From Phoronis australis (taxonomy: Eukaryota; Animalia; Phoronida), in assembly GCA_002633005.1 (NCBI GenBank), contig NMRA01000144.1, positions 608,248-672,247 on the forward strand: a stretch of DNA of 64,000 nucleotides. Reading direction: 5' to 3'. A program made the translations under genes and the position numbers. Of this stretch, positions 1 to 64,000 are shown one piece after another (positions within the stretch are counted from its first letter, which is position 1; each line of letters begins with the position of its first letter). The notes under the pieces are model-generated. The model did not search any database and was not told the origin of the DNA. It saw nothing but the letters and a program-made list of their open reading frames with translations.

Positions 1-172
1 AAATCTGATGAAATTTGTTGAACATACATTATGAGCGACACAAGTAATTTTCTGAAATCAGGCTCACCAGCTCTGGTCCTCAAGAAGTCTATCCCAACCA
101 TAGAACTCTAGACCCAGGTCTAGAGGCAACGATCCCAAAATGCAGCCGTACAGCCGATGATATCCCTTTAAA
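1..172 (+). mobile_element. Family B element, 3' end (truncated by window start)
   Basis: CAGCTCTGGTC...AAGTCTATCCCA...GCCGTACAGCCGATGATATCCCTTTAA is homologous to ~22147-22240. Confidence 0.6.
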
Positions 173-3100
173 CCATATGACTGTATTAACTTAATACATA
201 TTTTTCCCAAACAGTCGGGATATAATATTCATTTCGAGGAAGGTTTATTATCTCGTATGGGCTTACTTATGGGCGGACCAGGGGTCAGAAATTTCCAGTA
301 ATCATCGTTCTTTCTTTAAGTTAATTTCAATAGTATCGACGGAGCATTTCCAGCCGAGAGGTCTGGTGACATGATGCAACAAATAAAGTCATCACTGTGT
401 GTCGCAATTTCAGTAATCATACTAAAACGTGAAAATCGAAGATTCAGTAGCCGTATATACTATTTTGTTGACTGACATACTGCAAAAAGGTAACAGCACC
501 CAACTAAGGTGACGACAACACCATGTTGGTTGGTCAATGTCCGTCACAGATTAAAGTTGGTGGGCGAGAATTTTTCTTGTTATACAGTGTAAAAGGGAAC
601 TGATATCGCAACGGAAGATAGCCTCGTTCCGGGCGTCAACGTGCAGTCGGCTACGTGTAAACCAAAGATACACCCAAGTTACTGACTGCATTGACTTCCT
701 TATTTGGAAAGTCACGTGAGTTGACTAGTCTAATAGTTTCCGTTACTTTCACGTTAACAAACTATGAGAAATACATAAGCCAGTGTTTGTTTGTTATTCT
801 GTTAATTATTCTATACGTAATGAATTGGCTAGGTATTCTACAAGCAGTACGGTGCACAGTCTTAAAGACAAGGTTCACTGCTGCGCATTTACTGTGAACT
901 AACACCTAAGCAGTATACTCGAAAAGTGAGAGGTGTTGCCGTAATAAGACGGGCATCAACGTGGAATTATAAGTAAAAAACAATTATTGTGCAGACGGAC
1001 CGATCTGTGGTCTGGTTGGGAGGGTCAGCCTACGTTCTAATTAAGTTACTTTATCTGAGGCGTGTAACCGGAACGAGCCTAGAAGGAAGCTACGTGATCA
1101 CGTGCTGTGCTTGTCACTTGGGGATGTCTCGCGAAGTCTTGAGAGGTCTTGCAGGCACACAATTTTAGGGTGTGTCGAAAAATCGGAAACAATTAATTGC
1201 CAATCAAATGCTCAATGTGAGCGCGTGCATATGGCTTCTTCATTCACCGCCTTTCAACAAACCACCACTTGTGATCTAGCTAGCGGCGGTGTCACCAGGG
1301 ATGCGAGGGAGAGGGGGACCTGCAATGACTGAATCAACAACGAAAGACCCGGCAATGAAAGCGTTGAACAAGAGTAAAGGCAGTACGAAGGTGGTCGAAA
1401 AGTAGAATGCTCTGCGGCTATTGCGGGGGGAATGGGCGTGGTAACGAACAGCGAACTTGCCAAGCTTTTATGATGTAACAAATTTCACTAGTTAAAAACA
1501 ATGAGTTACTGATAGCTCGGCCCTACTCTTTCGTCTCCCACCAGCCATTCCCCATCCCAGTGTCAGTTGCACCACCATGACAGGCGCAGCATGATCGCTA
1601 AATGTATGATAAACATGCGATCATCAGTGGAGTGTAGAATTACAAATTCTTGAGAAAGTACGATACGGGGATTTGCCTCTACACATGCTTGATGCAGAGT
1701 TCGACGCCGCGTTTGTTTATGTTCGTTGCATTCTGGGAAATATAGGTCACGTGGCACTCTTCGTAAGAATATTTATTAGCCGTGATGGCAAGACCGCCTA
1801 CTTTTGTCAAAGTTATTACTTGGCGAAATATTTTTTTTTCTGTTAATTAAAAATAGACTTGTTTGCTGAAAATTTCTTAATAACTCGTAAATTAGTCTCT
1901 GTTTTTTATTACAAACAATTGAAAACCAGTCAAAAATGGTAAAAGAGGGATTTACCAACATAGGGAGATTTATAAAGGCGATGAGACAAAAGTTCCGATT
2001 ACGTATTTCAATTTGTCGACTATGACTAATTCATCACCCAGACGCATCTCTAAGACGGCCACGTTTCGAAAGCACTTCCATGAAAACACATATATAACTG
2101 ACTGGCAGTGGCGTCAGCTAAACGAAGTCAGAAAAGGCATATGGAAGTTAATTGTTCATATGCAAAACTCTGTATTTGACATGTGATTTTAGCTGGCTTT
2201 GAATGTAGTGTACTAACGAACATAAAATAAGTCTAGAATACAATAGACTGAATACACGACCGTGCGTTCTGTCGTTTCATTGAGTATTGAATAGACAAGC
2301 TGTCAATCATCGCAGCATGCGGTTTGACATCAGTTTCAAAAATTGGAAATTTTCCATAGCTGTTGCATATTCCATTGTTCTAAAGCGCATTACAATATTT
2401 AGCCAAAGATAAGCGAGGCTCGATGACGTGTCCAAACGACCGACATATCATATTATGAGTCATTCACAGTCATTAAAACTCAAACACAATAGGAAACAGT
2501 CAAAAGCCCATTTTACTCTAACTGTGATCCATTTGTGTTGGCTGTAAATGCGTCATCGAACAACTTGTTACGTGTTTTATGTATGGCTCACAGTGAACAG
2601 GTGGCCACGTAAGCAAAACGTTAATTGAGACGTTATGAGCTTTCGATCTTTAAAGGCAGTCTCCAGACAGATTTTGTGTTAAAAACAAATATCTTGTGCC
2701 TTTCTGGGCTCCACAAAGTTATCTACGTACGTTTGCATTGCAATGGAATGACGTACGTAAACACTTTTTGAATTTCGACGCAAATTTAACATTTGAAACA
2801 ATGCAGAGTTGCCGTTATTGTTTATAATGGTCCCTCAATATGGTGCAAATTTTATTTCAGGAAAACAGATGAGTTCTCAAGCATTCAAAATAAAATAAAA
2901 CAAAAATTTAATCAAACGAGAGCTTGTTGAGTAAACAATAACGCTTTTGAAAACATTTTCATGAGCAGTCACGCTATCCACGGCTAAGGTCTTAGGCAAA
3001 ATACATCTGAAAAATTCGATTAAAAATACGCGTGTTTCAGACAGAATTTGGCCAATATTTCACTGAGGAATTGGTTATTCCAGACCTCTTTGCTTTTATT

Positions 3101-3518
3101 TTGTTGAAATTCCACAAACTCCGCAAAGAAGAGAACTATAAAAACAAGATGAATGACTCCAAAAAGAACTAATTTTCCATGTTTGGAGTAATTGTATCCA
3201 TAGAATGTTTTTCAAATGGCGCCGTTGCCCCCAATTAAATCGACTGCGCACAGGTTAGCGCGTATCAAATCGTGCTACAACGAAATGCCGTTAATTAATT
3301 TGATACACTCATTGACATGGCTATTTATGGGCCATTAGTGTCATCCACGGAGGAAGATAATTGTTAGAACAAGAAATGCAAATCAGAATAGGCAGCGGGA
3401 TAAAAATAATGCGATATGACATCACAACCACAGGCTATGCGCATACATCATCTCGGTTAAAATTATTCGGTATTTAGTCTAGAATCAATACCGTACTATT
3501 TTTTATTTTATTTCATAG

Positions 3519-3564
3519 GTGGAATAAAATATTTCTGTGGTCCGACTGTTGGTTGTCGTTTACG
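3519..3564 (+). other. Candidate 46-nt exon
   Basis: TTTTTTATTTTATTTCATAG|GTGG...TTTACG|GTAAGT; strong splice signals but no recognisable peptide. Confidence 0.3.
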
Positions 3565-3909
3565 GTAAGTCGTAGCACATCAGATATGAAACTCCGCGAA
3601 TAAACACGAGTGGGCTTTCGAATACAATCACAGTGTTCTTCGACATACAGTAAAAGCAAGGAGACAGTACGCTCCTTGGTAAAAGCTTGTTGCTAGGTCT
3701 GATTTGATCAAGACCACAATGCAGCAGGCTATTATAAGGAATGACTCATAGTAGAGTATTTCTGTAGACTACAAATTTCCCACTGAAGGCAACTCCTAAA
3801 AATAGCAACATTTCGTAACAGGCTCAAAATCACTTGAAAAGAGATGGTGTTCTCATTTTTTTTAAGATGCATGTCCCAAAATACATTCAATGCTGTACGT
3901 CCCCAATAA

Positions 3910-4045
3910 CACGGGTGGCGCACTATAGGGGGCTATAGCCCCCCACTTTTTTCAGTGTTACGCCGCACATGTTTTATAGGCGGTGCACCACAGGGGGGCT
4001 GAGGGGGCTTTAGCCCCCATTTTTTTCAGTGCTACGCCGCCCATG
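3910..4045. mobile_element. Dimeric GC-rich MITE (CAYGGGYGG termini, 5-bp TSD)
   Basis: Two tandem ~60-75 bp units each ending TTTTTCAGTG(T/C)TACGCCGC(A/C)CATG; AATAA duplicated at 3905-3909 and 4046-4050. Confidence 0.7.
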
Positions 4046-4132
4046 AATAAACGCATAAAATACAAGTGAAACACACGACTGCAGCACCGAACAACGCTTG
4101 GTGGTGTTGAGATGCCGTTGCACTGCTAAAGA

Positions 4133-4297
4133 CAATGGCGTATTTAGGGGGTGGGGGGCAAGGGGGCCATGCCCCCCCTCTAAAATTCTCCCAGATTCCA
4201 TTTGGCAGTTCGGGGGTGCGAATGTCTGAGGGGAAAATTCCGGGCTAATACTCTGCCCTGCCCTTTCCCATAACTCAAAATTCTGGATCTGCCTCTG
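4133..4297 (-). mobile_element. MITE family A (CAG(G/T)GGCGGAT termini, 5-bp TSD), full-length copy
   Basis: Imperfect TIRs; AAAGA duplicated at 4128-4132 and 4298-4302; reverse-complement homologue of 27974-28135. Confidence 0.8.
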
Positions 4298-7200
4298 AAA
4301 GACACACAGAATTTTCATTCCTGCTTGACAATGCTTTCTATGAGTAACACAATGTGACATTACTACTAATAACATGATATTACATTTAAAACCTTTCATG
4401 TGTTGATTGCGTCTTACTATGTTTGAAACATTGTTTTTTAAGTATGTTTCGAAACGCCATAACGTCCGCCACAAATGAATTCAGTATTATTTGTTCTTTG
4501 GCGTAAGCTCCTCCCCTTCAAACAAAGCATTAGGAACTCACTATACGATTCGTCGTTGATTAAAATAGGCGTCGTCGCAGAATGAAAGCTGTTTCGCGAT
4601 TCCCTAGATGTAACAAAATCCAGGACTGCATCAAAAGTAAACACATTCCACAAAAGCAAGTAATGGTGGAAAGACAAACTTGGACTCGTCAGAGCTGTAA
4701 GGGGCGCTTTCTAATCACGGTTCATGGCATTTTTGAAGGAAAACAAGAAAAGGCCGGATATTCAAGTAACGAACTGACCGACACGCATACTTGTTCTCTC
4801 AGAATCTAAATTCCTCGGAAAACAAATACCAAACCGATTACTAACGCTGGTAGCGAAAATTTACAAGTTGGTTCTCGGCGATGTTTCAGATCTTTCAAAC
4901 TATGTTCCATATGTGAAAAAATACATTCTAAAACTTCTAACAATGCACTAGTTTTCGTTGACCTACTCAACTAAAATATTCAGTGCACATTCCACATAAT
5001 GTCAGAACAATTTCCGAGCCTCACGTGGAATTTTGATTTAAAGGATTCACATGTTTAACATTTTCTTTTCGATAGCTGGGATAATAAAAGTAGGTGTACC
5101 TTTTGTAACTAAATTGGACCAATAAAAAGTAGACCATGAAAGAATTACCAATCCACGGCGATAAAAAACATTTATTTACTAAAAAAGGACAATTAATAAG
5201 TCACAATCAAAAATTCTCTTCAAAAATGCATTAAATGTTGTTAATCATTTTCTTTAAAATTGATCGTTGATTTTGACAACCCAAATTTTCTGTATTTCTA
5301 ATGGGAAATGAAAACGATTTTCGGAAAATAGATATTTTATGTCCAACTAAAACAGAAATTATACGAATAATACCATCATCAAAGTGGTTCCAAAATCCCG
5401 GCGCCTCTCCTACGTTTGATTTATCCCATTGCGTTGGCGGTACTATTCCCAAAACCTCCAATGAACACACAATCCGCGGTACAAATTCTATAACCACGCC
5501 CCTAAACTCCAAACACTCGCTGGAAATACTTCATACACGGTGATCAAATTCTATACCTGGGAACCAATTTCCGCTCCCGGTGTATGGAGTTTGGTCACTG
5601 AGCATTGACTATTTTTCACAATATCTCTTCCAGGAATAATAAAATTTCAAAATTGTGTCATCAAAATTACAGTCTTCCAAGATTCGCTGTTCGAATCGGC
5701 ATTCAAAATTGAAATAAGCAATCGCCAGCAATTCCGTAATTTTGACGTTAGGACAATGCTTGACTAACTTAGGCACGTCGTTATTGAAACAAAATGTGTA
5801 TCAATTGCCCTCGTTTAACATAAATCGGACAACTCATTACCCCAATTCTACATCCTCAATCTCCACCACGTCAGGAATACGTTCCAATTGTCTTGCACTT
5901 GAACTTTTTACTCCACATACCCAAAATAAACAAAACTCATGTTTTAAAATGTACGAGAAAAGCAATCATCAAACTTGTGTTCTACTGAAACTCCGGTTTC
6001 TCTTTATCATTGTGTCTGGATCTGTCTCCAATAGCTGTTGATCTTTGTACAAATTAAACAGCAAATCAGTATAATAAAGCTTTTAAATAATCCTTGAAAT
6101 CGACACGCTGATTCAAAATATCAAGTATGTGCATTTGTATTCTAACTAATAATCAAGAAAGTTACACAACTATAACTTAACACCGCACGTGTCAGTGATT
6201 AAATAAACTTGTCCAAATCGAAATGTTTGGGCGATCATTGTACCGTCGGACAATGACCGTGAATAGCTCGCTCGGTCGATGACTTATTTTCCAGTCCACA
6301 ACACAACAGGTTAGCAGGTTGGATTTATTCTTCGCTCACGGGGATTTGGCTCCTGGAAAAAATAATTGTGGAACGATTTTGACATTTTGACACAGGCTTG
6401 AAAATAAAATATTATTGGGCTGGAATAATTTTAGGAAGGCAACGACAGCACCTGTACCTGGCGCCGTATTAATAGACCACTGAATTTTTCCTTCTCATAA
6501 CAAACGATGGCCAACATTTGAGATAGCGCTGCAAAAATCCCGAAACAATTGTTACCAGTCTATTGATCGTCCATGCTAAATGAAAATGAAACAAGATATC
6601 ACTTTGAGAAAAAGAGCAGCGAATACTTAACATTCCCTAAAAATGACGCGAGATCGTGCCGCGGTAACAGGACAGCTGTTGAGTGCAGTTACAGGTGTGT
6701 GTATTTCCATCGATACCTTTCTGCCTCAACTGATTACAAGCCTAAATGAACAAAAGAGTATAGCCACAGAGTGTACTTAATCTATGGTATAAATTTGACT
6801 GATAAGAAACAAATCATCACGCAACTACAAGTAAAATCAGCGGCCCAGTGTTCCGTGCACCGAATATTTTTATCGCGTTTTTTCTGTTTTACTAAATAAA
6901 ACTAATCATGGCGGACATATCTTATTGAAATGCCACAGGATACGAGTATTTCTCCAAGCAAGTAAAGCGCCGGTTTCAATTACATATAGTTAGTGATGTT
7001 CGTAATCTGTTCGGTATTCCGAAAATAAAGTTCTTAAATTTTATATTAAAATATCATGATGAAGGTCTATGTGGCTGCGACAATTACCCGTATAAACTTG
7101 CGCATCTCATGACGATAAAATTCCAATGCAATTCGTAACAGAAAAACGCATGCAAAAGAAGCCATAACAGTATGCCAGGATTAGTCACGACATTAAATAG

Positions 7201-8499
7201 CAAATCAGAAGAAGGAAAAATCAGCAGTCTTGCGGCCTGTGGTCGCGATCCTGACGAGTAATTAGGTTAGTTCCAAACCAAACCAATTAAGCCTTAATAG
7301 GTACACAAACCAAACCAACTCAGAATGAACAGCGTGATGACATCTATCAGAACAAGTCTGAAAACCGATCGATCAAAGATCAGGCCACTGGTTTACTAGT
7401 CACTCATAAGTCAAGGTAAATCAGTCCCGTATTATTCAATAAAAAGAATGGTTGGGTCCTTGGAATTAATGCCCCTCGTAACGTTGACGAAAACTCAACC
7501 ACAACGATGTCTTGGTTTAAATCGCTAAACAAAACTTTTTCAATAAAGCAGCAATTACAACAAGGTCAAGTCGGTAGCTTCAAATTTGAAACACAGTAGT
7601 GCGTTGTACTATGCAATGCTAAGCGAGTATAAGGCCGGTGTTTCACACAACACTCATATCCCAGTGCTTCTGTACACCCGTAAATAGCAGTACACTTCAA
7701 GATGACCGCGACTTCACGCATATGAGCATTTTACGCATTGAAGCGCTCTCGGGCGTCTTGGCAATTAACCATCTCGACAATTAATACAATAATCGATATC
7801 ATAAGAGCGTACGTTAGCTCTTAATCTCTGAATTGTTATTAAATATTTTCATTTGTCGCATTTTAATAAGTCACGCGAGTGCAATGCACTGAACAAGATC
7901 ATCAAAATATCTACAAGGCAAGACGACTTCAAGTACATACTTACGTTTTGGCAGTGATTAAATATTGCGAGATAACCTTTGTGGTGAAATTGAAATTTGA
8001 ATGGCAATGAATCACAGGACATATAAGAAAACGTCACAAATTATATACACTAGCTTTGGTTTTTATCGTTTAAATATTTCATTTCAAATGTTACAAACAC
8101 CTCTCCCGAAATTATGGAAATGATCAGGGAATGCCTGTTACAGGCACGACTGTTATCACGAAGAAGACAACTAAGATGTACTATCACTTTGTTATTACTC
8201 ATATCTATAAGCAGGACATGATTCTAAGTGGTTGCATTATGGCTAATGTAGAATAACAAAATCAGCAATAATACGATTTGAAATTCAGAAGGAGCACGCA
8301 TTATAGATAAATTTTCGAAACTTTCGAACAACACACACTGACTTCCAATTCAGATGACTAATAGTAAATGTGTGTGCAAACAATAGTGGCAGTCTTCCAA
8401 TGTGTGTGTCGTGTAGAAGGCAAACAATAGTGACAGACTTCCGTCACAAAAACCAACTTTCGATCTAGATCACTTATCATTAGTAAACTGGCGTCAAAT

Positions 8500-10122
8500 T
8501 GTTCCTTAATCAAAATACATGCGATTTTTTGGCTCTACAAGTTGACTTGTCACGGCGTGTCATTTTGTTCGCTAGCCATATTCAAGTTAATAACAGCAGG
8601 TGGTTTTAATCAAAAGTTTCCAGGATGGAACGGCAATTTATTGCTGGATAACTTATTAATTACCAGCGAACGGCACACTTACGGCTGTGGATAAAAATTC
8701 AGAGATGATACGCAAATGTACTTAAAAAGTGGACCAAAATCAAAACGTATTCATACTTGCACCAAATAACACTGTTTGTTTACATTTTCGCTATTTACTT
8801 GGCAGTGGCGCTAGTCTAAGGTCATGGTCGGTGCAGGAGTTTCTAGTGCGTTCTTGGACATGTACATATGCAACTGACGGTCATCAACAAAACTACAGAG
8901 TTGCATCACTTTCAACAATCCGACAACGCCCGATCGTCTCGTGTTATATCATTACATCTGTATCCAATAAAAAATTGCAAGCCGGTGCAGATTTTCAGAT
9001 ATCATGAACTAATTAAGCATAGACAACTTAATCGGTTTCTGAAAATTATGAACCTTATCTATTACCAAACCACAATGTAATGACGACGATTTCGCCAAAG
9101 TTCAAACTGCGAACCGGAAAATTCGCAAGATGGTATAGTGTGTTTTGATTACCAGTGGTAAAATCTCATCTTCGTACGGGGAGAATTTTGATAAACATGA
9201 ACAGAAAGAATTAGACAAAAGTAGTCTCTTTGGACACGTTCATTTTTGTGCTCAAATTTTCATCACATTTAAGTTTATGTGTTATTCGTTTTGATTCTGT
9301 TATAAAATTATCTAAATGAGGAGTAGACGAAATCTCTTTTCAATTGTTGTTAGCCCATATATATCCAATTTTGTTGACTCTACTTTGACTGCGTTGTGTT
9401 CATTTTGACTTTAATACGTCAACAAAATACTTCAGGTAAATTATCATTGTAAATTTTTGTCTATTAGTATTACTAATGTTATTCAAACTACAATGAATAC
9501 AAGTATTATTATACAGTCACTATTACTATTACTATTAATATGTCTATTATAACTATCATTAATACTAAAACTACTATTAATACAGGTATTATTACTATTA
9601 TTACTTAGATGACTCAATATCAGAACCATTATTTCCTCATAAAATAATAGCTAGCTAGTTCATGTGTGTAGTTTTCACAAGTAATTCACTTTTTATGAAA
9701 TAAAATCTTAAACATGAACAAAAAGGGTTTCTCTTAGAATATTCTTCCTGTCTTTTCAGGTAATATAAAAATATTAGAGATATTCTCGCGCTCTCCGTCT
9801 TACGTTAGGAGCACGCCAAACACTTCCCAAAACCCTTGTTTACTAAGAACAATGAAGTATGCGAAGCAAACTAGACAACAAGACAAAGAAGATCAAATCA
9901 AGCCACTAAGTTATTTTGATGCACTTCAAAGACTCAGAATCCTTCTTAAACCCGCATTCTGCCACAAAACACAACTATTGATTTAGACCTCATACTTTGC
10001 CTCAAACTGTTCCTAAATCAAAATAGATGTGATTTCTGGCCTTTGAAGGAGCGGACAGTTCGTTATTGCTAGAGACAAGGCTGCACAAGTTGACTTGTCA
10101 CGGCGTGTCATTTTATACGCTG
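8500..10122 (+). repeat. Dispersed direct repeat pair (~8500-8575 and ~10008-10122)
   Basis: Exact 30-mer ACAAGTTGACTTGTCACGGCGTGTCATTTT at 8537-8566 and 10085-10114, plus a shared upstream GTTCCT(T/A)AATCAAAATA block. Confidence 0.75.
9460..9606. repeat. Low-complexity (TAT/TAC)n tract
   Basis: Degenerate TATTAC/TATTAA repeats. Confidence 0.7.
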
Positions 10123-12868
10123 GGCAATAAACTAAGTGTTAGACGTTCTTTGCAAGACCAAAAATCGCTTCTCAACTCTTGAGTAAAGAACAAGTTGCGA
10201 TCAATTTTATAGTGGTATGAAGTCTAAACATAGAACTCAAGAGTTCTACGGTATAAGCGAGTTTCTTCGACGCTTTATTGTCACTTTAAGATAAGTTTAG
10301 AAAATAAATGTACGGTTGATAATCAATACTTAAAAACTTGTTTGATAAAACTTGCGTCACAATCACGATGGTTGACAGTTTATTACTTTAACTGGATAAA
10401 TTTCATGACAGTATGTAGACTATACACATTTGGATTTGCATGTTATCTTATTTAAATCTACTAAAAGCGTGTGAAATTATTACCATATAATATAATCATA
10501 TAATTATGAAAACAATTAAGTGGATGCTATTATTCCACCCTCTAGTTACTAACACAATGGAGTCAGAACACGACATGGTAAGGTTGACCTAGGTCTGGCA
10601 ATGAACTGATGGAAACGGCAGAACGCGCAAATGGACAAAAGATTTTTACTCACATTTGTTCTCGCAACGTGACATCGGCGATATCAGTTTAAGTTATTTC
10701 AAAATAGTTTTTTCCACTTCTTGGAATGATTATGCACTATTCATACTTAGTAACTCCGGCACATGTTGCTTGTGTTTTCGTCACACACACGCAAGACAAC
10801 GCGCGCGCATTTTTCTTTGCTGGCGAACGGGCAAAACTTGCTCCCGCACATTATTCCCTGCTCGCGAAAGCTATTCTATACCCTCATACACCCTTCCCAT
10901 CTCTCGGACCACTTCGAATAACGCGATATAAAACCTCTACGCACAAACCAATTGGGAAAAGTAAACACATTTCCGTCAACTTTCGATTATTCGTTTACAT
11001 ATATTAGTGGCAATGTTTGTTAGGATACAGTGAGAAAGTTATTGAACACACTTTAAGCTCAACAATACACGTCGTCCTCTTATGCGGTGATACCTTGAAC
11101 ATGAGTATTGATAACGTATAGGAAATTTTTGCGATGAAATGTGGTAAACCGGATAACAGTTACAGTGTGAAGTGAGAGAAAGATAATTCTCATTTCATTA
11201 TATACCGTAATAACTCTATTGAAAAAGAAGCCACAAGCCCGCAGTTCACAATAGTATGTACAAACTTTATTCACGTGCAGACAGTCATTAAAGATTGAAT
11301 ATTTCGCTTCTAATCATCATTTGCCTTTGTTTGTACATGGAAATATTTTCTAAAATGTTTACTGCCCTCGACTTTGAAAGAGACCTGATATTTGATTTTA
11401 CCATATCCAAATAATTTATTGAAAAAATGAAATAGCAAAGAAAATAGTTAAGTTGCTGGATTTATCCGTCAGCGACGAAATCAAATGGCACCACGGGGAT
11501 AGAATAATGTGCGGGAGAAGAAAAAAGTATGTCCGTGAAAATGGAAAAGTGGTTTGGGAGGGGGAATATCGGTCCGCAAGAGGGTATTAGTGTGCACGAG
11601 AGAAGAATTTTGTGCTCGGGCAGGTCCGTACCGCTCGTAGGCAGGGAAGACCAAGTAGGCCTACCTTGATACGAGAGTTGGTAGGCGTGTAGACCTATAA
11701 TACAAATTGATAGCTTGCTCTACAGACATGCGACACAGGCAGAAGCGACGTTGGCCTTTGGGGATCTCCGAGATCTCGCGGTGTTTGCGTTTTGTACTCG
11801 GTACAAATGGTATATAAGTTAATAAATGTATCACCCCTCCCTCTCTCTCACTTTCCCTCTATCCAGAAATATATCGGTTAATAACACGTATTAAAAGCAA
11901 CCTGCTACGAGATTAACCCGTATCATTAAACAGGTTAACGGGCCTTAGCCGAAATGGAAAGAGAATGGTTTTTAATTAATAAATTCAGTTAAGAAGCTTT
12001 TTTAGGAAAAAAGGTCACAACCATTTCCAACTGCTTTCCGTTTCCACACAAGTCGAACTTCGTTACAACAGACATAGAACGGTTATAAAGGCAGTTATGT
12101 ATTCCATTGCTTTAAATTGAACAACATTGAAAATGCAAACAAGAGGTGTTATAACAGTAGTGAGCAATTGAGGTGTTACAGACACGTGAACATCTCTGTT
12201 TCTAACTGGGAGCACCATTCGAAATTCATCGTGAAAATGGAAGAATAACATTGGTAACAAATATCTAAACCGACAATACGTCTCAGTGCTACTACATTCC
12301 AAAATCTGAAAATGGCAGTCGACAACACAAGGCTGTGATAGCACGGTATTAACAACAAGACTACTCTTCTCTTACGGAGATACATTAAACTAAATACACT
12401 CGCTCTCCACAATTGGTATCGCAGCTACATGTACATGCAAAAGTTGATAATCTATTGCAGACTTCTCTGCTCTAAATATGTAATGGGTACTGTAACTACT
12501 GCGAGGCCAAATGACAAGCCTTTTAGACCCGAGATGCAAGAGAAAAAAACAGAAAGGTTTTTTATCAAATCAGACAGGCGATTCAGGTGCTCCCCGGAAT
12601 TGTCCACAACTAGTTGTTTGGCCCACTGATTCTCCGAGTATTAAAAAAACACATTTTCTCGAATATTTGGGTCAGTATGCGTGCACTGGAAACGCTCAGT
12701 AAAACCAAGGAGTATATTTTTTATCAGTATGAGTATAAAACTTCACTTAACCATTACAAAATGGAAGGCGCCGATGTGCATCCAATGTAGCATCGCCTAT
12801 TAAATGATAAAGATTGAGGCAAGACAAAAACACATAGAGAAATCTCAGCTCAAGAAATGCATATATGC

Positions 12869-13141
12869 AAGGGGTGCCGTTTGTGCCATAGTCTTGCTTC
12901 TCGCCGCTATGCTAGTTTTCAGACAGTATATGTATTCACTTACTTATTTCGAAACTTACTGAGTTGACCAGTCTATCACGTTGTCCATTTTCACGTTTTA
13001 AAAAGGGTTTTAAAAAATTACAAAAAACAAGAATTTCATTGTTTTATACCTCTGGCCAAAGCTAATGACTTCAAAAGTCTATCTCATCTAACAATAATAC
13101 CAAACATGCGTTATTTGGCCGTAAAAACGATGATCCCTAAA
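12869..13141 (+). mobile_element. Family B-related element (diverged)
   Basis: 3' part homologous to ~22150-22240; internal part (TTACTTATTTCGAAA...TGAGTTGACCAGTCTA...TTTCACGTT) homologous to ~690-760. Confidence 0.55.
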
Positions 13142-13646
13142 TGCGCGCATGCACACGTAACAACAAGTAGGCAAATTTATGCGCACCTTTGATTAAATTT
13201 TTATTTGTTTGAGAATACTTTCTGTCCTAAAACAGGTGCGTTCACCAAAAATTAAAATCACGTTATTTTTCCCTTCACGATGTATATGCAACTTTGCTCG
13301 GTATACATATAGGAGAGTGTTCTATTTGAAGTCATGTAGTACGGGGTTCCTAAGGTTTATTCATGGACGAGATAAAACAGCCCTACAATCACCTACTGAA
13401 CAGATGTTTACGTTATCAACTTAATTGTTTTCTCTGAAAGTCGATTTTTCATGGGTGAAAGTAAATTGCTAAAAACTAATTCATGAGTGGTTTAACCCAT
13501 TATCAGGGCATAAGAGCACAAAACTTTACTCGAGACAGACTCGCGAATGGAATGTAATCTGTCAATTTTCAAGATGGCACTCAATAGTTTTTTGAGGACG
13601 GTTGAATTTGGCTCCCCCCAATTTCATTGACAGTTGTTGGACTTAC

Positions 13647-13668
13647 CTTTGCTCAGTCGTGGCTTTTC
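13647..13668 (-). other. Candidate 22-nt exon
   Basis: Minus strand reads CTTTCTGTGTTTTATGTCACTTTAG|GAAAAGCCACGACTGAGCAAAG|GTAAGT, with near-consensus acceptor and perfect donor. Confidence 0.35.
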
Positions 13669-16600
13669 CTAAAGTGACATAAAACACAGAAAGCAGACTA
13701 AATTGCATTATTCAAAGTGGTTCTTTACCACTGATATACAAGTCAAACTGTTTACTAGGTACTTTTACGTTTTTATTCGTAAACTTAAGCTTTTGAATTT
13801 CTATTGATATCTAAGCATTTTTCATTTAGTTTCTAATTTAAAATAGCGACCAGTCAACTGCCCGTCACTTCTCCCACAAGGCAAAGCAAGTCTCCTTAGT
13901 TGGTAAGGTAAAACATAGACGTAACATATATTCTTTGGTGAAAACAAAACAATGGCGATTATGCATTTGGGAAACGTTTATTGGTGAATTCTTCGAGCGC
14001 ATGCGCACATTTACACATTATTAGAGGCAGAGAATTTGAAAACTGTTATTAGGATGAAAGTTTATAATTATTTGATCTGTGTTTCAAAATAGTGATTTTT
14101 CTCAAGAAATTCTTGCAATGTTCTGAGTGAACAACTCTCATGTTACCACCACCAAGAAGTACATTCGCCACCATCTGCTTAAAGGTATTTTTTACGAGTT
14201 TTCACGTTCCAAACCCCTTTAAACCTTTACTGCTTGCAAGCGGAAAGTTGAAATTTAGCAAGAAATTCAGGTACCCCTCAAACACCCTTAGATTTGTAAA
14301 CATATGGCTGGTCGACGTCCACTTCTCACCTGATTTCTGTAATCTAGAGTGTTATGACAGTCTGAATGCATTGTCTCATAGTTGAGAGTAATCGCATGCA
14401 AATGGTGGGTTGGGGTGAAAACTGCTGATTTGGTGCACTATTTATAGGTTTTTTAACTGTCCGCTTGCACTTCCGGTGGTCTTAAAGATGTATTTGCATG
14501 CTCCTCAGTATGCTAATGTATAGCAGGAACTAAACGTCTATTTGAACATCATCTACGCCAAACAAAGTGCAGTTGTATTCATTGACAGCAACAAATGTGA
14601 AAACAAAAATTCTGAAAACATGTGACCTTTGCACTAATGACGTACCGTGGGGGCTCACATAGCCCGCATCATGCAGTGTTATTATCCAACACCGGCCACG
14701 TCACTATACTTACTGGACACGGTTGAGTAATTTATGGCGGATCACTTTCGACACAAAACTCGTTCTTAGAAACATTTGGCAATTTTAAACGTACTTTATA
14801 TTCGCATCATCTCCATATGTTGTGTTTCTAACTAATTTGACCAAGCAATCACAGAGATAAGGAATTAGCGTGCAAGTTCCGCTTTAAATGATGGAAAATT
14901 GACTTTGGCATCAGTTTCAATAGACTTTGTGCAAGGTTTTTAAAGTCTCTGGCCAAGTACACTGTTCATATTTTCACCTTTTGCGCACCCTGTGGAACCA
15001 GTGCTGTACTGGTAAGTAGGCGCCCAAAGCCCACCTTGAACACTGAACGTAACTAATGGTGCGTAGGCGCTACGTTCAAATGCCAAAAGGTGGTTGGCTG
15101 CGCCTACGTCCCTGTGAAAGAGACTGTTAGAGCTGCCAAGGCATGGCTCTTCAAGCCCAAAATCAACAAAAACTGTCGAGTGCGACCTCAATTTACGTAT
15201 CCAGTCAAGATCGTTTCGTACTTTGGTCTTCTCGATTCCCATGATTGCACTGAGAGAGCACGGTCGTTGCAGACACTAAATTGCAAGATAACACACAACT
15301 GAGTATCAAGCTTCAATTTTCACCTTATGTACCAAATTAAGACTCTACGAAGAAACGGCGAAATTTGAGCCAAAACGTATAGGGAGCCCATGTACATTTT
15401 TTTTTCTCAAATCAAGCCATAATATACTTTCACATTTTGGCAATACCTCACGTTTTTTCCCTTTCTTTCAACTTCTTGGATTATGGAACCAAAGCTGAGA
15501 AGGGTTTGAGACTGGTTCGAAAATCTCGTGACTGACAAACAGTTTTACTCATTCGAGTAAAATGTAATGGTGAATGGTAAAAATAAAAAAATCGGTTGTA
15601 ACGGGATCGATGAGTTTGAGGCTCTAACACTAGTGCTAAAGTTTCGAAATATTTTGGAAACTTTCTCAGTGCAATCTGTCGCCTATAGTCTCAGCCCAGT
15701 GGCACAGGACCGACTGAGAGGTGTTACTCATTCCATTTGGAGAGGAAAAGTAGCTTTAAAATGAGCCCCACAAGTTTAAGTGTCAACGTGCCTTCATCTG
15801 TTGATTATCCGCTTGTTAACTCAATAGATTTGTGTGATGACCAACCGTTAATTAAGCCCTGGACAGTGTGGCTGATTCATCGTGCCTGGATGGGTCAATT
15901 GGATTAATCATGTCGGCTGTTAGGCATTTCAGCCGCTCACAGACAAGATATATTTCGAACTGTCGACAGTAGTAGAAAACCCAGAGACATGACGGCTTTA
16001 TAACAACTTAATAAAATATTTACTACCGTAATGTGACTTGTGCGAATGTCAGGGGTTTAATTAAATGCGAATTATTTCAATAGACAGTTTCATCCCTTTG
16101 GCCGTCTATGTAATCTATTGTGATGTTAGTGTAGACTGTTGGAGCACCGTCTCCGGCAGCAGCGCCGATCAGTTGAGAAGCGAAGATAAAGAGATACACT
16201 TAATTAGACGTTTATTGTGATTAAACCGACAATACCGCCGTCATGCGTTCAGGAAAATTTTGCATATCACTTTCGAAGCGCACGGGCCCGCATCTGGCGC
16301 CGTCTCGATAAAGAATGAAATACGTGTCGATCTGTTTTCTGTTATGAAATGACCGATTTTTTTACAAAGTTCGTTCAGAATTCTGAGTGCGAATTTCGCT
16401 CTGATTTTCGTAGTTAAAAAACGCTGCAGCAGGCGCCGAAGAGAAATATGCACTTGTTGGTCGTCTAGCATGTCTCTGTCTAAATGGTCATTGGAAAAAC
16501 TGTTGATTAGCGTTGAGTTATTAATGACAGAGCATGCTGGAGATCACACGAGTTTTGTCTTGTTAGACGCCTGTTTATACGGCGGCTAATTCTTGAACAG

Positions 16601-19600
16601 TACGTTATAGCACTTCATTAAGGAACCGTGTTCATTCTTGCCGCCGTTGGAACGGTTAAATAATCAAAAGTTCGTGATCGCGCATACACAAATGTTCCAA
16701 CAACACATTCTTAGCAATAACGTTTAAAGTCAAATCAATCCTATACCAATATTGCTCCAACGTCCGTCGATGTCATAAATCGAGAAGTGTGTTTTTATGT
16801 GTTTTATCCATTCCATTAACATTTACGGAGTGTTGCCTAATTTGATATTTTGACAAAACTCCAATTAACGGCCAGCGGAATCTGTGGTGGTGCATAAGTT
16901 GTCGGCGGGGATAAAACAGGAGTTAAACGGAAGACATGCATAGCACCAAAATCCATCACGTCTTGATAAGCTGTCACTTCTTTGGCATCAACGAAGACTG
17001 AATAAAGCTGCAAATGCCAGTGCTACCGTACTACAGTACAATTTGTTTGCCATCAACCAGATTGTAGTGAACTACTGAAATTACCTAACTAAATGCATGT
17101 ATACAAATAACCAGTCATTTGCGACATTGCATGTGTTTCTGACAATGACGATCCTGGGCAGATTAAAAGAAGTTAAAGAACCCAGTAGGGCCTATAGTAT
17201 TCAGCATTCGAACAGAAACGAGTCGCCTCGGGCGTGGTCAGAATTAACCTGGAGAAGAGTCCTATGATAAGCCACCCTCCAATTAGCACAGGTCACGGGT
17301 AGGTGAACAGACATGCCTGAGTCATTAATTCACTATGAATTTCAATCTTGTTATTATCTGGTAGTCTTACATGTTTAGTTACGTTACGTAACTGACCGGG
17401 TCACGACATGGCACGGAAAGGTTGCCGTTAGTTAAAGTGCTGGTCCCAGATCAAACGACACATAAGAAATAATAGTAAATAGCAGAGTACAGGGAGAGAC
17501 TAACTCATCCCATACATGACTGCTACTCTAATAAAACTTTACATATAATTATAAATTAATGGTACAAGTTAGCTGCCGAGCGAAAGTACCCACAAGTGAG
17601 ACAACACGACATATTTATTTCAAACCTTACAGCTAAACTATTTCGCCGGACTTATATTACAATTTTGTTTCTTTTCATTCAATACAAAAGTATTTATGCA
17701 CTCCAAGTAAAGCAAGAAAATGAAAAATGGTGAAAATCCCTTGCGTTGATATGTTTTTTATTCAAATAAACAGACATGCAGAACACCGTGTAGGTGGGTA
17801 TTATTAGCCTTACTAAAGCATGTTGTTGTATAACCAATACCTTCTGTTCAAAACAACTTTTGGTTTTCGCCTCTTGCCATTATGACATCGGTCTCCTATT
17901 GTTCCTTACATACTCTGATTAAAAATGCTTTCTAAGCTTTAGTACAGAACTGACACGTCGTTATGATTGCTTCACACTAGGTTCATTTTTTCAGCCCCCA
18001 AGGCAGTATATGGCCGTCAGGAGAAATCCAGGCGATTGAAACTTAATTCAAACAAAAGCAAAGAACGCGAAGAGCAAATAAGAACGTAGGTGTTTTTTAC
18101 ACCAAGGAACTTGATGACCAAAGTAGTAAAGCTAGAAACTCGAAATCTTGAGATTTTACTCGAAATCTCATTTTAAACCGATTTTAAGCTCAAATATAGC
18201 GGTCATCAAGTTAAAATTTGGACAAGAAACTCGTCTGCGTAAACCACAATGATCTCTAGCACAGAATAACAGACACTTATCTTGAGTTTGCACAAATATG
18301 ACAAATGCTGAATAGAAAACGTCAGAATTATTTTGGAGTTCGATACTAGTACAAAGGTCAGACTTTTGGCCCAGAGCATAACTTATAGCGGTAAAACTCC
18401 ACGAAGCGCCATCTGCGAAAGCAATTGTTTTGTTCCGTGTTTTGGGAAGGAACCCTTCATTTGTTTTTAATTTGAATACGCCGGGTTAGCTTTTCTAATT
18501 ACGCATGAAAAAAACATGGATCGAATGGACTTCATTGATTAATCCAGCGGAAAGATTCGCCATCTCTAACTTCATTTGTTTCACTTTAAATTTGTGATTT
18601 CGGCTTGACCTATGTGGGTCTTAGATATTCTGTATCATATAATATTATTGATAATCAAACTCGTTATTTTCCATTTGTCCAAATGTAGTCATAGCACTAT
18701 TGTGAATAGTTCTTGGCACACGACCAAGGATGACAGATCACAGCGTTCAGTGACAATGTCTCTACTGGGCGTCATGTTTGAAATGCAAGATAGCACCTTT
18801 CAGCTTCTCATTCTACAATTCAATACAGCGCGCAGCAGGGGGTAATCTCCGTCAGGTGGCTAAAAGTAGCGTGTCACTCGTTGGTCATACTCGGGTTTGA
18901 GATTAGAGCCATCCCTGCAAATTTTAAAGCGTGGCAGAGGTGATTTAAATACGGCATGAAAAAAGAACCACGCGTGACAGTCAAATGAACAAATCTAGAG
19001 CCTTGTTCATTAAAGTAGCTCACAGTAATTAAGGATTGAGGATCAAACAATTATGTAACTGACACTTCAGCCATTAAATGCCCGCCCAATGGATTTTGCT
19101 GCACTGGTATAAAACTTGCTGCGTGTTAAGCTCTGCAGCGTGATGCGCAAGTTCAGCTGTTGGATTACCAAACGACTTTTAGGCTTGTTTGGCTCAACAA
19201 TAAAGAGTTTTCGAAATCAATCTGATCTGTATTTTTTGTGATCATTAAAAACACGGATGTAGAACTTGATTTCTTAACAATCAGTCTAAGTTTTACAATG
19301 GGTTTCAAAGATGGCGCAACACGTGGCTTTAAGGTACAAGACGTCATTGGTTATTCAAGTGCACAATGGATGTCAAACTTAAAAAAGCAACTGTTCAACC
19401 AAAACTGAATGTCGTCGTTAGGTCCACTTATTTGGCTATCTACCAAACCGTTCTAAGTTTCTGTTAAAAAGTGGGTCAGACAGTTTATTGACGTAGACAT
19501 AAGCGAGGGTAGCCAATTAGTTCAACACGCCGAAAAACCCGCCAGGAATAACAGGTAACAGATCTCCGGACGCTGCTTAACTCCGGATTACTTCGGAAAA

Positions 19601-20347
19601 TTTTGGGCAGCACAGGTGAAGCTTTTTAGAGATTCTCACTACGTCCCTGACGACAAAATTATCAGCTGAAGTGCAGCATTGCTAATTAACCTCTGCCCGT
19701 CCATTGCATCTCTAGTTAAATATCAATAGCAATGCCCAGGTAGAATAAAACAAGATGCGATAGACTGACGTTGTCACCTTGGCAACCCAATGAGTCATAT
19801 CGTTGCACCACGACGGGCAATGCCCTGCTGCGTATGACAAGTGAGGCGCCCAGAATATTCTATTGACGGACAAACTTTTGTGACACACTCAATGCAAAAT
19901 ATATTGAATCGATCGAGTCAAAATGACATTGGTAACGCTGCGCTGACAATCAAAAATCATAAGCTTTGTAAATTCATTTGAGCCAGCGTGACAGGCGACA
20001 GGCCATCACGTCACCATTACGTGTGAAGAATTACCCAATGACAAGCACACTTTTCTTGGACGCGTGCCACACCATTACCTACTGTTTATCTTGGTTCGTG
20101 CTTCCCGCCATTTGGGTTCTGGCACTTATAGGTGTTGGGATTCCCCACAACACCGATGCACAAATGCGAAGAAGATTGAATGAAATGTGTAACATTATCA
20201 TAATTACGAAAAGAGAATTTATTGCGGATGTGAAATACACCAAAATAACACAACTTTACAACGAACACTTCTCCAAAACAAACCCAAATCGTGTCCTGAA
20301 AAGTTTCATCTAATCAGGGCATGTTGCCAGCGCATCGTCATCGCTAA

Positions 20348-20450
20348 CCAATCAAATAGCGTTACTGTGAAGATAACCTGTGACCTTTTAACCTAAATAA
20401 AAACCAAAACAAACCGCGATCGCTGGCAGTAAGTAAACGGGTTTCATTGT
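20348..20450 (+). promoter_or_regulatory. Candidate core promoter of the BH3-only gene
   Basis: CCAAT at 20348-20352, TATA-like TAAATAAAA from 20394, Inr-like CAGT (~20427) and TCATT (~20443), in a CpG-rich context ~300 bp upstream of the ATG. Confidence 0.4.
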
Positions 20451-20517
20451 GTAATGACACAACAGAAAGGAAACTGAGTGCGATAGCATCGCAAGCCAAG
20501 GTGAAGTCTGGTCATAC

Positions 20518-20670
20518 GTGAGTCGATCTGACTTAGTGGATCATAAACATTAGCGAGAAATACATATGTACTCGTTGCCACTTATACGGACGCTAGCCAT
20601 GTGACTCACGCTACGTGATGTATATTAGCAGTAGGCTCGTAGAACTAAATCAGTTTTTGGTCAGCTGCAG
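20518..20670 (+). other. Candidate 5' UTR intron of the BH3-only gene
   Basis: Donor-like AC|GTGAGT at 20518 and acceptor-like TTTTTGGTCAGCTGCAG ending at 20670. An alternative donor CA|GTAAGT lies at 20429, so the boundaries are uncertain. Confidence 0.3.
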
Positions 20671-20734
20671 ACGATCGTAAATCGATTACTACACTGGGTT
20701 CACGAGGGACTGGTACGCTTGCTTGCCCAAAGCG

Positions 20735-21196
20735 ATGGCACGCTCGACAAACACGTGCAATTCAAAGTCATGCACTAACGGAGTAAACGCCCGTGCAGAG
20801 TTTTCACCTGAGCAAGAGGACAATATTAAAGACGTTGATGACGCTAATAACAACGAGATACCTGGAAACATTGACTTAAACAACAACGAATATTTCATAT
20901 TGAACAACAACTTAATACAAGAGGGCAACCCTCTTAGGGAAATGGCGATCCACGAACAAGTAGGCTTAGAGGGTGCCGTCGGACCCGACCCGACGTGTAT
21001 ACAACAGGTTGCCGACCAGTTGCAACAGATTGGCGATCAGATGGAGGACGAACTCGTGGCCTCTCGAAGAAACCTTCCATCGTTAGACATTCTGAATGGA
21101 TTAAGATATTTCCTTTCGTCTCAGACAGACTCCTTAGTGCTAAGTGCCCACCTTATCCATTCAGTGATAGTTGTGGTTGTGCTCTTGAGACAGTGA
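20735..21196 (+). CDS. Putative BH3-only pro-apoptotic Bcl-2 family protein with C-terminal tail anchor (BIK/BID-like architecture), 153 aa
   Basis: Longest ORF in the window; first in-frame ATG at 20735 in good Kozak context (gcgATGg; the track's TTG start at 20723 is not used). Residues 89-107 IQQVADQLQQIGDQMEDEL fit the BH3 consensus (hydrophobic I89/V92, L96, I99, G100-D101, M103). Residues 134-151 LVLSAHLIHSVIVVVVLL followed by RQ-stop form a tail anchor. Orthology to a named vertebrate gene cannot be assigned by eye. Confidence 0.8.
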   Translation: MARSTNTCNSKSCTNGVNARAEFSPEQEDNIKDVDDANNNEIPGNIDLNNNEYFILNNNLIQEGNPLREMAIHEQVGLEGAVGPDPTCIQQVADQLQQIGDQMEDELVASRRNLPSLDILNGLRYFLSSQTDSLVLSAHLIHSVIVVVVLLRQ

Positions 21197-21249
21197 AAGG
21201 TAAGAATCTGTTAGATTTTGATTTAATTATTTTTGCTGCATGTTGTCTC

Positions 21250-21324
21250 CAGGGGCGGATCCAGGATTTTGAGTTAGGGGAGACCAGGGCAAAGTTGCCC
21301 CCCCACCCCCTAAATCCGCCACTG
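21250..21324 (+). mobile_element. MITE family A, internally deleted copy
   Basis: Same termini CAGGGGCGGATCCAGG / TAAATCCGCCACTG; flanks GTCTC / GGCTC (4/5 TSD match). Confidence 0.75.
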
Positions 21325-21662
21325 GGCTCAGACAACATGTCAAATCACAATAAAATCAGGGTATTGTTCCTCAAGATCCACTATTTAGCAAGTCATGACG
21401 TCAAATACAGTTATCCCAGTGCCCCGGTTTCAGGGTTAACGTTACATGATTAAATAGGGCATCAGATAAATGTTAGTGTATGTTATTTGAAAGGCCATGA
21501 AGGTCGGTCAAAGAAATCACTGGTAAACGGCACAATACACAGCCCTTTTCGGTGGCACCATCTGATTGGGGAAAATTGTAGTAAAACTGGAAAAGCAAAA
21601 CTAGTAATAAGATCCAGAAAAGTAAAGAACTAGTGTCCGTAGTTTTGCCAACATGTAACAAG

Positions 21663-21682
21663 TATCAAGCCCAGACTTGTCT
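21663..21682. promoter_or_regulatory. p53/p63/p73-type response element
   Basis: TATCAAGCCC-AGACTTGTCT: two RRRCWWGYYY decamers with zero spacer, both cores intact, second decamer perfect, 18/20 overall. A further degenerate half-site CAACATGTAA lies at 21649-21658. Confidence 0.5.
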
Positions 21683-21769
21683 TGGATAGTGAATGAAGCA
21701 TTGTTCTTTCTACAAACAAAACACTGTAGAATCGCGGCTACAATTGTATGCGTATAAGTGTATGTGTAA

Positions 21770-21797
21770 GTGTGTGTGTGTGTGTGTGCGCGCGCGC
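21770..21797. repeat. (TG)n(CG)n microsatellite
   Basis: Uninterrupted alternating purine-pyrimidine tract. Confidence 0.9.
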
Positions 21798-21898
21798 ACC
21801 CGCGCGCTCACCAGCGTGCGTTTACAAATAGCTTCAGTATATACGGTTACATGTTACAGTATAACGCGAGATTTTCCTGAAAGCTGTACCATATTTAA

Positions 21899-22236
21899 AG
21901 GGATATTAGTGGCGCGAAACGTGATTTTCTGGAACCACCCTCAATATGGAATCAAACATGCAACCCCGCGGTCATAGCCTAACGCTCTGTCGGTGAAGCT
22001 AAACCTTACTCGATGAACGGCAAAGTAATAAGCGTGTTTAACAAACTGATTGGTCACCGACCTTGATTTCAGCGAATGCCTGGCAGATAACGGCTAGAAT
22101 TTTCGATTTGTAATAAAACTACAAAACAGCGATTCTTGTTGTTTAACAGCTCTGGTCAAAGCTAATAACTTCAATAAGTCTATTCCAGCCAACGATAATC
22201 CCCTGCGTTTTTTGGCCGTAAAACCGATAATGTCCC
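21899..22236 (+). mobile_element. TTAA-flanked non-autonomous DNA transposon, family B (Kolobok/piggyBac-like)
   Basis: TTAA-AGGGATATTA ... TAATGTCCC-TTAA; the 3' part (CTCTGGTCAAAGCTAAT...GGCCGTAAAACCGAT) recurs at ~13050-13140 and ~70-172. Confidence 0.7.
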
Positions 22237-24331
22237 TTAAAATAAACTTTTTTATTTCAAAAGCTGAGCGAGGTGCGCCACTTCAGTTGTCAACTCCATC
22301 GATGGAGTCAACCCCAAATCAAGATAACGAGATTTGAAAACAATTCTGGCTGCGATCCATTTGCTGAAATGGTAAGCGAGTACGGGTGATAAGGGAACAC
22401 AAACAAACACTGCCTTTTGTTGTCAGACGTAGTTCCAGTGTCCTAAAAATAGATCCAGTCAGTTTGGAATAAACCACAAATCACCCCTCGCGGGCTCGTG
22501 TCGCGTCGTTACTACACCAAACGTCAGTCAATTGGGTCGTTGACTCATATTAGAAGATAAATTTTTATTGAAAGCACTTCGGCTCATTTTTGTTTACTAT
22601 TCATATGACTTTTTCAATCGTGATTCAACCATTCTACCAGGAAAAACTTGGCCCCGAATCAACATCGTGGCGCCAGTCGAAAATCTAGAATAATAGCACT
22701 GACAATTTCGTGAACAGTGTTATTTTTGTCATACGCCTATGTTGACAAAACTCAATAAGCTGTGATAGCGCCTTTACGACGTGTTGTATTCTAATGTTCG
22801 ATTTTGCACCATTCGGACGATCACCTCAGAGCCATAGATACGCGAATCGCCATCAATAACCAAAACAAACAACAGCTAGGGTCACTAAGAATTAAAAAAG
22901 CTTACAACACCATTTTGTGTGAAGTTATCCAGGCGTTGTATAGTAAACACTGTGTCGGTTGGTTGTGTGCTGGGTCAATAACTGTGTGTGTCGCGAACAA
23001 GTGGATTTGTTTTGACGCGTGCCTACACTTGTGTCGTTGTTAATTCGATATTAATTTACCACAGAGAATGCGTTTTTAAGAGGACAGGATTATTTTATTG
23101 CAACACATATCGGTGTTGTAACAAACAAAAAGGAAGCGCTGTTGAAGATACATGTTATTCTCTCCTGTTATTACGAAGTGTCACTTCTGGATTGAGTTTT
23201 CTAAATATACTTTCTTTCTGTTGCTCCTCAGCGTTCACAAACTACGTTTTATTTAATAACTTAAAAAGATTGTAAAATGAAAATTCCCAAATAATGAGTT
23301 CAATAGTCGTGGCTCAGTAAACGGATATTTATGTAAATCCCCGGAAAGATTTAGGAAAACCCCAAAAATCATACGAGATCAAACAGCAGTCATTCAAGGC
23401 GGGGACACGGGTCAAAACATGGAGATACGGCCATGACCCTTTATCAACTAATTTTAAAACGAACTTTCTTATCTATTTCTACACATTGCTTTATGGAATT
23501 CACGACTTAACACAGCCACGTTTATGGGACGCAGTGAAAGAATGTCTCACAGACAGGAATTATTTAATGAATCATAGGCTGATTAATGCAAAATTGTTAT
23601 TAATAGCATTCACACAGCGGCTATCATTAATACATAACTGCAGGCTTTAATCTACAAAGAACGAGGCACAAATATACATTTGCCATAAATAAAACAAAAT
23701 AAACAAGCGACAAATTTCAACACGCCGCAAAGAAGTTGTCGAGCCGTATGAATTCCCATGTGTAAGAAGTTCCTGGATAATGTTCAAGCAAGTGCTCTGT
23801 TAAATTTTATCTTCTCTGTGTCTTTTGTTTACAAGAGAGGGCTATTAAGATAATATGTGATTGACACGTGCCATTTATTCGCCGACCTGCTCAGACTCGA
23901 TCGAAGATTTCCAGGAGCTAAGTCCTTTTGCAGGTTTTCTCTTGCTTATCCAAATATTATCCGCAGGATATTAAATTGTGAGCCCTTTGTCAAGTGCTCA
24001 GACCCGGGGCTCAGACAGACGGCTAGTTTGTGCATTTCACTGAACAGGTTTTCATAAGCAGCCAGATCGATAGAAAATGATAACCAACAAAACTGTTGAT
24101 AGACTTTCGATCGCTAAACAACTGCATTAGATTATCGCTATGACTCACCATTATGCCTGTCGCAAGTATATACTCGAGGTATGGCTCCTTTTTCGTCACG
24201 TATCGAACGCAACAGTGATAGGACAGTCCAATATCACTTCTTACGCAAAACGTGCACCTCTTCATTTATTGCAATCTAAGAAGCATCGAAGGTTACGTAA
24301 CGCACAAGATTAAATTTGTGATTTGTCTTAT

Positions 24332-24522
24332 CGAATTAAAATTAAGCTTTTTGGTATACATTTTTAAATAAAAGCGTCCGACCTTTAGTCATGTGCCACC
24401 GTTAAGTTTATATTTAGTTGATTTGTGCTCTGAAAATCTTGAGCGAATTAAAATTAAGCTTTTGGTAAACATTTTTAAATAAAAGCGTCTGACCTTTAGT
24501 CATGTGCGACCGTTGAAGTTTA
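24332..24522 (+). repeat. Recent tandem duplication of ~78 bp
   Basis: CGAATTAAAATTAAGCTTTT...TAAAAGCGTC(C/T)GACCTTTAGTCATGTGC at ~24332-24410 and ~24444-24522. Confidence 0.85.
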
Positions 24523-25617
24523 AAAGCTTCAACAGTCGCACATAACTAAAGGAATGATTTCTCTAAAAAGGTATGGTACCGTCGAGAATCCCAAGCACCA
24601 GAAATCAAAACGAGGAATTTTGTTTCGGCCTGTGACACATAACGTCCTGAATCAAATTGTCCAACGACAAAACCGTTACGCAATTGCTTCACACATTCGC
24701 CAAACGTGGACTGGAGTCCCCAGAGGTCCAGACGGTGCCTGGTCATTGCGGTTTATCCAAGTAACTGACAATACACGTTTATATGGCAATCCTTACTTTG
24801 TGTATTCAAGCGAGGAAGAGGCAATTTAACGACTGAGGGGGCATAAATAAATGCTGACACTTGACACTACAGCATTTTTTTTTCTGGAAAAACACCACAT
24901 CACGGCCGACAATTCTACACGTATATGGTTGTTTGAGAAAAACTAGTCGCACATTTATGGTTAAATATAATGAATTGATAAGATTGTAAGGTGATTAACC
25001 CTGTATGTTGAATTAATGAACCAGTCGTTTAACAAGCAATGAAAAGATATCAGAAGACGAATTTTCAATCATTCTGATAAAGAGTCGGCCATTGTATAGT
25101 GTTTCGACAAGCACTCGTTAACTCTCCAAATAAGTAGACGCCCTATCCAAATTAATATACTGTAGACCATTATATAAAACTGCTCTTGTGATGGAAAACT
25201 AAATTCAACGGTAACATAACAACGCTAGACTTGAGGGTGACCGATTTGTTCTGTGAGAGAGCAATAAACGGCGCTCACGTGTTTTGGCATCAAATCTAGG
25301 TACGAAAAATAGACAAAAGCTTCAATAAAGCGTTGTTTAAACATACACTCACCTTTCTGCCCGAGGGTGAAATGTCTATCGATTGATCGTGTTTCAAGAT
25401 ATTTTGTACATTTGAACTTTGACGATTTAATTGGATTGTTTTATTTGAGCTAGACCTAACGTGAAACTTCATTGAATGGTGCACCTATTGCAAATCATGC
25501 TCCACCCAATCGCGTAAATATTGAGTATGAAATGCTCGGCTTTTTGATAGTTCAGGTGCGGATAAGGAGTTATTGAACTGAAAATATCACTGACCTCATT
25601 TCTATTTGTTATTTCAG

Positions 25618-27605
25618 ACTACAGAATACATGGGCCGCCACGTACATTAATTTTCATGGTGGTGCATCGCTGACCTGTATGCAGTAGGCCTACTACCTTT
25701 CAGCAATTCCATGGTGACAAGATCTCGTCTCAAGAATTGTCAGCGTGCTAGATGAACTGAAAGCATGTATTGGGTTCGGATCTCATCGGTAGGAGGAACG
25801 CGAGAGAGAAAACATCCGCATATGTCGCTAATACGTCATCAAACGCAATGCTAAACAGCTTTTCATCGGTACGGACAGGTGCGCGCTTTGATGCTACTCG
25901 CGACTGGCACAAAATTCGAAGAGACGTGGCATTCGCTGCGCTGCTAGGACGACATTCGAAGTGCCTGGAAAACGTGGATGATAGGATGATTCATTCTTTG
26001 GCACCGATTCAACAAGTCGTGTGGAAGACGTTAGGGGTATATCACTTGTCCAGCTTGGCGAGAAAACATGGACTTGTGTGTAAGAAATGATCTCATCTGT
26101 ACAGTTGATAGTCACTTGTTTATATTTGCGACCTTATTGGCTCAAGGCTAATTGTTTAGTTGAGGATCTCTTGTGAACTTTATTGACGAGATCTCACTCG
26201 ATTTGAGACTTTGTTGAATATGTTGGCGACCACGTGGTGGTGATTTATTAAATATTTGTAACACGTGTAAATAGAACAAATTTTTCTAAACTTTTTATTG
26301 TTTGATCTACCGATCCGAGGTATCTACCTTCGCTTTTTGCTCACTTGTAAACGTCCCTTTATCCGGTCAATATTTAGGCGGATTCTCTATCGACCAGTTA
26401 CTACCGACTAGTACGTTTTGTAATCTTCCACTGTATCTCCGGGCGCTAAAATCTAAGTGCGTAATAATGATTTTAGCACGCGGGACGATATTCTGCGCAG
26501 CAAACATTCGAGAACAACCTGGGCACAAAGTTGGCATTGAGCCAAAGTTTTTGTTCCAAACTTTCCGCCACGGGGTTTTTCACGGTTCAAGCGATGGGAT
26601 GTCAAAGGTCGCACGATTATGGCACGAGGCCAGGTGAAGCGACACGTGTTTATTGGGTGCCTGAGATGATTGACAACCCTTTGTTGGCATCGTTATATTG
26701 GGCGCTACAAGTGGGACTGAGCGATGATTTACCTCAAGCGGTAATTAAAATTTTCACAATGATCTCAAGAATGTACATAGTGTGGTTTAGTTAGATTATT
26801 TGTAAATATGTACTTACTTTTGTGCAGGTAACTGTGTTGGTCACCAAGTTACGCCAGTAACAAGAGATGTGCCATAACTGAGCAATTTCTCTCTTTAACA
26901 ACCCGTGCAATTGACGTGACATTTCCAGTTGAATTTGTTTTGGTTATGCAAGTGCAATGCGACATTAGATAGCTATCTGAATGTCAAATTCGAAACTTAG
27001 TGCCTCATACAATAGAGCCCAAAGACTGTCCTTGGTGACATACGCATGTACTTAACCAGTATTATCCATAAAAGTTGAAACGGCAAGTATTGATTTATGA
27101 CCAGTATTCTCCCCTCACTTAGTCAGGTGCTCAACACATAGTCAGTTTACAAATGTGGCTTTATCAGCATCACTTGAAAATCACATTGGGCAATTTTTAA
27201 AGTTGATTCAAGTTGGAACAATGTGTATACTGTCACCACTTTAAAACATTCTATTGGAACCAGTACTGTGTTGTTTATGTTTAATTTATTTTTCGTTTGT
27301 AAATATGTAATTCCTGTTATTGTTTTGTTATTATTATATTTAATAGTCAGGTGCTTGATTGACTGACAAACATTGATGTGTGCCATAGAACAAATTAAGT
27401 CAGGTAGCACACAAGAAATTGATGTTTATGGAGTATTAAACTTAAAGTCTCCCTTTGTTCAATTCCAAAATAGACATGGAATAGAAATGGGAAGTTTGTT
27501 GGTTTTTTTTGAAATTTGGAATTGTCATGTTGAATTCCTGCAAAATGGCAAATGAATCCTTGTTGTGCAAGAAATTGAAAATAAAATTGCTGTAAATGTA
27601 AATTT
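25618..27605 (+). other. Candidate terminal non-coding exon (3' UTR) of the BH3-only gene
   Basis: Starts at a strong acceptor; contains four Pumilio TGTAHATA elements (26266, 26772, 26801, 27298), U-rich tracts and conserved-miRNA seed matches on the + strand; AATAAA at 27580-27585. Confidence 0.5.
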
Positions 27606-27973
27606 ATTTGCTTATTGCAAAAAGTCAACAAGAGCAATGGACAACTTCACCTATATGAATGAAATCTCTAAAGTGTGAGGATGCAAAATTGTACTATTAA
27701 CTAATTAAGTTCATAACAGTTTTATTTTTAAGAAACTTGTGACAATTTTTACCAACAAGCACAATGAACAGATCTAGTGACAAATCGAAAACCACACAAT
27801 GCATGTAATTTAGGTGCAGGACCTCCTGAGAGGCACTCTTCTCAGTCAGGGTGGGTAAAATGAATTTTAAATCAACCAATCAAGTCAACACCAATTCCAA
27901 ATTGATACATTTCGAGTTACTTGAAACTTGAAACTCATTTTTTGAAAAACCAAGTGGAATTATCCTATACCCA

Positions 27974-28135
27974 CAGGGGCGGATCCAGGATTTTAAGTAA
28001 GGGAGGCCATGGCAGAGTATTAGCCAGGATTTTGCCCATCAGACATTCGCACCCCTGTAGTGCCAAATGAAATCTAGGATAATTTTAGGGGGGGGGGGCA
28101 TGGCCCCCTCCCCCCCCCCCTTAAATCCACCACTG
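27974..28135 (+). mobile_element. MITE family A, full-length copy
   Basis: CAGGGGCGGATCCAGG...TAAATCCACCACTG flanked by ACCCA direct repeats (27969-27973, 28136-28140). Confidence 0.85.
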
Positions 28136-28434
28136 ACCCATTATCATACAGCCACAATATACAGGTGCTATTTAATGGTCAGATACAAAGAAACTTCTTT
28201 TTCCTACAAAACACCCATTTGATATGGAAGCAAATGCCAGCAAATAACCATTTGATATGGAAGAAACAACAAAACCTGTTCCAAACATCACACACAGATG
28301 AGACTTTACACTTGTAACAGTTTACTGGACTTTTTTAATACTCCAAAGCACCAAAAGAAACAAGCTAATCATAATATTTTTGACTTCTTTGAAGCAATAA
28401 AATATGAATCAAAAATACAGCTACCTTTTAGTCA

Positions 28435-31400
28435 TTTATTATACAGTGTACTACATTGCTTGACAATTCATTCACAAAAATCACTAGCAATTTTTTAACG
28501 AGTTTCTTGCAACACCTGTGCAATCTGCAACCAGAATGAACAATAGAACAATGTTTGGAAGAGGACACAAAAACACTGGAGCAATCTGTGCAAAACTGCT
28601 TCAGCACCACAATCCTGGTTGGCACTAGGATAAATGAGTTTTTGCTCTGGTTCAAATACTTTTCCATATCAGGGACCTGGAAATAATAACTATTCAAGAC
28701 TCAATGACACCAAACCTCATCATAAATTTAGTTACATTTGTAAATAAACAAAAATATATACATGGCCATAACTTACAAAATGTTCCTATTTGATACAGAT
28801 TTCTTTAAAAACAATTCGACATTGATTGTTAGATAACTCCTGTCTGCATTTCTCCTATTGTCTAAAAATACTCCTTGTGTGGGGATCCGATCTGTGCAGT
28901 AGTTCCCAAGCAACATGGTTAAAAGAACAAATGATAGAAAAATTGTTTTAAAAGATCATGTTAGACCTTAGTACTTCTAATGTACACTACATTCATGAAG
29001 GAAAGAAATAAAAGAGATCTCAGTGAGTAGTACCAGACATCATAGTAAAAGTCATGACATAACAAACCATGCACAACACAGAAATAGTCAGGGTACTTGG
29101 CATAGCAGGTTTTTAACGAAATCTGCATCAGAGAGGAGCTACTTCCAAATTTGGCTGCTGTCCACTGAATGGAAACAAATAAATGTAAACACATTTTAAC
29201 AACACCCTGAAACCCTTCTCAGGATGCAGGACAACATGGTGCAGTTTGAAAATAAAATAAAAAAATCTTTCATGTGAAATCCAACTATTCTTGAACAATG
29301 CTTTATCAACAATGAAATATGTCAATTTCAAATATGAGAATGGTGAAATTAAGCTAAATCAATAGCAAAAACAAGTAAAAGTTGCCTGCTGAGTGAAATG
29401 AATATACATGTATCTAACTCCTGTCATAGAAATGAATATATCTAACTCCTCTCGTGGCAATGAATATATCTAATTTCTTTTGTAGGAATGAATGTATGCA
29501 ATTTCTCACTTCTTTTGTAGAAATGAATGTATCTAATTTCTTTTGTAAGAATGAATATATCTAACTTCTTTACTAGAAATAAATATATCTTTTTTTTCAT
29601 AGGCATGATTTTTAAAAAAGAGAAAAACAATTTTGGATTGCACTGTTTCAATTTTCAAGGTCTCAAGTTACATAGGTATAGAACATGTTAACAATTAATT
29701 TATTTTGGTACATGTACTTAAATGAATTTTTTCAAAAAAAAAACAAGAAAATTGGTGAAAAATACTTTATTTGCAACATACAAAATGCAGATGGAAGACC
29801 AGTTGAGAATTTTGTTTTTCAAATATCAAATATTAAATTGGGTGCTGACAAAATCAAAAGCATGGCTTAATATATATTTCCTGGATAGTCAATAGAATAT
29901 GTTTCTTTCTTGTTTCTAGTTAGCTATCACTGTAGGGAATTTCTAATATCAGTGTTTTCCTTTCAGGCCACATCACTTGCTCCCTGGAGTTGTAACAGTA
30001 AAATCTTATAAACTTAAGACACAATATGCCAGAGAGGTGAAACTTTATTTTCTCATTTTTGCTAAATGATGTACAGTGCCAAAATGATGCTTTGCCCTAT
30101 CCATGTTCTGTACCATAATTACCAACAGATGTTTTTTAAAAAAACGTGGGCATTCACAGGAATGTTAGAAGATGTTGAATAATTTTTGTCCATACAGTAG
30201 CACTGGTGAAAGGCATACTGCTTACAAGTGTAAATATGGACAGGAAAACCTCTCAACAGTATGCTGGTTTAAGCTGTTAATTACGTATGACCAGCACATC
30301 ACAGGTGCAAACCAAGGGCTCATCAATCATTTCAGATGCTTGTCATTTAGTAAGTCATTGTGGGAGTCCACTATATCAAAAGGTTAACCAAATAGAAATG
30401 TGCACAAATAACACTACTGTGTCTAATCCTGGCTCAACAGATTGGGTTTCAGTTTAAATACAATAAAAGTAGATGATTTTAAGCAACAGTAGTTAACTTT
30501 TCTACTACTGAAGCTCCAGTGTTACATGTGGCAACACCAAAACTTCAGCTTCAGAGCCAATAGGCAAGGCCTTTAAGACAAGGGGAGTATTAATTCTGCA
30601 TAGCTAATGCCTCAACAGTGACTAAGAAACTCCTTATGAAAATATTCCTGCATGTTACATTCTCTGAAAGGCATTACCTCCACACAGCAAACAAAACAAC
30701 ATTGTGCTCTGCAGCTATAAGAGGGGATAATGCCTATGCCTTGTGGCACTGAATGGATCTTAGGGTAGTTTTATATGCTATGACTTGACTTTACTCATAT
30801 TAGTGGTGCAATTTGAAGTCACAAATAACACCACTAGTTGTTAAATATCAATTTCTAACAAAGCACATACCCATGACAAAAAGAATTGTCTGGTCATCTA
30901 AACATAAAATAAAATAAACAAAATGTTAAGTAACAGAATATGTTCTGAAACCAAGTTTAAATAATTTAATAGCGTGGTCATTTCACTTATTTCAATCATT
31001 ACTCTTGCTAATAATGCTGTAGTTGATGTTGTTTTTACTATTATCACCTGATTAAAACAGAGCATTTAGACATTTCTTTCTGGCAATTTTTGACTACTGT
31101 ATTCATTCCAGTTAATACTCAACTCTCCAAATTTTGATTTTTAAAGCCCATGCTCCCCTCAACGTTTTACCGATGTTTATACCAATCCATAGTTACTCAA
31201 TTAAATGTGCCAGTGTCTTCATGAAAGCCCCTATCACACAATTATCATTCCCAAAAGATATGTAATGTGTTTACCTTTGAGTAACCAACAGTCAGTTTCA
31301 GTGGAACCTTGCATATTCAGGAGGGAAAGTACTGTCAACTAATCAACTAATTGACAAACATTATACCGGCAAACAAACTTTCATTTTGTCAAATAATGAG

Positions 31401-33673
31401 GATAAAGACAATTTTTGTCAACTTTTCCTCGAGTTTGTACAATGTAGCTAACATAAAACAACATTTGGTAAAGTTTCCATGATTTGCAGCAAGGTAATTG
31501 GCCCTTGAAAGATGGAAAATGACAATTTTGACAATTATCTATGTGTGAAATAAGTGAAGAATTCCCGTACCCTGTGTATTCGGCAACCAAAACCAAGCTT
31601 TCATATTCTATCAATTATACCAAATGACATAAAAGAAAAATGCCAACTACATTGATTCAATGAACAGTAGAAAGGAATATTGTGTACTTGAGTAGTCTCA
31701 TATTTTCTACCTTCCCAACTGACACTGGAGTTTAACCAGTCATTTCAATTCAATTGAACTGGACAAAAATGGATTATGACACATTACACAAAATAAACAT
31801 TAACTTGTAGAATTCATTGAACTCTATAAGGCTAATTAAAGGATTATGTGGCTTAACACAAGGCGGAAATAATTTCTCATTTTTTGAAACTGAAATTCCA
31901 AACTGAGTTTTTGTTAACAAGTTGATTGTGCTTAAAGGATGCTTGTCATAAAATAAACAAGTCTTAGTATTTAAACAATACTTTAGACTACCTGCACTGA
32001 CACAAAAATGGAGGTACCGAATTCCATACTTATTCTCTCTACAGTAGCAGATTTTCTGCACTGGGCTAATCTACACTGATCAGATTAGCAAAACAATCAG
32101 GGGTAATCAAGAGGCACTGACATTCCTTTACGCAAGCTGTAGCCCAAGTGCTGTCATAGAAGTTTTCTCCCATGGTGACAAAATTTTTTTAAAAATGTGA
32201 ATAAAGGTTGTGACCTTTTGAAGAAGTACTTTTGATTTGTCTTAATTTACAGTAGTAAAAAAACAAAAAATACAACAATGCAATTAAAAGTTAGAATGAT
32301 AGCTATGCAATGGTAATCAAAATTAGAAAAAAAACCCTGCAACAATATTCATATTAAAGAAATTCTTAAATCTGCACCAAAATGCCCTTTAAGAAGAATG
32401 AACTCAATGCCAGAGTAAACAGTTTACATTAGAAACATTGCATCTAGGGGAGATACCAAGTGGTCTTTTCAACAGACTGTTGTATTATGTTTAACTAGGG
32501 GAGAAATCAATAACAAAGAGACTTTCACTACAAAATGAAAGGCAAACCATTGACATAGACCTAGTAACCAAGAGTTTCCAGAGTGGGGACAACAAATCTT
32601 TTCATTGGCGTAATCACAAACTCAACAACGACAGGCACTTGCATGGCAAATATAATAAATGGCCTGTATATTTTATGTGAATCTCCAGTTGTGTACTTGA
32701 CTTCAGATAAACAATGTGTACAAAGGAGACTACGCCTGATTTATCAACATATTTGTTGACAGCAAAAGAATTAATAACTTCATAACCAGCAATCAGCCTA
32801 GTTCCATTTCACTTTCTTGAAAACGAATGTTTCAATGATGTAAACCATCCTGGATGCAAAGATAAACTCCCTATTGTATAATAACAGTCGGATTTAAAGC
32901 TGCAGTTTTTCTCAGTATTAACACTGTTGAAATTATCACAATTGAAAAATACCTTCGAAAATTAACCATGATTCCTTCTTTTCAATGACAATGATTCATT
33001 TTCTTCCAAAAAAATTTTTAGAACAAATAAATTTTGCTGAAGCAAAATGAAAACAAGAGACATGGAAAGTGCTGAATCCATCGTCCGTGAAAATTAGATA
33101 AAATTTTGAAAGGTACTTAAAACGAAGCCGGGGGATTTTTTTCAAATTCATTTCCCCATTTACACCTCACCTGGTAATTTCCAATCACGTTTTTCTGAAT
33201 TTTATTCTATACTGTGTACATGATCTGACTTCTGATAACCCATTCAGTTTGTTTAGCACCTAATGCCCTATTTGAGTAGGAGACGACAGTTGTGAACTTT
33301 TAACAATACATGCGATAAAACGAGAACTACGTATCTACCGTAACAAAATTGCGAAATAAGAACAACCATTAGACTGCTCACAAAACAACAGCAGTTGCCA
33401 GCTGCATTATTACGGTAGTTAACTACATCGGATATCCAACTGCACCTGATGACCTTAAAAGCATGTGTGAGCCAAGAAAATTGTATGACTTTCCATAAAC
33501 AGATGACAAACAGCAAACATATACATGACGTAAAACAACTGTCTGAGAGTGATACCAATACTGGGCGAAAAGCAAAACACATACTCAGTTCCAGTTGAGT
33601 GACTTGAAGGGAATCTACGCTTTGAGGGGCAAGAGGGTAACTTCAAAAACCAATATACAGTTGCTCCAAGGAC
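28435..33673 (-). other. Candidate terminal exon / long 3' UTR of an unidentified convergent minus-strand gene
   Basis: Strong minus-strand acceptor TTTTCTATCTCTTTGTAG|G at 33673; minus-strand AATAAA at 29766, 29699 and 28435 (also 27603); T/G-rich minus strand. Could instead be an 89-nt internal exon ending at GA|GTATGT (33585). Confidence 0.35.
29394..29592. repeat. Minisatellite, ~28-29 bp unit (GAAATGAATATATCTAAYTYCTTTTGTA)
   Basis: About 6-7 degenerate tandem copies. Confidence 0.8.
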
Positions 33674-35553
33674 CTACAAAGAGATAGAAAACGTAAATTA
33701 AGAGAAAACTGGAGAACTGTTACAGTCACTTATGTCTGAGAAAATGACCATGACATATAATCACGGAAATATAAAGTGGTTGGCACAGACAACATGAATG
33801 GTGCAAAATCATGGAAATGACTATCACATCTGTTTACTCATTAAATTGCACAGCATGCTTCGATAAACAGATATGATTATAAATAATTAATTAAATCTTT
33901 CAAGTGATGAAATGAAATGTCACAGTTTCAACACAGCACAACAAGTGTGACGCATAGATTCTGAACTAACTGAACTGGTAGTGGGAGTCAGTTAAGGTTT
34001 CATAGGGGTTATATCTTTATTGGTCTGTTTTGACCAAGCTCATTTGGATATGGAAAAAGTCTGATTAAATATGTGACATGAGTGAACACTGAACTGACTG
34101 ACAATCAGACCAGATAATTACTGTTTGTATTATACAGTCACTGGTCATAACTGACATTGTTATTTTCATTTTCATCTTGCTGAGGCATGGTCCAAAATGA
34201 TGTTGACATTTTCAAAAGCCTGCAAAACCAGGAAAGGCCAGGTGGAATAGTTAGCAACTTGTCCATGTTTTAAAGTTTCTGAAATTTTTTGGTTTTTCTA
34301 GAGGGGAAATCAGCGTTTTTGAAAATAATATTTTAGAACGATCGAAAGGTTCAGCCAAAAAGTATGTTTAATAAGCCTTTGATAATTATGAACGACTCCA
34401 TATTTTGCAGGTAATAAGACACGAAATGCAACAAGAAAACAACATGGGCAATAAAATGTAAACCCAGGATACCCGACTATAATCACATTCAGCATACAAC
34501 CTGTGAACCAGCATGTTGATAATCATGACACATAGACAAGCCTGTACAAAAAACATGCCAAGGTCACTGAGTGCACTTTCCATAAAACTTGACCTGAATA
34601 CAGCATTAGTGTACTGAGTGATAAAAATCATCTCTTACATCAGATAAGGATTGTTTAGACTGACAACAGTATTTGTGCAATCTTGGATTTGCAAATTGAA
34701 AATCAATTTTATAGATTTGATCCAGGCAGATGGCAAATCATGATAAGACAAGGCCAGTGAAGGCAGCTGGTTTCAGACAGCACTATATGTATCAGTGGGT
34801 GGTGTAGGTGCCACCCTCACCACCAGCAGTCCTATAATTGTATGCCAACAAACAAAATATAATAATCTCATCTTTCAAAACACCTGGAAACACAATTCAC
34901 TCGCTTCCAGTGATACTTCTGAGTTGTCACAGCACATAATTTTGCAGAATTTTGTGTTTTTCTGGAGTTTTAAATGTGACTTGATTTTTGTCATGAAGGC
35001 AGAAATAGAAGCTATTTATCGTTTTGAAGAATAAAATGAAACACTAACATTTGTGAGAGGTGTAGATTGTTTTAAATGTCCATTACCTTGTCATTCTAAC
35101 ATACATATTCTGCCATTATCACAAGTAATGCAAACGAAAGTAATAGAGCCTCACAAGACATGAAGGTCACCATTGGGCACTCAGTGTAGTTAAACTTAAG
35201 GACAAGAATATTGCATCTCATTATCCACAGTTGATTACACAACCAGCATCAGAAAGCCTAAACTCATTGAGGCAGTGTTGAGCTTTAGCTGGACAGGGTA
35301 ATTGGTTTCTGAGAAACTAATGATTACTTTCTGCTCTCCACAAACAGACTTACCCTAGAATAAGGTACTCCTGAAACTAGGGTAGCTTTCGCCACTTGTA
35401 ATCGCTGTGAGGCTGCACAAGTGGGGTAGGGCAGAAGTAATTATCTGCTGTAGTTACATACAGACCCGGTTTTCTTTTGCACGCCATACTCGCATTAGGT
35501 GTTCATTGTCATGCACAGGGCGACAACTTCCACCTCCCCCTAGTTATCGTATA

Positions 35554-35590
35554 TGTGTGTGTGTGTGCGTGCGTGCATGTGTGTGTATGT
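35554..35590. repeat. Degenerate (TG)n microsatellite
   Basis: Visible TG/CGTG repeats. Confidence 0.8.
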
Positions 35591-36958
35591 GGGGATGCTC
35601 CACTTAAAAGTGGCGTAAGTTGCACTAGTGCAAGTTGTTCTGGGGTAAGCTGTGCTTGTGGACAAGACTTTATTCAGTCTGAATGGCCAGTGTTCAGAAT
35701 ACACAAACTCAATTATAGAGTTAATTAAGTAGTAGCACATGGACTCATCACTTTGTAAAGTGCCCTGCTTTTGAGTTTTTATCCACCACCCATGAGGTTA
35801 GGACCAATATGACAATAGATTCCTCATTATCACAAGTAGCTGAATAAATAAACCTGGCAACTGAGCAGATAACAGACAGTAATACACAAATCAATGCCAC
35901 TGGCTTGCAATACCAAGAATAAAGGATGCTGACTTCAATACAACAACACTACCATATTTTACATATCAATCATTCTTAAAAACTTCACTAGGCAGATAAA
36001 TATCCATCTGAAGGCAGATTTCTCAGAGTAAAATTTATAGGAAGACCTTCAAAAGAAATAACAGATAGGTATCTGCACAAGGCTCAAACTGAGCCCCTTC
36101 AGTTCTCTGGCTTTTTTGCACCATGATTGGAGTTTCTCAAGTTATTTGTTGGTGCATTGTTTTTTTCAAGCTATTCTCTACTGTATTGGACCTTCCAATG
36201 CCAGCAAAGTTTTACTGTTGTGCTGTGGGGTGCAACTCTAATGGCAGAAAGTTGGAACTTGAGAAGCATCCATGAATGCAATATTTTCCGGTATGATTCC
36301 TAGAATCAGTCTGACATTTCTAAAATGAGGCCAATGTAACAACTTTTTTTAGCTTTAGAACAATGTCAATTTCTATGCGAAACTGTCAAATTGTTTACTT
36401 TGTCTGATTTGAAGGAGTCAAAACCAGGATCCTGCAGTCTCTGTGTCACAAATTTGTTAAGCATCTGACAGTATCTGTAAAAGTGTGAAGTTGTTTTGGA
36501 CACTGTTTCTACTTCCTTGGTATTTGAACATCTCATCACTCTACACACTATGAGAATTTGTGAATGTACATAGAGAAACACAATGCCATCTTATCCACAG
36601 TGCTATAGAGTAAAATCTCACCACTTTGGGATATTACGAAAATTGACCTTTTTCAAAGGCTTTTTATACTGTTATGAATACCCACTGTTTCTCAGAGCAT
36701 TGTCTGGTGGTAAAAAAAAAATGAAAAAACAAGTATTTTTTAAAATTTGGTGGTTTTTGAATTTTATGCCACATCAGCTCCTAAACTGTTAAGATTTTAC
36801 ACAGTATTCACATGAACGGCTTTAATGTTTTAATGAAGGTCTTGCGTGTGTGGCAAGAGAGAAAGTTTTTGCCAATTTTGAGTTGAGAGTGAACTAATTA
36901 CTAACTGAATTGTTTATGATCTGTGAGATGTCACATGATCTACTGGGTTTTACACAGA

Positions 36959-36960
<2 letters not shown>

Positions 36961-36989
<29 letters not shown>
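36961..36989. repeat. (AC)n microsatellite
   Basis: Pure AC run. Confidence 0.95.
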
Positions 36990-36992
<3 letters not shown>

Positions 36993-37254
36993 AAACACAG
37001 GGATGAAACTTGTTAGTTTGTGTTTGGCTGACATTTGTTCAGTGTTCAGTGTTGGATAAGAATCAGCTGTAAGATCATTTTGAGTCATTTTCATTAATCG
37101 CAACATCTCAGTTCCTGAGAAGTTACCTATTGAACATTTTGTCTGTTTGGAAATTTGCAGTCCATTTATGTTTGTGTCTAAAATCTGTTTTCTAATGACT
37201 GTTTTGAACAGCAGCACAATTTCAACAAAAATAAAAAATAGGGATTGTTCTAAA

Positions 37255-37843
37255 ACCCCCTCAACCCCCTCAAGCCCCTATCCCTCGACCCCCTCGTCCC
37301 ATGACCTCCAACTCCCTCGACCCACCACTTACAATACCCAAAGCCAGGTTCGGCTCCGTCACGTTACCGACACACCTGCAGCTTCACTGGGTTTGGCTGG
37401 TATTAAGAACACTGTACACTAACATTTATACAAACTGGCACCTTTTTTGTTAAATGCCTTTAACGACAGTCCCATACCTGACACTGAATAATTACAATAA
37501 GGAGAAAAAATCGGCGACAATGAAGCATGAATCATGATGAAATGCCCAAAGTTCAATTGAGAATTACACTGATTTTATCCCAGAAAACAGTTGTTCTAAC
37601 CTTTTTTAGAAAAATCTTCGATTTTCTTATGTGAATGCTTTTCTTTTGCTTTTATATTCGTAAAAATCTTTGAGGTCAATGATCGTCGACCTCTATGTTG
37701 AACCAGGTGACGACAAGGAAAGTCATTCAGCGACGTAATAAAATTATGAAATATTTAAAAAGTGCAGACACCTCTATTATCACAGGTCGTAGGTCGAGGG
37801 GGTCGTGGGTCAAGGGGGTTGTGAGTTGAGGGGGTCGTGGGTC
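37255..37843. mobile_element. Element with inverted arrays of CCCTCGACC-like subterminal repeats
   Basis: C-rich array (CCCCTCAACC/CCCTCGACC) at ~37255-37325 and complementary G-rich array (GGTCGAGGGGG) at ~37785-37843; abuts the single N at 37844. Confidence 0.45.
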
Positions 37844-37883
37844 NCATCACACATAAACTGATGTGACCAGACAATAACTAAGT

Positions 37884-38408
37884 TAAGATTATGTACAAAC
37901 CTTATACGCTAATCTGTATATTTAATCGAATATTTTAACTCTGTAAAAGTATGTATTTTCCGAAACTTAATCCTGTAGAATTTGACAATCATACTAGTTT
38001 GCTATTACATGGGTCAGGTGGCCATGTCCTTAGTAAAATTTAGCAAAAAAGAAAGGTATGTCCTCCAGCAAAACAAGCGTATCAGTCAATAACATGACCA
38101 ATTTTCGCTTGGCATGTTGTTCAAGATGAAATCTTAAAAACACTGCTACAGTTTTCTAAATTATTATTTCATTTTTGTTCTATGCAACTTTAGACTTTTC
38201 ATAAAAATCTTGAAAACCTTATTTTTGACAGCATACTGTGAAAAAGTGTTACATTTTAAAAACTATTCCTGAAAGAATTTTGAAAAACATTGCATAAAGT
38301 ATGGTATCTGAAAGTTTCACATAAATCCAATCAGTCATTTCTGAGATAATACGTTCCGGTGAAAATTATCCAAATTTGGACATTTGTCAGGGGTCCAACA
38401 TAACCTTA
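37884..38408 (-). mobile_element. MITE family C (TAAGGTTATGT termini)
   Basis: TAAGATTATGT...ACATAACCTTA; reverse-complement homologue of 46358-46889 (e.g. TCCAAATTTGG, CTCAGAAATG, TTTTGCTAAATTTTACTAA). Confidence 0.7.
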
Positions 38409-41400
38409 CGCTGACGCACACAAACTATTGAACCCTACACACATGTAACAATGCCATTCCAAAGACAGGTAATGCTGTTTTTGACATTATTAACAAACCC
38501 AACACAACATTTTAAATTGTTTTCATTACTTGTCAAGCAATGTAATAGCTGCCACTATATTCTCATGAGTTTAGAATTCCCTGAAATATTCCATTGTAAT
38601 GTAAATCAACAAATATGCAGTATTCAATTACTTCAGCTCAACCTTATAGTAAAAATATGAAAGGTGCAATGGTTTAAAGGTTTAAATCACCACAAAGATG
38701 GCAGTGACCCCACAATGTGACCATGGCTCTTGGCGACAAATAAAAGACATTTTACAAGAACATTAGTTCTCAAGGTGACAATAGAAGGGTGTATTGTATA
38801 TCAGAACAACTGGACATTGGTTTGTGCATCAGGCAAATGAAGTGTATATCACGATGCATAATGAATTGTCTTATAAGAAGAGCAAAACTGCTTTAGATAT
38901 CTGCCTTGGGCCATGTTGGACACAAGCTATCATGTCAAAAGCATACCTAGAGGAGAAAATGTACAACATCCAAGTCCCTGTGATTTGTCGTTACATATCT
39001 ACAACCATGTTCATTCACTACTGGACCATACTGAAAATGTCTCAATGTATGAGAACGAAAAGAAAAAAGTTTGTTTGAGGAAAAAGACAATTGTAAAGAA
39101 TGTCTTTTCTAATAAGTCACATCTTTAGACTTCTGTTAACCTTATTTGAAGGAGGAGTTAAATTTCAACAATTACCCATTACACAATAGAGTTAATGACT
39201 ACATTCATAACAAAACCTTGCGCAATACTATTTGGTTTGTGGCAAATAGCGGTAGTGAGGACTCTGGATCTCAGGGTGACATTTGCAGTTTAAGTACATA
39301 GTTAACTTGATTAGAAGAAACCTACTAAAATTTACATTCAAATAGCCCTGACGTGATCGCACTTGACAAGTTGGACTAATGAAGCCATGTCTGTAAAGAA
39401 TGGCACAGAAGCCTTACAGCACTGAAAACCTACTGCAAAAAGTTGATTGCATCTGAAAGAATTAACCAAAAACGTCTGAACTGATTAGTTTCATGCGTCA
39501 CCTACATAGACTTTGATTTATTGAGGGACTCTTACAAGGGCTGAGCAGCACATATAAATGCTTCATCTGGGATTACTAAATGCACACCTGACATTACATC
39601 ACTCCAGGTCAACAGTACCGTCTTAAGCTTATGTTTTTGTGTGGATAAACTTGAGAGTTCAGAGTTAAGATTGTTAAGTTTACATAACGGGGCCCTACTT
39701 CAAACTTGATTTTGTCTAGACCATGAAACTCTTACCACAGACCACAAATACTGTTGCTATACACAAAAACCTTACAAACTGAACCTGAACTCCACCTTAA
39801 AACTCAAGCACTTTTACCATAGACAACTTTAGTGCAAGAGCGACAGTACACATATCAGTTCTATGCGTTTTTTTCAGTAGTTACACTAAAATTATTTGTG
39901 GAAGGCCTATTCAAGTAGTGAGGAGTGTGGTTGGGGTTCAGGCTTCACGGTGAAAGTTTTTGTGTAGTAGCTGGGTAAGGGTGCGCACTCGTAGTAGAAA
40001 ATGTTGGTATCCACCCCATGTAGTATGAAGTTGGCAAATTTGGCCTAATGATCGCAGCATATGGTAATCTACTTTTACTTTTTCCATTCATCTTCACTGG
40101 GTTAGGACTTGAACGTCAACGCAGAAGGTAAAAACACACAGCAAAAATGTATGCCAAAATGGACACTTTGTTTCTGCTGAACATTGATTTAATTATAGTT
40201 GACTGTTCCTCACTATTGAAAAAATTGAAGTTTTATTGTATACCAGTAGTTTACAAGATATGAAGCCAATTTGCACGTTTTATGTATATTGCTACTGGGC
40301 ATTTCATTTTCTATCGAGCCTCTTGTGACAGGCATACTTTTACAGACAGTTACAATTACCGAAGAATTAATTCGATTGGCCAGAGGGCTATGTGACTTTG
40401 CCAATGTACACTGCTATCATTTCTTCACTAATTGCCGCATGAACAGGGAACATTCAACACACAACTCTTTAGCATTCTCTAAGCATAAGATTAGGTCTTG
40501 CTCGATTCCATTTCTAATGCTAGTGTGCAAGAAGGGCATAGTTGACAGAGGTGAAATACAATATCTTTCATTCATGAACACTATTTTGAGATGATGGACC
40601 ATTTTGTGAAATTGTTTGATTATCTCATCACATAACAGTGACATGCATAATGTTCTCAGAGAATTTATAAAATGGCTGGGAAATGTCACTGAATTAAAGT
40701 CCCCTACAAGAACACAAGCCTATTGCGTGTTCAGTAGGCTAAGTGTGTCCATTTTCATCACTTTTTCACATGTTTTTGTATTTTCATATCAATTGTTATA
40801 TTTCTGCAAAAGCCTACTCTGTGTAATAAATGGGATTTTGAATGGTGTCACCCAGGAGACAATCGACCAAAAGACGAACATTTTACTTACTTGGTTCATG
40901 ACAGAGTGTACCCACGATCAACATCCCACAATGTTTCCAAAAGCACATCTACAGAAGTTGTGATTTCCACGCAAGTAGCATTTTAATTAAACTATATTCA
41001 AGTATTTCCAGTACTGTTTATTGTACATTTCTGCTTCAAATCCACAATTTTGAAAAATGCTAAATTTCCCAGTTACCTGCTTCCTCTATCACCAGGCCAC
41101 TTTAAGGACTTTAAGGTGTAACTACCCACATTAAAAAATGCAGGATTTTGCGAACGTGTGGTTCAGTAAACAAGATGGCACGGATACAGTGCTGGCTGTT
41201 TGCGTCCGTACTTGTGAGGAATTCAAAGTAATAGATAAGACTGTAATATACTGTTTTATTCAACGAAAAGCGGAAGGTTGTCGATTGAGGGTACACTATC
41301 AATCGTGGGTACGCTGTTGTTAAATCTGGAATGTTACTGCAAAATTCTGATGACATTTTTAATTCCTGATTGTATTAGATGTGGAATTTTTATAAAGGTG

Positions 41401-42736
41401 ATAGGATGTTTGAGTAGAAGGCAGATCAGTGGTCTTACAAGTAACTACCGTAACAACATATTGTGCATGGGCTGCCCTCCTTCTCATGGAAGGCAGATTT
41501 GTCACCTAATTTGAGGGCGGACCCAAGGCAGACCAGATGTCTGAAGAGTGTTCAAAAATGATTGCTCAGACCCCTTTCTGACTGGACAGCATGTGATATT
41601 GTAAAAGTATCATATTTTGAAATGAAACTCTAAGCTCACCACAGACCACTTGATGACAGTGTTTAAAGGACAACAATGGAAACAGCGCCACACACATCAT
41701 TGGTGACAACATCATGCATACAGTTCCACGCACACCACATTAAGTTGAAAATAAAAAAGTAACAACTGCAATATTCAAGACCTGAGACAAGTTCAACATT
41801 CTAGCCACTGAGAACATAAAATATCTTCAGAAGAAAGAGCAATGATGCCATGGCATTTAGTGCTTCCTTGTTCCATAACCCTCTTTGTTGAGGGGACCAT
41901 AAATTCACGCCTTCAGTCAAAAACCCGCTTTTGACTTAGGCCACATACAGCAACAAACTGGTCTCAACATGCTTCTTACTCAGATCAGACATGATTTCTT
42001 GACTTGAGAAGGACTGACAGATGGCAAGAGCTTCATACAAGGCCCATTAATTCACTTGTCACAGCCAGTTAAGGTATTTTCTGTGCCAAAGCAGTATAGA
42101 CATCAGGTGAATCATTTGGTACCATTCTACTGGAGTGTAAAAATCAAGAAATTTCCATGATCAGGATCTCATCTAGAATCAAGTTCCAAGCCTTTTGTAT
42201 GGGTACACAATACTGTTGTTAAGCTGGTCAGAGCTTACAGTCACAAAAGAATCAACAGGTAAAAGTTATGTCTAATTCCTCTGAAAGTCAAGTGTTTTTC
42301 TCCATTCGAAGTTTTATGGTGAAAGTATTTCATACAAAACACATCTGCTTCACGACATTTGTTGAAAGTTGTTTGCAAATAGTATTTTTAAATATCAGTT
42401 AGCATCAGGCCCACTGTTTACATCATAATTGCTGGATTATGTGAGCTTATCAGGTGAAAGCAGACAATAAAAAGAGCTGGACTGTGTAAACATTGCTTTG
42501 CCACTGTCAAACTAATAACAACACAGCTGTATACCCACTGGACCATCAGTCAGTCTGGATACTCACTCCACAGCACAGGTGCCTATCAGCTAAGCGATTT
42601 ATTTCCACTAATTTCAATACAAACAAAGGATAAGGACGACCAGTTCTTTAAAAAAAGTAAATATGCCAGTCAAAAAAGTTAATGGGTTTAACACCAGAAG
42701 ATGGTTTATAGTCGATTTTAGCAGTGGTGGATCTAA

Positions 42737-43205
42737 AGGGCCTTTCATACTAACGTCGATGCGTCAATGTTTTGGGGAGTTGTGGTCAGTATGAACACTT
42801 AACTGCGGTCCTGGATCGAAGTTAACAGCGCCAGTTAACTTCGCAGTAAAACAGGTGGATTTAAGAGCGGAGCGTTGACGGTGCGGTGCAGTATTAACGA
42901 TCAACTTTGGTCCCATCGAAGTTATCGCCAGGTGGCACTGTTGCAGGATAGTGCCGTCACTAATAGTTGCCTATATTTTGCTCTAGTAATGAATTAAAAA
43001 TAAGTTTTATGTCAATCAGCACATGTAAATGTTCCCAAATTGTCTTATTGAAAAAATCTTAGCGTGTAACGCTACCTTGCGATAACTTCGATGACAATAG
43101 TGTCACCTATCGTTCACTTCGAAGTCCGTTAACTACCGAAGCCAGTATGAACAGTTTGGTTAACTTCTCAGTTTACATCGACGCTACGCTCAGAGTTAAG
43201 TTAAG
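42737..43205. mobile_element. Related palindromic (fold-back) non-autonomous element
   Basis: Starts AGGGCCTTTCATACT; internal inverted repeat CGAAGTTATCGCCAGGTGGC (~42917) vs GCTACCTTGCGATAACTTCG (~43071); shares GAACACTTAACT with the neighbouring element; CpG-rich within a CpG-poor region. Confidence 0.55.
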
Positions 43206-43417
43206 ACTGCAAGGTGTCGTAAGGGGGACCAACCAGTCTCAACAGTTTATGTTTGGTTTTGGACTTAGGAAAACTCGCTTCTATTAAGTACCATAATTAA
43301 CTTTCATAAGACACAATTTCAGACAGGAGGCACTTTGAAAAAATGTCATTTAAAGTGGCTATAAACCCGCTTTCCAACACTGCCAGTAGATTTATAGGAT
43401 CCCAAATAGTTTCTTAA

Positions 43418-44147
43418 AGGCCTTTCCCACTGGGTGCGAAGCTTTGGTGTTACCGAAGCTTCAGTCAACAAGAACACTTAACTTCTGTCTTAAATCGCCG
43501 AAGAAACTTAACAGAGTGAGTTAAATAGGGAGTAAAAAGATGGATTTAACAGTGAATTGCCGAGGCTTCACTACAATGATGAGAACACTTAACTTTGATG
43601 CCATAGGAGTTATCGGCAGGGGTCACTGGCTGAGTTGGCCAACAGCGGGTGGTGACTGGTTAATACTTATTAATATTTTATTATAATATTTATCATTTTG
43701 GCTGTAGAAGCATTCTGTTTTAATTTATCCAGGTATTTGCTGGATTCTCTACATCAATCACTGAATGTATGATGTATGCAAAACAAGTTCCCGCCCTACC
43801 GTCTTTGTTCGGATGAGCTGTTAGCCTACTCAAGAGTCAATTTTTTAATATGTCGTGTTCTAGTACATTGTCATTGTCCCAACATGTTGACCAATGGCTT
43901 CCTTGTGAAATTGATGTTCTAGTTTTCATATCGGGAGAGGGATAAGTCCTTGTCAGTTTTGATCAAAAGAACACTAAAACACCAAGACACCTTCAGTCAT
44001 ATTAGCGCCCCCTGTGAGAACTTCACTAAATTGTTTTATGACTAACTCCAAAGTTGGTGGGAGCACTAACGCTTATTACCTTCGCGGTTAACCACAGTTA
44101 ACATGGAAGCTTTATTAATAGCAGTGTTACAGTTTGGGGAAGGGCCT
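43418..44147. mobile_element. PIF/Harbinger-like non-autonomous element
   Basis: TIRs AGGCCTTTCCCA...TGGGGAAGGGCCT preceded by TAA; internal repeats AGAACACTTAACTT. Confidence 0.55.
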
Positions 44148-44323
44148 TTTGTCAATTCAAAGGTGATTTAGGGGCTTCAAAAATTGACTGTTTGTTATTG
44201 CCTAAGGCCAGATTCTGCAAGTTGGCTTGTCACCATTGGAGTCCGCATTTTGCATTTTACGCATCAAGCCTGGTCACAAGGAATAACAAACTGACACTTG
44301 TTATGAGCCTGGCAACCACTTAC

Positions 44324-44326
44324 CAT
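44324..44326 (-). other. Candidate 3-nt microexon (ATG)
   Basis: Minus strand reads CTCAACTTGTTCCTTCATCTTCTTCCAG|ATG|GTAAGT: long pyrimidine tract, CAG, 3 nt, perfect donor. Confidence 0.4.
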
Positions 44327-46357
44327 CTGGAAGAAGATGAAGGAACAAGTTGAGGCCAATTTTACACCTTAACTGGTTTGAAGCAAAGTTTGCATCTTTG
44401 ACAGAGCACAGTTATTTTATTGGTGCTTTTAAGTAATCATGACTAATTAATTGGCTTGTGTTCATGGTCCACAATACCCAACAAAACTAGGCATTTATAA
44501 AAATACAATGACAAAACAACAAAAGATTTCCTCAAGAGAGTTGAAAATATATGCCACCTGAGGCTCAAAGAATAGAAAATGCCTGGGAATTTCTCTGGCC
44601 ACTATAACAATGCTTTAAAAACGGTGCACCTTAACAAATGGCTTCTAGTTGCTACAATAAAAATACATTTGAAAAAGTCACCTATTAATAATGAATGGGT
44701 TATTGGACATTGCAATAAATAATGTCCGCCCAACATTAAGTCTGATGAGCCACGAAACTGTTAATCTTCATGTCACAATAGTATTATACCTATCACAAAA
44801 TTATTTATTAGTTCAGCTATTTATAACTTGCGTTCGCAAATATCTATAAATAAAAGAAAATGTACTTTTACTTATACTTGACAGACGTGGTACATTGAGG
44901 ATTTTTTTCTGTGTGAGGTTTTGACATCAACACCATTTAACATTGTATGATCATTCCACAGTCTTGGCTTAATAATGCGGAATGCACTATGTAGGTTCAT
45001 TGCACACCCCAACAGCGTAGTCCCTGAGCGCAGCAACATTTTGTCCACAAGAAAGCAGCAAATAACCTCATTTAGGTACACTCGGTAGGCCCCAGTACAA
45101 AATACAACTGTACCAACCCAGGTGTGAGACCCCTTTAGCCACATATGTGCAGTTTGATTTTTAACTTGTTCCTTTGTAAGCAATTAGTCTTGTGCCTCAA
45201 TTGACAGTGTAAATATCCAGGCACCCATTAACCCATCAAGGTCACTTCAAAATTAGTCACCTGTGCAAACCAGGAACCAAACCCAGTATCCAACATCACC
45301 ATAGTGATAACAGACACATAGAAGATAAATAGACTTAATGAAAAGCCAGTGACTAAGAGATAAAGAATCTTGAAGGGAAGTTCTGTAATAAATTGTTAAT
45401 TGGCAACCAAGCAAGACTAGCATTGGTTAATATAAAGACAAATTTATTTATAAACATACCATGTTACCTTGACAAAGGTATTGAAACAGAAAGGAAACAA
45501 TTATTTGGCATTGAATTTTCATTGAAATTCACCAACTTTCATAAGTTTTCAGTCTAAATACTTCACTGAATGTTTAGACCTTATCTTACTCTAACACACA
45601 CAAAAAATTTATATATTGATAATTGAAACAGCTCAGAAAGATCCACTGAGACCTGCCACTTAAATTAAAATGCTTTTTACCATTTTTCCAAATTGAAACA
45701 AGTTACTTGAAATAATGATATTGCAAGTAGCCTAAGCTCTTGTTCATTACAGAATATGAAATGGCGTTTTGAATTTTAGTCACATGCATAACAAGGCTAA
45801 GTCCCCCAAAAATTATCAATGTGAAAATATCACAAAACAATAATCAATAAATTTAATTTTCTGAAAGTTAAAAAATGCATTAATCAATAGGTATAACACA
45901 AGGAAATCGAGAAAATGAAAATTTTTCATTCAAGGTCGATTGAATAAAAATGAATTGTTACTTCGACAACAAAACGCAACAGAATAATTCCCCTTTTCTG
46001 TTTTGTGCCATGGTGAAACTAACCCAAATACACTAAAAAATCTATAAGTGACATTAGACGCTTATCTGCAAATAATTGATATTTTCCTTCAGGCCAACGT
46101 TTACTGCAGCCCTGGACATACATGCGGTCACATACAATGCAGCAACTTGACTGGAAAGATTCAGACATCTGGCTGGTAAAATAATGTGTAAATTAGACCA
46201 ACTAATTTGTGGATTAATAGATTTGCAGCTTGTTGTGAATACATTCTCACTTAATATTCACATCCAAATAAGAAGTTATGGAAAACCAAGCATTAGATAA
46301 CACAAGATGGTGGTTATGCAACAGTGAGAGCCAAACTACATTATTACATCTGGGTGT

Positions 46358-46889
46358 TTAAGGTTACTATGTAAGACCCTAGAAAAATATCCAAATTTGG
46401 TTAATTTCGTAACATTATAACTCAGAAATGGCTCATCAGATTCATATGAAACTCTCTGATGCAATGCTTAATATGTTCTTTTCTCCAAAATGATGTTAGG
46501 AACTGTATTTTTGAAATGTTCCACTTTTGTTGCGGGCTTATCAGAGTTCTATCATAAATTTTCATGAAAAAATCAAAACTTGCATGAAACAAAATATCTT
46601 AGAAAATTGTAACATTGTTTTTTGAGATTTCATCTTGAACATTTACATTAAATGAAATTTAGTCATGTTATTGATACAGCTGTTTAGCTATGATGGACCT
46701 GCACTTTTTGCTAAATTTTACTAAAAAACACGTGGCTGCGTGACCCAATTAATGTTAGATGTAAAAAGTCAAATAAACTTCTACAAGCTTTATACTTTAT
46801 GAAAATACAAACTTTTACTGGGTTGGAATTTATTGTTTTGTGATTATTTGGCTACACAAACTTATTGATAAGATTTTACATAACCCTAA
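46358..46889 (+). mobile_element. MITE family C
   Basis: TTAAGGTTACTATGT...ACATAACCCTAA; shares internal blocks with 37884-38408 and 56347-56681. Confidence 0.7.
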
Positions 46890-49800
46890 GGTCACCTGAC
46901 ACAGTATAACAAAAGTATGACTGCTCAATCAGCTCCTTTATATATTAACCACCTGTGCATTAAATATGTGCTTACAACAGGTCCTCAGCTGAAGTAGCTA
47001 TTCATGTGTGTTCCTTTGTTGCACTCTAACAATCATATTCTTTTCAGTTGAATTAAAAAGATTAAATAAAATAAACCAATCATTACTGTAGGCTGACAAC
47101 AAGCAATAGCTGCTACAAGGTCACCTTCATCAAACAGCCAGCTTTTCCTTTGATGTTAACACCTGAGAAAACTTTCTGAGGGTTTGAAATGTATTTATCA
47201 CAAAATCCTGGCTTTACATAATTACTGAGGAAGTTACTGAAGCATTTCCTTCCGGTTTTGGTGAAAAGTTTATAAACAGAACGTCTCAAACTATAAAGAA
47301 CCTAGCATAGAAACTACTTTGATGCTGTTATCTTCAAAAAGGTTTGTTAAACCAGTACCACACAAGTAGGGACATGCTGTCCTGATAAGATGTCAGCAGA
47401 GGGTAATTTGATTACACAAGAGAGAAAAGGACAAGAGAAAAGAGATTGCACACACTCTTTAGCTATATCACTTAATTAACAGAGCAATGAACTTTTAACG
47501 GTCAATTGGCAAGGTCACATGCAACCAGACAAAACAAATGTTTTTGGTGAATGGATTCACCAATAACAGAAATTTGTCTTTGCTACAAATGTACATTGGA
47601 TAAGCACTCAACCTTTAATTAGCACGAGTGTAACATTTACTGAAGCTAATGATCTGTCACAGGACACAACACTCGTAATCTTCGTGAGTTTGGCAAACTT
47701 TTAACACCAACTCGTAAGCACAGGCGGATTTGGGGAGACCCTGAGCCCCTGCCCTCCCGGGCATAATCTAGAGGATGTCCAATTGGCATCCAACTGGAGA
47801 TCCTGGCTCAAATTTAGACATCCTAGTTGGGATGCTCTGATCAGTAAAGTAAGCAAGTAAGCATAGTAATGTCTCTTTAAACTTGCCAACCGAAGCAGCT
47901 CTGGAAGATAATTAGTCGGTCCTGAATAAAAAAGGTTGGTTTACAAATGATGTAAGTTACAAAAACCTTTAGTGCAGACCCATGTTGACACAGTAAAGTT
48001 ATCACACTATAACAGCAATTTGCCTTGGGTTCATAAAAACATTATTGGTCATGGACGCCCTGACAAATTGGATATCTAATTTGGAAGCCCTATCTTTTGA
48101 AATGCTTGACGAATCTCTGGTTGGGATGCTGTTTTAGGGGCTAGGGGGATTTTTTCCTTTGAAATTTCTGGCGTAGATCTGCCAGTGGTAAGCTTAAATT
48201 CCAGTCTTAAAATGACATTGCTATCCTGCAAAAAAGCCTGCTTGCTGCTATGTCAAATTCCATGCCAAATAGCAAAGTTTTGGGTGATGAATTTTAATGT
48301 ACATTTTACAGTTAGCCAACTATACTTAAATCAAAGTTTTAGTAATTATTATAATACAACTCTAAATTCATGATATCTGACAACATTAAAGGTTCAAAAT
48401 TTGTCAACATGCTAAATCGCCATCATGATCCGTAAAACCTATACCCAACAGAAGTGCACATTGGTGCAACTTGGCAGTCTGCAGCAATAATTCTTATTCC
48501 TCAATAACTTGAAATTAATTGGTTTTCTTAGAAATTACGGTTCATACCGGTGATTTTGAAACAAATTATAAGTTATGTTCAGTAAGCACTGACATAATGA
48601 TAGACTGATTTTGATTACTTACGTTATGCTACAACTTAATTGCGGATATTCTTGGCCTTATTAATTTTCCAGAAATTAGGGGTCGTGTCCCTCATTTTGC
48701 AACTAACAAGTTTTTCCAGTACGAAATCTTACATTGATCTGACACTTTTCGGTTCACCTACCACAAGAAATTGCACTTAAGTGAGAGGGTTCAACAGTAA
48801 TATTCTGGAAATATGAACTTTGCTATGTCAGCAGCAAATTTTTCAGTAATGACGTAATATTGTTAGAACATTGATTAGATTGCAAAGTAGCAGAAGTCTG
48901 TTTTGAGAAGAACAAAGTGATTACATCTTAGTAATGGGGAAAACGTGTTACGATCTGTATGAATAATTATTAGCTGAGCTTTCACATGACAGTCACCATT
49001 GATAAAAATAACAATGACAAACCTGAACACATGTATCCTGATTAGATGGTGCCTAGACATCAGACCATATGTTACAGACTAGATGAAAGCCCAGCTGACC
49101 AAAGGCTATTAAAAAGGCCCATACCATAATGCTTCTAATGGAAGCTCATGCATGAATGAATTTTAAGAAAACAGTGAAACAGCATCTTTCTTTTGCCAGG
49201 CATTCAAAGTAAATATGAGAAATGTGAAAAAAGCACAATATGCAACACCATATTCTATGAAAAATAGAAAAACAACAGCATTGCCACCTTCTTTCACATT
49301 TTTGCCTCAATCAGACAACTAGAAATTGTAAAATTATGACGTTTTACACTAGCATTAGTATCATAGTGCAACACTAACCAGACAAAATACCGTTTCCCCC
49401 ATCGTGACGACTAACTCTGGTAAAAACAAAAATTACTGGTAATAACTATTACGGCAATAAATTCTAATTACAGAACGGCTTACCCATTTTACCTGTCAAT
49501 TCTCCTTCATTCTCAGTGATGAGAAAAGACTACTCTGTTCAAGAATTTGCTCAGCCGTCATGACAGAGAATTCCGCATCATTGTATTTGACTACTTTCGG
49601 CTTGCACTGTAGTTGAATGAGTAGTATGTGTAGTACGGTAAAATCTCACAAATCTTGTAAAAAATAATTACCAAAATCACATTTTTAACTTTCAAAAGTT
49701 TCTAACATTGTAACATTGAGGGGTAAACCTGGAACATTTCAAAATATCGTCTGATGGTTTGGCTATGCTTTAGGTCTTGAAAATAATAAAGTTTTTTGAT

Positions 49801-51209
49801 CCTATTGATTGTTTACCAAAACAATTAAATTTCACTTGTCCACCGGTGTCCTGAATTGGAGAGCGTTTACCATAAACAATATTTTGTGAAGTCACAGTCT
49901 GGCAAAATGTTTCAAGGATGAGAGGAAATCTACATCAAAAAGAAGGGAGATGTGGTCCATTTCACCAAGGTGCAATATAAGTCTACCATGGTAGTCGGTG
50001 CCACTTTGGTTAACCAGATCATTGATGAACCCAAACATCAAAAGCCCAAGTCTAGACTTATAGATCATCCTTTCCTCAAATAATGTGTTGTAGAACTCCA
50101 GAAAGGAAATAATCAAAGGTCATAATAACCATAATCGGATGGCCTGCAATGAAGAACTGTTGTACCCAACTCATTACCTTAGGGCCCCACTACAGCAAGG
50201 TAGGCGCTCAACAATTTGAGGGGAAGCAGAACTATACAATTGAGGGGGAACCGAGTAAATGTTGGATAAACTTGTTGCAATCTCAGTAAAAAGCTGATGC
50301 ATGGAGTTACCTTTGAGGCATCATGCCTACAGCTTTTGGCCAAAGTTACTGGCATCCGCTCTTTCCCAGAAAGTTTCATGAAAATGGTAGGGTAGGCCTT
50401 CTGAGAACAAATTTGGTTCGTTATAGTTTTATTCATAAACAATGTGAATGAAACAGGGACACACCAGTAATGACATTTTGGACTTTTCTGGCAGAAAATA
50501 ACACCTTGTGTGCAAAACATTGTGAGAAACCATGAACCAGTACACACAGTTTTTACAATTTTACACTCTTGTCTATGGACACCTAAAATACAAAATTAAC
50601 ATGCTTACATATTAAGATAACAGTATTGACAGTAGATAAATTACAAAAACATTTCATTGAAATACTACTTAAGGTTACCTAAAGCCCAGTCAGTATGATG
50701 ATGTTTACAGCCAAGTGTAGTCACATAGGGTGTGTATTTTGTCATGACGCAAACACACTTGGATGTATTTACACCACCGTCAGAAGAATCGTCAATGTAA
50801 ATTTACACACAGGGAAAACATACACTTGGTTGAATGAAATTTCAATTTGTGTGCAGTTGAATGCAGGGTCTAGCAACAAAAAATGCTGTTACATAATTCC
50901 TGCTTCTTACCAGACTTTAGATCTGCACACCACTACCAATTAAATGTCTGAGAGCATCTTCTGTTGCCAAGGTGATGTGGGAGAGTCTTTTATTGAAATG
51001 ATGCTGCTGGGTGATGTTTTCGAGGCTTTTACATTCTAGTTTTCATGGGTTATGCACCATCCATGAGACATAACAAATCAGTTGTTGGTTCGTTTTGAAA
51101 AACGTCATTGTTCGTGTTACTAGAAGCCAGAAAGTGAACATTTTCAAACCAATCTTTGTATTCATGGAATTCATGACGTGTATTAATTAAGTATAACATT
51201 GATTTTAAT

Positions 51210-52245
51210 ATTAGTGTTATCATTATTATTAATTTGCTACCAGATCCTTGGTGTTTGTGTTAACTTGTTTTGACTTTCAGTTGTCAACCTGTGGCCCATC
51301 CATGCATCCACATGTTTTGATAAACTTTGTAGTGAACAAGATTACCTAATAGTTATTCACAGAATACTAGCTTGACACAACTGACCAGTGCCAAATAAGG
51401 CAAAGACGATAATGAATTTCTCATGATTGTTCTACACTAAGTTCTTAGAGTTGTTTACTGTTATTTCCAATGGAATTTTGAATCATGAAGTTAACTGTGG
51501 ATCAAGACACACTACTGCACACACACAGTGCTACATTTGACTCTCCCTACATTATACAACAGAATTTTTCATTGGCTTCTATCACCATTCCATCGATCTT
51601 TCATAATAATCCATACTTATCATTTGTGAGATGGTCCCAACAGCAATCCCGTGGGGCATAGCCATCAGAACAACCCAGTTTCAAGGCAATTATACCAGAA
51701 GATTCGTTTCCTTACCAACAAAAGTTACGTGTTTCACTTTTTGTCTTGGAATTGACTAGAAATTCTGAGGGCAAATTTTCAGTTTCTTTTCCACCATACG
51801 AAGGCAACGCAAATTAATATTTACACCTGGGTGTATGTTTGCGTGCAGTGCATATTTACATACGTGTAAAAGTGTTGCATAAAAACAGGACTTTACATAA
51901 CACCTGTCCACATCATTTGTCATGAAATTCAAGATATATTTTTCCTATGTGTGTTGAATTTGATAGTATTATTACTTTGCTAACATGTTTCTGGTATGTG
52001 TATGCTATTTGTTTTGGACTTCAGTGGAGTGAGATTAATTCAATGGCCCATCCAGTCATCCCTACATTTTCAGATTATCTCTATACTTATGTAATAATTT
52101 GATGTGGTTATTCACAGAACAGCTGCCTGAGACAAATGACCAAGACCATATATAGCAGAAACAATAGTGAATTTCTTATGAATGTTTGTTAATTCTAAGA
52201 GTTGTTTACTGTACTACTTCTGGAAGACTATTTTGAATCAAAAGG
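51210..52245 (+). repeat. Old diverged tandem duplication (~270 bp; ~51210-51490 and ~51960-52245)
   Basis: Collinear shared blocks TGGCCCATCCA, GTTATTCACAGAA, TGAATTTCT, AGAGTTGTTTACTGT, ATTTTGAATCA. Confidence 0.65.
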
Positions 52246-55200
52246 TTCAGTACATTTTTGCCCACACATATTTACCTGTATAAACCATGAAATAAAGAAA
52301 TAAAACTAGAGCACTATCAGCATAACGTATATTGTCTCTCTAAGTGAATCTTAGCTTAACATTTCCACTAGTTTGCTGTGTACTCAATGCCACAATCACA
52401 ACATAGCCACCTTCCTACCCCAACATTATCATCATTTCAAGTTTTACACTACACAAAACTTGAAAAACAAAGTTATATCTAATAGCCCAATATTTCTACA
52501 AATGCAATGTGATGAAAAATAAAGAAAATACGCAATTTTTGTATTTGAATTACAATCAGTTTACGAACTTCAAAGCATACCATTACTATAGTATTAAGAA
52601 AATGCCACTTTAATTTTATCATAAAGATTGATATTTTATTATGACCATTATATTATAATAACCACAACATAATTAATATTATAATTTTAATTATTACTAA
52701 TTCTCGATATCAAACTTCACATAAAAATCAGTTTATATGTTAAAATAAGGATTAAAAGGAACGTCCAAGGGCTACGTCCCAAACTGGAGAACTTTTACGG
52801 TAATATAGTGAAGAGAGTAAATTTGAAGAAGTTAACATACACAAAGAAAAAACAATGAAAGAATTGAGACTGAGTTCAAGAGCTGTAACAATATGCATAA
52901 ATAAAAAGTTAAATTCTTGTAATACCATATGGAGAAAATCACACTTGCAGGATATGAAAAAACGTTACCTTTTTTCGAAGCAAAATGATTTGTGAAACTG
53001 TAACAACAGTGAAACCTAAATTCAAACACAGCTCATGCAGATGTTTTATCAACTGATTGTTGCATTCATATATCAAATGTAGCATCACTTGGTCAATTTA
53101 AAAAATAAATACATGTTTGACTGCTTTTTCTATTAAAAATTCACTAAAACAATTAAGAATGTTCAGTACGAGTATGCAATAATAACAGTGAGATTTTTAA
53201 CACTTCATATTTACTGAAAAAATTCAATAAATATTCTATAGCATGTTATATGTTCTCTGAACACGTACAAATAAATACCAAAATGCAGTGTTCGTCTGAG
53301 GTTGCATTTTTACAAAATTTCACAAAATTAAGCTGAAGATGACGAATGCTGAGATTATGGGTGCAGCACGTAACAACTAAAAGCAAAGAAACCAATCAAG
53401 TATTTCATTTTTTGATTTCCATTTTGGACCACATGAGTCACCTCTTTTTGCCTGACTTATAACACTACGCCACGTTCTGTGCTAGTGTAACAATTTTTTA
53501 CTGTTTTCAGGGACAAGAAATGGACCCAAAAAATTTTGAGGTGGGTCCACTGGACCAGTATTTGGAATAGTAGGACAAACACTGCGAAAGGGCTAAGCTA
53601 CAAAAATTAACATTTCCCCCACAGTTCCAATTTACACCCCTTACGAACAAATCATAGAGACCCTTAACAATCTTCTTGCCATGAACTTAGAAATTTAAAG
53701 TGTTTCACTGTCTCATAGCCGTAATTTGCCAGCCAGTTAATCCTGTACCTAACATCAGCTTATTCAGCACTTCAGCACTACAAGTAACCATAGCTACCAA
53801 ACCACAAAGCTACCTAAGTGATAGATGACTCATGCAAGCATTGGTCATCACCAAAAATAGCATGCATACCCTGGATCTGACGTCTCTACATTAATTGCTA
53901 ATCATATATAAGCTGCCCTTTGAAAGATAAAGTAAATTCACAATCTCTGACAAGTTCAATTCACAGATTACGACAAACACGATTTTTTCTTGTCAATACA
54001 CACAAAAATGGTTTTGATGAATTAGAATGCAAACAACTGAATACGATAACTTCAAAAACATTAGAAAGGCATTCCAACTTGCAATGCAAAGTGATGAGTA
54101 ATTACCTAAGTTATGGAAATTCTTACAGAAAAAATTAATAGTTTAGGTAAAAAATCCCATATATCCACCAGGAATGCTCTTTGTTGTATCCATGCATTCT
54201 TGGCCATAACAAAATTATTTTAAATAAGGATAAATATCAAAGAAATTCCAGTAACATCACATTTATCGGACCCCTGTACAAAATGCAGTGACAATGCAAA
54301 CCCATCCTGCCCCCTAGTGAGCTTATTGTGAACTACTAAAACCTTGTTGAGGGAGGCAGTTACAGAGTGAAAAGGTGAAAACAACTGACGCAGATACTGA
54401 ACTGGTAGGTGTTTATGATGCAAAGCAAGTGCACAAAGTGAACGGGTACACTTGCAAAAATCTTAAATGATACTCTAAAAATCCCTACTGGTCACTAAAC
54501 ATGAAATTCTTTCACTAAACATGGAAATTTAAGTTTATCTGCTCACAGCAGAAGTGAGTCAGCCACACAACTTCATGATGCGCAACTGCTAAGTACAATT
54601 CAACACTCTATTTAAAATTCTGGTTTCTTAGTCTTTGTTTGAATAATAAATAAAATCACTAGAATGTAGTTCCAACAATACACTCCCAACAATGTCTTGA
54701 TTTCCAGTAATGGAAAAGGCTATAATTTAAGTATTTGCAAAATCTCAATGTCTACAATTCAACAGAACTCAGAATAGAAAGACTTGGGTATTCTTTTGAG
54801 GTCTGCAAACAGACCAGACACTCTTGTCAAATTACACAGTCCAGGGCCTGATTAATGAGTCTTAAGTGGTCCACATTAAAATTAAACTCAGCAGTAGAAA
54901 AGACCCTACTTGTGCTCAGGGGCAACTTAACACAGGGACAACTTCCATCAACATATGGAGGTAGACTAACTATCTAGGGTAACTTGCCCCAATGTGCCTT
55001 ATGTAGATGCAAATAGCTTACCCAGTTCACACAAAGGGTGGTCTATATATGAGATCTTAGTGGGAAGTCACAAAAAATATTAAAAGCCTTTGAAAACTGA
55101 AAGAAAGGTAAATTTTGTTGGGATTGACGAGATATTAACATATATTGGGATGGAAATGCATTTCACTGGCCACTCTTGTTTCTATGTTTGTCCATGTAGT

Positions 55201-56346
55201 CAGATGAAAGAATCCAAGTGATTCTAAATTAAAGGAGGTTAAGCTAACACTTGTATATTTCAACCACTGTCAATGTTAGCAATGTCAGCTATGTGCGGGC
55301 ACAGCTCACACTGCAACAGTAAATAATGGAAATTTTAACAAATGTTGTTCTACAAAGCTAATAATATAATCAACTTTGTTCATAAAATTTTACAATGTAA
55401 AATTTCACTACTTGCTATAGAGGCTGCATTTGAGAGGCTTAATAAATTTCAGACCACACAGTAGACATTTTTAACTCTGTCTGCCAGTGACACACAATCA
55501 GCCGAGTCAGTCATGGGTAAACGAGAATATGTTTGAGGCACTACAACACGATGTAAGAAAAATTTCTAAAAAATCCAAAGAAATTAATCTATGGGATTTA
55601 TATGATATGGTTTCATTTATTTATGCCATTTTAATTGTTTACATTCACTGGCACATACTGAACTGCAAGCAAAATGCTTTGAATATAGCCTTCATTGGGT
55701 TTTATGGGCACCCCTATTTCTCTTCTGTCTCAACCAGTTCTGTAACAATCTTGAATCTGCATTCAAGCACGCCAGCACGCTACTATTAGTGTGCAAAATT
55801 GTCATCAACATTCTCAATCATATTGACTGTTTATCTGATTATTGTTGATAAACACCAGGAAAATATAGCTTTGAAATTCTGTTCAATAAATCATGGAACT
55901 TCAATATCGCAGTTTCCCCATCTTAATGCTAACAATTTCCCTGCACTGACCTTTATGTGCTTGATAAAGACATTTTTAAATGTCATTCATATGTGGGAAG
56001 CCCATATAAATTGATAGTGTTATGACAGCCAAACTCTGCATTGATACATGAGCCAGTATAGAGGAGCTGCCCCCAAACCACATGCAACAACTACAAAGAG
56101 AAGCTGAAAAACAAGAGAAGGAACAATCTAAGGTAAAATGGCAACAAGTCACCAGGGACACTTGCATTAAAATGTAAAACGGATGATCAAATATTCATCT
56201 AAAAATAGACAAATACATTGATATTTCAAAACACTATTTTCAATTCATTCCGTATATGTGGCTACAGTTAGCATCTGGGCTTTTTGTCAAGGACTTTTGG
56301 AAACCCATCAATAAATTGACAGACCTTCTTTTACAGACAAGTTCTC

Positions 56347-56681
56347 TAGTTATGTAAGACTCTAGAAAAATGTACAAATTTGGCTAGAAGATAATATCTA
56401 AGAATTGGCTGATCAGATTCAAACGTTCAGATATTATGTTTCGTGCAGTTCTCAAAACGCTGTCAGGAAATTGTTTGCATGAGGGGCTATAAAAGTGGGA
56501 CATTTATATGAAATACCATTTTTGCAATTGATACACGTTTCCTTTTGCTAAATTTTACTAAAAAGACATAGCCACACTATGATCCAATCACCGAGTTAAA
56601 ACCTATAAGTTTGTAATGTAGATATGTTGCTGAATACACAAACTTTACACAGACTTGTTCATAACTTCTACATAACTTTAA
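56347..56681 (+). mobile_element. MITE family C, internally deleted copy
   Basis: TATGTAAGACTCTAGAAAAATGTACAAATTTGG and TTTTGCTAAATTTTTACTAAAAA match the 46358 copy; ends CATAACTTTAA. Confidence 0.6.
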
Positions 56682-57637
56682 TGGCCATAACAAAAAACGT
56701 CATTTTTCGTAAATATTAGAAAACACCCGAGCCTGTAGAAGTTAAGACAATCTCCTTGAAAAATTACAAATTAAAAAAAAACGAGTCCTGGTGTATTTAT
56801 AAATGTCCAAGCATGATTTACGTGTATGTAATACATTTCTAAGATTAATAAAAATATATTTTTTATAGGCTGAACCGGAGTATTCAAAATTATATTTGAA
56901 GAAATGTGACAAATGTAAAAAAGGTAGGCAGTTAACTGCTTTGACGTTAATTTATTATACAATATAAGATAATATGTGATAGTAAACCAGGCTCTTTATT
57001 ATAAAAATAATTTTAAATCACTGGAAGTTTTAAAGATATTTAAACAACCAACAGAAACTTGCAGAATCTTATAAGGAATTTGAAAAGAAAACTATTTTAC
57101 AGATTAAAATTCAGTAGACAGAATAAATTCAATGTATAAATCTAAAAACAGGAAAATTAAGACAACATACATCAATTTTGATACTAAAGTTTCCTTTAAA
57201 AATTCTTAGCAAGAATCTAAAATACCTGTATCACTCAAATGGCTGTTTTCTTAGCACATACAAATGCAGGCTGGCCTAAATATTCAACTCTTACTTGCAT
57301 AAACAATAATTGGTAAAATGGACATTTCTGGTTTTTCAATGGCTAACTACAATGTTAAAGATGATGAAAAATTTACCAAATGTGATTTTGTCACAGTAAT
57401 ATACACAGAGCAGATTGTGTTATAAATTAAATAGAATTTCTTAATGCCGGGTCCATATTTGTTGAGAAATTACATAACAAAATAAATTGTGTTGGCCATA
57501 TTGTGTGATAAATGGGTGAATTGCCCTACCCTTGTGTACTTTTATATCATTTTATTACACTTAATGTGAATTTAACCAGCTGACCACCATGTCAGATAAG
57601 TGGCTACAGCATGACTGCCAACACACAGGCACCAACC

Positions 57638-57666
57638 CACGCACACACACGCACGCACACACACAG

Positions 57667-57696
<30 letters not shown>
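57638..57696. repeat. (AC)n microsatellite
   Basis: Compound GCAC/AC run. Confidence 0.9.
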
Positions 57697-57698
<2 letters not shown>

Positions 57699-57699
57699 C

Positions 57700-57935
57700 T
57701 AGAGCCGGATTTCAGCTATGGGAAAATTGCCCCAATTTCAGACAAAAATAATGACCAAAATTACCCTTTTTCTGCCTTCTAACAGTGTTGTGAATGCCCA
57801 CAATTTTTCAAAATATTTTCTGATGGTAGTTATTGGAACAGAATTAAAGTGTGATAAAACATTAAGATGATGCCACGCATCTTTTATTAAAAAATGAGTA
57901 AATACAATTTCACTTGTCTGCCATAGTGTGTTGAA
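57700..57935 (+). repeat. Interspersed repeat, copy 1 (copy 2 at ~61945-62120)
   Basis: AATTACCCTTTTT...GTGAATGCCCA...TTTTCAAAATATTT...AATTTCACTTGTCT is present in both places. Confidence 0.6.
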
Positions 57936-60900
57936 CTAAATTGGTGAGATTTTTATTGTACACAGTTTACACAAATCGCTATTTGCTGATCTACCACTTT
58001 TTCAGGGTAGGTCACTGAATGCCACTAGTCTTTGAACTTTGTTACTTGCTGTAGCAGATTGTGTATTAGTGAGAACCCCTTATCACCACCGATGATAAGT
58101 AATGCTGCTAAAAAGGCAAACAAAGCAGACTCTACCTCAGTTATTACCACACTACATTTTCATTAAAGGGCTTTAACTCAGTTTTCCAAAATACCGTAAA
58201 GCAGTTGTATTACCGCATTGACTAACTAATAAAATCTTTGAATAACCAAGAATTTAGTTTGAAAATGTTGATGTTGAGTTTTTGTTATTTTGGCTTTTGG
58301 TAATACCAAGCAACATCAAATTTCACAATGATGTCATACCCTTAACAACAAGCAAACCCAAGTGCAGACGTTAGGTGTGACTTAATTTTTTCAAAATGTC
58401 AGTTTTGAAATTTATTCAAGATCAAACTTCTCATCTCAAATTGTTCTAATCAAAAAAACTACTCAACAACATAACATAACCTCCACTTAGTGAAATGCTG
58501 GCAGCGGGTAATCATGATTTTGAAATTGGCACACTTTTGAGATCGAATTGTGCATTCTTATGTGACACTGAGCTGAAATAGCTTTAAAAAACCCTCTATT
58601 TCTTATTTCATAGAATATGCCATGGGCATAATAAAAGAAATATTCAACCTTTTGAGCAGTAGCCAAAACGCTACAATTTGAGGTACTCAACATCCAGACA
58701 AAACATTTACTTATACCAAGGTAAAAAGTCAGTGAACCGAAAATATAATTAAATTAGTCAAAACATAAAACAGACACCCTACAAATATATCAATCCATTT
58801 TCAAAAGGATTTCAATCATTAATTCAATTAGAGGTGTTTTTACAGTACAAGTCAGAGACCAAAATAAAAACAAGGAAATTATAAAATTCAATGATAAATC
58901 AGAAATGTGTTGAACCGATTAACGTGTGTTTATCATTAGTTATTTTTCCACTTGTATTTAGCATTGAAATAATGAAATTGATGAAAAAGACCAAAAGAAA
59001 TTATTTGTAATTTATTTCATATTTTTATTTTATGGTTTCTATAACCAGCTGCATTAATATAATCCTAGTTTTCAACTCCAGAAAATAAATGCCGTCTACT
59101 TTAAGACACACACTTCATGTTATTCACAAATAATTTGCCTTTCAAAATAACCAAATATTATCTATATTGTTTTAAATTTACAAATTATCTGATAACTATG
59201 AAAATAATAATTAAATTTTAGTGTCTGGACCTACAGAATTTTCACCCAGTATGACAAGCGTTGCACCCAGCCAAGCAGAGCAACTGTCTGTCTCAACACC
59301 TCACATAACACCAGTCACTCTTAGTATGTAGCAAATATATCTGTACAGCCCCAAGCAAAGCAGGTACCTAAAAACTATTCACTTTGGGACAATAAATGTC
59401 AAATTTCTCAACAAAAATATCCTTTCAGGAAAATTAACTTTGCTTTTAGCATGGCTTGTATTGGTCGCTATTGCCTAATAACATTTGGTAAAATTGTGAG
59501 CAATTACAACATTGTGGTAAGCCTCTGAAAAACATAAATGTAGCAAGTTCAGCATTCACTTTTGTCCCAAATTGAAGAATTTTCAGGTAACAAATACACA
59601 CAAAGTTAAACCTACAAAAATTAAATTTCAGGTAAGAATCTCATTTTCTGAAATTTGAAATTATTTAAAGCAACAAGACTTAGTTTTGCTAACACATCTG
59701 ATGATATTTTACTGATAATATTCTAAATATTGTTCTCATAAAAAATAATAAAAAACTCAGGAAAAGGACCAAAGAAGCTTTTATAAAAACATGAAAATTA
59801 TTGCGATAATGCAAACTATAAAAATATGAAATGAAGTAATGTAATTATAAAACAATTTTAACTGAGTACAAAGTATTGCAATCTTATTTGAAGACTGGTA
59901 TTAATAAAACATAAAAAATATCTTGTGATTTGTGACACACTTTTCACAATGATGTCAGAAGAATTAGTAAAAATAAAAAGAAATAAATGTGTTATACATT
60001 TGAAGTGATTATTTATTTTTACATTTAATTTCAAATTCCAAAAATATACATATTTACACTGCTTTCAACTTCAAGTAGGTATCAGATAAGTAGGTAAAGT
60101 TATAAACAAATTAAGCACATTCAGGATTTTTAATAAGTGGCAAGTAATCATACCAATAAACAATTAAGACGAAAATTAAAAAATTGATGACTTATAAGCA
60201 TAAAAATAAAAACCTACAGGAAAGTCAACTATTAACAAGACACAGTCAGTTTTAGGGCCAAAATGCATTTTTGGGATTATAGCTAGGTAAGTATTCTTAG
60301 CTTTGACCAAAAACAGCAAAGTCCATGAGTTTCTGCGATTTTGTTAGAAATGACATATTTCCAACATAGGCTTCCTGTCATTAGGTAAAATTAACTGAAA
60401 TCGAAGCTAATGGCCTTAAAAGATAAGTTCGCTTAAAATGCTCAGCTACTTGTGGCATTGGTCTTTACCTCTAGGAACAAATCATTGGGTTCGAATCTGT
60501 CGATTTCAGTCTGGGAACTGATTTCAAATATACAACATTTAGAGTGACATTATCAGCCCCAAAGTTCAAAATTAATTATTTCAAATAAACTTATTGATCT
60601 GAACATTTTAAACAAACTGAATGCAAAACATGCGGCACCTAAATGAATCAAATTCTTCTGCACCAAACCTGTTTTTAAACACACATTAATAATTATATTC
60701 TGTATAGAACATTGAATGTTCATATCTGCTGTTTACAATACACCAGCCAGTTCAAAACTGAACCATTTCTCCTCAGATTTACTTTATTTTAATTCACTGT
60801 CTCCAGCACTAAAGCAATGCCATCAATCACGGACAATAAGTGCTGAAAATATTACTCGTAAAAACAGTTACCTTAATAATGATCTGACAACAAATTAACA

Positions 60901-63900
60901 GAAAAAATCATAAAGCAATGTTTCTAGTACCATGTAAACGAAAAGTCACTATATCTGTACACAACTGTAAATATACCAAGTGACTTAATATTGGAAAAGA
61001 CACTAAATGACTTTGGAATATCTAATACGAAATGACTTGACCTTACACAAAATTCTCTGTGGGGTATGTATAACAGTTATGTAATTCAAGTCCATTTACT
61101 GCACTATAGAACATTATAATGGAAAATAGTAATTTCCAATTTAACAACTAACATGTGCACAATCCATCCACAACTTCCATATGGTAGCAAACAAGTGAAT
61201 ACGAACGAAAAAAAGTAATAAAATGGCAAATGCTTATTATTCTAAACAAATAAAACCATCATTAGATTCATCTCATGCCATTATAGTATAACAAAAACAT
61301 AAAATACTGTTTAAATTTAACCAGTAATAAATTACTATTAACCTTCAAGGCACATTTTAGAATTTCCCACTGTCAGTTACAAAAACAATTAAAATGATAT
61401 TTAAATCTCGTGGTTAAAAATCTTATTTAGAAACATCTTGAAAAGGATTATGAATAGTGAAAAGACCTCATAAAATTGATTAGCTTGCTGTTGGTTAAAA
61501 ATATAATACCTCGTAGCCAGAAGGAATTTAATAACACGAAAGAAAATTGGAAATACGATCACTTGTAAGTTCATTAATGTGATACAAAATTAACCAGATT
61601 TTTTGTGACTCGTCAGTCACTGAACTTAATTGTTTTGTCTGGAAAATCACTGAGAAAACAGACAAATAAAATGTGCTTTGTCACCCGATTCTTCGACTTG
61701 CAACTGGAAAAAAGAGATGTTCAAAATTAAAGGCGAAAAAAATTAAATATCGCAAAAAATAAAATGCCATAAAATCAATCATGTACAGGACAACTGAAAA
61801 CTGACCTTCACAAAGCAGAACAAATATTGTAAAATTAATTTTGATCAAACCACAACAGAATGAGGACAAAACAGATGAAAAATTAATAAAAATCACCAGT
61901 TGCTTGCAGTCAAATCTCACCAACTTCGGTCAGAAGTAATTGCGAGAATTACCCTTTTTCGTTTTCAAGGTTTTCTGACATTGTAGTGAATGCCCAAATT
62001 TTTTCAAAATATTTGGTGATAGTACGTAACTATGGCACAGGACTCAAATGCATTTCTTTTGATGCTACATATCTTTTATGAAAATATTAAGAAAATTAAA
62101 TTTCACTTGTCTAGTATAACGAGTCCTACAATGGTAAAGTTTTATGGTAATCTATTTCAACAGGGTGATTTTCCTCATGCAGGTGCATTGCCACATAGTA
62201 CAAAAATTAGGTGTCAATATCATGTTCGTTTCAGTTGCCTTGTCATTCAATTGTCTTGCCAAGGAACAGGCCTACTTAGCAAGTGGGTATTATAAAGAAA
62301 ACAGGAAATAAAAAAATTAGTTCATTAAGTCAATAAATATGTTAAAAGCTCATGTTAAGCATCTGGATAAAGAGTAGAAAAAAGAGCAACATCAAATTTC
62401 CGAAACTTTTGAGCATTTTAGTGGCAAATGATTAACTAAGAATAATGTGAACTGGCATCTCTTAAATTTCCTGTGTGCTTGTATCTTGAGAATTAGGGCA
62501 TTATAAAACCCCTTCAAGTGCAGTTAATAAATGATATATTACACTCGAGAAAAGAAATACATCGATTGAACTGATGCCGTGCCAACTTTGGTTCTCAGCT
62601 TGCATAAAAACTAGAGCAAACATTATATAAGACACAGCTGAGTTGAATTGTTTTCGTATAACAGATCTTAAAGTACAACTTGTGATTACTGAAAGCTATG
62701 CAGACACAATACCTGGCAATTCTAATAAATATGTAAAATAATATAATGTTGATGTTATCAAAGAACACAAATCACAGCGTACCACTTCAAACCTTCTTCT
62801 AATGGTGAAATCAGCAAAAATACCATAAAATACACTCCCAGTAACTCATCAATAAAATTCAAGATATCTTGCACACATGCATCAAACAGCATCTAAAACA
62901 AGAGTGACCCCCCAAGTGATCGCAATGTGAATGAATTGACAAGCCCTTTCAGGCTTACCCAGGGCAGGATTTTTGAGTCAGCTGAAATCAGTTTAAGGAA
63001 TTAAAATCGTTTGCTGTTGCACATTAGAATAAAAACATGACGCGGCTAACAATTTAAACAAAGTGACTTCAAACTATGTGGATCAATGGTACAACGTATT
63101 TAAGCTAAGCACATGTTTTACAAGTGAGATTTAATTACCAGTATTATGCATCACAAACTGAATAAACCATCTCGAAAAACAATGTTTTTAATATTCTTTT
63201 TAATTCAAACAGTACTGCCCCTTAACGTTCACTCCTATGTCAAGTGCATTCCCCATACATGATAAATCAGACCTTTTATCTTGTGTATCCAAGGGATACC
63301 ACTGTTGACTAGCAACCGTTAATTTATTTTAAACTAGATATTGATTTTTTCAACTGCACTATTTTCCCCGTGCAATGCAGATTGTGTCACGTAGCGCCGC
63401 AGATTCAGTTTCTAGAGACGATCGATACTGTGCAATTATAACTCCTGGGTCATAAAAGGATTCGAGCAAACTTGCACCAGCGTAGACATAAAATTCATAT
63501 TGGCCTCGTTTCTGATAAAAGATCAGATATTTTTTACACAGCATAAACAGCCTGAGTGTGGAATTATTCATCATAGACAAATGACATGTTTTAGAGACTG
63601 AATGTACTGAATGTGCCAAGTCAGTAACTCGCCATGGCAAACATCATACATTACAAATGAGTTCTGTACAACACAGTTACCATCTTTGCACTCGCACTTC
63701 TTCAGACTAAAGTACATCAGCTGATTGCTTTTTCATGATTACAAAGCCAGTAGCCTCAGTTATTTTATGTCTACCAAGCTGCCAAGCCATATTTGCCCAC
63801 AACACAGTGTGTATAAGCACCTAATAAACGCAACATAAAATTGAAAATCCAAACACTGAGTAGCATTTGTGTGATTGCGATGACGTTTCTCTGCACTATC

Positions 63901-64000
63901 ACTCTCCGCAGCTACAATGGAGATATTTGTCATACTGCTTCTTAGTGTAATGAAAAGAGAATATAGAAGTAGAAAGTATATAACTTTTTGCTTTCAGCCA

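Follow-up and report, generated by a model that had tools for sequence, protein, structure and literature searches.

Intrinsic apoptosis is set off by BH3-only proteins, which act as its sensors; outside the vertebrates their repertoire is largely missing since homology search fails to recover it (PMC4715348, PMC5550854). The present locus raises the question of whether such a sensor is encoded in 64,000 nucleotides of gene-poor, animal-type DNA of about 37% GC, hereafter the window. An earlier note had proposed here a tail-anchored, pro-apoptotic BH3-only protein of 153 residues on the plus strand, and the gene offers one concrete, expressed candidate for this class.

Transcript and coding frame

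Expression was followed in a contig set (X1) and in three RNA-seq runs, all paired and from a single study (X2, X3 and X4), at about 18–19% of each, with reads and contigs mapped on 14000–33900. A transcript over 20735–21196, whose absence had been named beforehand as fatal to the proposal, is present as stranded, spliced RNA. Each of the three runs shows expression of the gene: depth at 20776 is 11, 3 and 31 reads, all first mates there lie on the minus strand, which corresponds to plus-strand RNA, and the stranded reads at 20555, 20647 and 20776 are all in the orientation of the plus transcript, while most reads of an exon on the opposite strand have the reverse orientation and serve as an internal control for strandedness. 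An X1 contig runs unbroken over 20473–21138, and the coding sequence lies wholly in the first of two exons (Table 1). The single intron seen begins with the donor GTAAGA at 21200, and its joint, 21197>25616 (cut +2), is crossed by 3 reads in X3 and, in X4, by 19 reads with 17 different starts, with none listed in X1 or X2.

Table 1. Features of the BH3 gene, of its predicted protein and of the opposite-strand transcript, in window positions.
Feature	Position	Strand	Remarks
Exon 1: 5′ UTR, whole CDS, 3 nt of 3′ UTR	20473..21199	+	5′ end at or before 20473
Upstream ORF, 12 codons	20566..20604	+	
Upstream ORF, 20 codons	20618..20680	+	shares the frame of the main ORF; stops at TAA
4-nt deletion polymorphism, 5′ UTR	20717..20720	+	within a GCTT repeat; in all 4 runs
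CDS, 153 aa	20735..21196	+	start codon within GCGATGG (purine at -3 and G at +4)
N-terminal part, residues 1–85	20735..20989	+	acidic, Asn-rich, probably disordered; net charge -10
BH3 helix, residues 89–107, IQQVADQLQQIGDQMEDEL	20999..21055	+	hydrophobic moment 0.55; helix 86–109 in a low-confidence model
Second amphipathic helix (predicted), residues 116–129	21080..21121	+	low-confidence model
Tail anchor (predicted), residues L134–L151	21134..21187	+	followed only by RQ; two His and two Ser inside
Intron, 4,418 nt, GT-AG	21200..25617	+	in the 3′ UTR, starting 3 nt past the stop
Exon 2: 3′ UTR, ~2 kb	25618..27600	+	AATAAA at 27580; probable 3′ end; stranded depth and X1 contigs (25758–27585)
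Near last exon, opposite-strand transcript	28364..28676	-	convergent with the 3′ end of the BH3 gene
89-nt exon, opposite-strand transcript	33585..33673	-	splices to the near last exon (28676 downward) or the far exon (6352 downward)
27.2-kb intron, long opposite-strand form	6353..33584	-	would contain the whole BH3 gene

Translation of 20735–21196 gives 153 residues ending LLRQ*, in agreement with the ORF described earlier as ending RQ*. This is the longest of the six ATG frames of at least 100 residues in the window, and by far the longest on its own transcript, where the next has 80 residues. An ATG frame of this length appeared in 2 of 3000 simulated 2.7-kb transcripts and in 12 of 100 simulated whole windows. 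The earlier claim of a real gene is borne out by a frame that is transcribed from the plus strand, spliced and longer than the chance controls.

Among the variants listed, those in the coding region are a synonymous change at T14 and the replacement P66T (X1 contig only), and the indels fall in the UTRs (20717 and 27501–27502), none of them inside the frame. The deletion at 20717 is supported by the X1 contig and, in the other runs, by 6, 2 and 12 reads at depths of 8, 4 and 32, and because of it the open frame that precedes the ATG is argued not to be coding.

We consider it very unlikely that this is a long non-coding transcript, perhaps the partner of the opposite-strand transcript described below, in which the frame has arisen by chance. 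The lack of a homologue, the upstream ORFs and the simulated windows would all suit such an RNA, but it would have to accommodate the rarity of such frames in the simulated transcripts, the coincidence of frame, motif and tail, and the confinement of the listed indels to the UTRs. Moreover, under the 50-nt rule of nonsense-mediated decay, a transcript with its intron 3 nt past the stop would escape that pathway.

Several potential regulatory signals are found along the transcript. The 3′ UTR holds four TGTAHATA words (26266, 26772, 26801 and 27298), which we take to be Pumilio-type sites, against a mean of 0.18 and with none of 3000 resamples reaching four. About 460 nt into the intron, at 21663–21682 on the plus strand, a 20-mer agrees at 18 of 20 positions with what we assume to be the p53 response-element consensus, and further half-site cores stand just upstream of it (from 21649); since there are two such sites in 64 kb, this may be a chance occurrence. 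The intron also contains four FOXO-type words, GTAAACA/TGTTTAC (22591, 22943, 23826 and 24465), with none elsewhere in 17–26 kb.

The BH3 motif and its register

The acidic first 85 residues of the protein include few hydrophobic ones, and they hold a LIR-like word, YFIL (53–56), after acidic residues, and a DVDD word (33–36). A single-sequence AlphaFold model is of low confidence throughout, as is expected without an alignment (mean pLDDT 41.6, too low for claims about the fold), and places helices at 86–109, 116–129 and 134–152.

As defined in PMC9171138, a BH3 motif comprises four hydrophobic hotspots and an acidic residue with a glycine before it, HP0 and HP4+4 being extra contacts. All of these (HP1–HP4, AC1, the glycine at AC1-1, HP0 and HP4+4) have counterparts in the 153-residue protein, in the register I89 (HP0), V92 (HP1), L96 (HP2), I99 (HP3), G100, D101, M103 (HP4) and L107 (HP4+4). 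The four hotspots of a BH3-only protein (V92, L96, I99 and M103), its conserved Leu and Asp (L96 and D101) and its small residue before the Asp (G100) are all present, and the motif that had been placed at 20999–21055, with L96, G100 and D101 at its core, proves correct in coordinates and numbering, with the full register present. The helix is acidic, with a net charge of -5 over residues 86–110, and is without the basic residues of BIM-type motifs.

A 13-position BH3 pattern was matched by 79 of 200,000 protein shuffles, its strict form by 12 of 200,000 and a short core alone by 2,373 of 200,000, and in the six frames of the window the 13-position pattern occurs once, at residues 89–107, and the short core three times; as the patterns were composed after the motif had been seen, these shuffle and window rates are optimistic. 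No NWGR occurs in the protein sequence, and no Bcl-2 or BNIP3 family appears in the Pfam listing (limit E 10, the HMMER filters dropping most matches above about 0.1). With only 46 residues after the motif, without BH4, and without the BH1 (NWGR) and BH2 that mark a multidomain Bcl-2 protein, the 153-residue protein does not belong to that class, as had been proposed.

BH3 patterns by themselves have little predictive value (PMC9171138), and ApoL2 carries a BH3-like motif without acting as a BH3-only protein (PMC4611713). We regard it as rather improbable that the protein is, in the same way, a lineage-specific tail-anchored protein whose amphipathic helix is merely BH3-like and binds something else. 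Besides the ApoL2 precedent, this could explain why no relatives were found in the searches run and why Gln-rich amphipathic helices of this kind match designed coiled coils too, but it leaves to coincidence that the hotspots, the Gly-Asp pair, HP0 and HP4+4 are all in register, that three unrelated libraries (Pfam, PDB and ESM Atlas) point to BH3 proteins, and that size and exon position fit BH3-only proteins (PMC7022251).

Array-selected human BH3-like peptides that were tested in solution gave some binding to a pro-survival protein in 36 of 36 cases (PMC4072508), which makes docking into the groove look likelier than killing. The chief alternative to a pro-death role is that the protein genuinely binds Bcl-2-family proteins through its BH3 and yet does not kill, either damping Bak like BNIP5 or serving autophagy as a membrane adaptor, by way of its LIR-like motif, like BNIP3/NIX; this is unlikely, although not far-fetched. 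Expression in all three RNA runs would suit such a ligand, as would the order of LIR-like YFIL, BH3 and tail, which recalls the layout of BNIP3 (LIR, BH3, tail); against the latter, the four-letter LIR pattern is a common one, the tail has no GxxxG, and the Pfam family BNIP3 is not listed. The closest BH3 peptide in the 33-residue PDB search is that of BNIP5, a BH3 ligand described as anti-apoptotic and able to protect cells (bioRxiv 10.1101/2022.07.24.499430). Against this alternative as a whole, the BH3 found here is canonical and not degenerate.

The hydrophobic tail

The hydrophobic C-terminus that had been seen at 21134–21187 is confirmed as L134–L151, with a best 19-residue Kyte-Doolittle mean of 2.43. 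It goes beyond the shuffle controls, of which 9 in 100,000 were as hydrophobic, and is equalled in 2 of the 622 stop-to-stop frames of the window, its own frame included. On a rough insertion scale, the tail with its two histidines is marginal, at about +0.1 for 18 residues. A hydrophobic helix at the very C-terminal end, as in proteins of the BIK/HRK type, is therefore a prediction from these values. We estimate, very roughly, that frame, motif and tail would occur together by chance in 1 in 10 million windows, this being the product of window-level rates treated as independent. Among mammalian BH3-only proteins, canonical transmembrane tails are ascribed in PMC11346437 to BIK and HRK only, the tail of BIK targeting the ER.

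Similarity searches

Every library match of the 153-residue protein lies below its own cut-off. In Pfam, the sole match is to BID, on residues 87–109 (E 0.034; 14.2 bits against a cut-off of 25; 23 of 191 profile positions). One PDB search ranked a glycerol dehydratase subunit first (E 0.032) and a GFP-BAX BH3 fusion below it (E 0.038); in another, with a 33-residue query, a designed coiled coil came first, and a BNIP5 peptide (E 0.49) followed after such coiled coils and other unrelated chains. In the ESM Atlas, 9 of the best 10 of 30 clusters carry BH3-only families (PXT1, BMF, PUMA, BIK and BIM). The top score there is that of a PXT1 cluster (0.90), with the top family flagged by the tool as probably wrong and a recognition value of 2240, under the mark of 2300; the top unnamed cluster goes under the name BCL2 binding component 3 (0.83). 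Pfam, PDB and the ESM Atlas may be taken as weak, independent pointers to the same 20 residues.

The family bcl-2I13 (PF12201), by which we would recognize a BIK orthologue, is not listed by Pfam, and the BID profile is matched too weakly and over too few positions for an orthologue of BID. As for BNIP3/NIX, Pfam BNIP3 is likewise not listed, and BNIP3-type tails require a GxxxG that the tail here does not contain. By these criteria, the protein does not appear to be an orthologue of any named vertebrate gene.

No homologue at E 0.001 was found among 1.84 billion representatives (full HMMER library). Word-indexed searches, which covered near-length and longer proteins as well as the region 76–153, gave 18 near-length candidates with none at E 0.1, 654 longer candidates with none at E 10, and 11 candidates for the region with none at E 10. 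The exact sequence is absent from the protein collections in which it was looked up, no relatives were found in metagenome and viral contigs, and tblastn against 72,556 plasmids gave no match at E 10. The suggestion that the gene is probably unannotated or uncharacterised agrees with this absence of the sequence and its relatives from the protein collections searched, and a literature search made without the species name brought up no paper that we recognised as dealing with the gene.

The similarity of residues 60–144 to glycerol dehydratase was judged to be chance, and a decayed, horizontally acquired small subunit of that enzyme (DhaB3) is scarcely credible as the origin of the gene. A match to NCBIfam PRK15443.2-3 at E 0.0029 (residues 60–144; 20912–21166), the PDB match to 1iwp_G at E 0.032 and a coding region without introns could be read in this way, but the NCBIfam match scores 17.5 bits against a cut-off of 285, the PDB alignment is gapped, no Pfam dehydratase family is listed, and there is no match in the 72,556 plasmids (E 10), the 1.84 billion representatives or the metagenome contigs. 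The tail would also be left unexplained.

Proposed function

Given the observed transcript, splice, frame, motif register and hydrophobic tail, we favour as probable the reading that the two-exon gene encodes a BIK-like, predicted tail-anchored, pro-death BH3-only protein that docks into Bcl-2-family proteins. The frame would be translated into a protein with a disordered N-terminus, whose tail would insert into an organelle membrane. Because only one basic residue follows the tail, the ER would be a somewhat more likely destination than mitochondria. V92, L96, I99 and M103 would fill the four groove pockets of a Bcl-2-family partner, D101 would pair with the BH1 arginine of that partner, and docking would lead to the release or direct activation of Bax/Bak. 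HP0 governs the activation of BAX by BID (PMC9171138), and I89 at this position would fit an activator role. The upstream ORFs and Pumilio sites could keep expression low, with stress increasing it. Should the protein kill, an invertebrate too would possess the BIK/HRK architecture, true tail anchor included, whether through common descent or through convergence.

Comparison with BH3-only proteins already described

Like BIK, the protein combines a probably disordered N-terminus, one BH3 with Ile-Gly-Asp-x-Met, a canonical hydrophobic tail and a similar length, and an ESM Atlas BIK cluster of 148 residues scores 0.85 against it. Unlike in BIK, the whole coding sequence is in one exon, and no sequence homology between the two was detected. 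According to PMC10107002, BIK is reported from vertebrates only, and the majority of BH3 proteins do not share a common descent.

The likeness to BID, its sole Pfam match, is confined to the BH3 (E 0.034). BID folds into a helical bundle, for which the 46 residues after the motif are too few. Both proteins have a hydrophobic residue at HP0 (compare I82/I83 of BID; PMC9171138), whereas BID is described in PMC11346437 as being without a canonical tail.

PXT1, BMF, PUMA and BIM are the nearest of the listed ESM Atlas clusters (0.90–0.81) and BNIP5 was met as a PDB peptide, none of them with alignment support. In contrast to BIM and BMF, the protein has no dynein-light-chain motif of the form (K/R)xTQT, only SQT at 129–131, and in contrast to BAD it has no match to the 14-3-3 pattern. 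PXT1 activates Bak through its BH3 (PMC10298792).

PMC8998228 puts forward BH3-only candidates in cnidarians, lophotrochozoans, echinoderms, hemichordates and amphioxus, and there is experimental support for BH3-only proteins of Hydra, schistosomes and nematodes (PMC7022251) and for Sayonara of the fly (PMC10107002). The present protein resembles these proteins and candidates (EGL-1 and those of Hydra, schistosome, fly, echinoderm, hemichordate and amphioxus) in being short or disordered, and in having a BH3 that lies on a single exon and is missed by ordinary homology search (PMC8998228, PMC7022251). The BH3 lies in exon 1 of 2, which is a weak pointer, the intron being in the UTR. The echinoderm candidates of PMC8998228, which we compare by description only, have 118, 350 and 373 residues as against 153. 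Unlike invertebrate candidates of the Bim, Bmf and Bad types, the protein is without their docking motifs and has a true hydrophobic tail. Invertebrate BH3-only proteins are thus already in print, and the protein adds a member to a known kind; with similar candidates published, its value is limited to that extent.

A transcript on the opposite strand

A transcript on the opposite strand seems to have a 27-kb intron that encloses the BH3 gene. The short form of this transcript is seen in the joint 28674>33583, with CT..AC, in 4 reads of X2 and 4 of X3, with none listed in X1 or X4. For the long form, 20 reads of X4 and one X1 contig have loose ends at 33584 that match 6322–6351 exactly and nowhere else in the window, and a canonical acceptor precedes this match; as the read mapping covered 14000–33900, the far exon is placed from the loose ends. 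The next upstream exon was not found in the window. Two frames of the 89-nt exon stop inside it, and at either junction the third is closed after no more than a few codons, so the exon would be either the 3′ end of a gene or part of a non-coding RNA. Reads of the BH3 gene are most numerous in X4, the run that also has the listed long-form reads, which says little with three samples only.

Morrbid regulates its neighbour Bcl2l11 in cis (PMC7460575), and we offer the parallel with the present pair of transcripts as a lead only. It is doubtful, and in our judgement improbable, that the protein is a membrane-anchored direct activator of Bax/Bak that evolved independently of BIK and HRK and is controlled by the opposite-strand transcript spanning its gene, on the lines of Morrbid and Bim.

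Genomic setting and repeats

The ratio of observed to expected CpG is mostly near 1 over 1–26 kb, where the BH3 gene lies in the undepleted part of the window, and 0.1–0.6 over 28–64 kb. The change is sharp and falls at about 27–28 kb, at the end of the opposite-strand transcript's near last exon. Mosaic CpG depletion fits the mosaic gene-body methylation of invertebrates, and because of this depletion and the long introns the host is probably an invertebrate.

Pfam gave nothing above the curated cut-off for 129 of the 130 minus-strand frames of at least 40 residues in 33.5–64 kb, nor for the frames scanned in the rest of the window, 98 of 166 on the plus strand and 49 of 147 on the minus strand. 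The four Rfam matches are all below the gathering score, at least three of them lying on CA/GT repeats, and no tRNA was found in the window.

A short interspersed element beginning CAGGGGCGGATCCAG has copies at 21250–21279, 27974–28096 and 4172–4264; reads that come from other places are drawn to it, and false joints result. Joints from 21278–21282 to about 28011 were rejected as splices, being artefacts of a two-copy 30-nt repeat. Another repeat, at 14846–15112, has imperfect inverted arms and many reads of both strands with loose ends, and is probably another mobile element. A tandem array of units of about 28 nt lies at 29385–29594.

Follow-up and report, generated by a model that had tools for sequence, protein, structure and literature searches.

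The longest ATG-initiated open reading frame in the window (the whole 64-kb stretch of DNA analysed here) encodes a small, expressed protein that is very probably BH3-only and whose N-terminal region carries two D-x-NNN sites of the kind bound by SPRY-domain adaptors of the SPSB/Gustavus type. The frame runs from 20735 to 21196 on the + strand (153 aa). Membership of the BH3-only family and membership of the SPSB degron class are both assigned here from sequence features. That this probable BH3-only protein carries an SPSB degron is plausible and unproven, and we put the probability slightly short of even. If it is true, a known degron, a known type of substrate and a known ligase would meet in a new pairing.

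The reading frame belongs to a real gene on the + strand, whose spliced transcript ends in a second exon of 3' UTR. Exon 1 (20440..21199 on the + strand, 5' end approximate) holds the 5' UTR and the entire coding sequence, and it was delimited by RNA depth, with the reads of the raw RNA runs setting in within the bin 20410-20444 (at about 20440) and ending at 21199. Three raw RNA runs with the same species label place 35, 16 and 163 reads on 20200-21240, and one assembled RNA contig covers 20473-21138. Over exon 1 the first mates lie exclusively on the - strand in all three runs, which in most stranded libraries corresponds to + strand RNA. The intron (21200..25617, + strand; 4,418 nt, GT..AG) is defined by split reads, 26 of which (5 in run X3 and 21 in run X4) depart at 21199 with loose ends that are identical to 25618-25647. 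It begins 3 nt past the stop codon, which by the usual 50-nt rule is too near for nonsense-mediated decay. Exon 2 (25618..27600, + strand, 3' end approximate) contributes about 2 kb of 3' UTR, and is supported by stranded depth over 25340-27340, by contigs that reach 27585 and by a single AATAAA at 27580. The 5' UTR (20440-20734) contains four upstream ATGs (20454, 20566, 20599 and 20618, opening frames of 7, 12, 1 and 20 codons), and RNA reads reveal a polymorphic 4-nt deletion in it, at 20717; these features could possibly damp translation of the gene. Two p53-like double half-sites, each with 2 mismatches, were seen in the intron (21656-21682, starting at 21656/21663, and 24020-24051), in a scan that carried no chance control, and they were given no weight.

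The BH3 assignment is carried by a match to the 12-position consensus (hydrophobic-small-x-x-L-x-x-hydrophobic-G-D-x-hydrophobic) at residues 92-103 (21008..21043, + strand). This match lies within a predicted helix (residues 86-109) and is the sole one in the six frames of the window; when the protein was shuffled 200,000 times, 184 of the shuffled versions had such a match. A hydrophobic segment at residues 133-151 (21131..21187, + strand), with a mean hydropathy of 2.43 over 19 residues, is likely to be a tail anchor, and it also forms a helix (134-152) in a low-confidence single-sequence model that predicts two further helices, at 86-109 and 116-129. The same model gives coil over most of residues 17-85, including the motifs, at a mean pLDDT (41.6) that cannot separate disorder from failure of the model; the polar, acidic composition of residues 1-85 (net charge -10, 19% Asn) fits disorder. 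The coding sequence ends within exon 1 and has no BH1/BH2 Bcl-2 fold, as the definition of a BH3-only protein demands. In a Pfam search, BID was matched over residues 87-109 (23 residues) with E=0.034 and a score of 14.2 bits, where the cut-off is 25, and apart from that stretch no Bcl-2 family matched the protein at E up to 10. Nine of the ten best rows listed by the ESM Atlas are clusters of PXT1 (which has a BH3), BMF, BIK or BIM, with scores of 0.81-0.90, and the best unnamed cluster (0.83) is labelled BCL2 binding component 3; with a recognition value of 2240, under the 2300 mark, this is weak evidence, and the two Atlas searches count as one. Significant homology to a named BH3-only family was thus not found, the Pfam match being below cut-off and the Atlas look-alikes being leads only. 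Sequence searches of the PDB returned non-significant matches only, no better than one to an unrelated dehydratase subunit; a match to BAX, one of the non-significant ones, concerns BAX fused to GFP, and a large part of the aligned stretch lies upstream of the BAX helix. By its features (expression, a full BH3 consensus and a hydrophobic tail) the protein is BH3-only-like, in support of the preliminary description, which had taken it for a BH3-only protein. Tail-anchored members (BIK, BMF, BIM, PUMA and PXT1, and candidate echinoderm proteins in PMC8998228) are likewise small and predicted to be disordered, with one BH3 on one exon and a hydrophobic C-terminus; the protein studied here differs from them in having no alignable homology outside the BH3 and no Pfam family at cut-off.

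Searches for relatives came back blank at every level; the collections cover animals thinly, and a blank in them is no proof that relatives do not exist. A word-indexed protein search (index searched to 268 aa) yielded 18 candidates, none of them at E up to 0.01, and the same index gave none of three at E up to 10 for residues 30-125 and none of one among shorter proteins. With phmmer, 1.84 billion representatives of all lengths gave no hit at E up to 0.001, and an exact look-up found neither of two sequences in the protein collection. Metagenome contigs (0 of 201 stretches) and viral contigs (0 of 29) were equally blank. No neighbouring gene was recognised by Pfam in 427 of the 462 open frames of at least 45 aa (the 35 frames from 20-28 kb were left out), the closest approach being a weak, sub-cut-off match to Adipogenin (E=0.0007). 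The ratio of observed to expected CpG lies between 0.75 and 1.18 as far as 28 kb and between 0.11 and 0.60 from there on; directly after the 3' end of the gene it falls from roughly 1.0 to 0.11-0.17, and it then stays at 0.2-0.6 to 64000. The drop suggests a methylated gene body downstream, where no coding exon was recognised, and the mosaic pattern would be typical of invertebrate animals. A short interspersed repeat, probably a MITE-like element, occurs at 21250-21325, 27974-28135 and 4277-4297 (the same 21-mer at 21250 and 27974, and a weaker copy at 4277), and draws many partly matching RNA reads.

The translated frame contains, exactly where the preliminary description had placed them, three asparagine triplets on the + strand. 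Motif 1, DANNN, spans residues 36-40 (20840..20854; DANNNE, 36-41, 20840-20857), motif 2, DLNNN, spans residues 47-51 (20873..20887; DLNNNE, 47-52, 20873-20890), and run 3, ILNNNL, spans residues 55-60 (20897..20914). Their asparagines are encoded by AAT-AAC-AAC in motif 1 and by AAC-AAC-AAC in motif 2 and run 3. One of the three, DLNNN, satisfies the strict pattern [DE][IL]NNN and two satisfy D-x-NNN; ILNNNL fits neither. The published SPSB consensus is (E/D)(L/I)NNN, with each Asn required and Asp preferred at position 1 (PMC2923778; the motif is also defined in PMC12930380 and PMC8769072), and the canonical form is rare, occurring in 16 human and 11 mouse proteins (PMC2911665). The earlier claim that DLNNN is an exact instance of this canonical SPSB/Gustavus core is confirmed, and in Par-4 the E68D change from EL to DL, which produces a DLNNN core, raises SPSB2 affinity 15-fold (PMC2923778). 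DANNN had not been called a match, and it deserves more credit than that: among iNOS peptides tested on SPSB2, the Kd is 13.3 nM for DINNN, 23.5 nM for DANNN and 21,600 nM for AINNN, so that changing Asp to Ala at position 1 entails a loss of about 1,600-fold (PMC2911665, Table I). SPSB4 binding in REV-ERB-alpha has been mapped to LDSNNN (preprint 10.1101/2023.05.01.538963), a D-S-NNN core from which position 2 appears to be tolerant. By analogy with these peptides, motifs 1 and 2 are predicted to bind SPSB, whereas run 3, which lacks the first acid that matters so much in iNOS, would bind weakly or not at all. The array described as triple is therefore at best double.

DLNNN fits the degron shared by iNOS, Vasa and human Par-4 as targets of SPSB1/2/4 and Gustavus, and DANNN equals the core of a tested high-affinity iNOS variant; as in iNOS, the motifs are placed near the N-terminus, where disorder is predicted, and Par-4 is connected with apoptosis, as the present protein is likely to be. 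The substrates described in PMC2911665 and PMC2923778 have one site each, whereas two sites and a partial third run are found here within 25 residues, and the present substrate would be a BH3 protein anchored in a membrane. The flanks also differ, being acidic here and basic there. Changing three flanking iNOS residues together costs about 24-fold, with flanking Lys and Val contributing to binding (PMC2911665), and the affinity of the present sites may be lower, given acidic flanks unlike those of iNOS.

The two D-x-NNN sites exceed what composition predicts, and the excess is modest when the Asn runs themselves are presupposed. Shuffling the whole protein produced at least three NNN runs 9 times in 30,000, shuffling residues 26-66 did so 102 times in 30,000, and one strict [DE][IL]NNN arose in 194 and 1,342 of 30,000, respectively. 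At least two D-x-NNN sites were obtained, in 200,000 shuffles each, 30 times for residues 1-153, 124 times for 1-85, 866 times for 26-66 and 660 times for 34-62. Composition shuffles of this kind favour the motif unduly, since Asn tends to cluster in real proteins and the motif was picked after being seen. With the three NNN blocks held fixed, at least two of them have Asp at -2 in 1,352, 1,329 and 3,921 of 100,000 shuffles (1.3-3.9%), at least two have Asp/Glu there in 5,531, 8,498 and 15,953 of 100,000 (5.5-16%), and one canonical motif appears in 10.7-21.2%. At the DNA level, the pattern coding for D-x-NNN is seen three times in the window (twice in the reading frame) against 0.36 expected, and none of 100 shuffles reaches three, while Asn-triplet DNA as such shows no excess across the window (22 against 18.8 expected). 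The third D-x-NNN-coding stretch, at 49001-49015, lies outside any recognised gene and is probably due to chance.

A plain microsatellite origin of the NNN runs is unlikely. An AAC microsatellite was considered and rejected: the three Asn runs stand apart, each is exactly three residues long, their spacers differ and one of them contains an AAT codon. Tandem repeat calling returned nothing at the NNN region. No substitution or indel is listed for 20840-20914 in four runs, a comparison of low power given depths of 2.5-4 in X3, 7-10 in X2 and 27-31 in X4 and a single contig in X1. Across the entire coding sequence just two variants appeared: position 20776 carries a synonymous change, and Pro66Thr (20930) is present in the contig only. 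The preliminary description had named microsatellite-like variation as the behaviour that would speak against a degron, and in these low-depth variant data the NNN runs do not display it.

The reading that we prefer, to which we give somewhat less than an even chance, is that of a tail-anchored BH3-only trigger with two D-x-NNN sites, through which an SPSB-type adaptor and Cullin-5 would keep the protein low. Since a C-terminal anchor is predicted and an N-terminal hydrophobic segment is absent, the N-terminus should be cytosolic, with the tail holding the protein in an organelle membrane. As the peptide data suggest, a SPRY adaptor of the Gustavus/SPSB type could then bind either D-x-NNN site in the predicted disordered N-terminus and, as for iNOS, recruit ElonginBC-Cullin-5-Rbx2. 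Ubiquitin would be passed to Lys32 (20828..20830, + strand, four residues before motif 1) or to Lys11 (20765..20767, + strand), the sole lysines of the protein and both upstream of the motifs. Turnover might in this manner limit how much of the BH3 helix reaches pro-survival Bcl-2 proteins; loss of the ligase would release the protein. Two sites would provide redundancy or faster rebinding instead of true avidity, because in published structures the SPRY domain has one peptide site. A separate observation concerns DVDDA (residues 33-37, 20831-20845), a DxxD-small site that overlaps motif 1; a caspase cut after Asp36 would strip both lysines, break motif 1 and leave a lysine-free BH3 fragment. 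Effector caspases disfavour Asp at P2, and the site is for this reason only a lead.

Set against this reading is the view that the NNN triplets are incidental, part of an acidic, Asn-rich and fast-evolving spacer in a BH3-only trigger, whose peptides might bind an adaptor in vitro and have no cellular role. We regard it as a serious contender, with a sizeable minority of the probability. Residues 26-66 hold 12 Asn in 41 (29%), two acids at -2 come up in 5.5-16% of the fixed-block shuffles, and the absence of any relative among the 1.84 billion representatives would fit fast divergence. Over 18 nt, motif 1 is 78% identical to motif 2, and over 12 nt run 2 is 92% identical to run 3; local duplication of motif copies is thus possible and could have multiplied them in the absence of selection, and short similarity of this sort is also expected from shared codons. 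Conservation in known targets is uneven as well, PMC2911665 reporting that iNOS retains the motif in species as distant as human and goldfish, and that it is absent from mouse Par-4 and mammalian Vasa, which that paper takes as a sign that these are not key mammalian targets. What tells against an incidental origin is that shuffling seldom yields three Asn runs that are each exactly three long and differently spaced, and that the region shows neither a tandem repeat nor a listed length variant, in a window with no excess of Asn-triplet DNA.

The motifs could be functional SPRY sites with another reader, of the Fsn/FBXO45 type (Fsn being the FBXO45 orthologue), or with another outcome, SPSB localising or shielding the protein. 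We think this rather improbable, and it has precedents on its side: the DINNN of Vasa binds both Gustavus and Fsn (PMC4400588, citing Kugler 2010), REV-ERB-alpha was degraded faster when its SPSB4 site had been deleted (preprint 10.1101/2023.05.01.538963), and the present protein offers only two lysines. Ubiquitylation of iNOS by SPSB2 through the NNN motif in vitro (PMC2911665) and the placement of Lys32 so close to motif 1 nonetheless favour the conventional outcome. Very improbable, in our estimate, is a BNIP3-like membrane receptor for autophagy in place of a classical killer. Such a receptor would make use of the hydrophobic tail and of the one LIR-like sequence, EYFIL (residues 52-56, 20888-20902), between runs 2 and 3, but a LIR-like match is obtained in 27,848 of 50,000 shuffles, which is chance level, the BH3 matches the consensus in full, and the BNIP3 family is absent both from Pfam at E up to 10 and from the Atlas rows listed.

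The preferred reading, that of a BH3-only trigger kept low through SPSB and Cullin-5, has close parallels in vertebrates, where Cullin-5 degrades BIK through ASB11 (PMC6719446), NOXA through WSB2 (PMC12286604) and BIM through WSB2 (PMC12363959), as reviewed in PMC8867543. The logic of a SOCS-box adaptor on Cullin-5 is the same in these cases. The difference lies in the adaptor, which here would be a SPRY-domain SPSB that reads a linear motif directly, whereas WSB2 reaches BIM via Bcl-xL or Mcl1 as co-receptors (PMC12363959). The novelty claimed at the outset for BH3-only proteins is accordingly smaller than was supposed, Cullin-5/SOCS-box degradation of BIK, NOXA and BIM being known, and what would be new is the SPSB adaptor: a literature search with thin coverage of subscription papers turned up no BH3-only protein on which SPSB or Gustavus is reported to act. 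A more ambitious formulation, to which we subscribe only tentatively and with doubt, is that an invertebrate lineage equipped a tail-anchored BH3-only protein itself with a tandem SPSB/Gustavus degron, that the adaptor of Vasa and iNOS would also set the threshold of mitochondrial apoptosis, and that Cullin-5 control, attained in vertebrates via ASB11 and WSB2, would here have been arrived at independently.

The candidate echinoderm and cnidarian BH3-only proteins described in section 2.4 of PMC8998228 are few and need experimental confirmation, and the same section presents invertebrate BH3-only proteins as few and mostly unconfirmed; the gene analysed here adds to them a candidate that is expressed and for which no relative turned up in the searched collections. 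Should the degron work, the protein would be the first SPSB/Gustavus substrate among BH3-only proteins found in our searches. In that case it would also suggest that Cullin-5 control of death triggers has been reached more than once, and the threshold for cell death could be tied to the germline and immune roles of the adaptor.

What the first reader, a model, noticed from the sequence alone, without database searches (positions are those of the whole stretch)
26266..27387. Dense repressive code in the putative 3' UTR: four Pumilio elements and paired ancient miRNA seeds
Seen on the + strand: TGTAHATA at 26266, 26772, 26801 and 27298; GTGCAAT (miR-92/25 seed) at 26905 and 26952; GTGCCATA (miR-183/263 8mer) at 26869 and 27380; CAGTATT (miR-200b/miR-8) at 27057 (8mer) and 27102; TACCTCA (let-7 7mer-A1) at 26730. 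Known: miR-92 represses vertebrate BIM; miR-263 and Pumilio/Nanos repress the fly pro-apoptotic gene hid. Inference: this independently supports the gene model and points to conserved post-transcriptional restraint of a death gene.
Basis: partly seen in the sequence, partly recalled or inferred. Interest (0 to 1): 0.7.

Follow-up and report, generated by a model that had tools for sequence, protein, structure and literature searches.

The report
Bantam/Pumilio-rich tail of BH3-only gene
This stretch is the spliced, transcribed 3' tail of an invertebrate gene for a likely cell-death trigger (BH3-only-like protein); it carries far more Pumilio elements and matches to the anti-death microRNA bantam than chance gives, which likely keep the gene switched down, as known for death genes of flies and nematodes.

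Summary
All listed motifs are at the stated coordinates. Stranded RNA-seq shows the region lies in a ~2-kb last exon (25618 to ~27600) spliced to an exon with a 153-aa BH3-only-like ORF (joint 21199^25618, GT..AG, 22 reads), so it is the 3' UTR. Four Pumilio elements are real enrichment (0.18 expected; 0 of 3000 shuffles). The seed pairs survive a panel-level test (4 families with two or more 7mer-m8 sites against 0.54; 1 of 2000), but total seed density is only marginal and the let-7 site is chance-level. Best reading: a BH3-only-like mRNA likely held down by bantam, Pumilio and a few ancient miRNAs. Not shown: the animal's phylum, that it has bantam, site conservation, binding, or killing activity. 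No protein homologue was found. A new member of a known kind; more interesting if the animal is a mollusc, where BH3-only genes were reported missing.

The parts
20473..21199 (+). Exon 1 (5' leader plus whole coding sequence); 5' end approximate
   Evidence: X1 contig 20473-21138; stranded read depth from the 20301-20555 bin on; donor GT at 21200
20735..21196 (+). 153-aa ORF, BH3-only-like, acidic/Asn-rich N-half, hydrophobic C-terminal tail
   Evidence: a 4-nt deletion at 20717 seen in 4 of 4 runs lies just upstream of this ATG, which argues against a longer N-terminal extension
21008..21046 (+). BH3-like motif, residues 92-104 (VADQLQQIGDQME)
   Evidence: only match of a recalled BH3 pattern in six frames of the window; Pfam BID E 0.033, below cut-off; aligns to the BAX BH3 helix in 4bdu_A, E 0.038
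21131..21187 (+). Predicted tail anchor, residues 133-151
   Evidence: highest 19-residue hydropathy 2.43; helix 134-152 in a low-confidence model
21200..25617 (+). 4418-nt intron that starts 3 nt after the stop codon
   Evidence: joint GT..AG, 3 reads in X3 and 19 in X4, 0 in X1 and X2
25618..27600 (+). Last exon, wholly 3' UTR; 3' end approximate
   Evidence: unbroken one-strand depth in 3 of 3 raw-read runs up to the 27441-27695 bin; X1 contig ends at 27585
25721..25726 (+). bantam/miR-58 seed match, 6mer
25779..25785 (+). bantam/miR-58 seed match, 7mer-A1
26086..26095 (+). bantam 8mer inside AATGATCTCA, the complement of nt 1-10 of snail bantam
26165..26170 (+). bantam/miR-58 seed match, 6mer
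26190..26196 (+). bantam/miR-58 seed match, 7mer-A1
26758..26767 (+). second bantam 8mer inside AATGATCTCA, 4 nt before a PRE
26266..26273 (+). Pumilio element 1
26772..26779 (+). Pumilio element 2
26801..26808 (+). Pumilio element 3, followed directly by a second TGTA; part of a 14-nt word repeated at 27296
27298..27305 (+). Pumilio element 4, followed directly by a second TGTA
26730..26736 (+). let-7 7mer-A1 (single, chance-level)
   Evidence: seed
26869..26876 (+). miR-183/263a 8mer (pair with 27380-27387)
   Evidence: seed
26905..26958 (+). two miR-92 7mer-m8 sites (26905-26911, 26952-26958)
27048..27055 (+). miR-252a 8mer
27057..27108 (+). miR-8/200b 8mer (27057) and 7mer-m8 (27102); a further 7mer-A1 at 27432
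27121..27405 (+). AGTCAGGT three times (27121, 27345, 27398); unexplained, matches none of the 61 seeds tried
   Evidence: top 8-mer, family-wise 0.007
27380..27387 (+). miR-183/263a 8mer
27580..27585 (+). AATAAA, likely polyadenylation signal
   Evidence: only AATAAA in the exon; coverage ends here; no poly(A) loose end was listed

Best explanation
The region is the spliced 3' UTR of a transcribed gene for a 153-aa BH3-only-like protein, and its six bantam-family seed matches, four Pumilio elements and four pairs of ancient miRNA sites likely act together to keep this predicted pro-apoptotic mRNA repressed. Shown: transcript structure, strand, motif positions and enrichment. Inferred: bantam-loaded Argonaute binds mainly the proximal 600 nt (5 of 6 sites), Pumilio and miR-8, -92, -183/263a and -252a bind the distal part, and both routes recruit deadenylation and block translation, which sets a threshold so that low-level transcription does not kill the cell. 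Inferred from family knowledge: the protein is tail-anchored in a membrane and its BH3 helix neutralises pro-survival Bcl-2 proteins. Inferred from the bantam signal alone: the animal is a protostome.
For: Splice joint 21199^25618 with 22 reads and one-strand coverage of both exons. PRE 4 vs 0.18, 0 of 3000 shuffles, 0 antisense, 0 in the 4.4-kb intron, 0 of 60 real tiles of the window reach 4; the ATA tail is the commonest after TGTAH (4, next 2). GATCTC is rank 1 of all hexamers in an unbiased ranking (6 vs 0.26; 0 of 300 shuffles have any hexamer as extreme), GATCTCA rank 1 of heptamers (family-wise 0.01), antisense 1; still 1 of 2000 when 4-mer content is fixed and 0 of 2000 in local shuffles of the proximal part; 4 of 6 sites have the A opposite nt 1. 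Bantam seed GAGAUC(A/G) and protostome origin from published tables (PMC4326209 section 20; PMC7328434 passages). Seed pairs 4 vs 0.54. 0 of 26 SNPs fall in 186 motif bases, 2.4 expected (P 0.078, weak). Protein: BH3 pattern, hydrophobic tail; 8 of 10 listed Atlas rows are BH3-only families or PXT1 (0.81-0.90). Precedent: miR-58/bantam family represses egl-1 (PMC5322734 passages); bantam and miR-263a/b repress hid (PMC2885982 passages); Nanos represses hid through an NRE-like sequence (as cited in PMC6519790); miR-92 binds the Bim UTR (PMC6942046 passages).
Against: No homologue of the protein in four searches, so BH3-only identity rests on a 13-residue motif; Pfam BID is below its cut-off (14.2 vs 25 bits), the Atlas recognition score 2240 is under its 2300 mark, and the BH3 pattern appears in 6 of 40 shuffled windows. 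The phylum and the presence of bantam are not established. Total seed density without bantam is marginal (121 of 2000) and the second panel alone is not enriched (8 vs 6.1, P 0.27). Other protostome-only seeds add little: miR-87 has two 7mers (P 0.036), miR-2, -36, -67, -277, -279, -1993, -12, -750, -317 have none. Sites are not more accessible than the UTR average (percentiles 4-83). The Nanos+Pumilio motif is not enriched (10 vs 6.4-8.6). In C. elegans egl-1 has no PUF elements and is not bound by PUF-8 (PMC10565243 passages), and its single miR-58 site has only a small effect. No binding or repression was measured.
Confidence: 0.6

Rival explanations
1. Only bantam and Pumilio matter; the miR-92, miR-183, miR-8, miR-252a and let-7 matches are partly or wholly chance picks from a large set of possible seeds.
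For: 7mer-m8 total without bantam 9 vs 6.8 (494 of 2000), 8mers 4 vs 1.9 (258 of 2000); none of these words passes the family-wise ranking; miR-183 and miR-252a entered the panel after I had seen their sites; the real UTR repeats 7-mers more than shuffles do (205 vs 157 +/- 12).
Against: The pairing statistic holds on shuffles (1 of 2000), real tiles (0 of 60) and matched pseudo-panels scored on the real UTR, which absorb its repetitiveness (54 of 20000); no internal duplication explains the pairs.
Confidence: 0.25
2. The GATCTC sites are selected but read by something other than bantam, such as a lineage-specific miRNA or an RNA-binding protein, because the animal may be a deuterostome invertebrate lacking bantam.
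For: Phylum unknown; candidate BH3-only proteins are reported in echinoderms, hemichordates and cephalochordates (PMC8998228 passages); most other protostome-only seeds have no site; a second unexplained word, AGTCAGGT x3, shows that unassigned motifs exist here.
Against: The sites have the shape of miRNA sites (fixed 6-nt core, A after 4 of 6, two extend to nt 1-10 of snail bantam); the string gagauc occurs 0 times in one sea-urchin miRNA paper's text; ten seeds taken only from that urchin table give 1 site vs 3.0 expected.
Confidence: 0.15
3. The UTR is truly under Pumilio and miRNA control, but the ORF is not a death gene: it is some other small tail-anchored protein whose BH3-like helix is incidental.
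For: No homologue; sub-threshold Pfam hit; uninformative structure model, mean pLDDT 41.6; PREs and seeds are common in regulatory mRNAs of all kinds.
Against: The window's only BH3-pattern match in six frames falls in the only clear transcribed ORF found; Pfam, PDB and Atlas all point to the same BH3 segment or to BH3-only families; BH3-only proteins are known to escape homology searches across phyla.
Confidence: 0.15
4. The TGTA-containing words are polyadenylation enhancers (CFIm-type UGUA elements, recalled) and not Pumilio sites.
For: 18 TGTA vs 11.8 expected (P 0.035), two of them just behind the AATAAA.
Against: The excess is carried by the full 8-mer with the ATA tail; three of four PREs lie 770-1300 nt upstream of the only AATAAA.
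Confidence: 0.06
5. Everything is compositional chance in AT-rich DNA outside any transcript.
For: The distal part is T-rich; single-motif tests were chosen after looking.
Against: RNA-seq places the region in a spliced last exon; PRE and GATCTC enrichment survive di-, tri-, tetranucleotide and local shuffles, strand and tile controls.
Confidence: 0.02

Closest known systems
[quoted passage not shown]
   Same: BH3-only mRNA with a bantam-family site in its 3' UTR, proposed to prevent precocious death
   Different: egl-1 has one miR-58 site with a small effect and a dominant miR-35 site, and no PUF elements (PMC10565243); here six bantam matches, no miR-36/35 site, four PREs. No sequence homology to EGL-1 was found.
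Drosophila hid 3' UTR (bantam, miR-263a/b, miR-2 family, Nanos; PMC2885982 and PMC6519790, passages read)
   Same: About 2-kb UTR of a pro-apoptotic mRNA; bantam, miR-263/183 and Pumilio/Nanos-type inputs all have counterparts here
   Different: Hid is an IAP antagonist (recalled), not a BH3 protein; no miR-2/K-box site here; the Nanos+Pumilio motif is not enriched here
Mouse Bim 3' UTR (miR-17~92; PMC6942046, passages read)
   Same: BH3-only mRNA with two miR-92 sites among multiple seed matches, acting as a rheostat
   Different: No Bim_N or Bclx_interact Pfam match here; vertebrates lack bantam; miR-92 is a minor signal here
PUM1/PUM2 target UTRs with neighbouring miRNA sites (PMC2522278, passages read)
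   Same: UGUAHAUA 8-mers near miRNA sites; one PRE lies 4 nt behind a bantam 8mer
   Different: Binding not shown here; invertebrate host
Tail-anchored BH3-only proteins BIK/BMF/PUMA and PXT1 (Atlas neighbours)
   Same: About 150 aa, one BH3 motif, hydrophobic C-terminus as in BIK (recalled)
   Different: Feature scores 0.81-0.90 only; no alignable homology; cannot be assigned to any one of them

Membership tests
BH3-only proteins | BH3 motif with the conserved Leu and Gly-Asp and four hydrophobic positions | tested here: met
   VADQLQQIGDQME, residues 92-104 (pattern recalled and written after seeing the ORF); aligns to BAX BH3
BH3-only proteins | Match to a curated BH3-only family profile | tested here: inconclusive
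   Pfam BID 14.2 bits vs cut-off 25, E 0.033; Atlas 0.90 at best, recognition below 2300
BH3-only proteins | No other BH motifs or Bcl-2 fold; largely disordered | tested here: inconclusive
   No Bcl-2 Pfam hit; single-sequence model has mean pLDDT 41.6 with helices only from residue 86 on and cannot decide
BH3-only proteins | Binds pro-survival Bcl-2 proteins and promotes apoptosis | not testable with these tools
   No Bcl-2 partner sequence of this animal was available
BH3-only proteins | Orthology to a named member (BIM, BMF, BAD, BIK, PUMA, EGL-1) | tested here: not met
   0 hits; it works like a BH3-only protein at best and is not filed under any named member
Pumilio (PUF) target mRNA | UGUAHAUA in the 3' UTR, sense strand, above chance | tested here: met
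   4 vs 0.18; 0 of 3000; antisense 0; consensus as in PMC2522278; inside the UTR
Pumilio (PUF) target mRNA | Binding by Pumilio and derepression on site mutation | not testable with these tools
   needs CLIP/RIP or reporters
Nanos response element mRNA | Excess of the Nanos+Pumilio composite motif HWWDUGUR | tested here: not met
   10 vs 6.4 (P 0.105) and 8.6 (P 0.37) (motif)
bantam/miR-58 family target | Seed matches to GAGAUC in the 3' UTR above chance | tested here: met
   6 sites, two 8mers and two 7mer-A1; rank 1 of 4096
bantam/miR-58 family target | The organism encodes and expresses bantam (protostome) | not testable with these tools
   No genome held; no Rfam match in the window; phylum not recoverable
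bantam/miR-58 family target | Sites conserved across related species | tested here: inconclusive
   No related locus found; within-species SNPs 0 of 26 in motifs, P 0.078
miR-92 / miR-183 / miR-8 / miR-252a targets | Multiple canonical sites above panel-level chance | tested here: met
   4 families with pairs vs 0.54; totals not enriched
let-7 target | Site above chance | tested here: not met
   one 7mer-A1, P 0.065-0.15

The most novel reading that the evidence does not exclude
This is a BH3-only gene of a spiralian (mollusc, annelid, brachiopod or kin), a group in which such genes have been reported missing, and repression of BH3-only mRNA by bantam is an ancestral protostome circuit shared with nematode egl-1. 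The UTR code would have outlived all protein similarity, so clusters of bantam sites plus PREs could be used to find the missing BH3-only genes across protostomes.
Probability: 0.25. Interest if true: 0.75.

Novelty: new member of a known kind. Interest (0 to 1): 0.5.

Why it matters
Repression of pro-apoptotic mRNAs by miRNAs and PUF/Nanos proteins is known from fly, worm and mouse, so the kind is not new. What is new is an unannotated BH3-only-like gene with no detectable homologue whose strongest UTR word is the bantam seed match. A 2017 oyster paper states that no BH3-only homologue had been found in Mollusca (PMC5550854 passages), and a 2022 survey could not link BH3-only proteins across protostome branches (PMC8998228 passages). 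If the animal is a spiralian with bantam, this locus makes two open questions testable: whether these phyla have BH3-only triggers, and whether bantam control of the death trigger predates the nematode-spiralian split or arose repeatedly.

Tried and rejected
No whole genome is held, so no genome-wide UTR background and no search for a bantam hairpin; backgrounds are shuffles and 60 tiles of this window. No RNA holder was listed; the three raw-read runs came by species label and were laid instead. Protein homologue searches found nothing: word-indexed; 1.84 billion representatives, 0 at E 0.001; metagenome loci, 201 candidates, 0 confirmed; a 22-nt UTR stretch had 0 metagenome matches. Placing the phylum through neighbouring genes failed: 140 of 140 minus-strand frames of 42 aa or more right of the gene gave no Pfam match at cut-off (6 weak hits), exon scans gave no convincing candidates, and one candidate frame had no homologue; plus-strand frames and frames left of the gene were not scanned against Pfam. 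Rfam: 0 matches in the window. AlphaFold on the single sequence was uninformative, so no fold search was run; no complex prediction was run for want of a partner. Internal duplication as the source of site pairs was rejected (only a 14-nt PRE word repeats, 9 of 1000 shuffles show any 14-mer repeat). ARE, CPE, Musashi, K-box, Brd-box and GY-box words (recalled) are not enriched. Site accessibility is neutral. Earlier scan notes: three look-ups returned nothing. Sato et al. 2007 and Brennecke et al. 2003 were not read; they are known here only as cited in PMC6519790, PMC2885982 and PMC5322734. Literature searches for bantam with BH3-only (9 listed of 11, top 20 of 1009 and top 15 of 122) listed no such case outside nematodes, but subscription papers are mostly not held.

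Full report
Observation. The window is eukaryotic-looking DNA of 28-44% GC with no other gene that I could identify.

Is the region part of the BH3 transcript? Yes. One search listed one contig set holding about half of the sampled words (X1) and three raw RNA-seq runs with the same species label (X2-X4). Laid on the window, reads from 3 of 3 raw runs cover about 20470-21199 and 25618 to about 27600 with the first mate on the minus strand only, which in most stranded libraries means + strand RNA. A joint skipping 4418 nt with GT..AG ends links the two blocks (3 reads in X3, 19 in X4, none listed in X1 or X2); it also fixes the strand. Depth is unbroken across the second block (X4 18-42x up to 27440, 7.8x in the next bin, 0 beyond). 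The only AATAAA is at 27580 and the last X1 contig ends at 27585. No single record spans the exon and no poly(A) loose end was listed, so continuity and the 3' end are inferred from depth. Exon 1 holds an ORF from ATG 20735 to TGA 21194-21196, and the intron begins 3 nt after the stop. By the usual 50-55-nt rule (recalled) this intron position would not trigger nonsense-mediated decay.

The protein. It has 153 aa: an acidic, Asn-rich N-half, VADQLQQIGDQME at 92-104 and a hydrophobic tail at 133-151. A recalled BH3 pattern matches once in the six frames of the window, in this ORF; 6 of 40 shuffled windows also give a match somewhere, so the motif alone is modest evidence. Pfam gives BID over this segment at E 0.033, below cut-off. 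The PDB search aligns it to the BAX BH3 helix at E 0.038, among 4 weak hits of which the others are unrelated. ESM Atlas neighbours are PXT1, BMF, BIK, BIM and a PUMA-named cluster at 0.81-0.90, with a recognition value under the tool's mark. No true homologue was found and the fold model is uninformative. BH3-only identity is likely, not shown.

Pumilio elements. TGTAHATA (consensus as in PMC2522278, passages) occurs 4 times against 0.18 expected; 0 of 3000 di-, tri- and tetranucleotide shuffles reach 4; the antisense strand and the intron have none; the maximum in 60 real tiles of equal length is 2. Two elements share a 14-nt word in which a second TGTA follows directly. The Nanos+Pumilio composite motif is not enriched.

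Singly, the miR-183 8mer pair has P 0.0003, miR-8 0.012, miR-92 0.025 and let-7 0.065, but these were picked after looking. I therefore used seeds from published tables: 28 families from PMC4326209 Table 4 (section read) and 23 more from snail and urchin tables (PMC7328434 and PMC6039759, passages; major arms chosen by me, and miR-183 and miR-252a added after their sites were seen). Without bantam (50 seeds), sites of 7 nt or more number 19 vs 12.6 (121 of 2000 shuffles), 7mer-m8/8mer sites 9 vs 6.8 (494 of 2000) and 8mers 4 vs 1.9 (258 of 2000). There is thus little excess in number. But four families (miR-8, miR-92, miR-183, miR-252a) have two 7mer-m8/8mer sites each against 0.54 expected (1 of 2000 shuffles, 0 of 60 tiles), and matched random panels scored on the real UTR reach this in 54 of 20000 draws. 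The pairs are probably real as a group; let-7 is not supported.

An unbiased ranking of all words puts GATCTC first among hexamers: 6 copies (25721, 25779, 26089, 26165, 26190, 26761) against 0.26, and no hexamer in 300 shuffles is as extreme. GATCTCA is first among heptamers (4 copies, family-wise 0.01). The antisense strand has 1, and the other 62 kb has 7 on + and 8 on -. The excess survives fixing 4-mer content (1 of 2000) and local shuffling of the proximal 603 nt, which holds 5 of the 6 (0 of 2000). GATCTC is the complement of nt 2-7 of bantam (seed GAGAUCG in Echinococcus, GAGAUCA in snail), listed as of protostome origin and absent from vertebrates. Two sites are 8mers inside AATGATCTCA, the complement of nt 1-10 of snail bantam, two are 7mer-A1 and two are 6mers. 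One 8mer lies 4 nt before a PRE. With bantam the 28-family panel gives 15 sites vs 6.8 (P 0.003). A second word, AGTCAGGT three times (family-wise 0.007), matches none of the 61 seeds tried and stays unexplained.

Selection. No related locus was found, so conservation is untested. Within the species, 0 of 26 SNPs listed in the UTR fall in 186 motif bases, 2.4 expected (P 0.078): right direction, not significant, and the motif list was drawn up after looking.

Mechanism. Most likely the mRNA is made at a low level and held down after transcription: bantam-Argonaute on the proximal cluster, Pumilio and four paired miRNAs on the distal part, together causing deadenylation and translational block, so that the BH3 protein appears only when transcription rises or the repressors fall. 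The layout is shown; binding, repression and killing are inferred. [quoted passage not shown] Against a simple conservation story: egl-1 has no PUF elements (PMC10565243), hid is not a BH3 protein (recalled), and most other protostome-only seeds have no site here.

What is not known. The phylum: no genome is held and neighbouring frames gave nothing. A protostome is inferred only from the bantam signal, which is circular until checked. If the animal is a deuterostome, GATCTC needs another reader; the string gagauc does not occur in the text of the one urchin miRNA paper checked.

Novelty. miRNA and PUF/Nanos restraint of death genes is established, so this is a new member of a known kind. Searches for bantam with BH3-only listed no case outside nematodes (open-access library only; supplements not read). 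An oyster paper reports no BH3-only gene in Mollusca (PMC5550854, passages), a survey calls them only potentially present in Lophotrochozoa and could not link them across protostome branches (PMC8998228, passages), and a 2024 lophotrochozoan survey mentions them only in passing in the passages found (PMC11463336). Other papers seen as passages: PMC4617964, PMC3840308, PMC11501031. Verdict: observation confirmed, interpretation partly supported and improved by the bantam cluster; interest 0.5.

Noticed in passing
window 21200-25617: The gene's only detected intron starts 3 nt after the stop codon, so the coding sequence is in one exon and the 3' UTR is a separate exon.
   Followed up: yes
window 21663-21682: p53-like site (two decamers, 2 mismatches, one perfect half) 460 nt into the intron; 3 such sites with at most 3 mismatches exist in the 64 kb, so it is not significant alone (consensus recalled).
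   Followed up: partly
window 20566, 20599, 20618: Three upstream ATGs in the 5' leader (12-codon, start-stop and 20-codon uORFs) could add translational restraint.
   Followed up: no
window 20717-20720: Polymorphic 4-nt deletion seen in 4 of 4 runs, just upstream of the ATG.
   Followed up: partly
window 27121, 27345, 27398: AGTCAGGT three times (12-nt TAGTCAGGTGCT twice); top 8-mer of the UTR, no matching seed among 61 tried; perhaps a lineage-specific miRNA site or a DNA element.
   Followed up: partly
window 26271 and 27385: ATAGAACAAATT occurs twice, each holding a miR-375 7mer-A1 and each abutting another site (PRE 1; miR-183 8mer).
   Followed up: no
window 27696-28802: Low-level opposite-strand RNA signal and two X1 contigs (28364-28526, 28620-28802) suggest a convergent transcript ending near this gene's 3' end; its gene was not identified.
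   Followed up: partly
window 1-20400: About 20 kb upstream with no gene recognised by eye or by the exon scan; within 10001-20400 the reads were mostly partial matches to repeats. A long regulatory region is possible.
   Followed up: no
window 21249-21325, 27975-28135, about 3915-4290: Short interspersed repeat with G-run and C-run arms, abundant in the transcriptome reads.
   Followed up: no
window 24330-24530: An approximately 100-nt direct duplication followed by a short inverted copy inside the intron, seen by eye.
   Followed up: no
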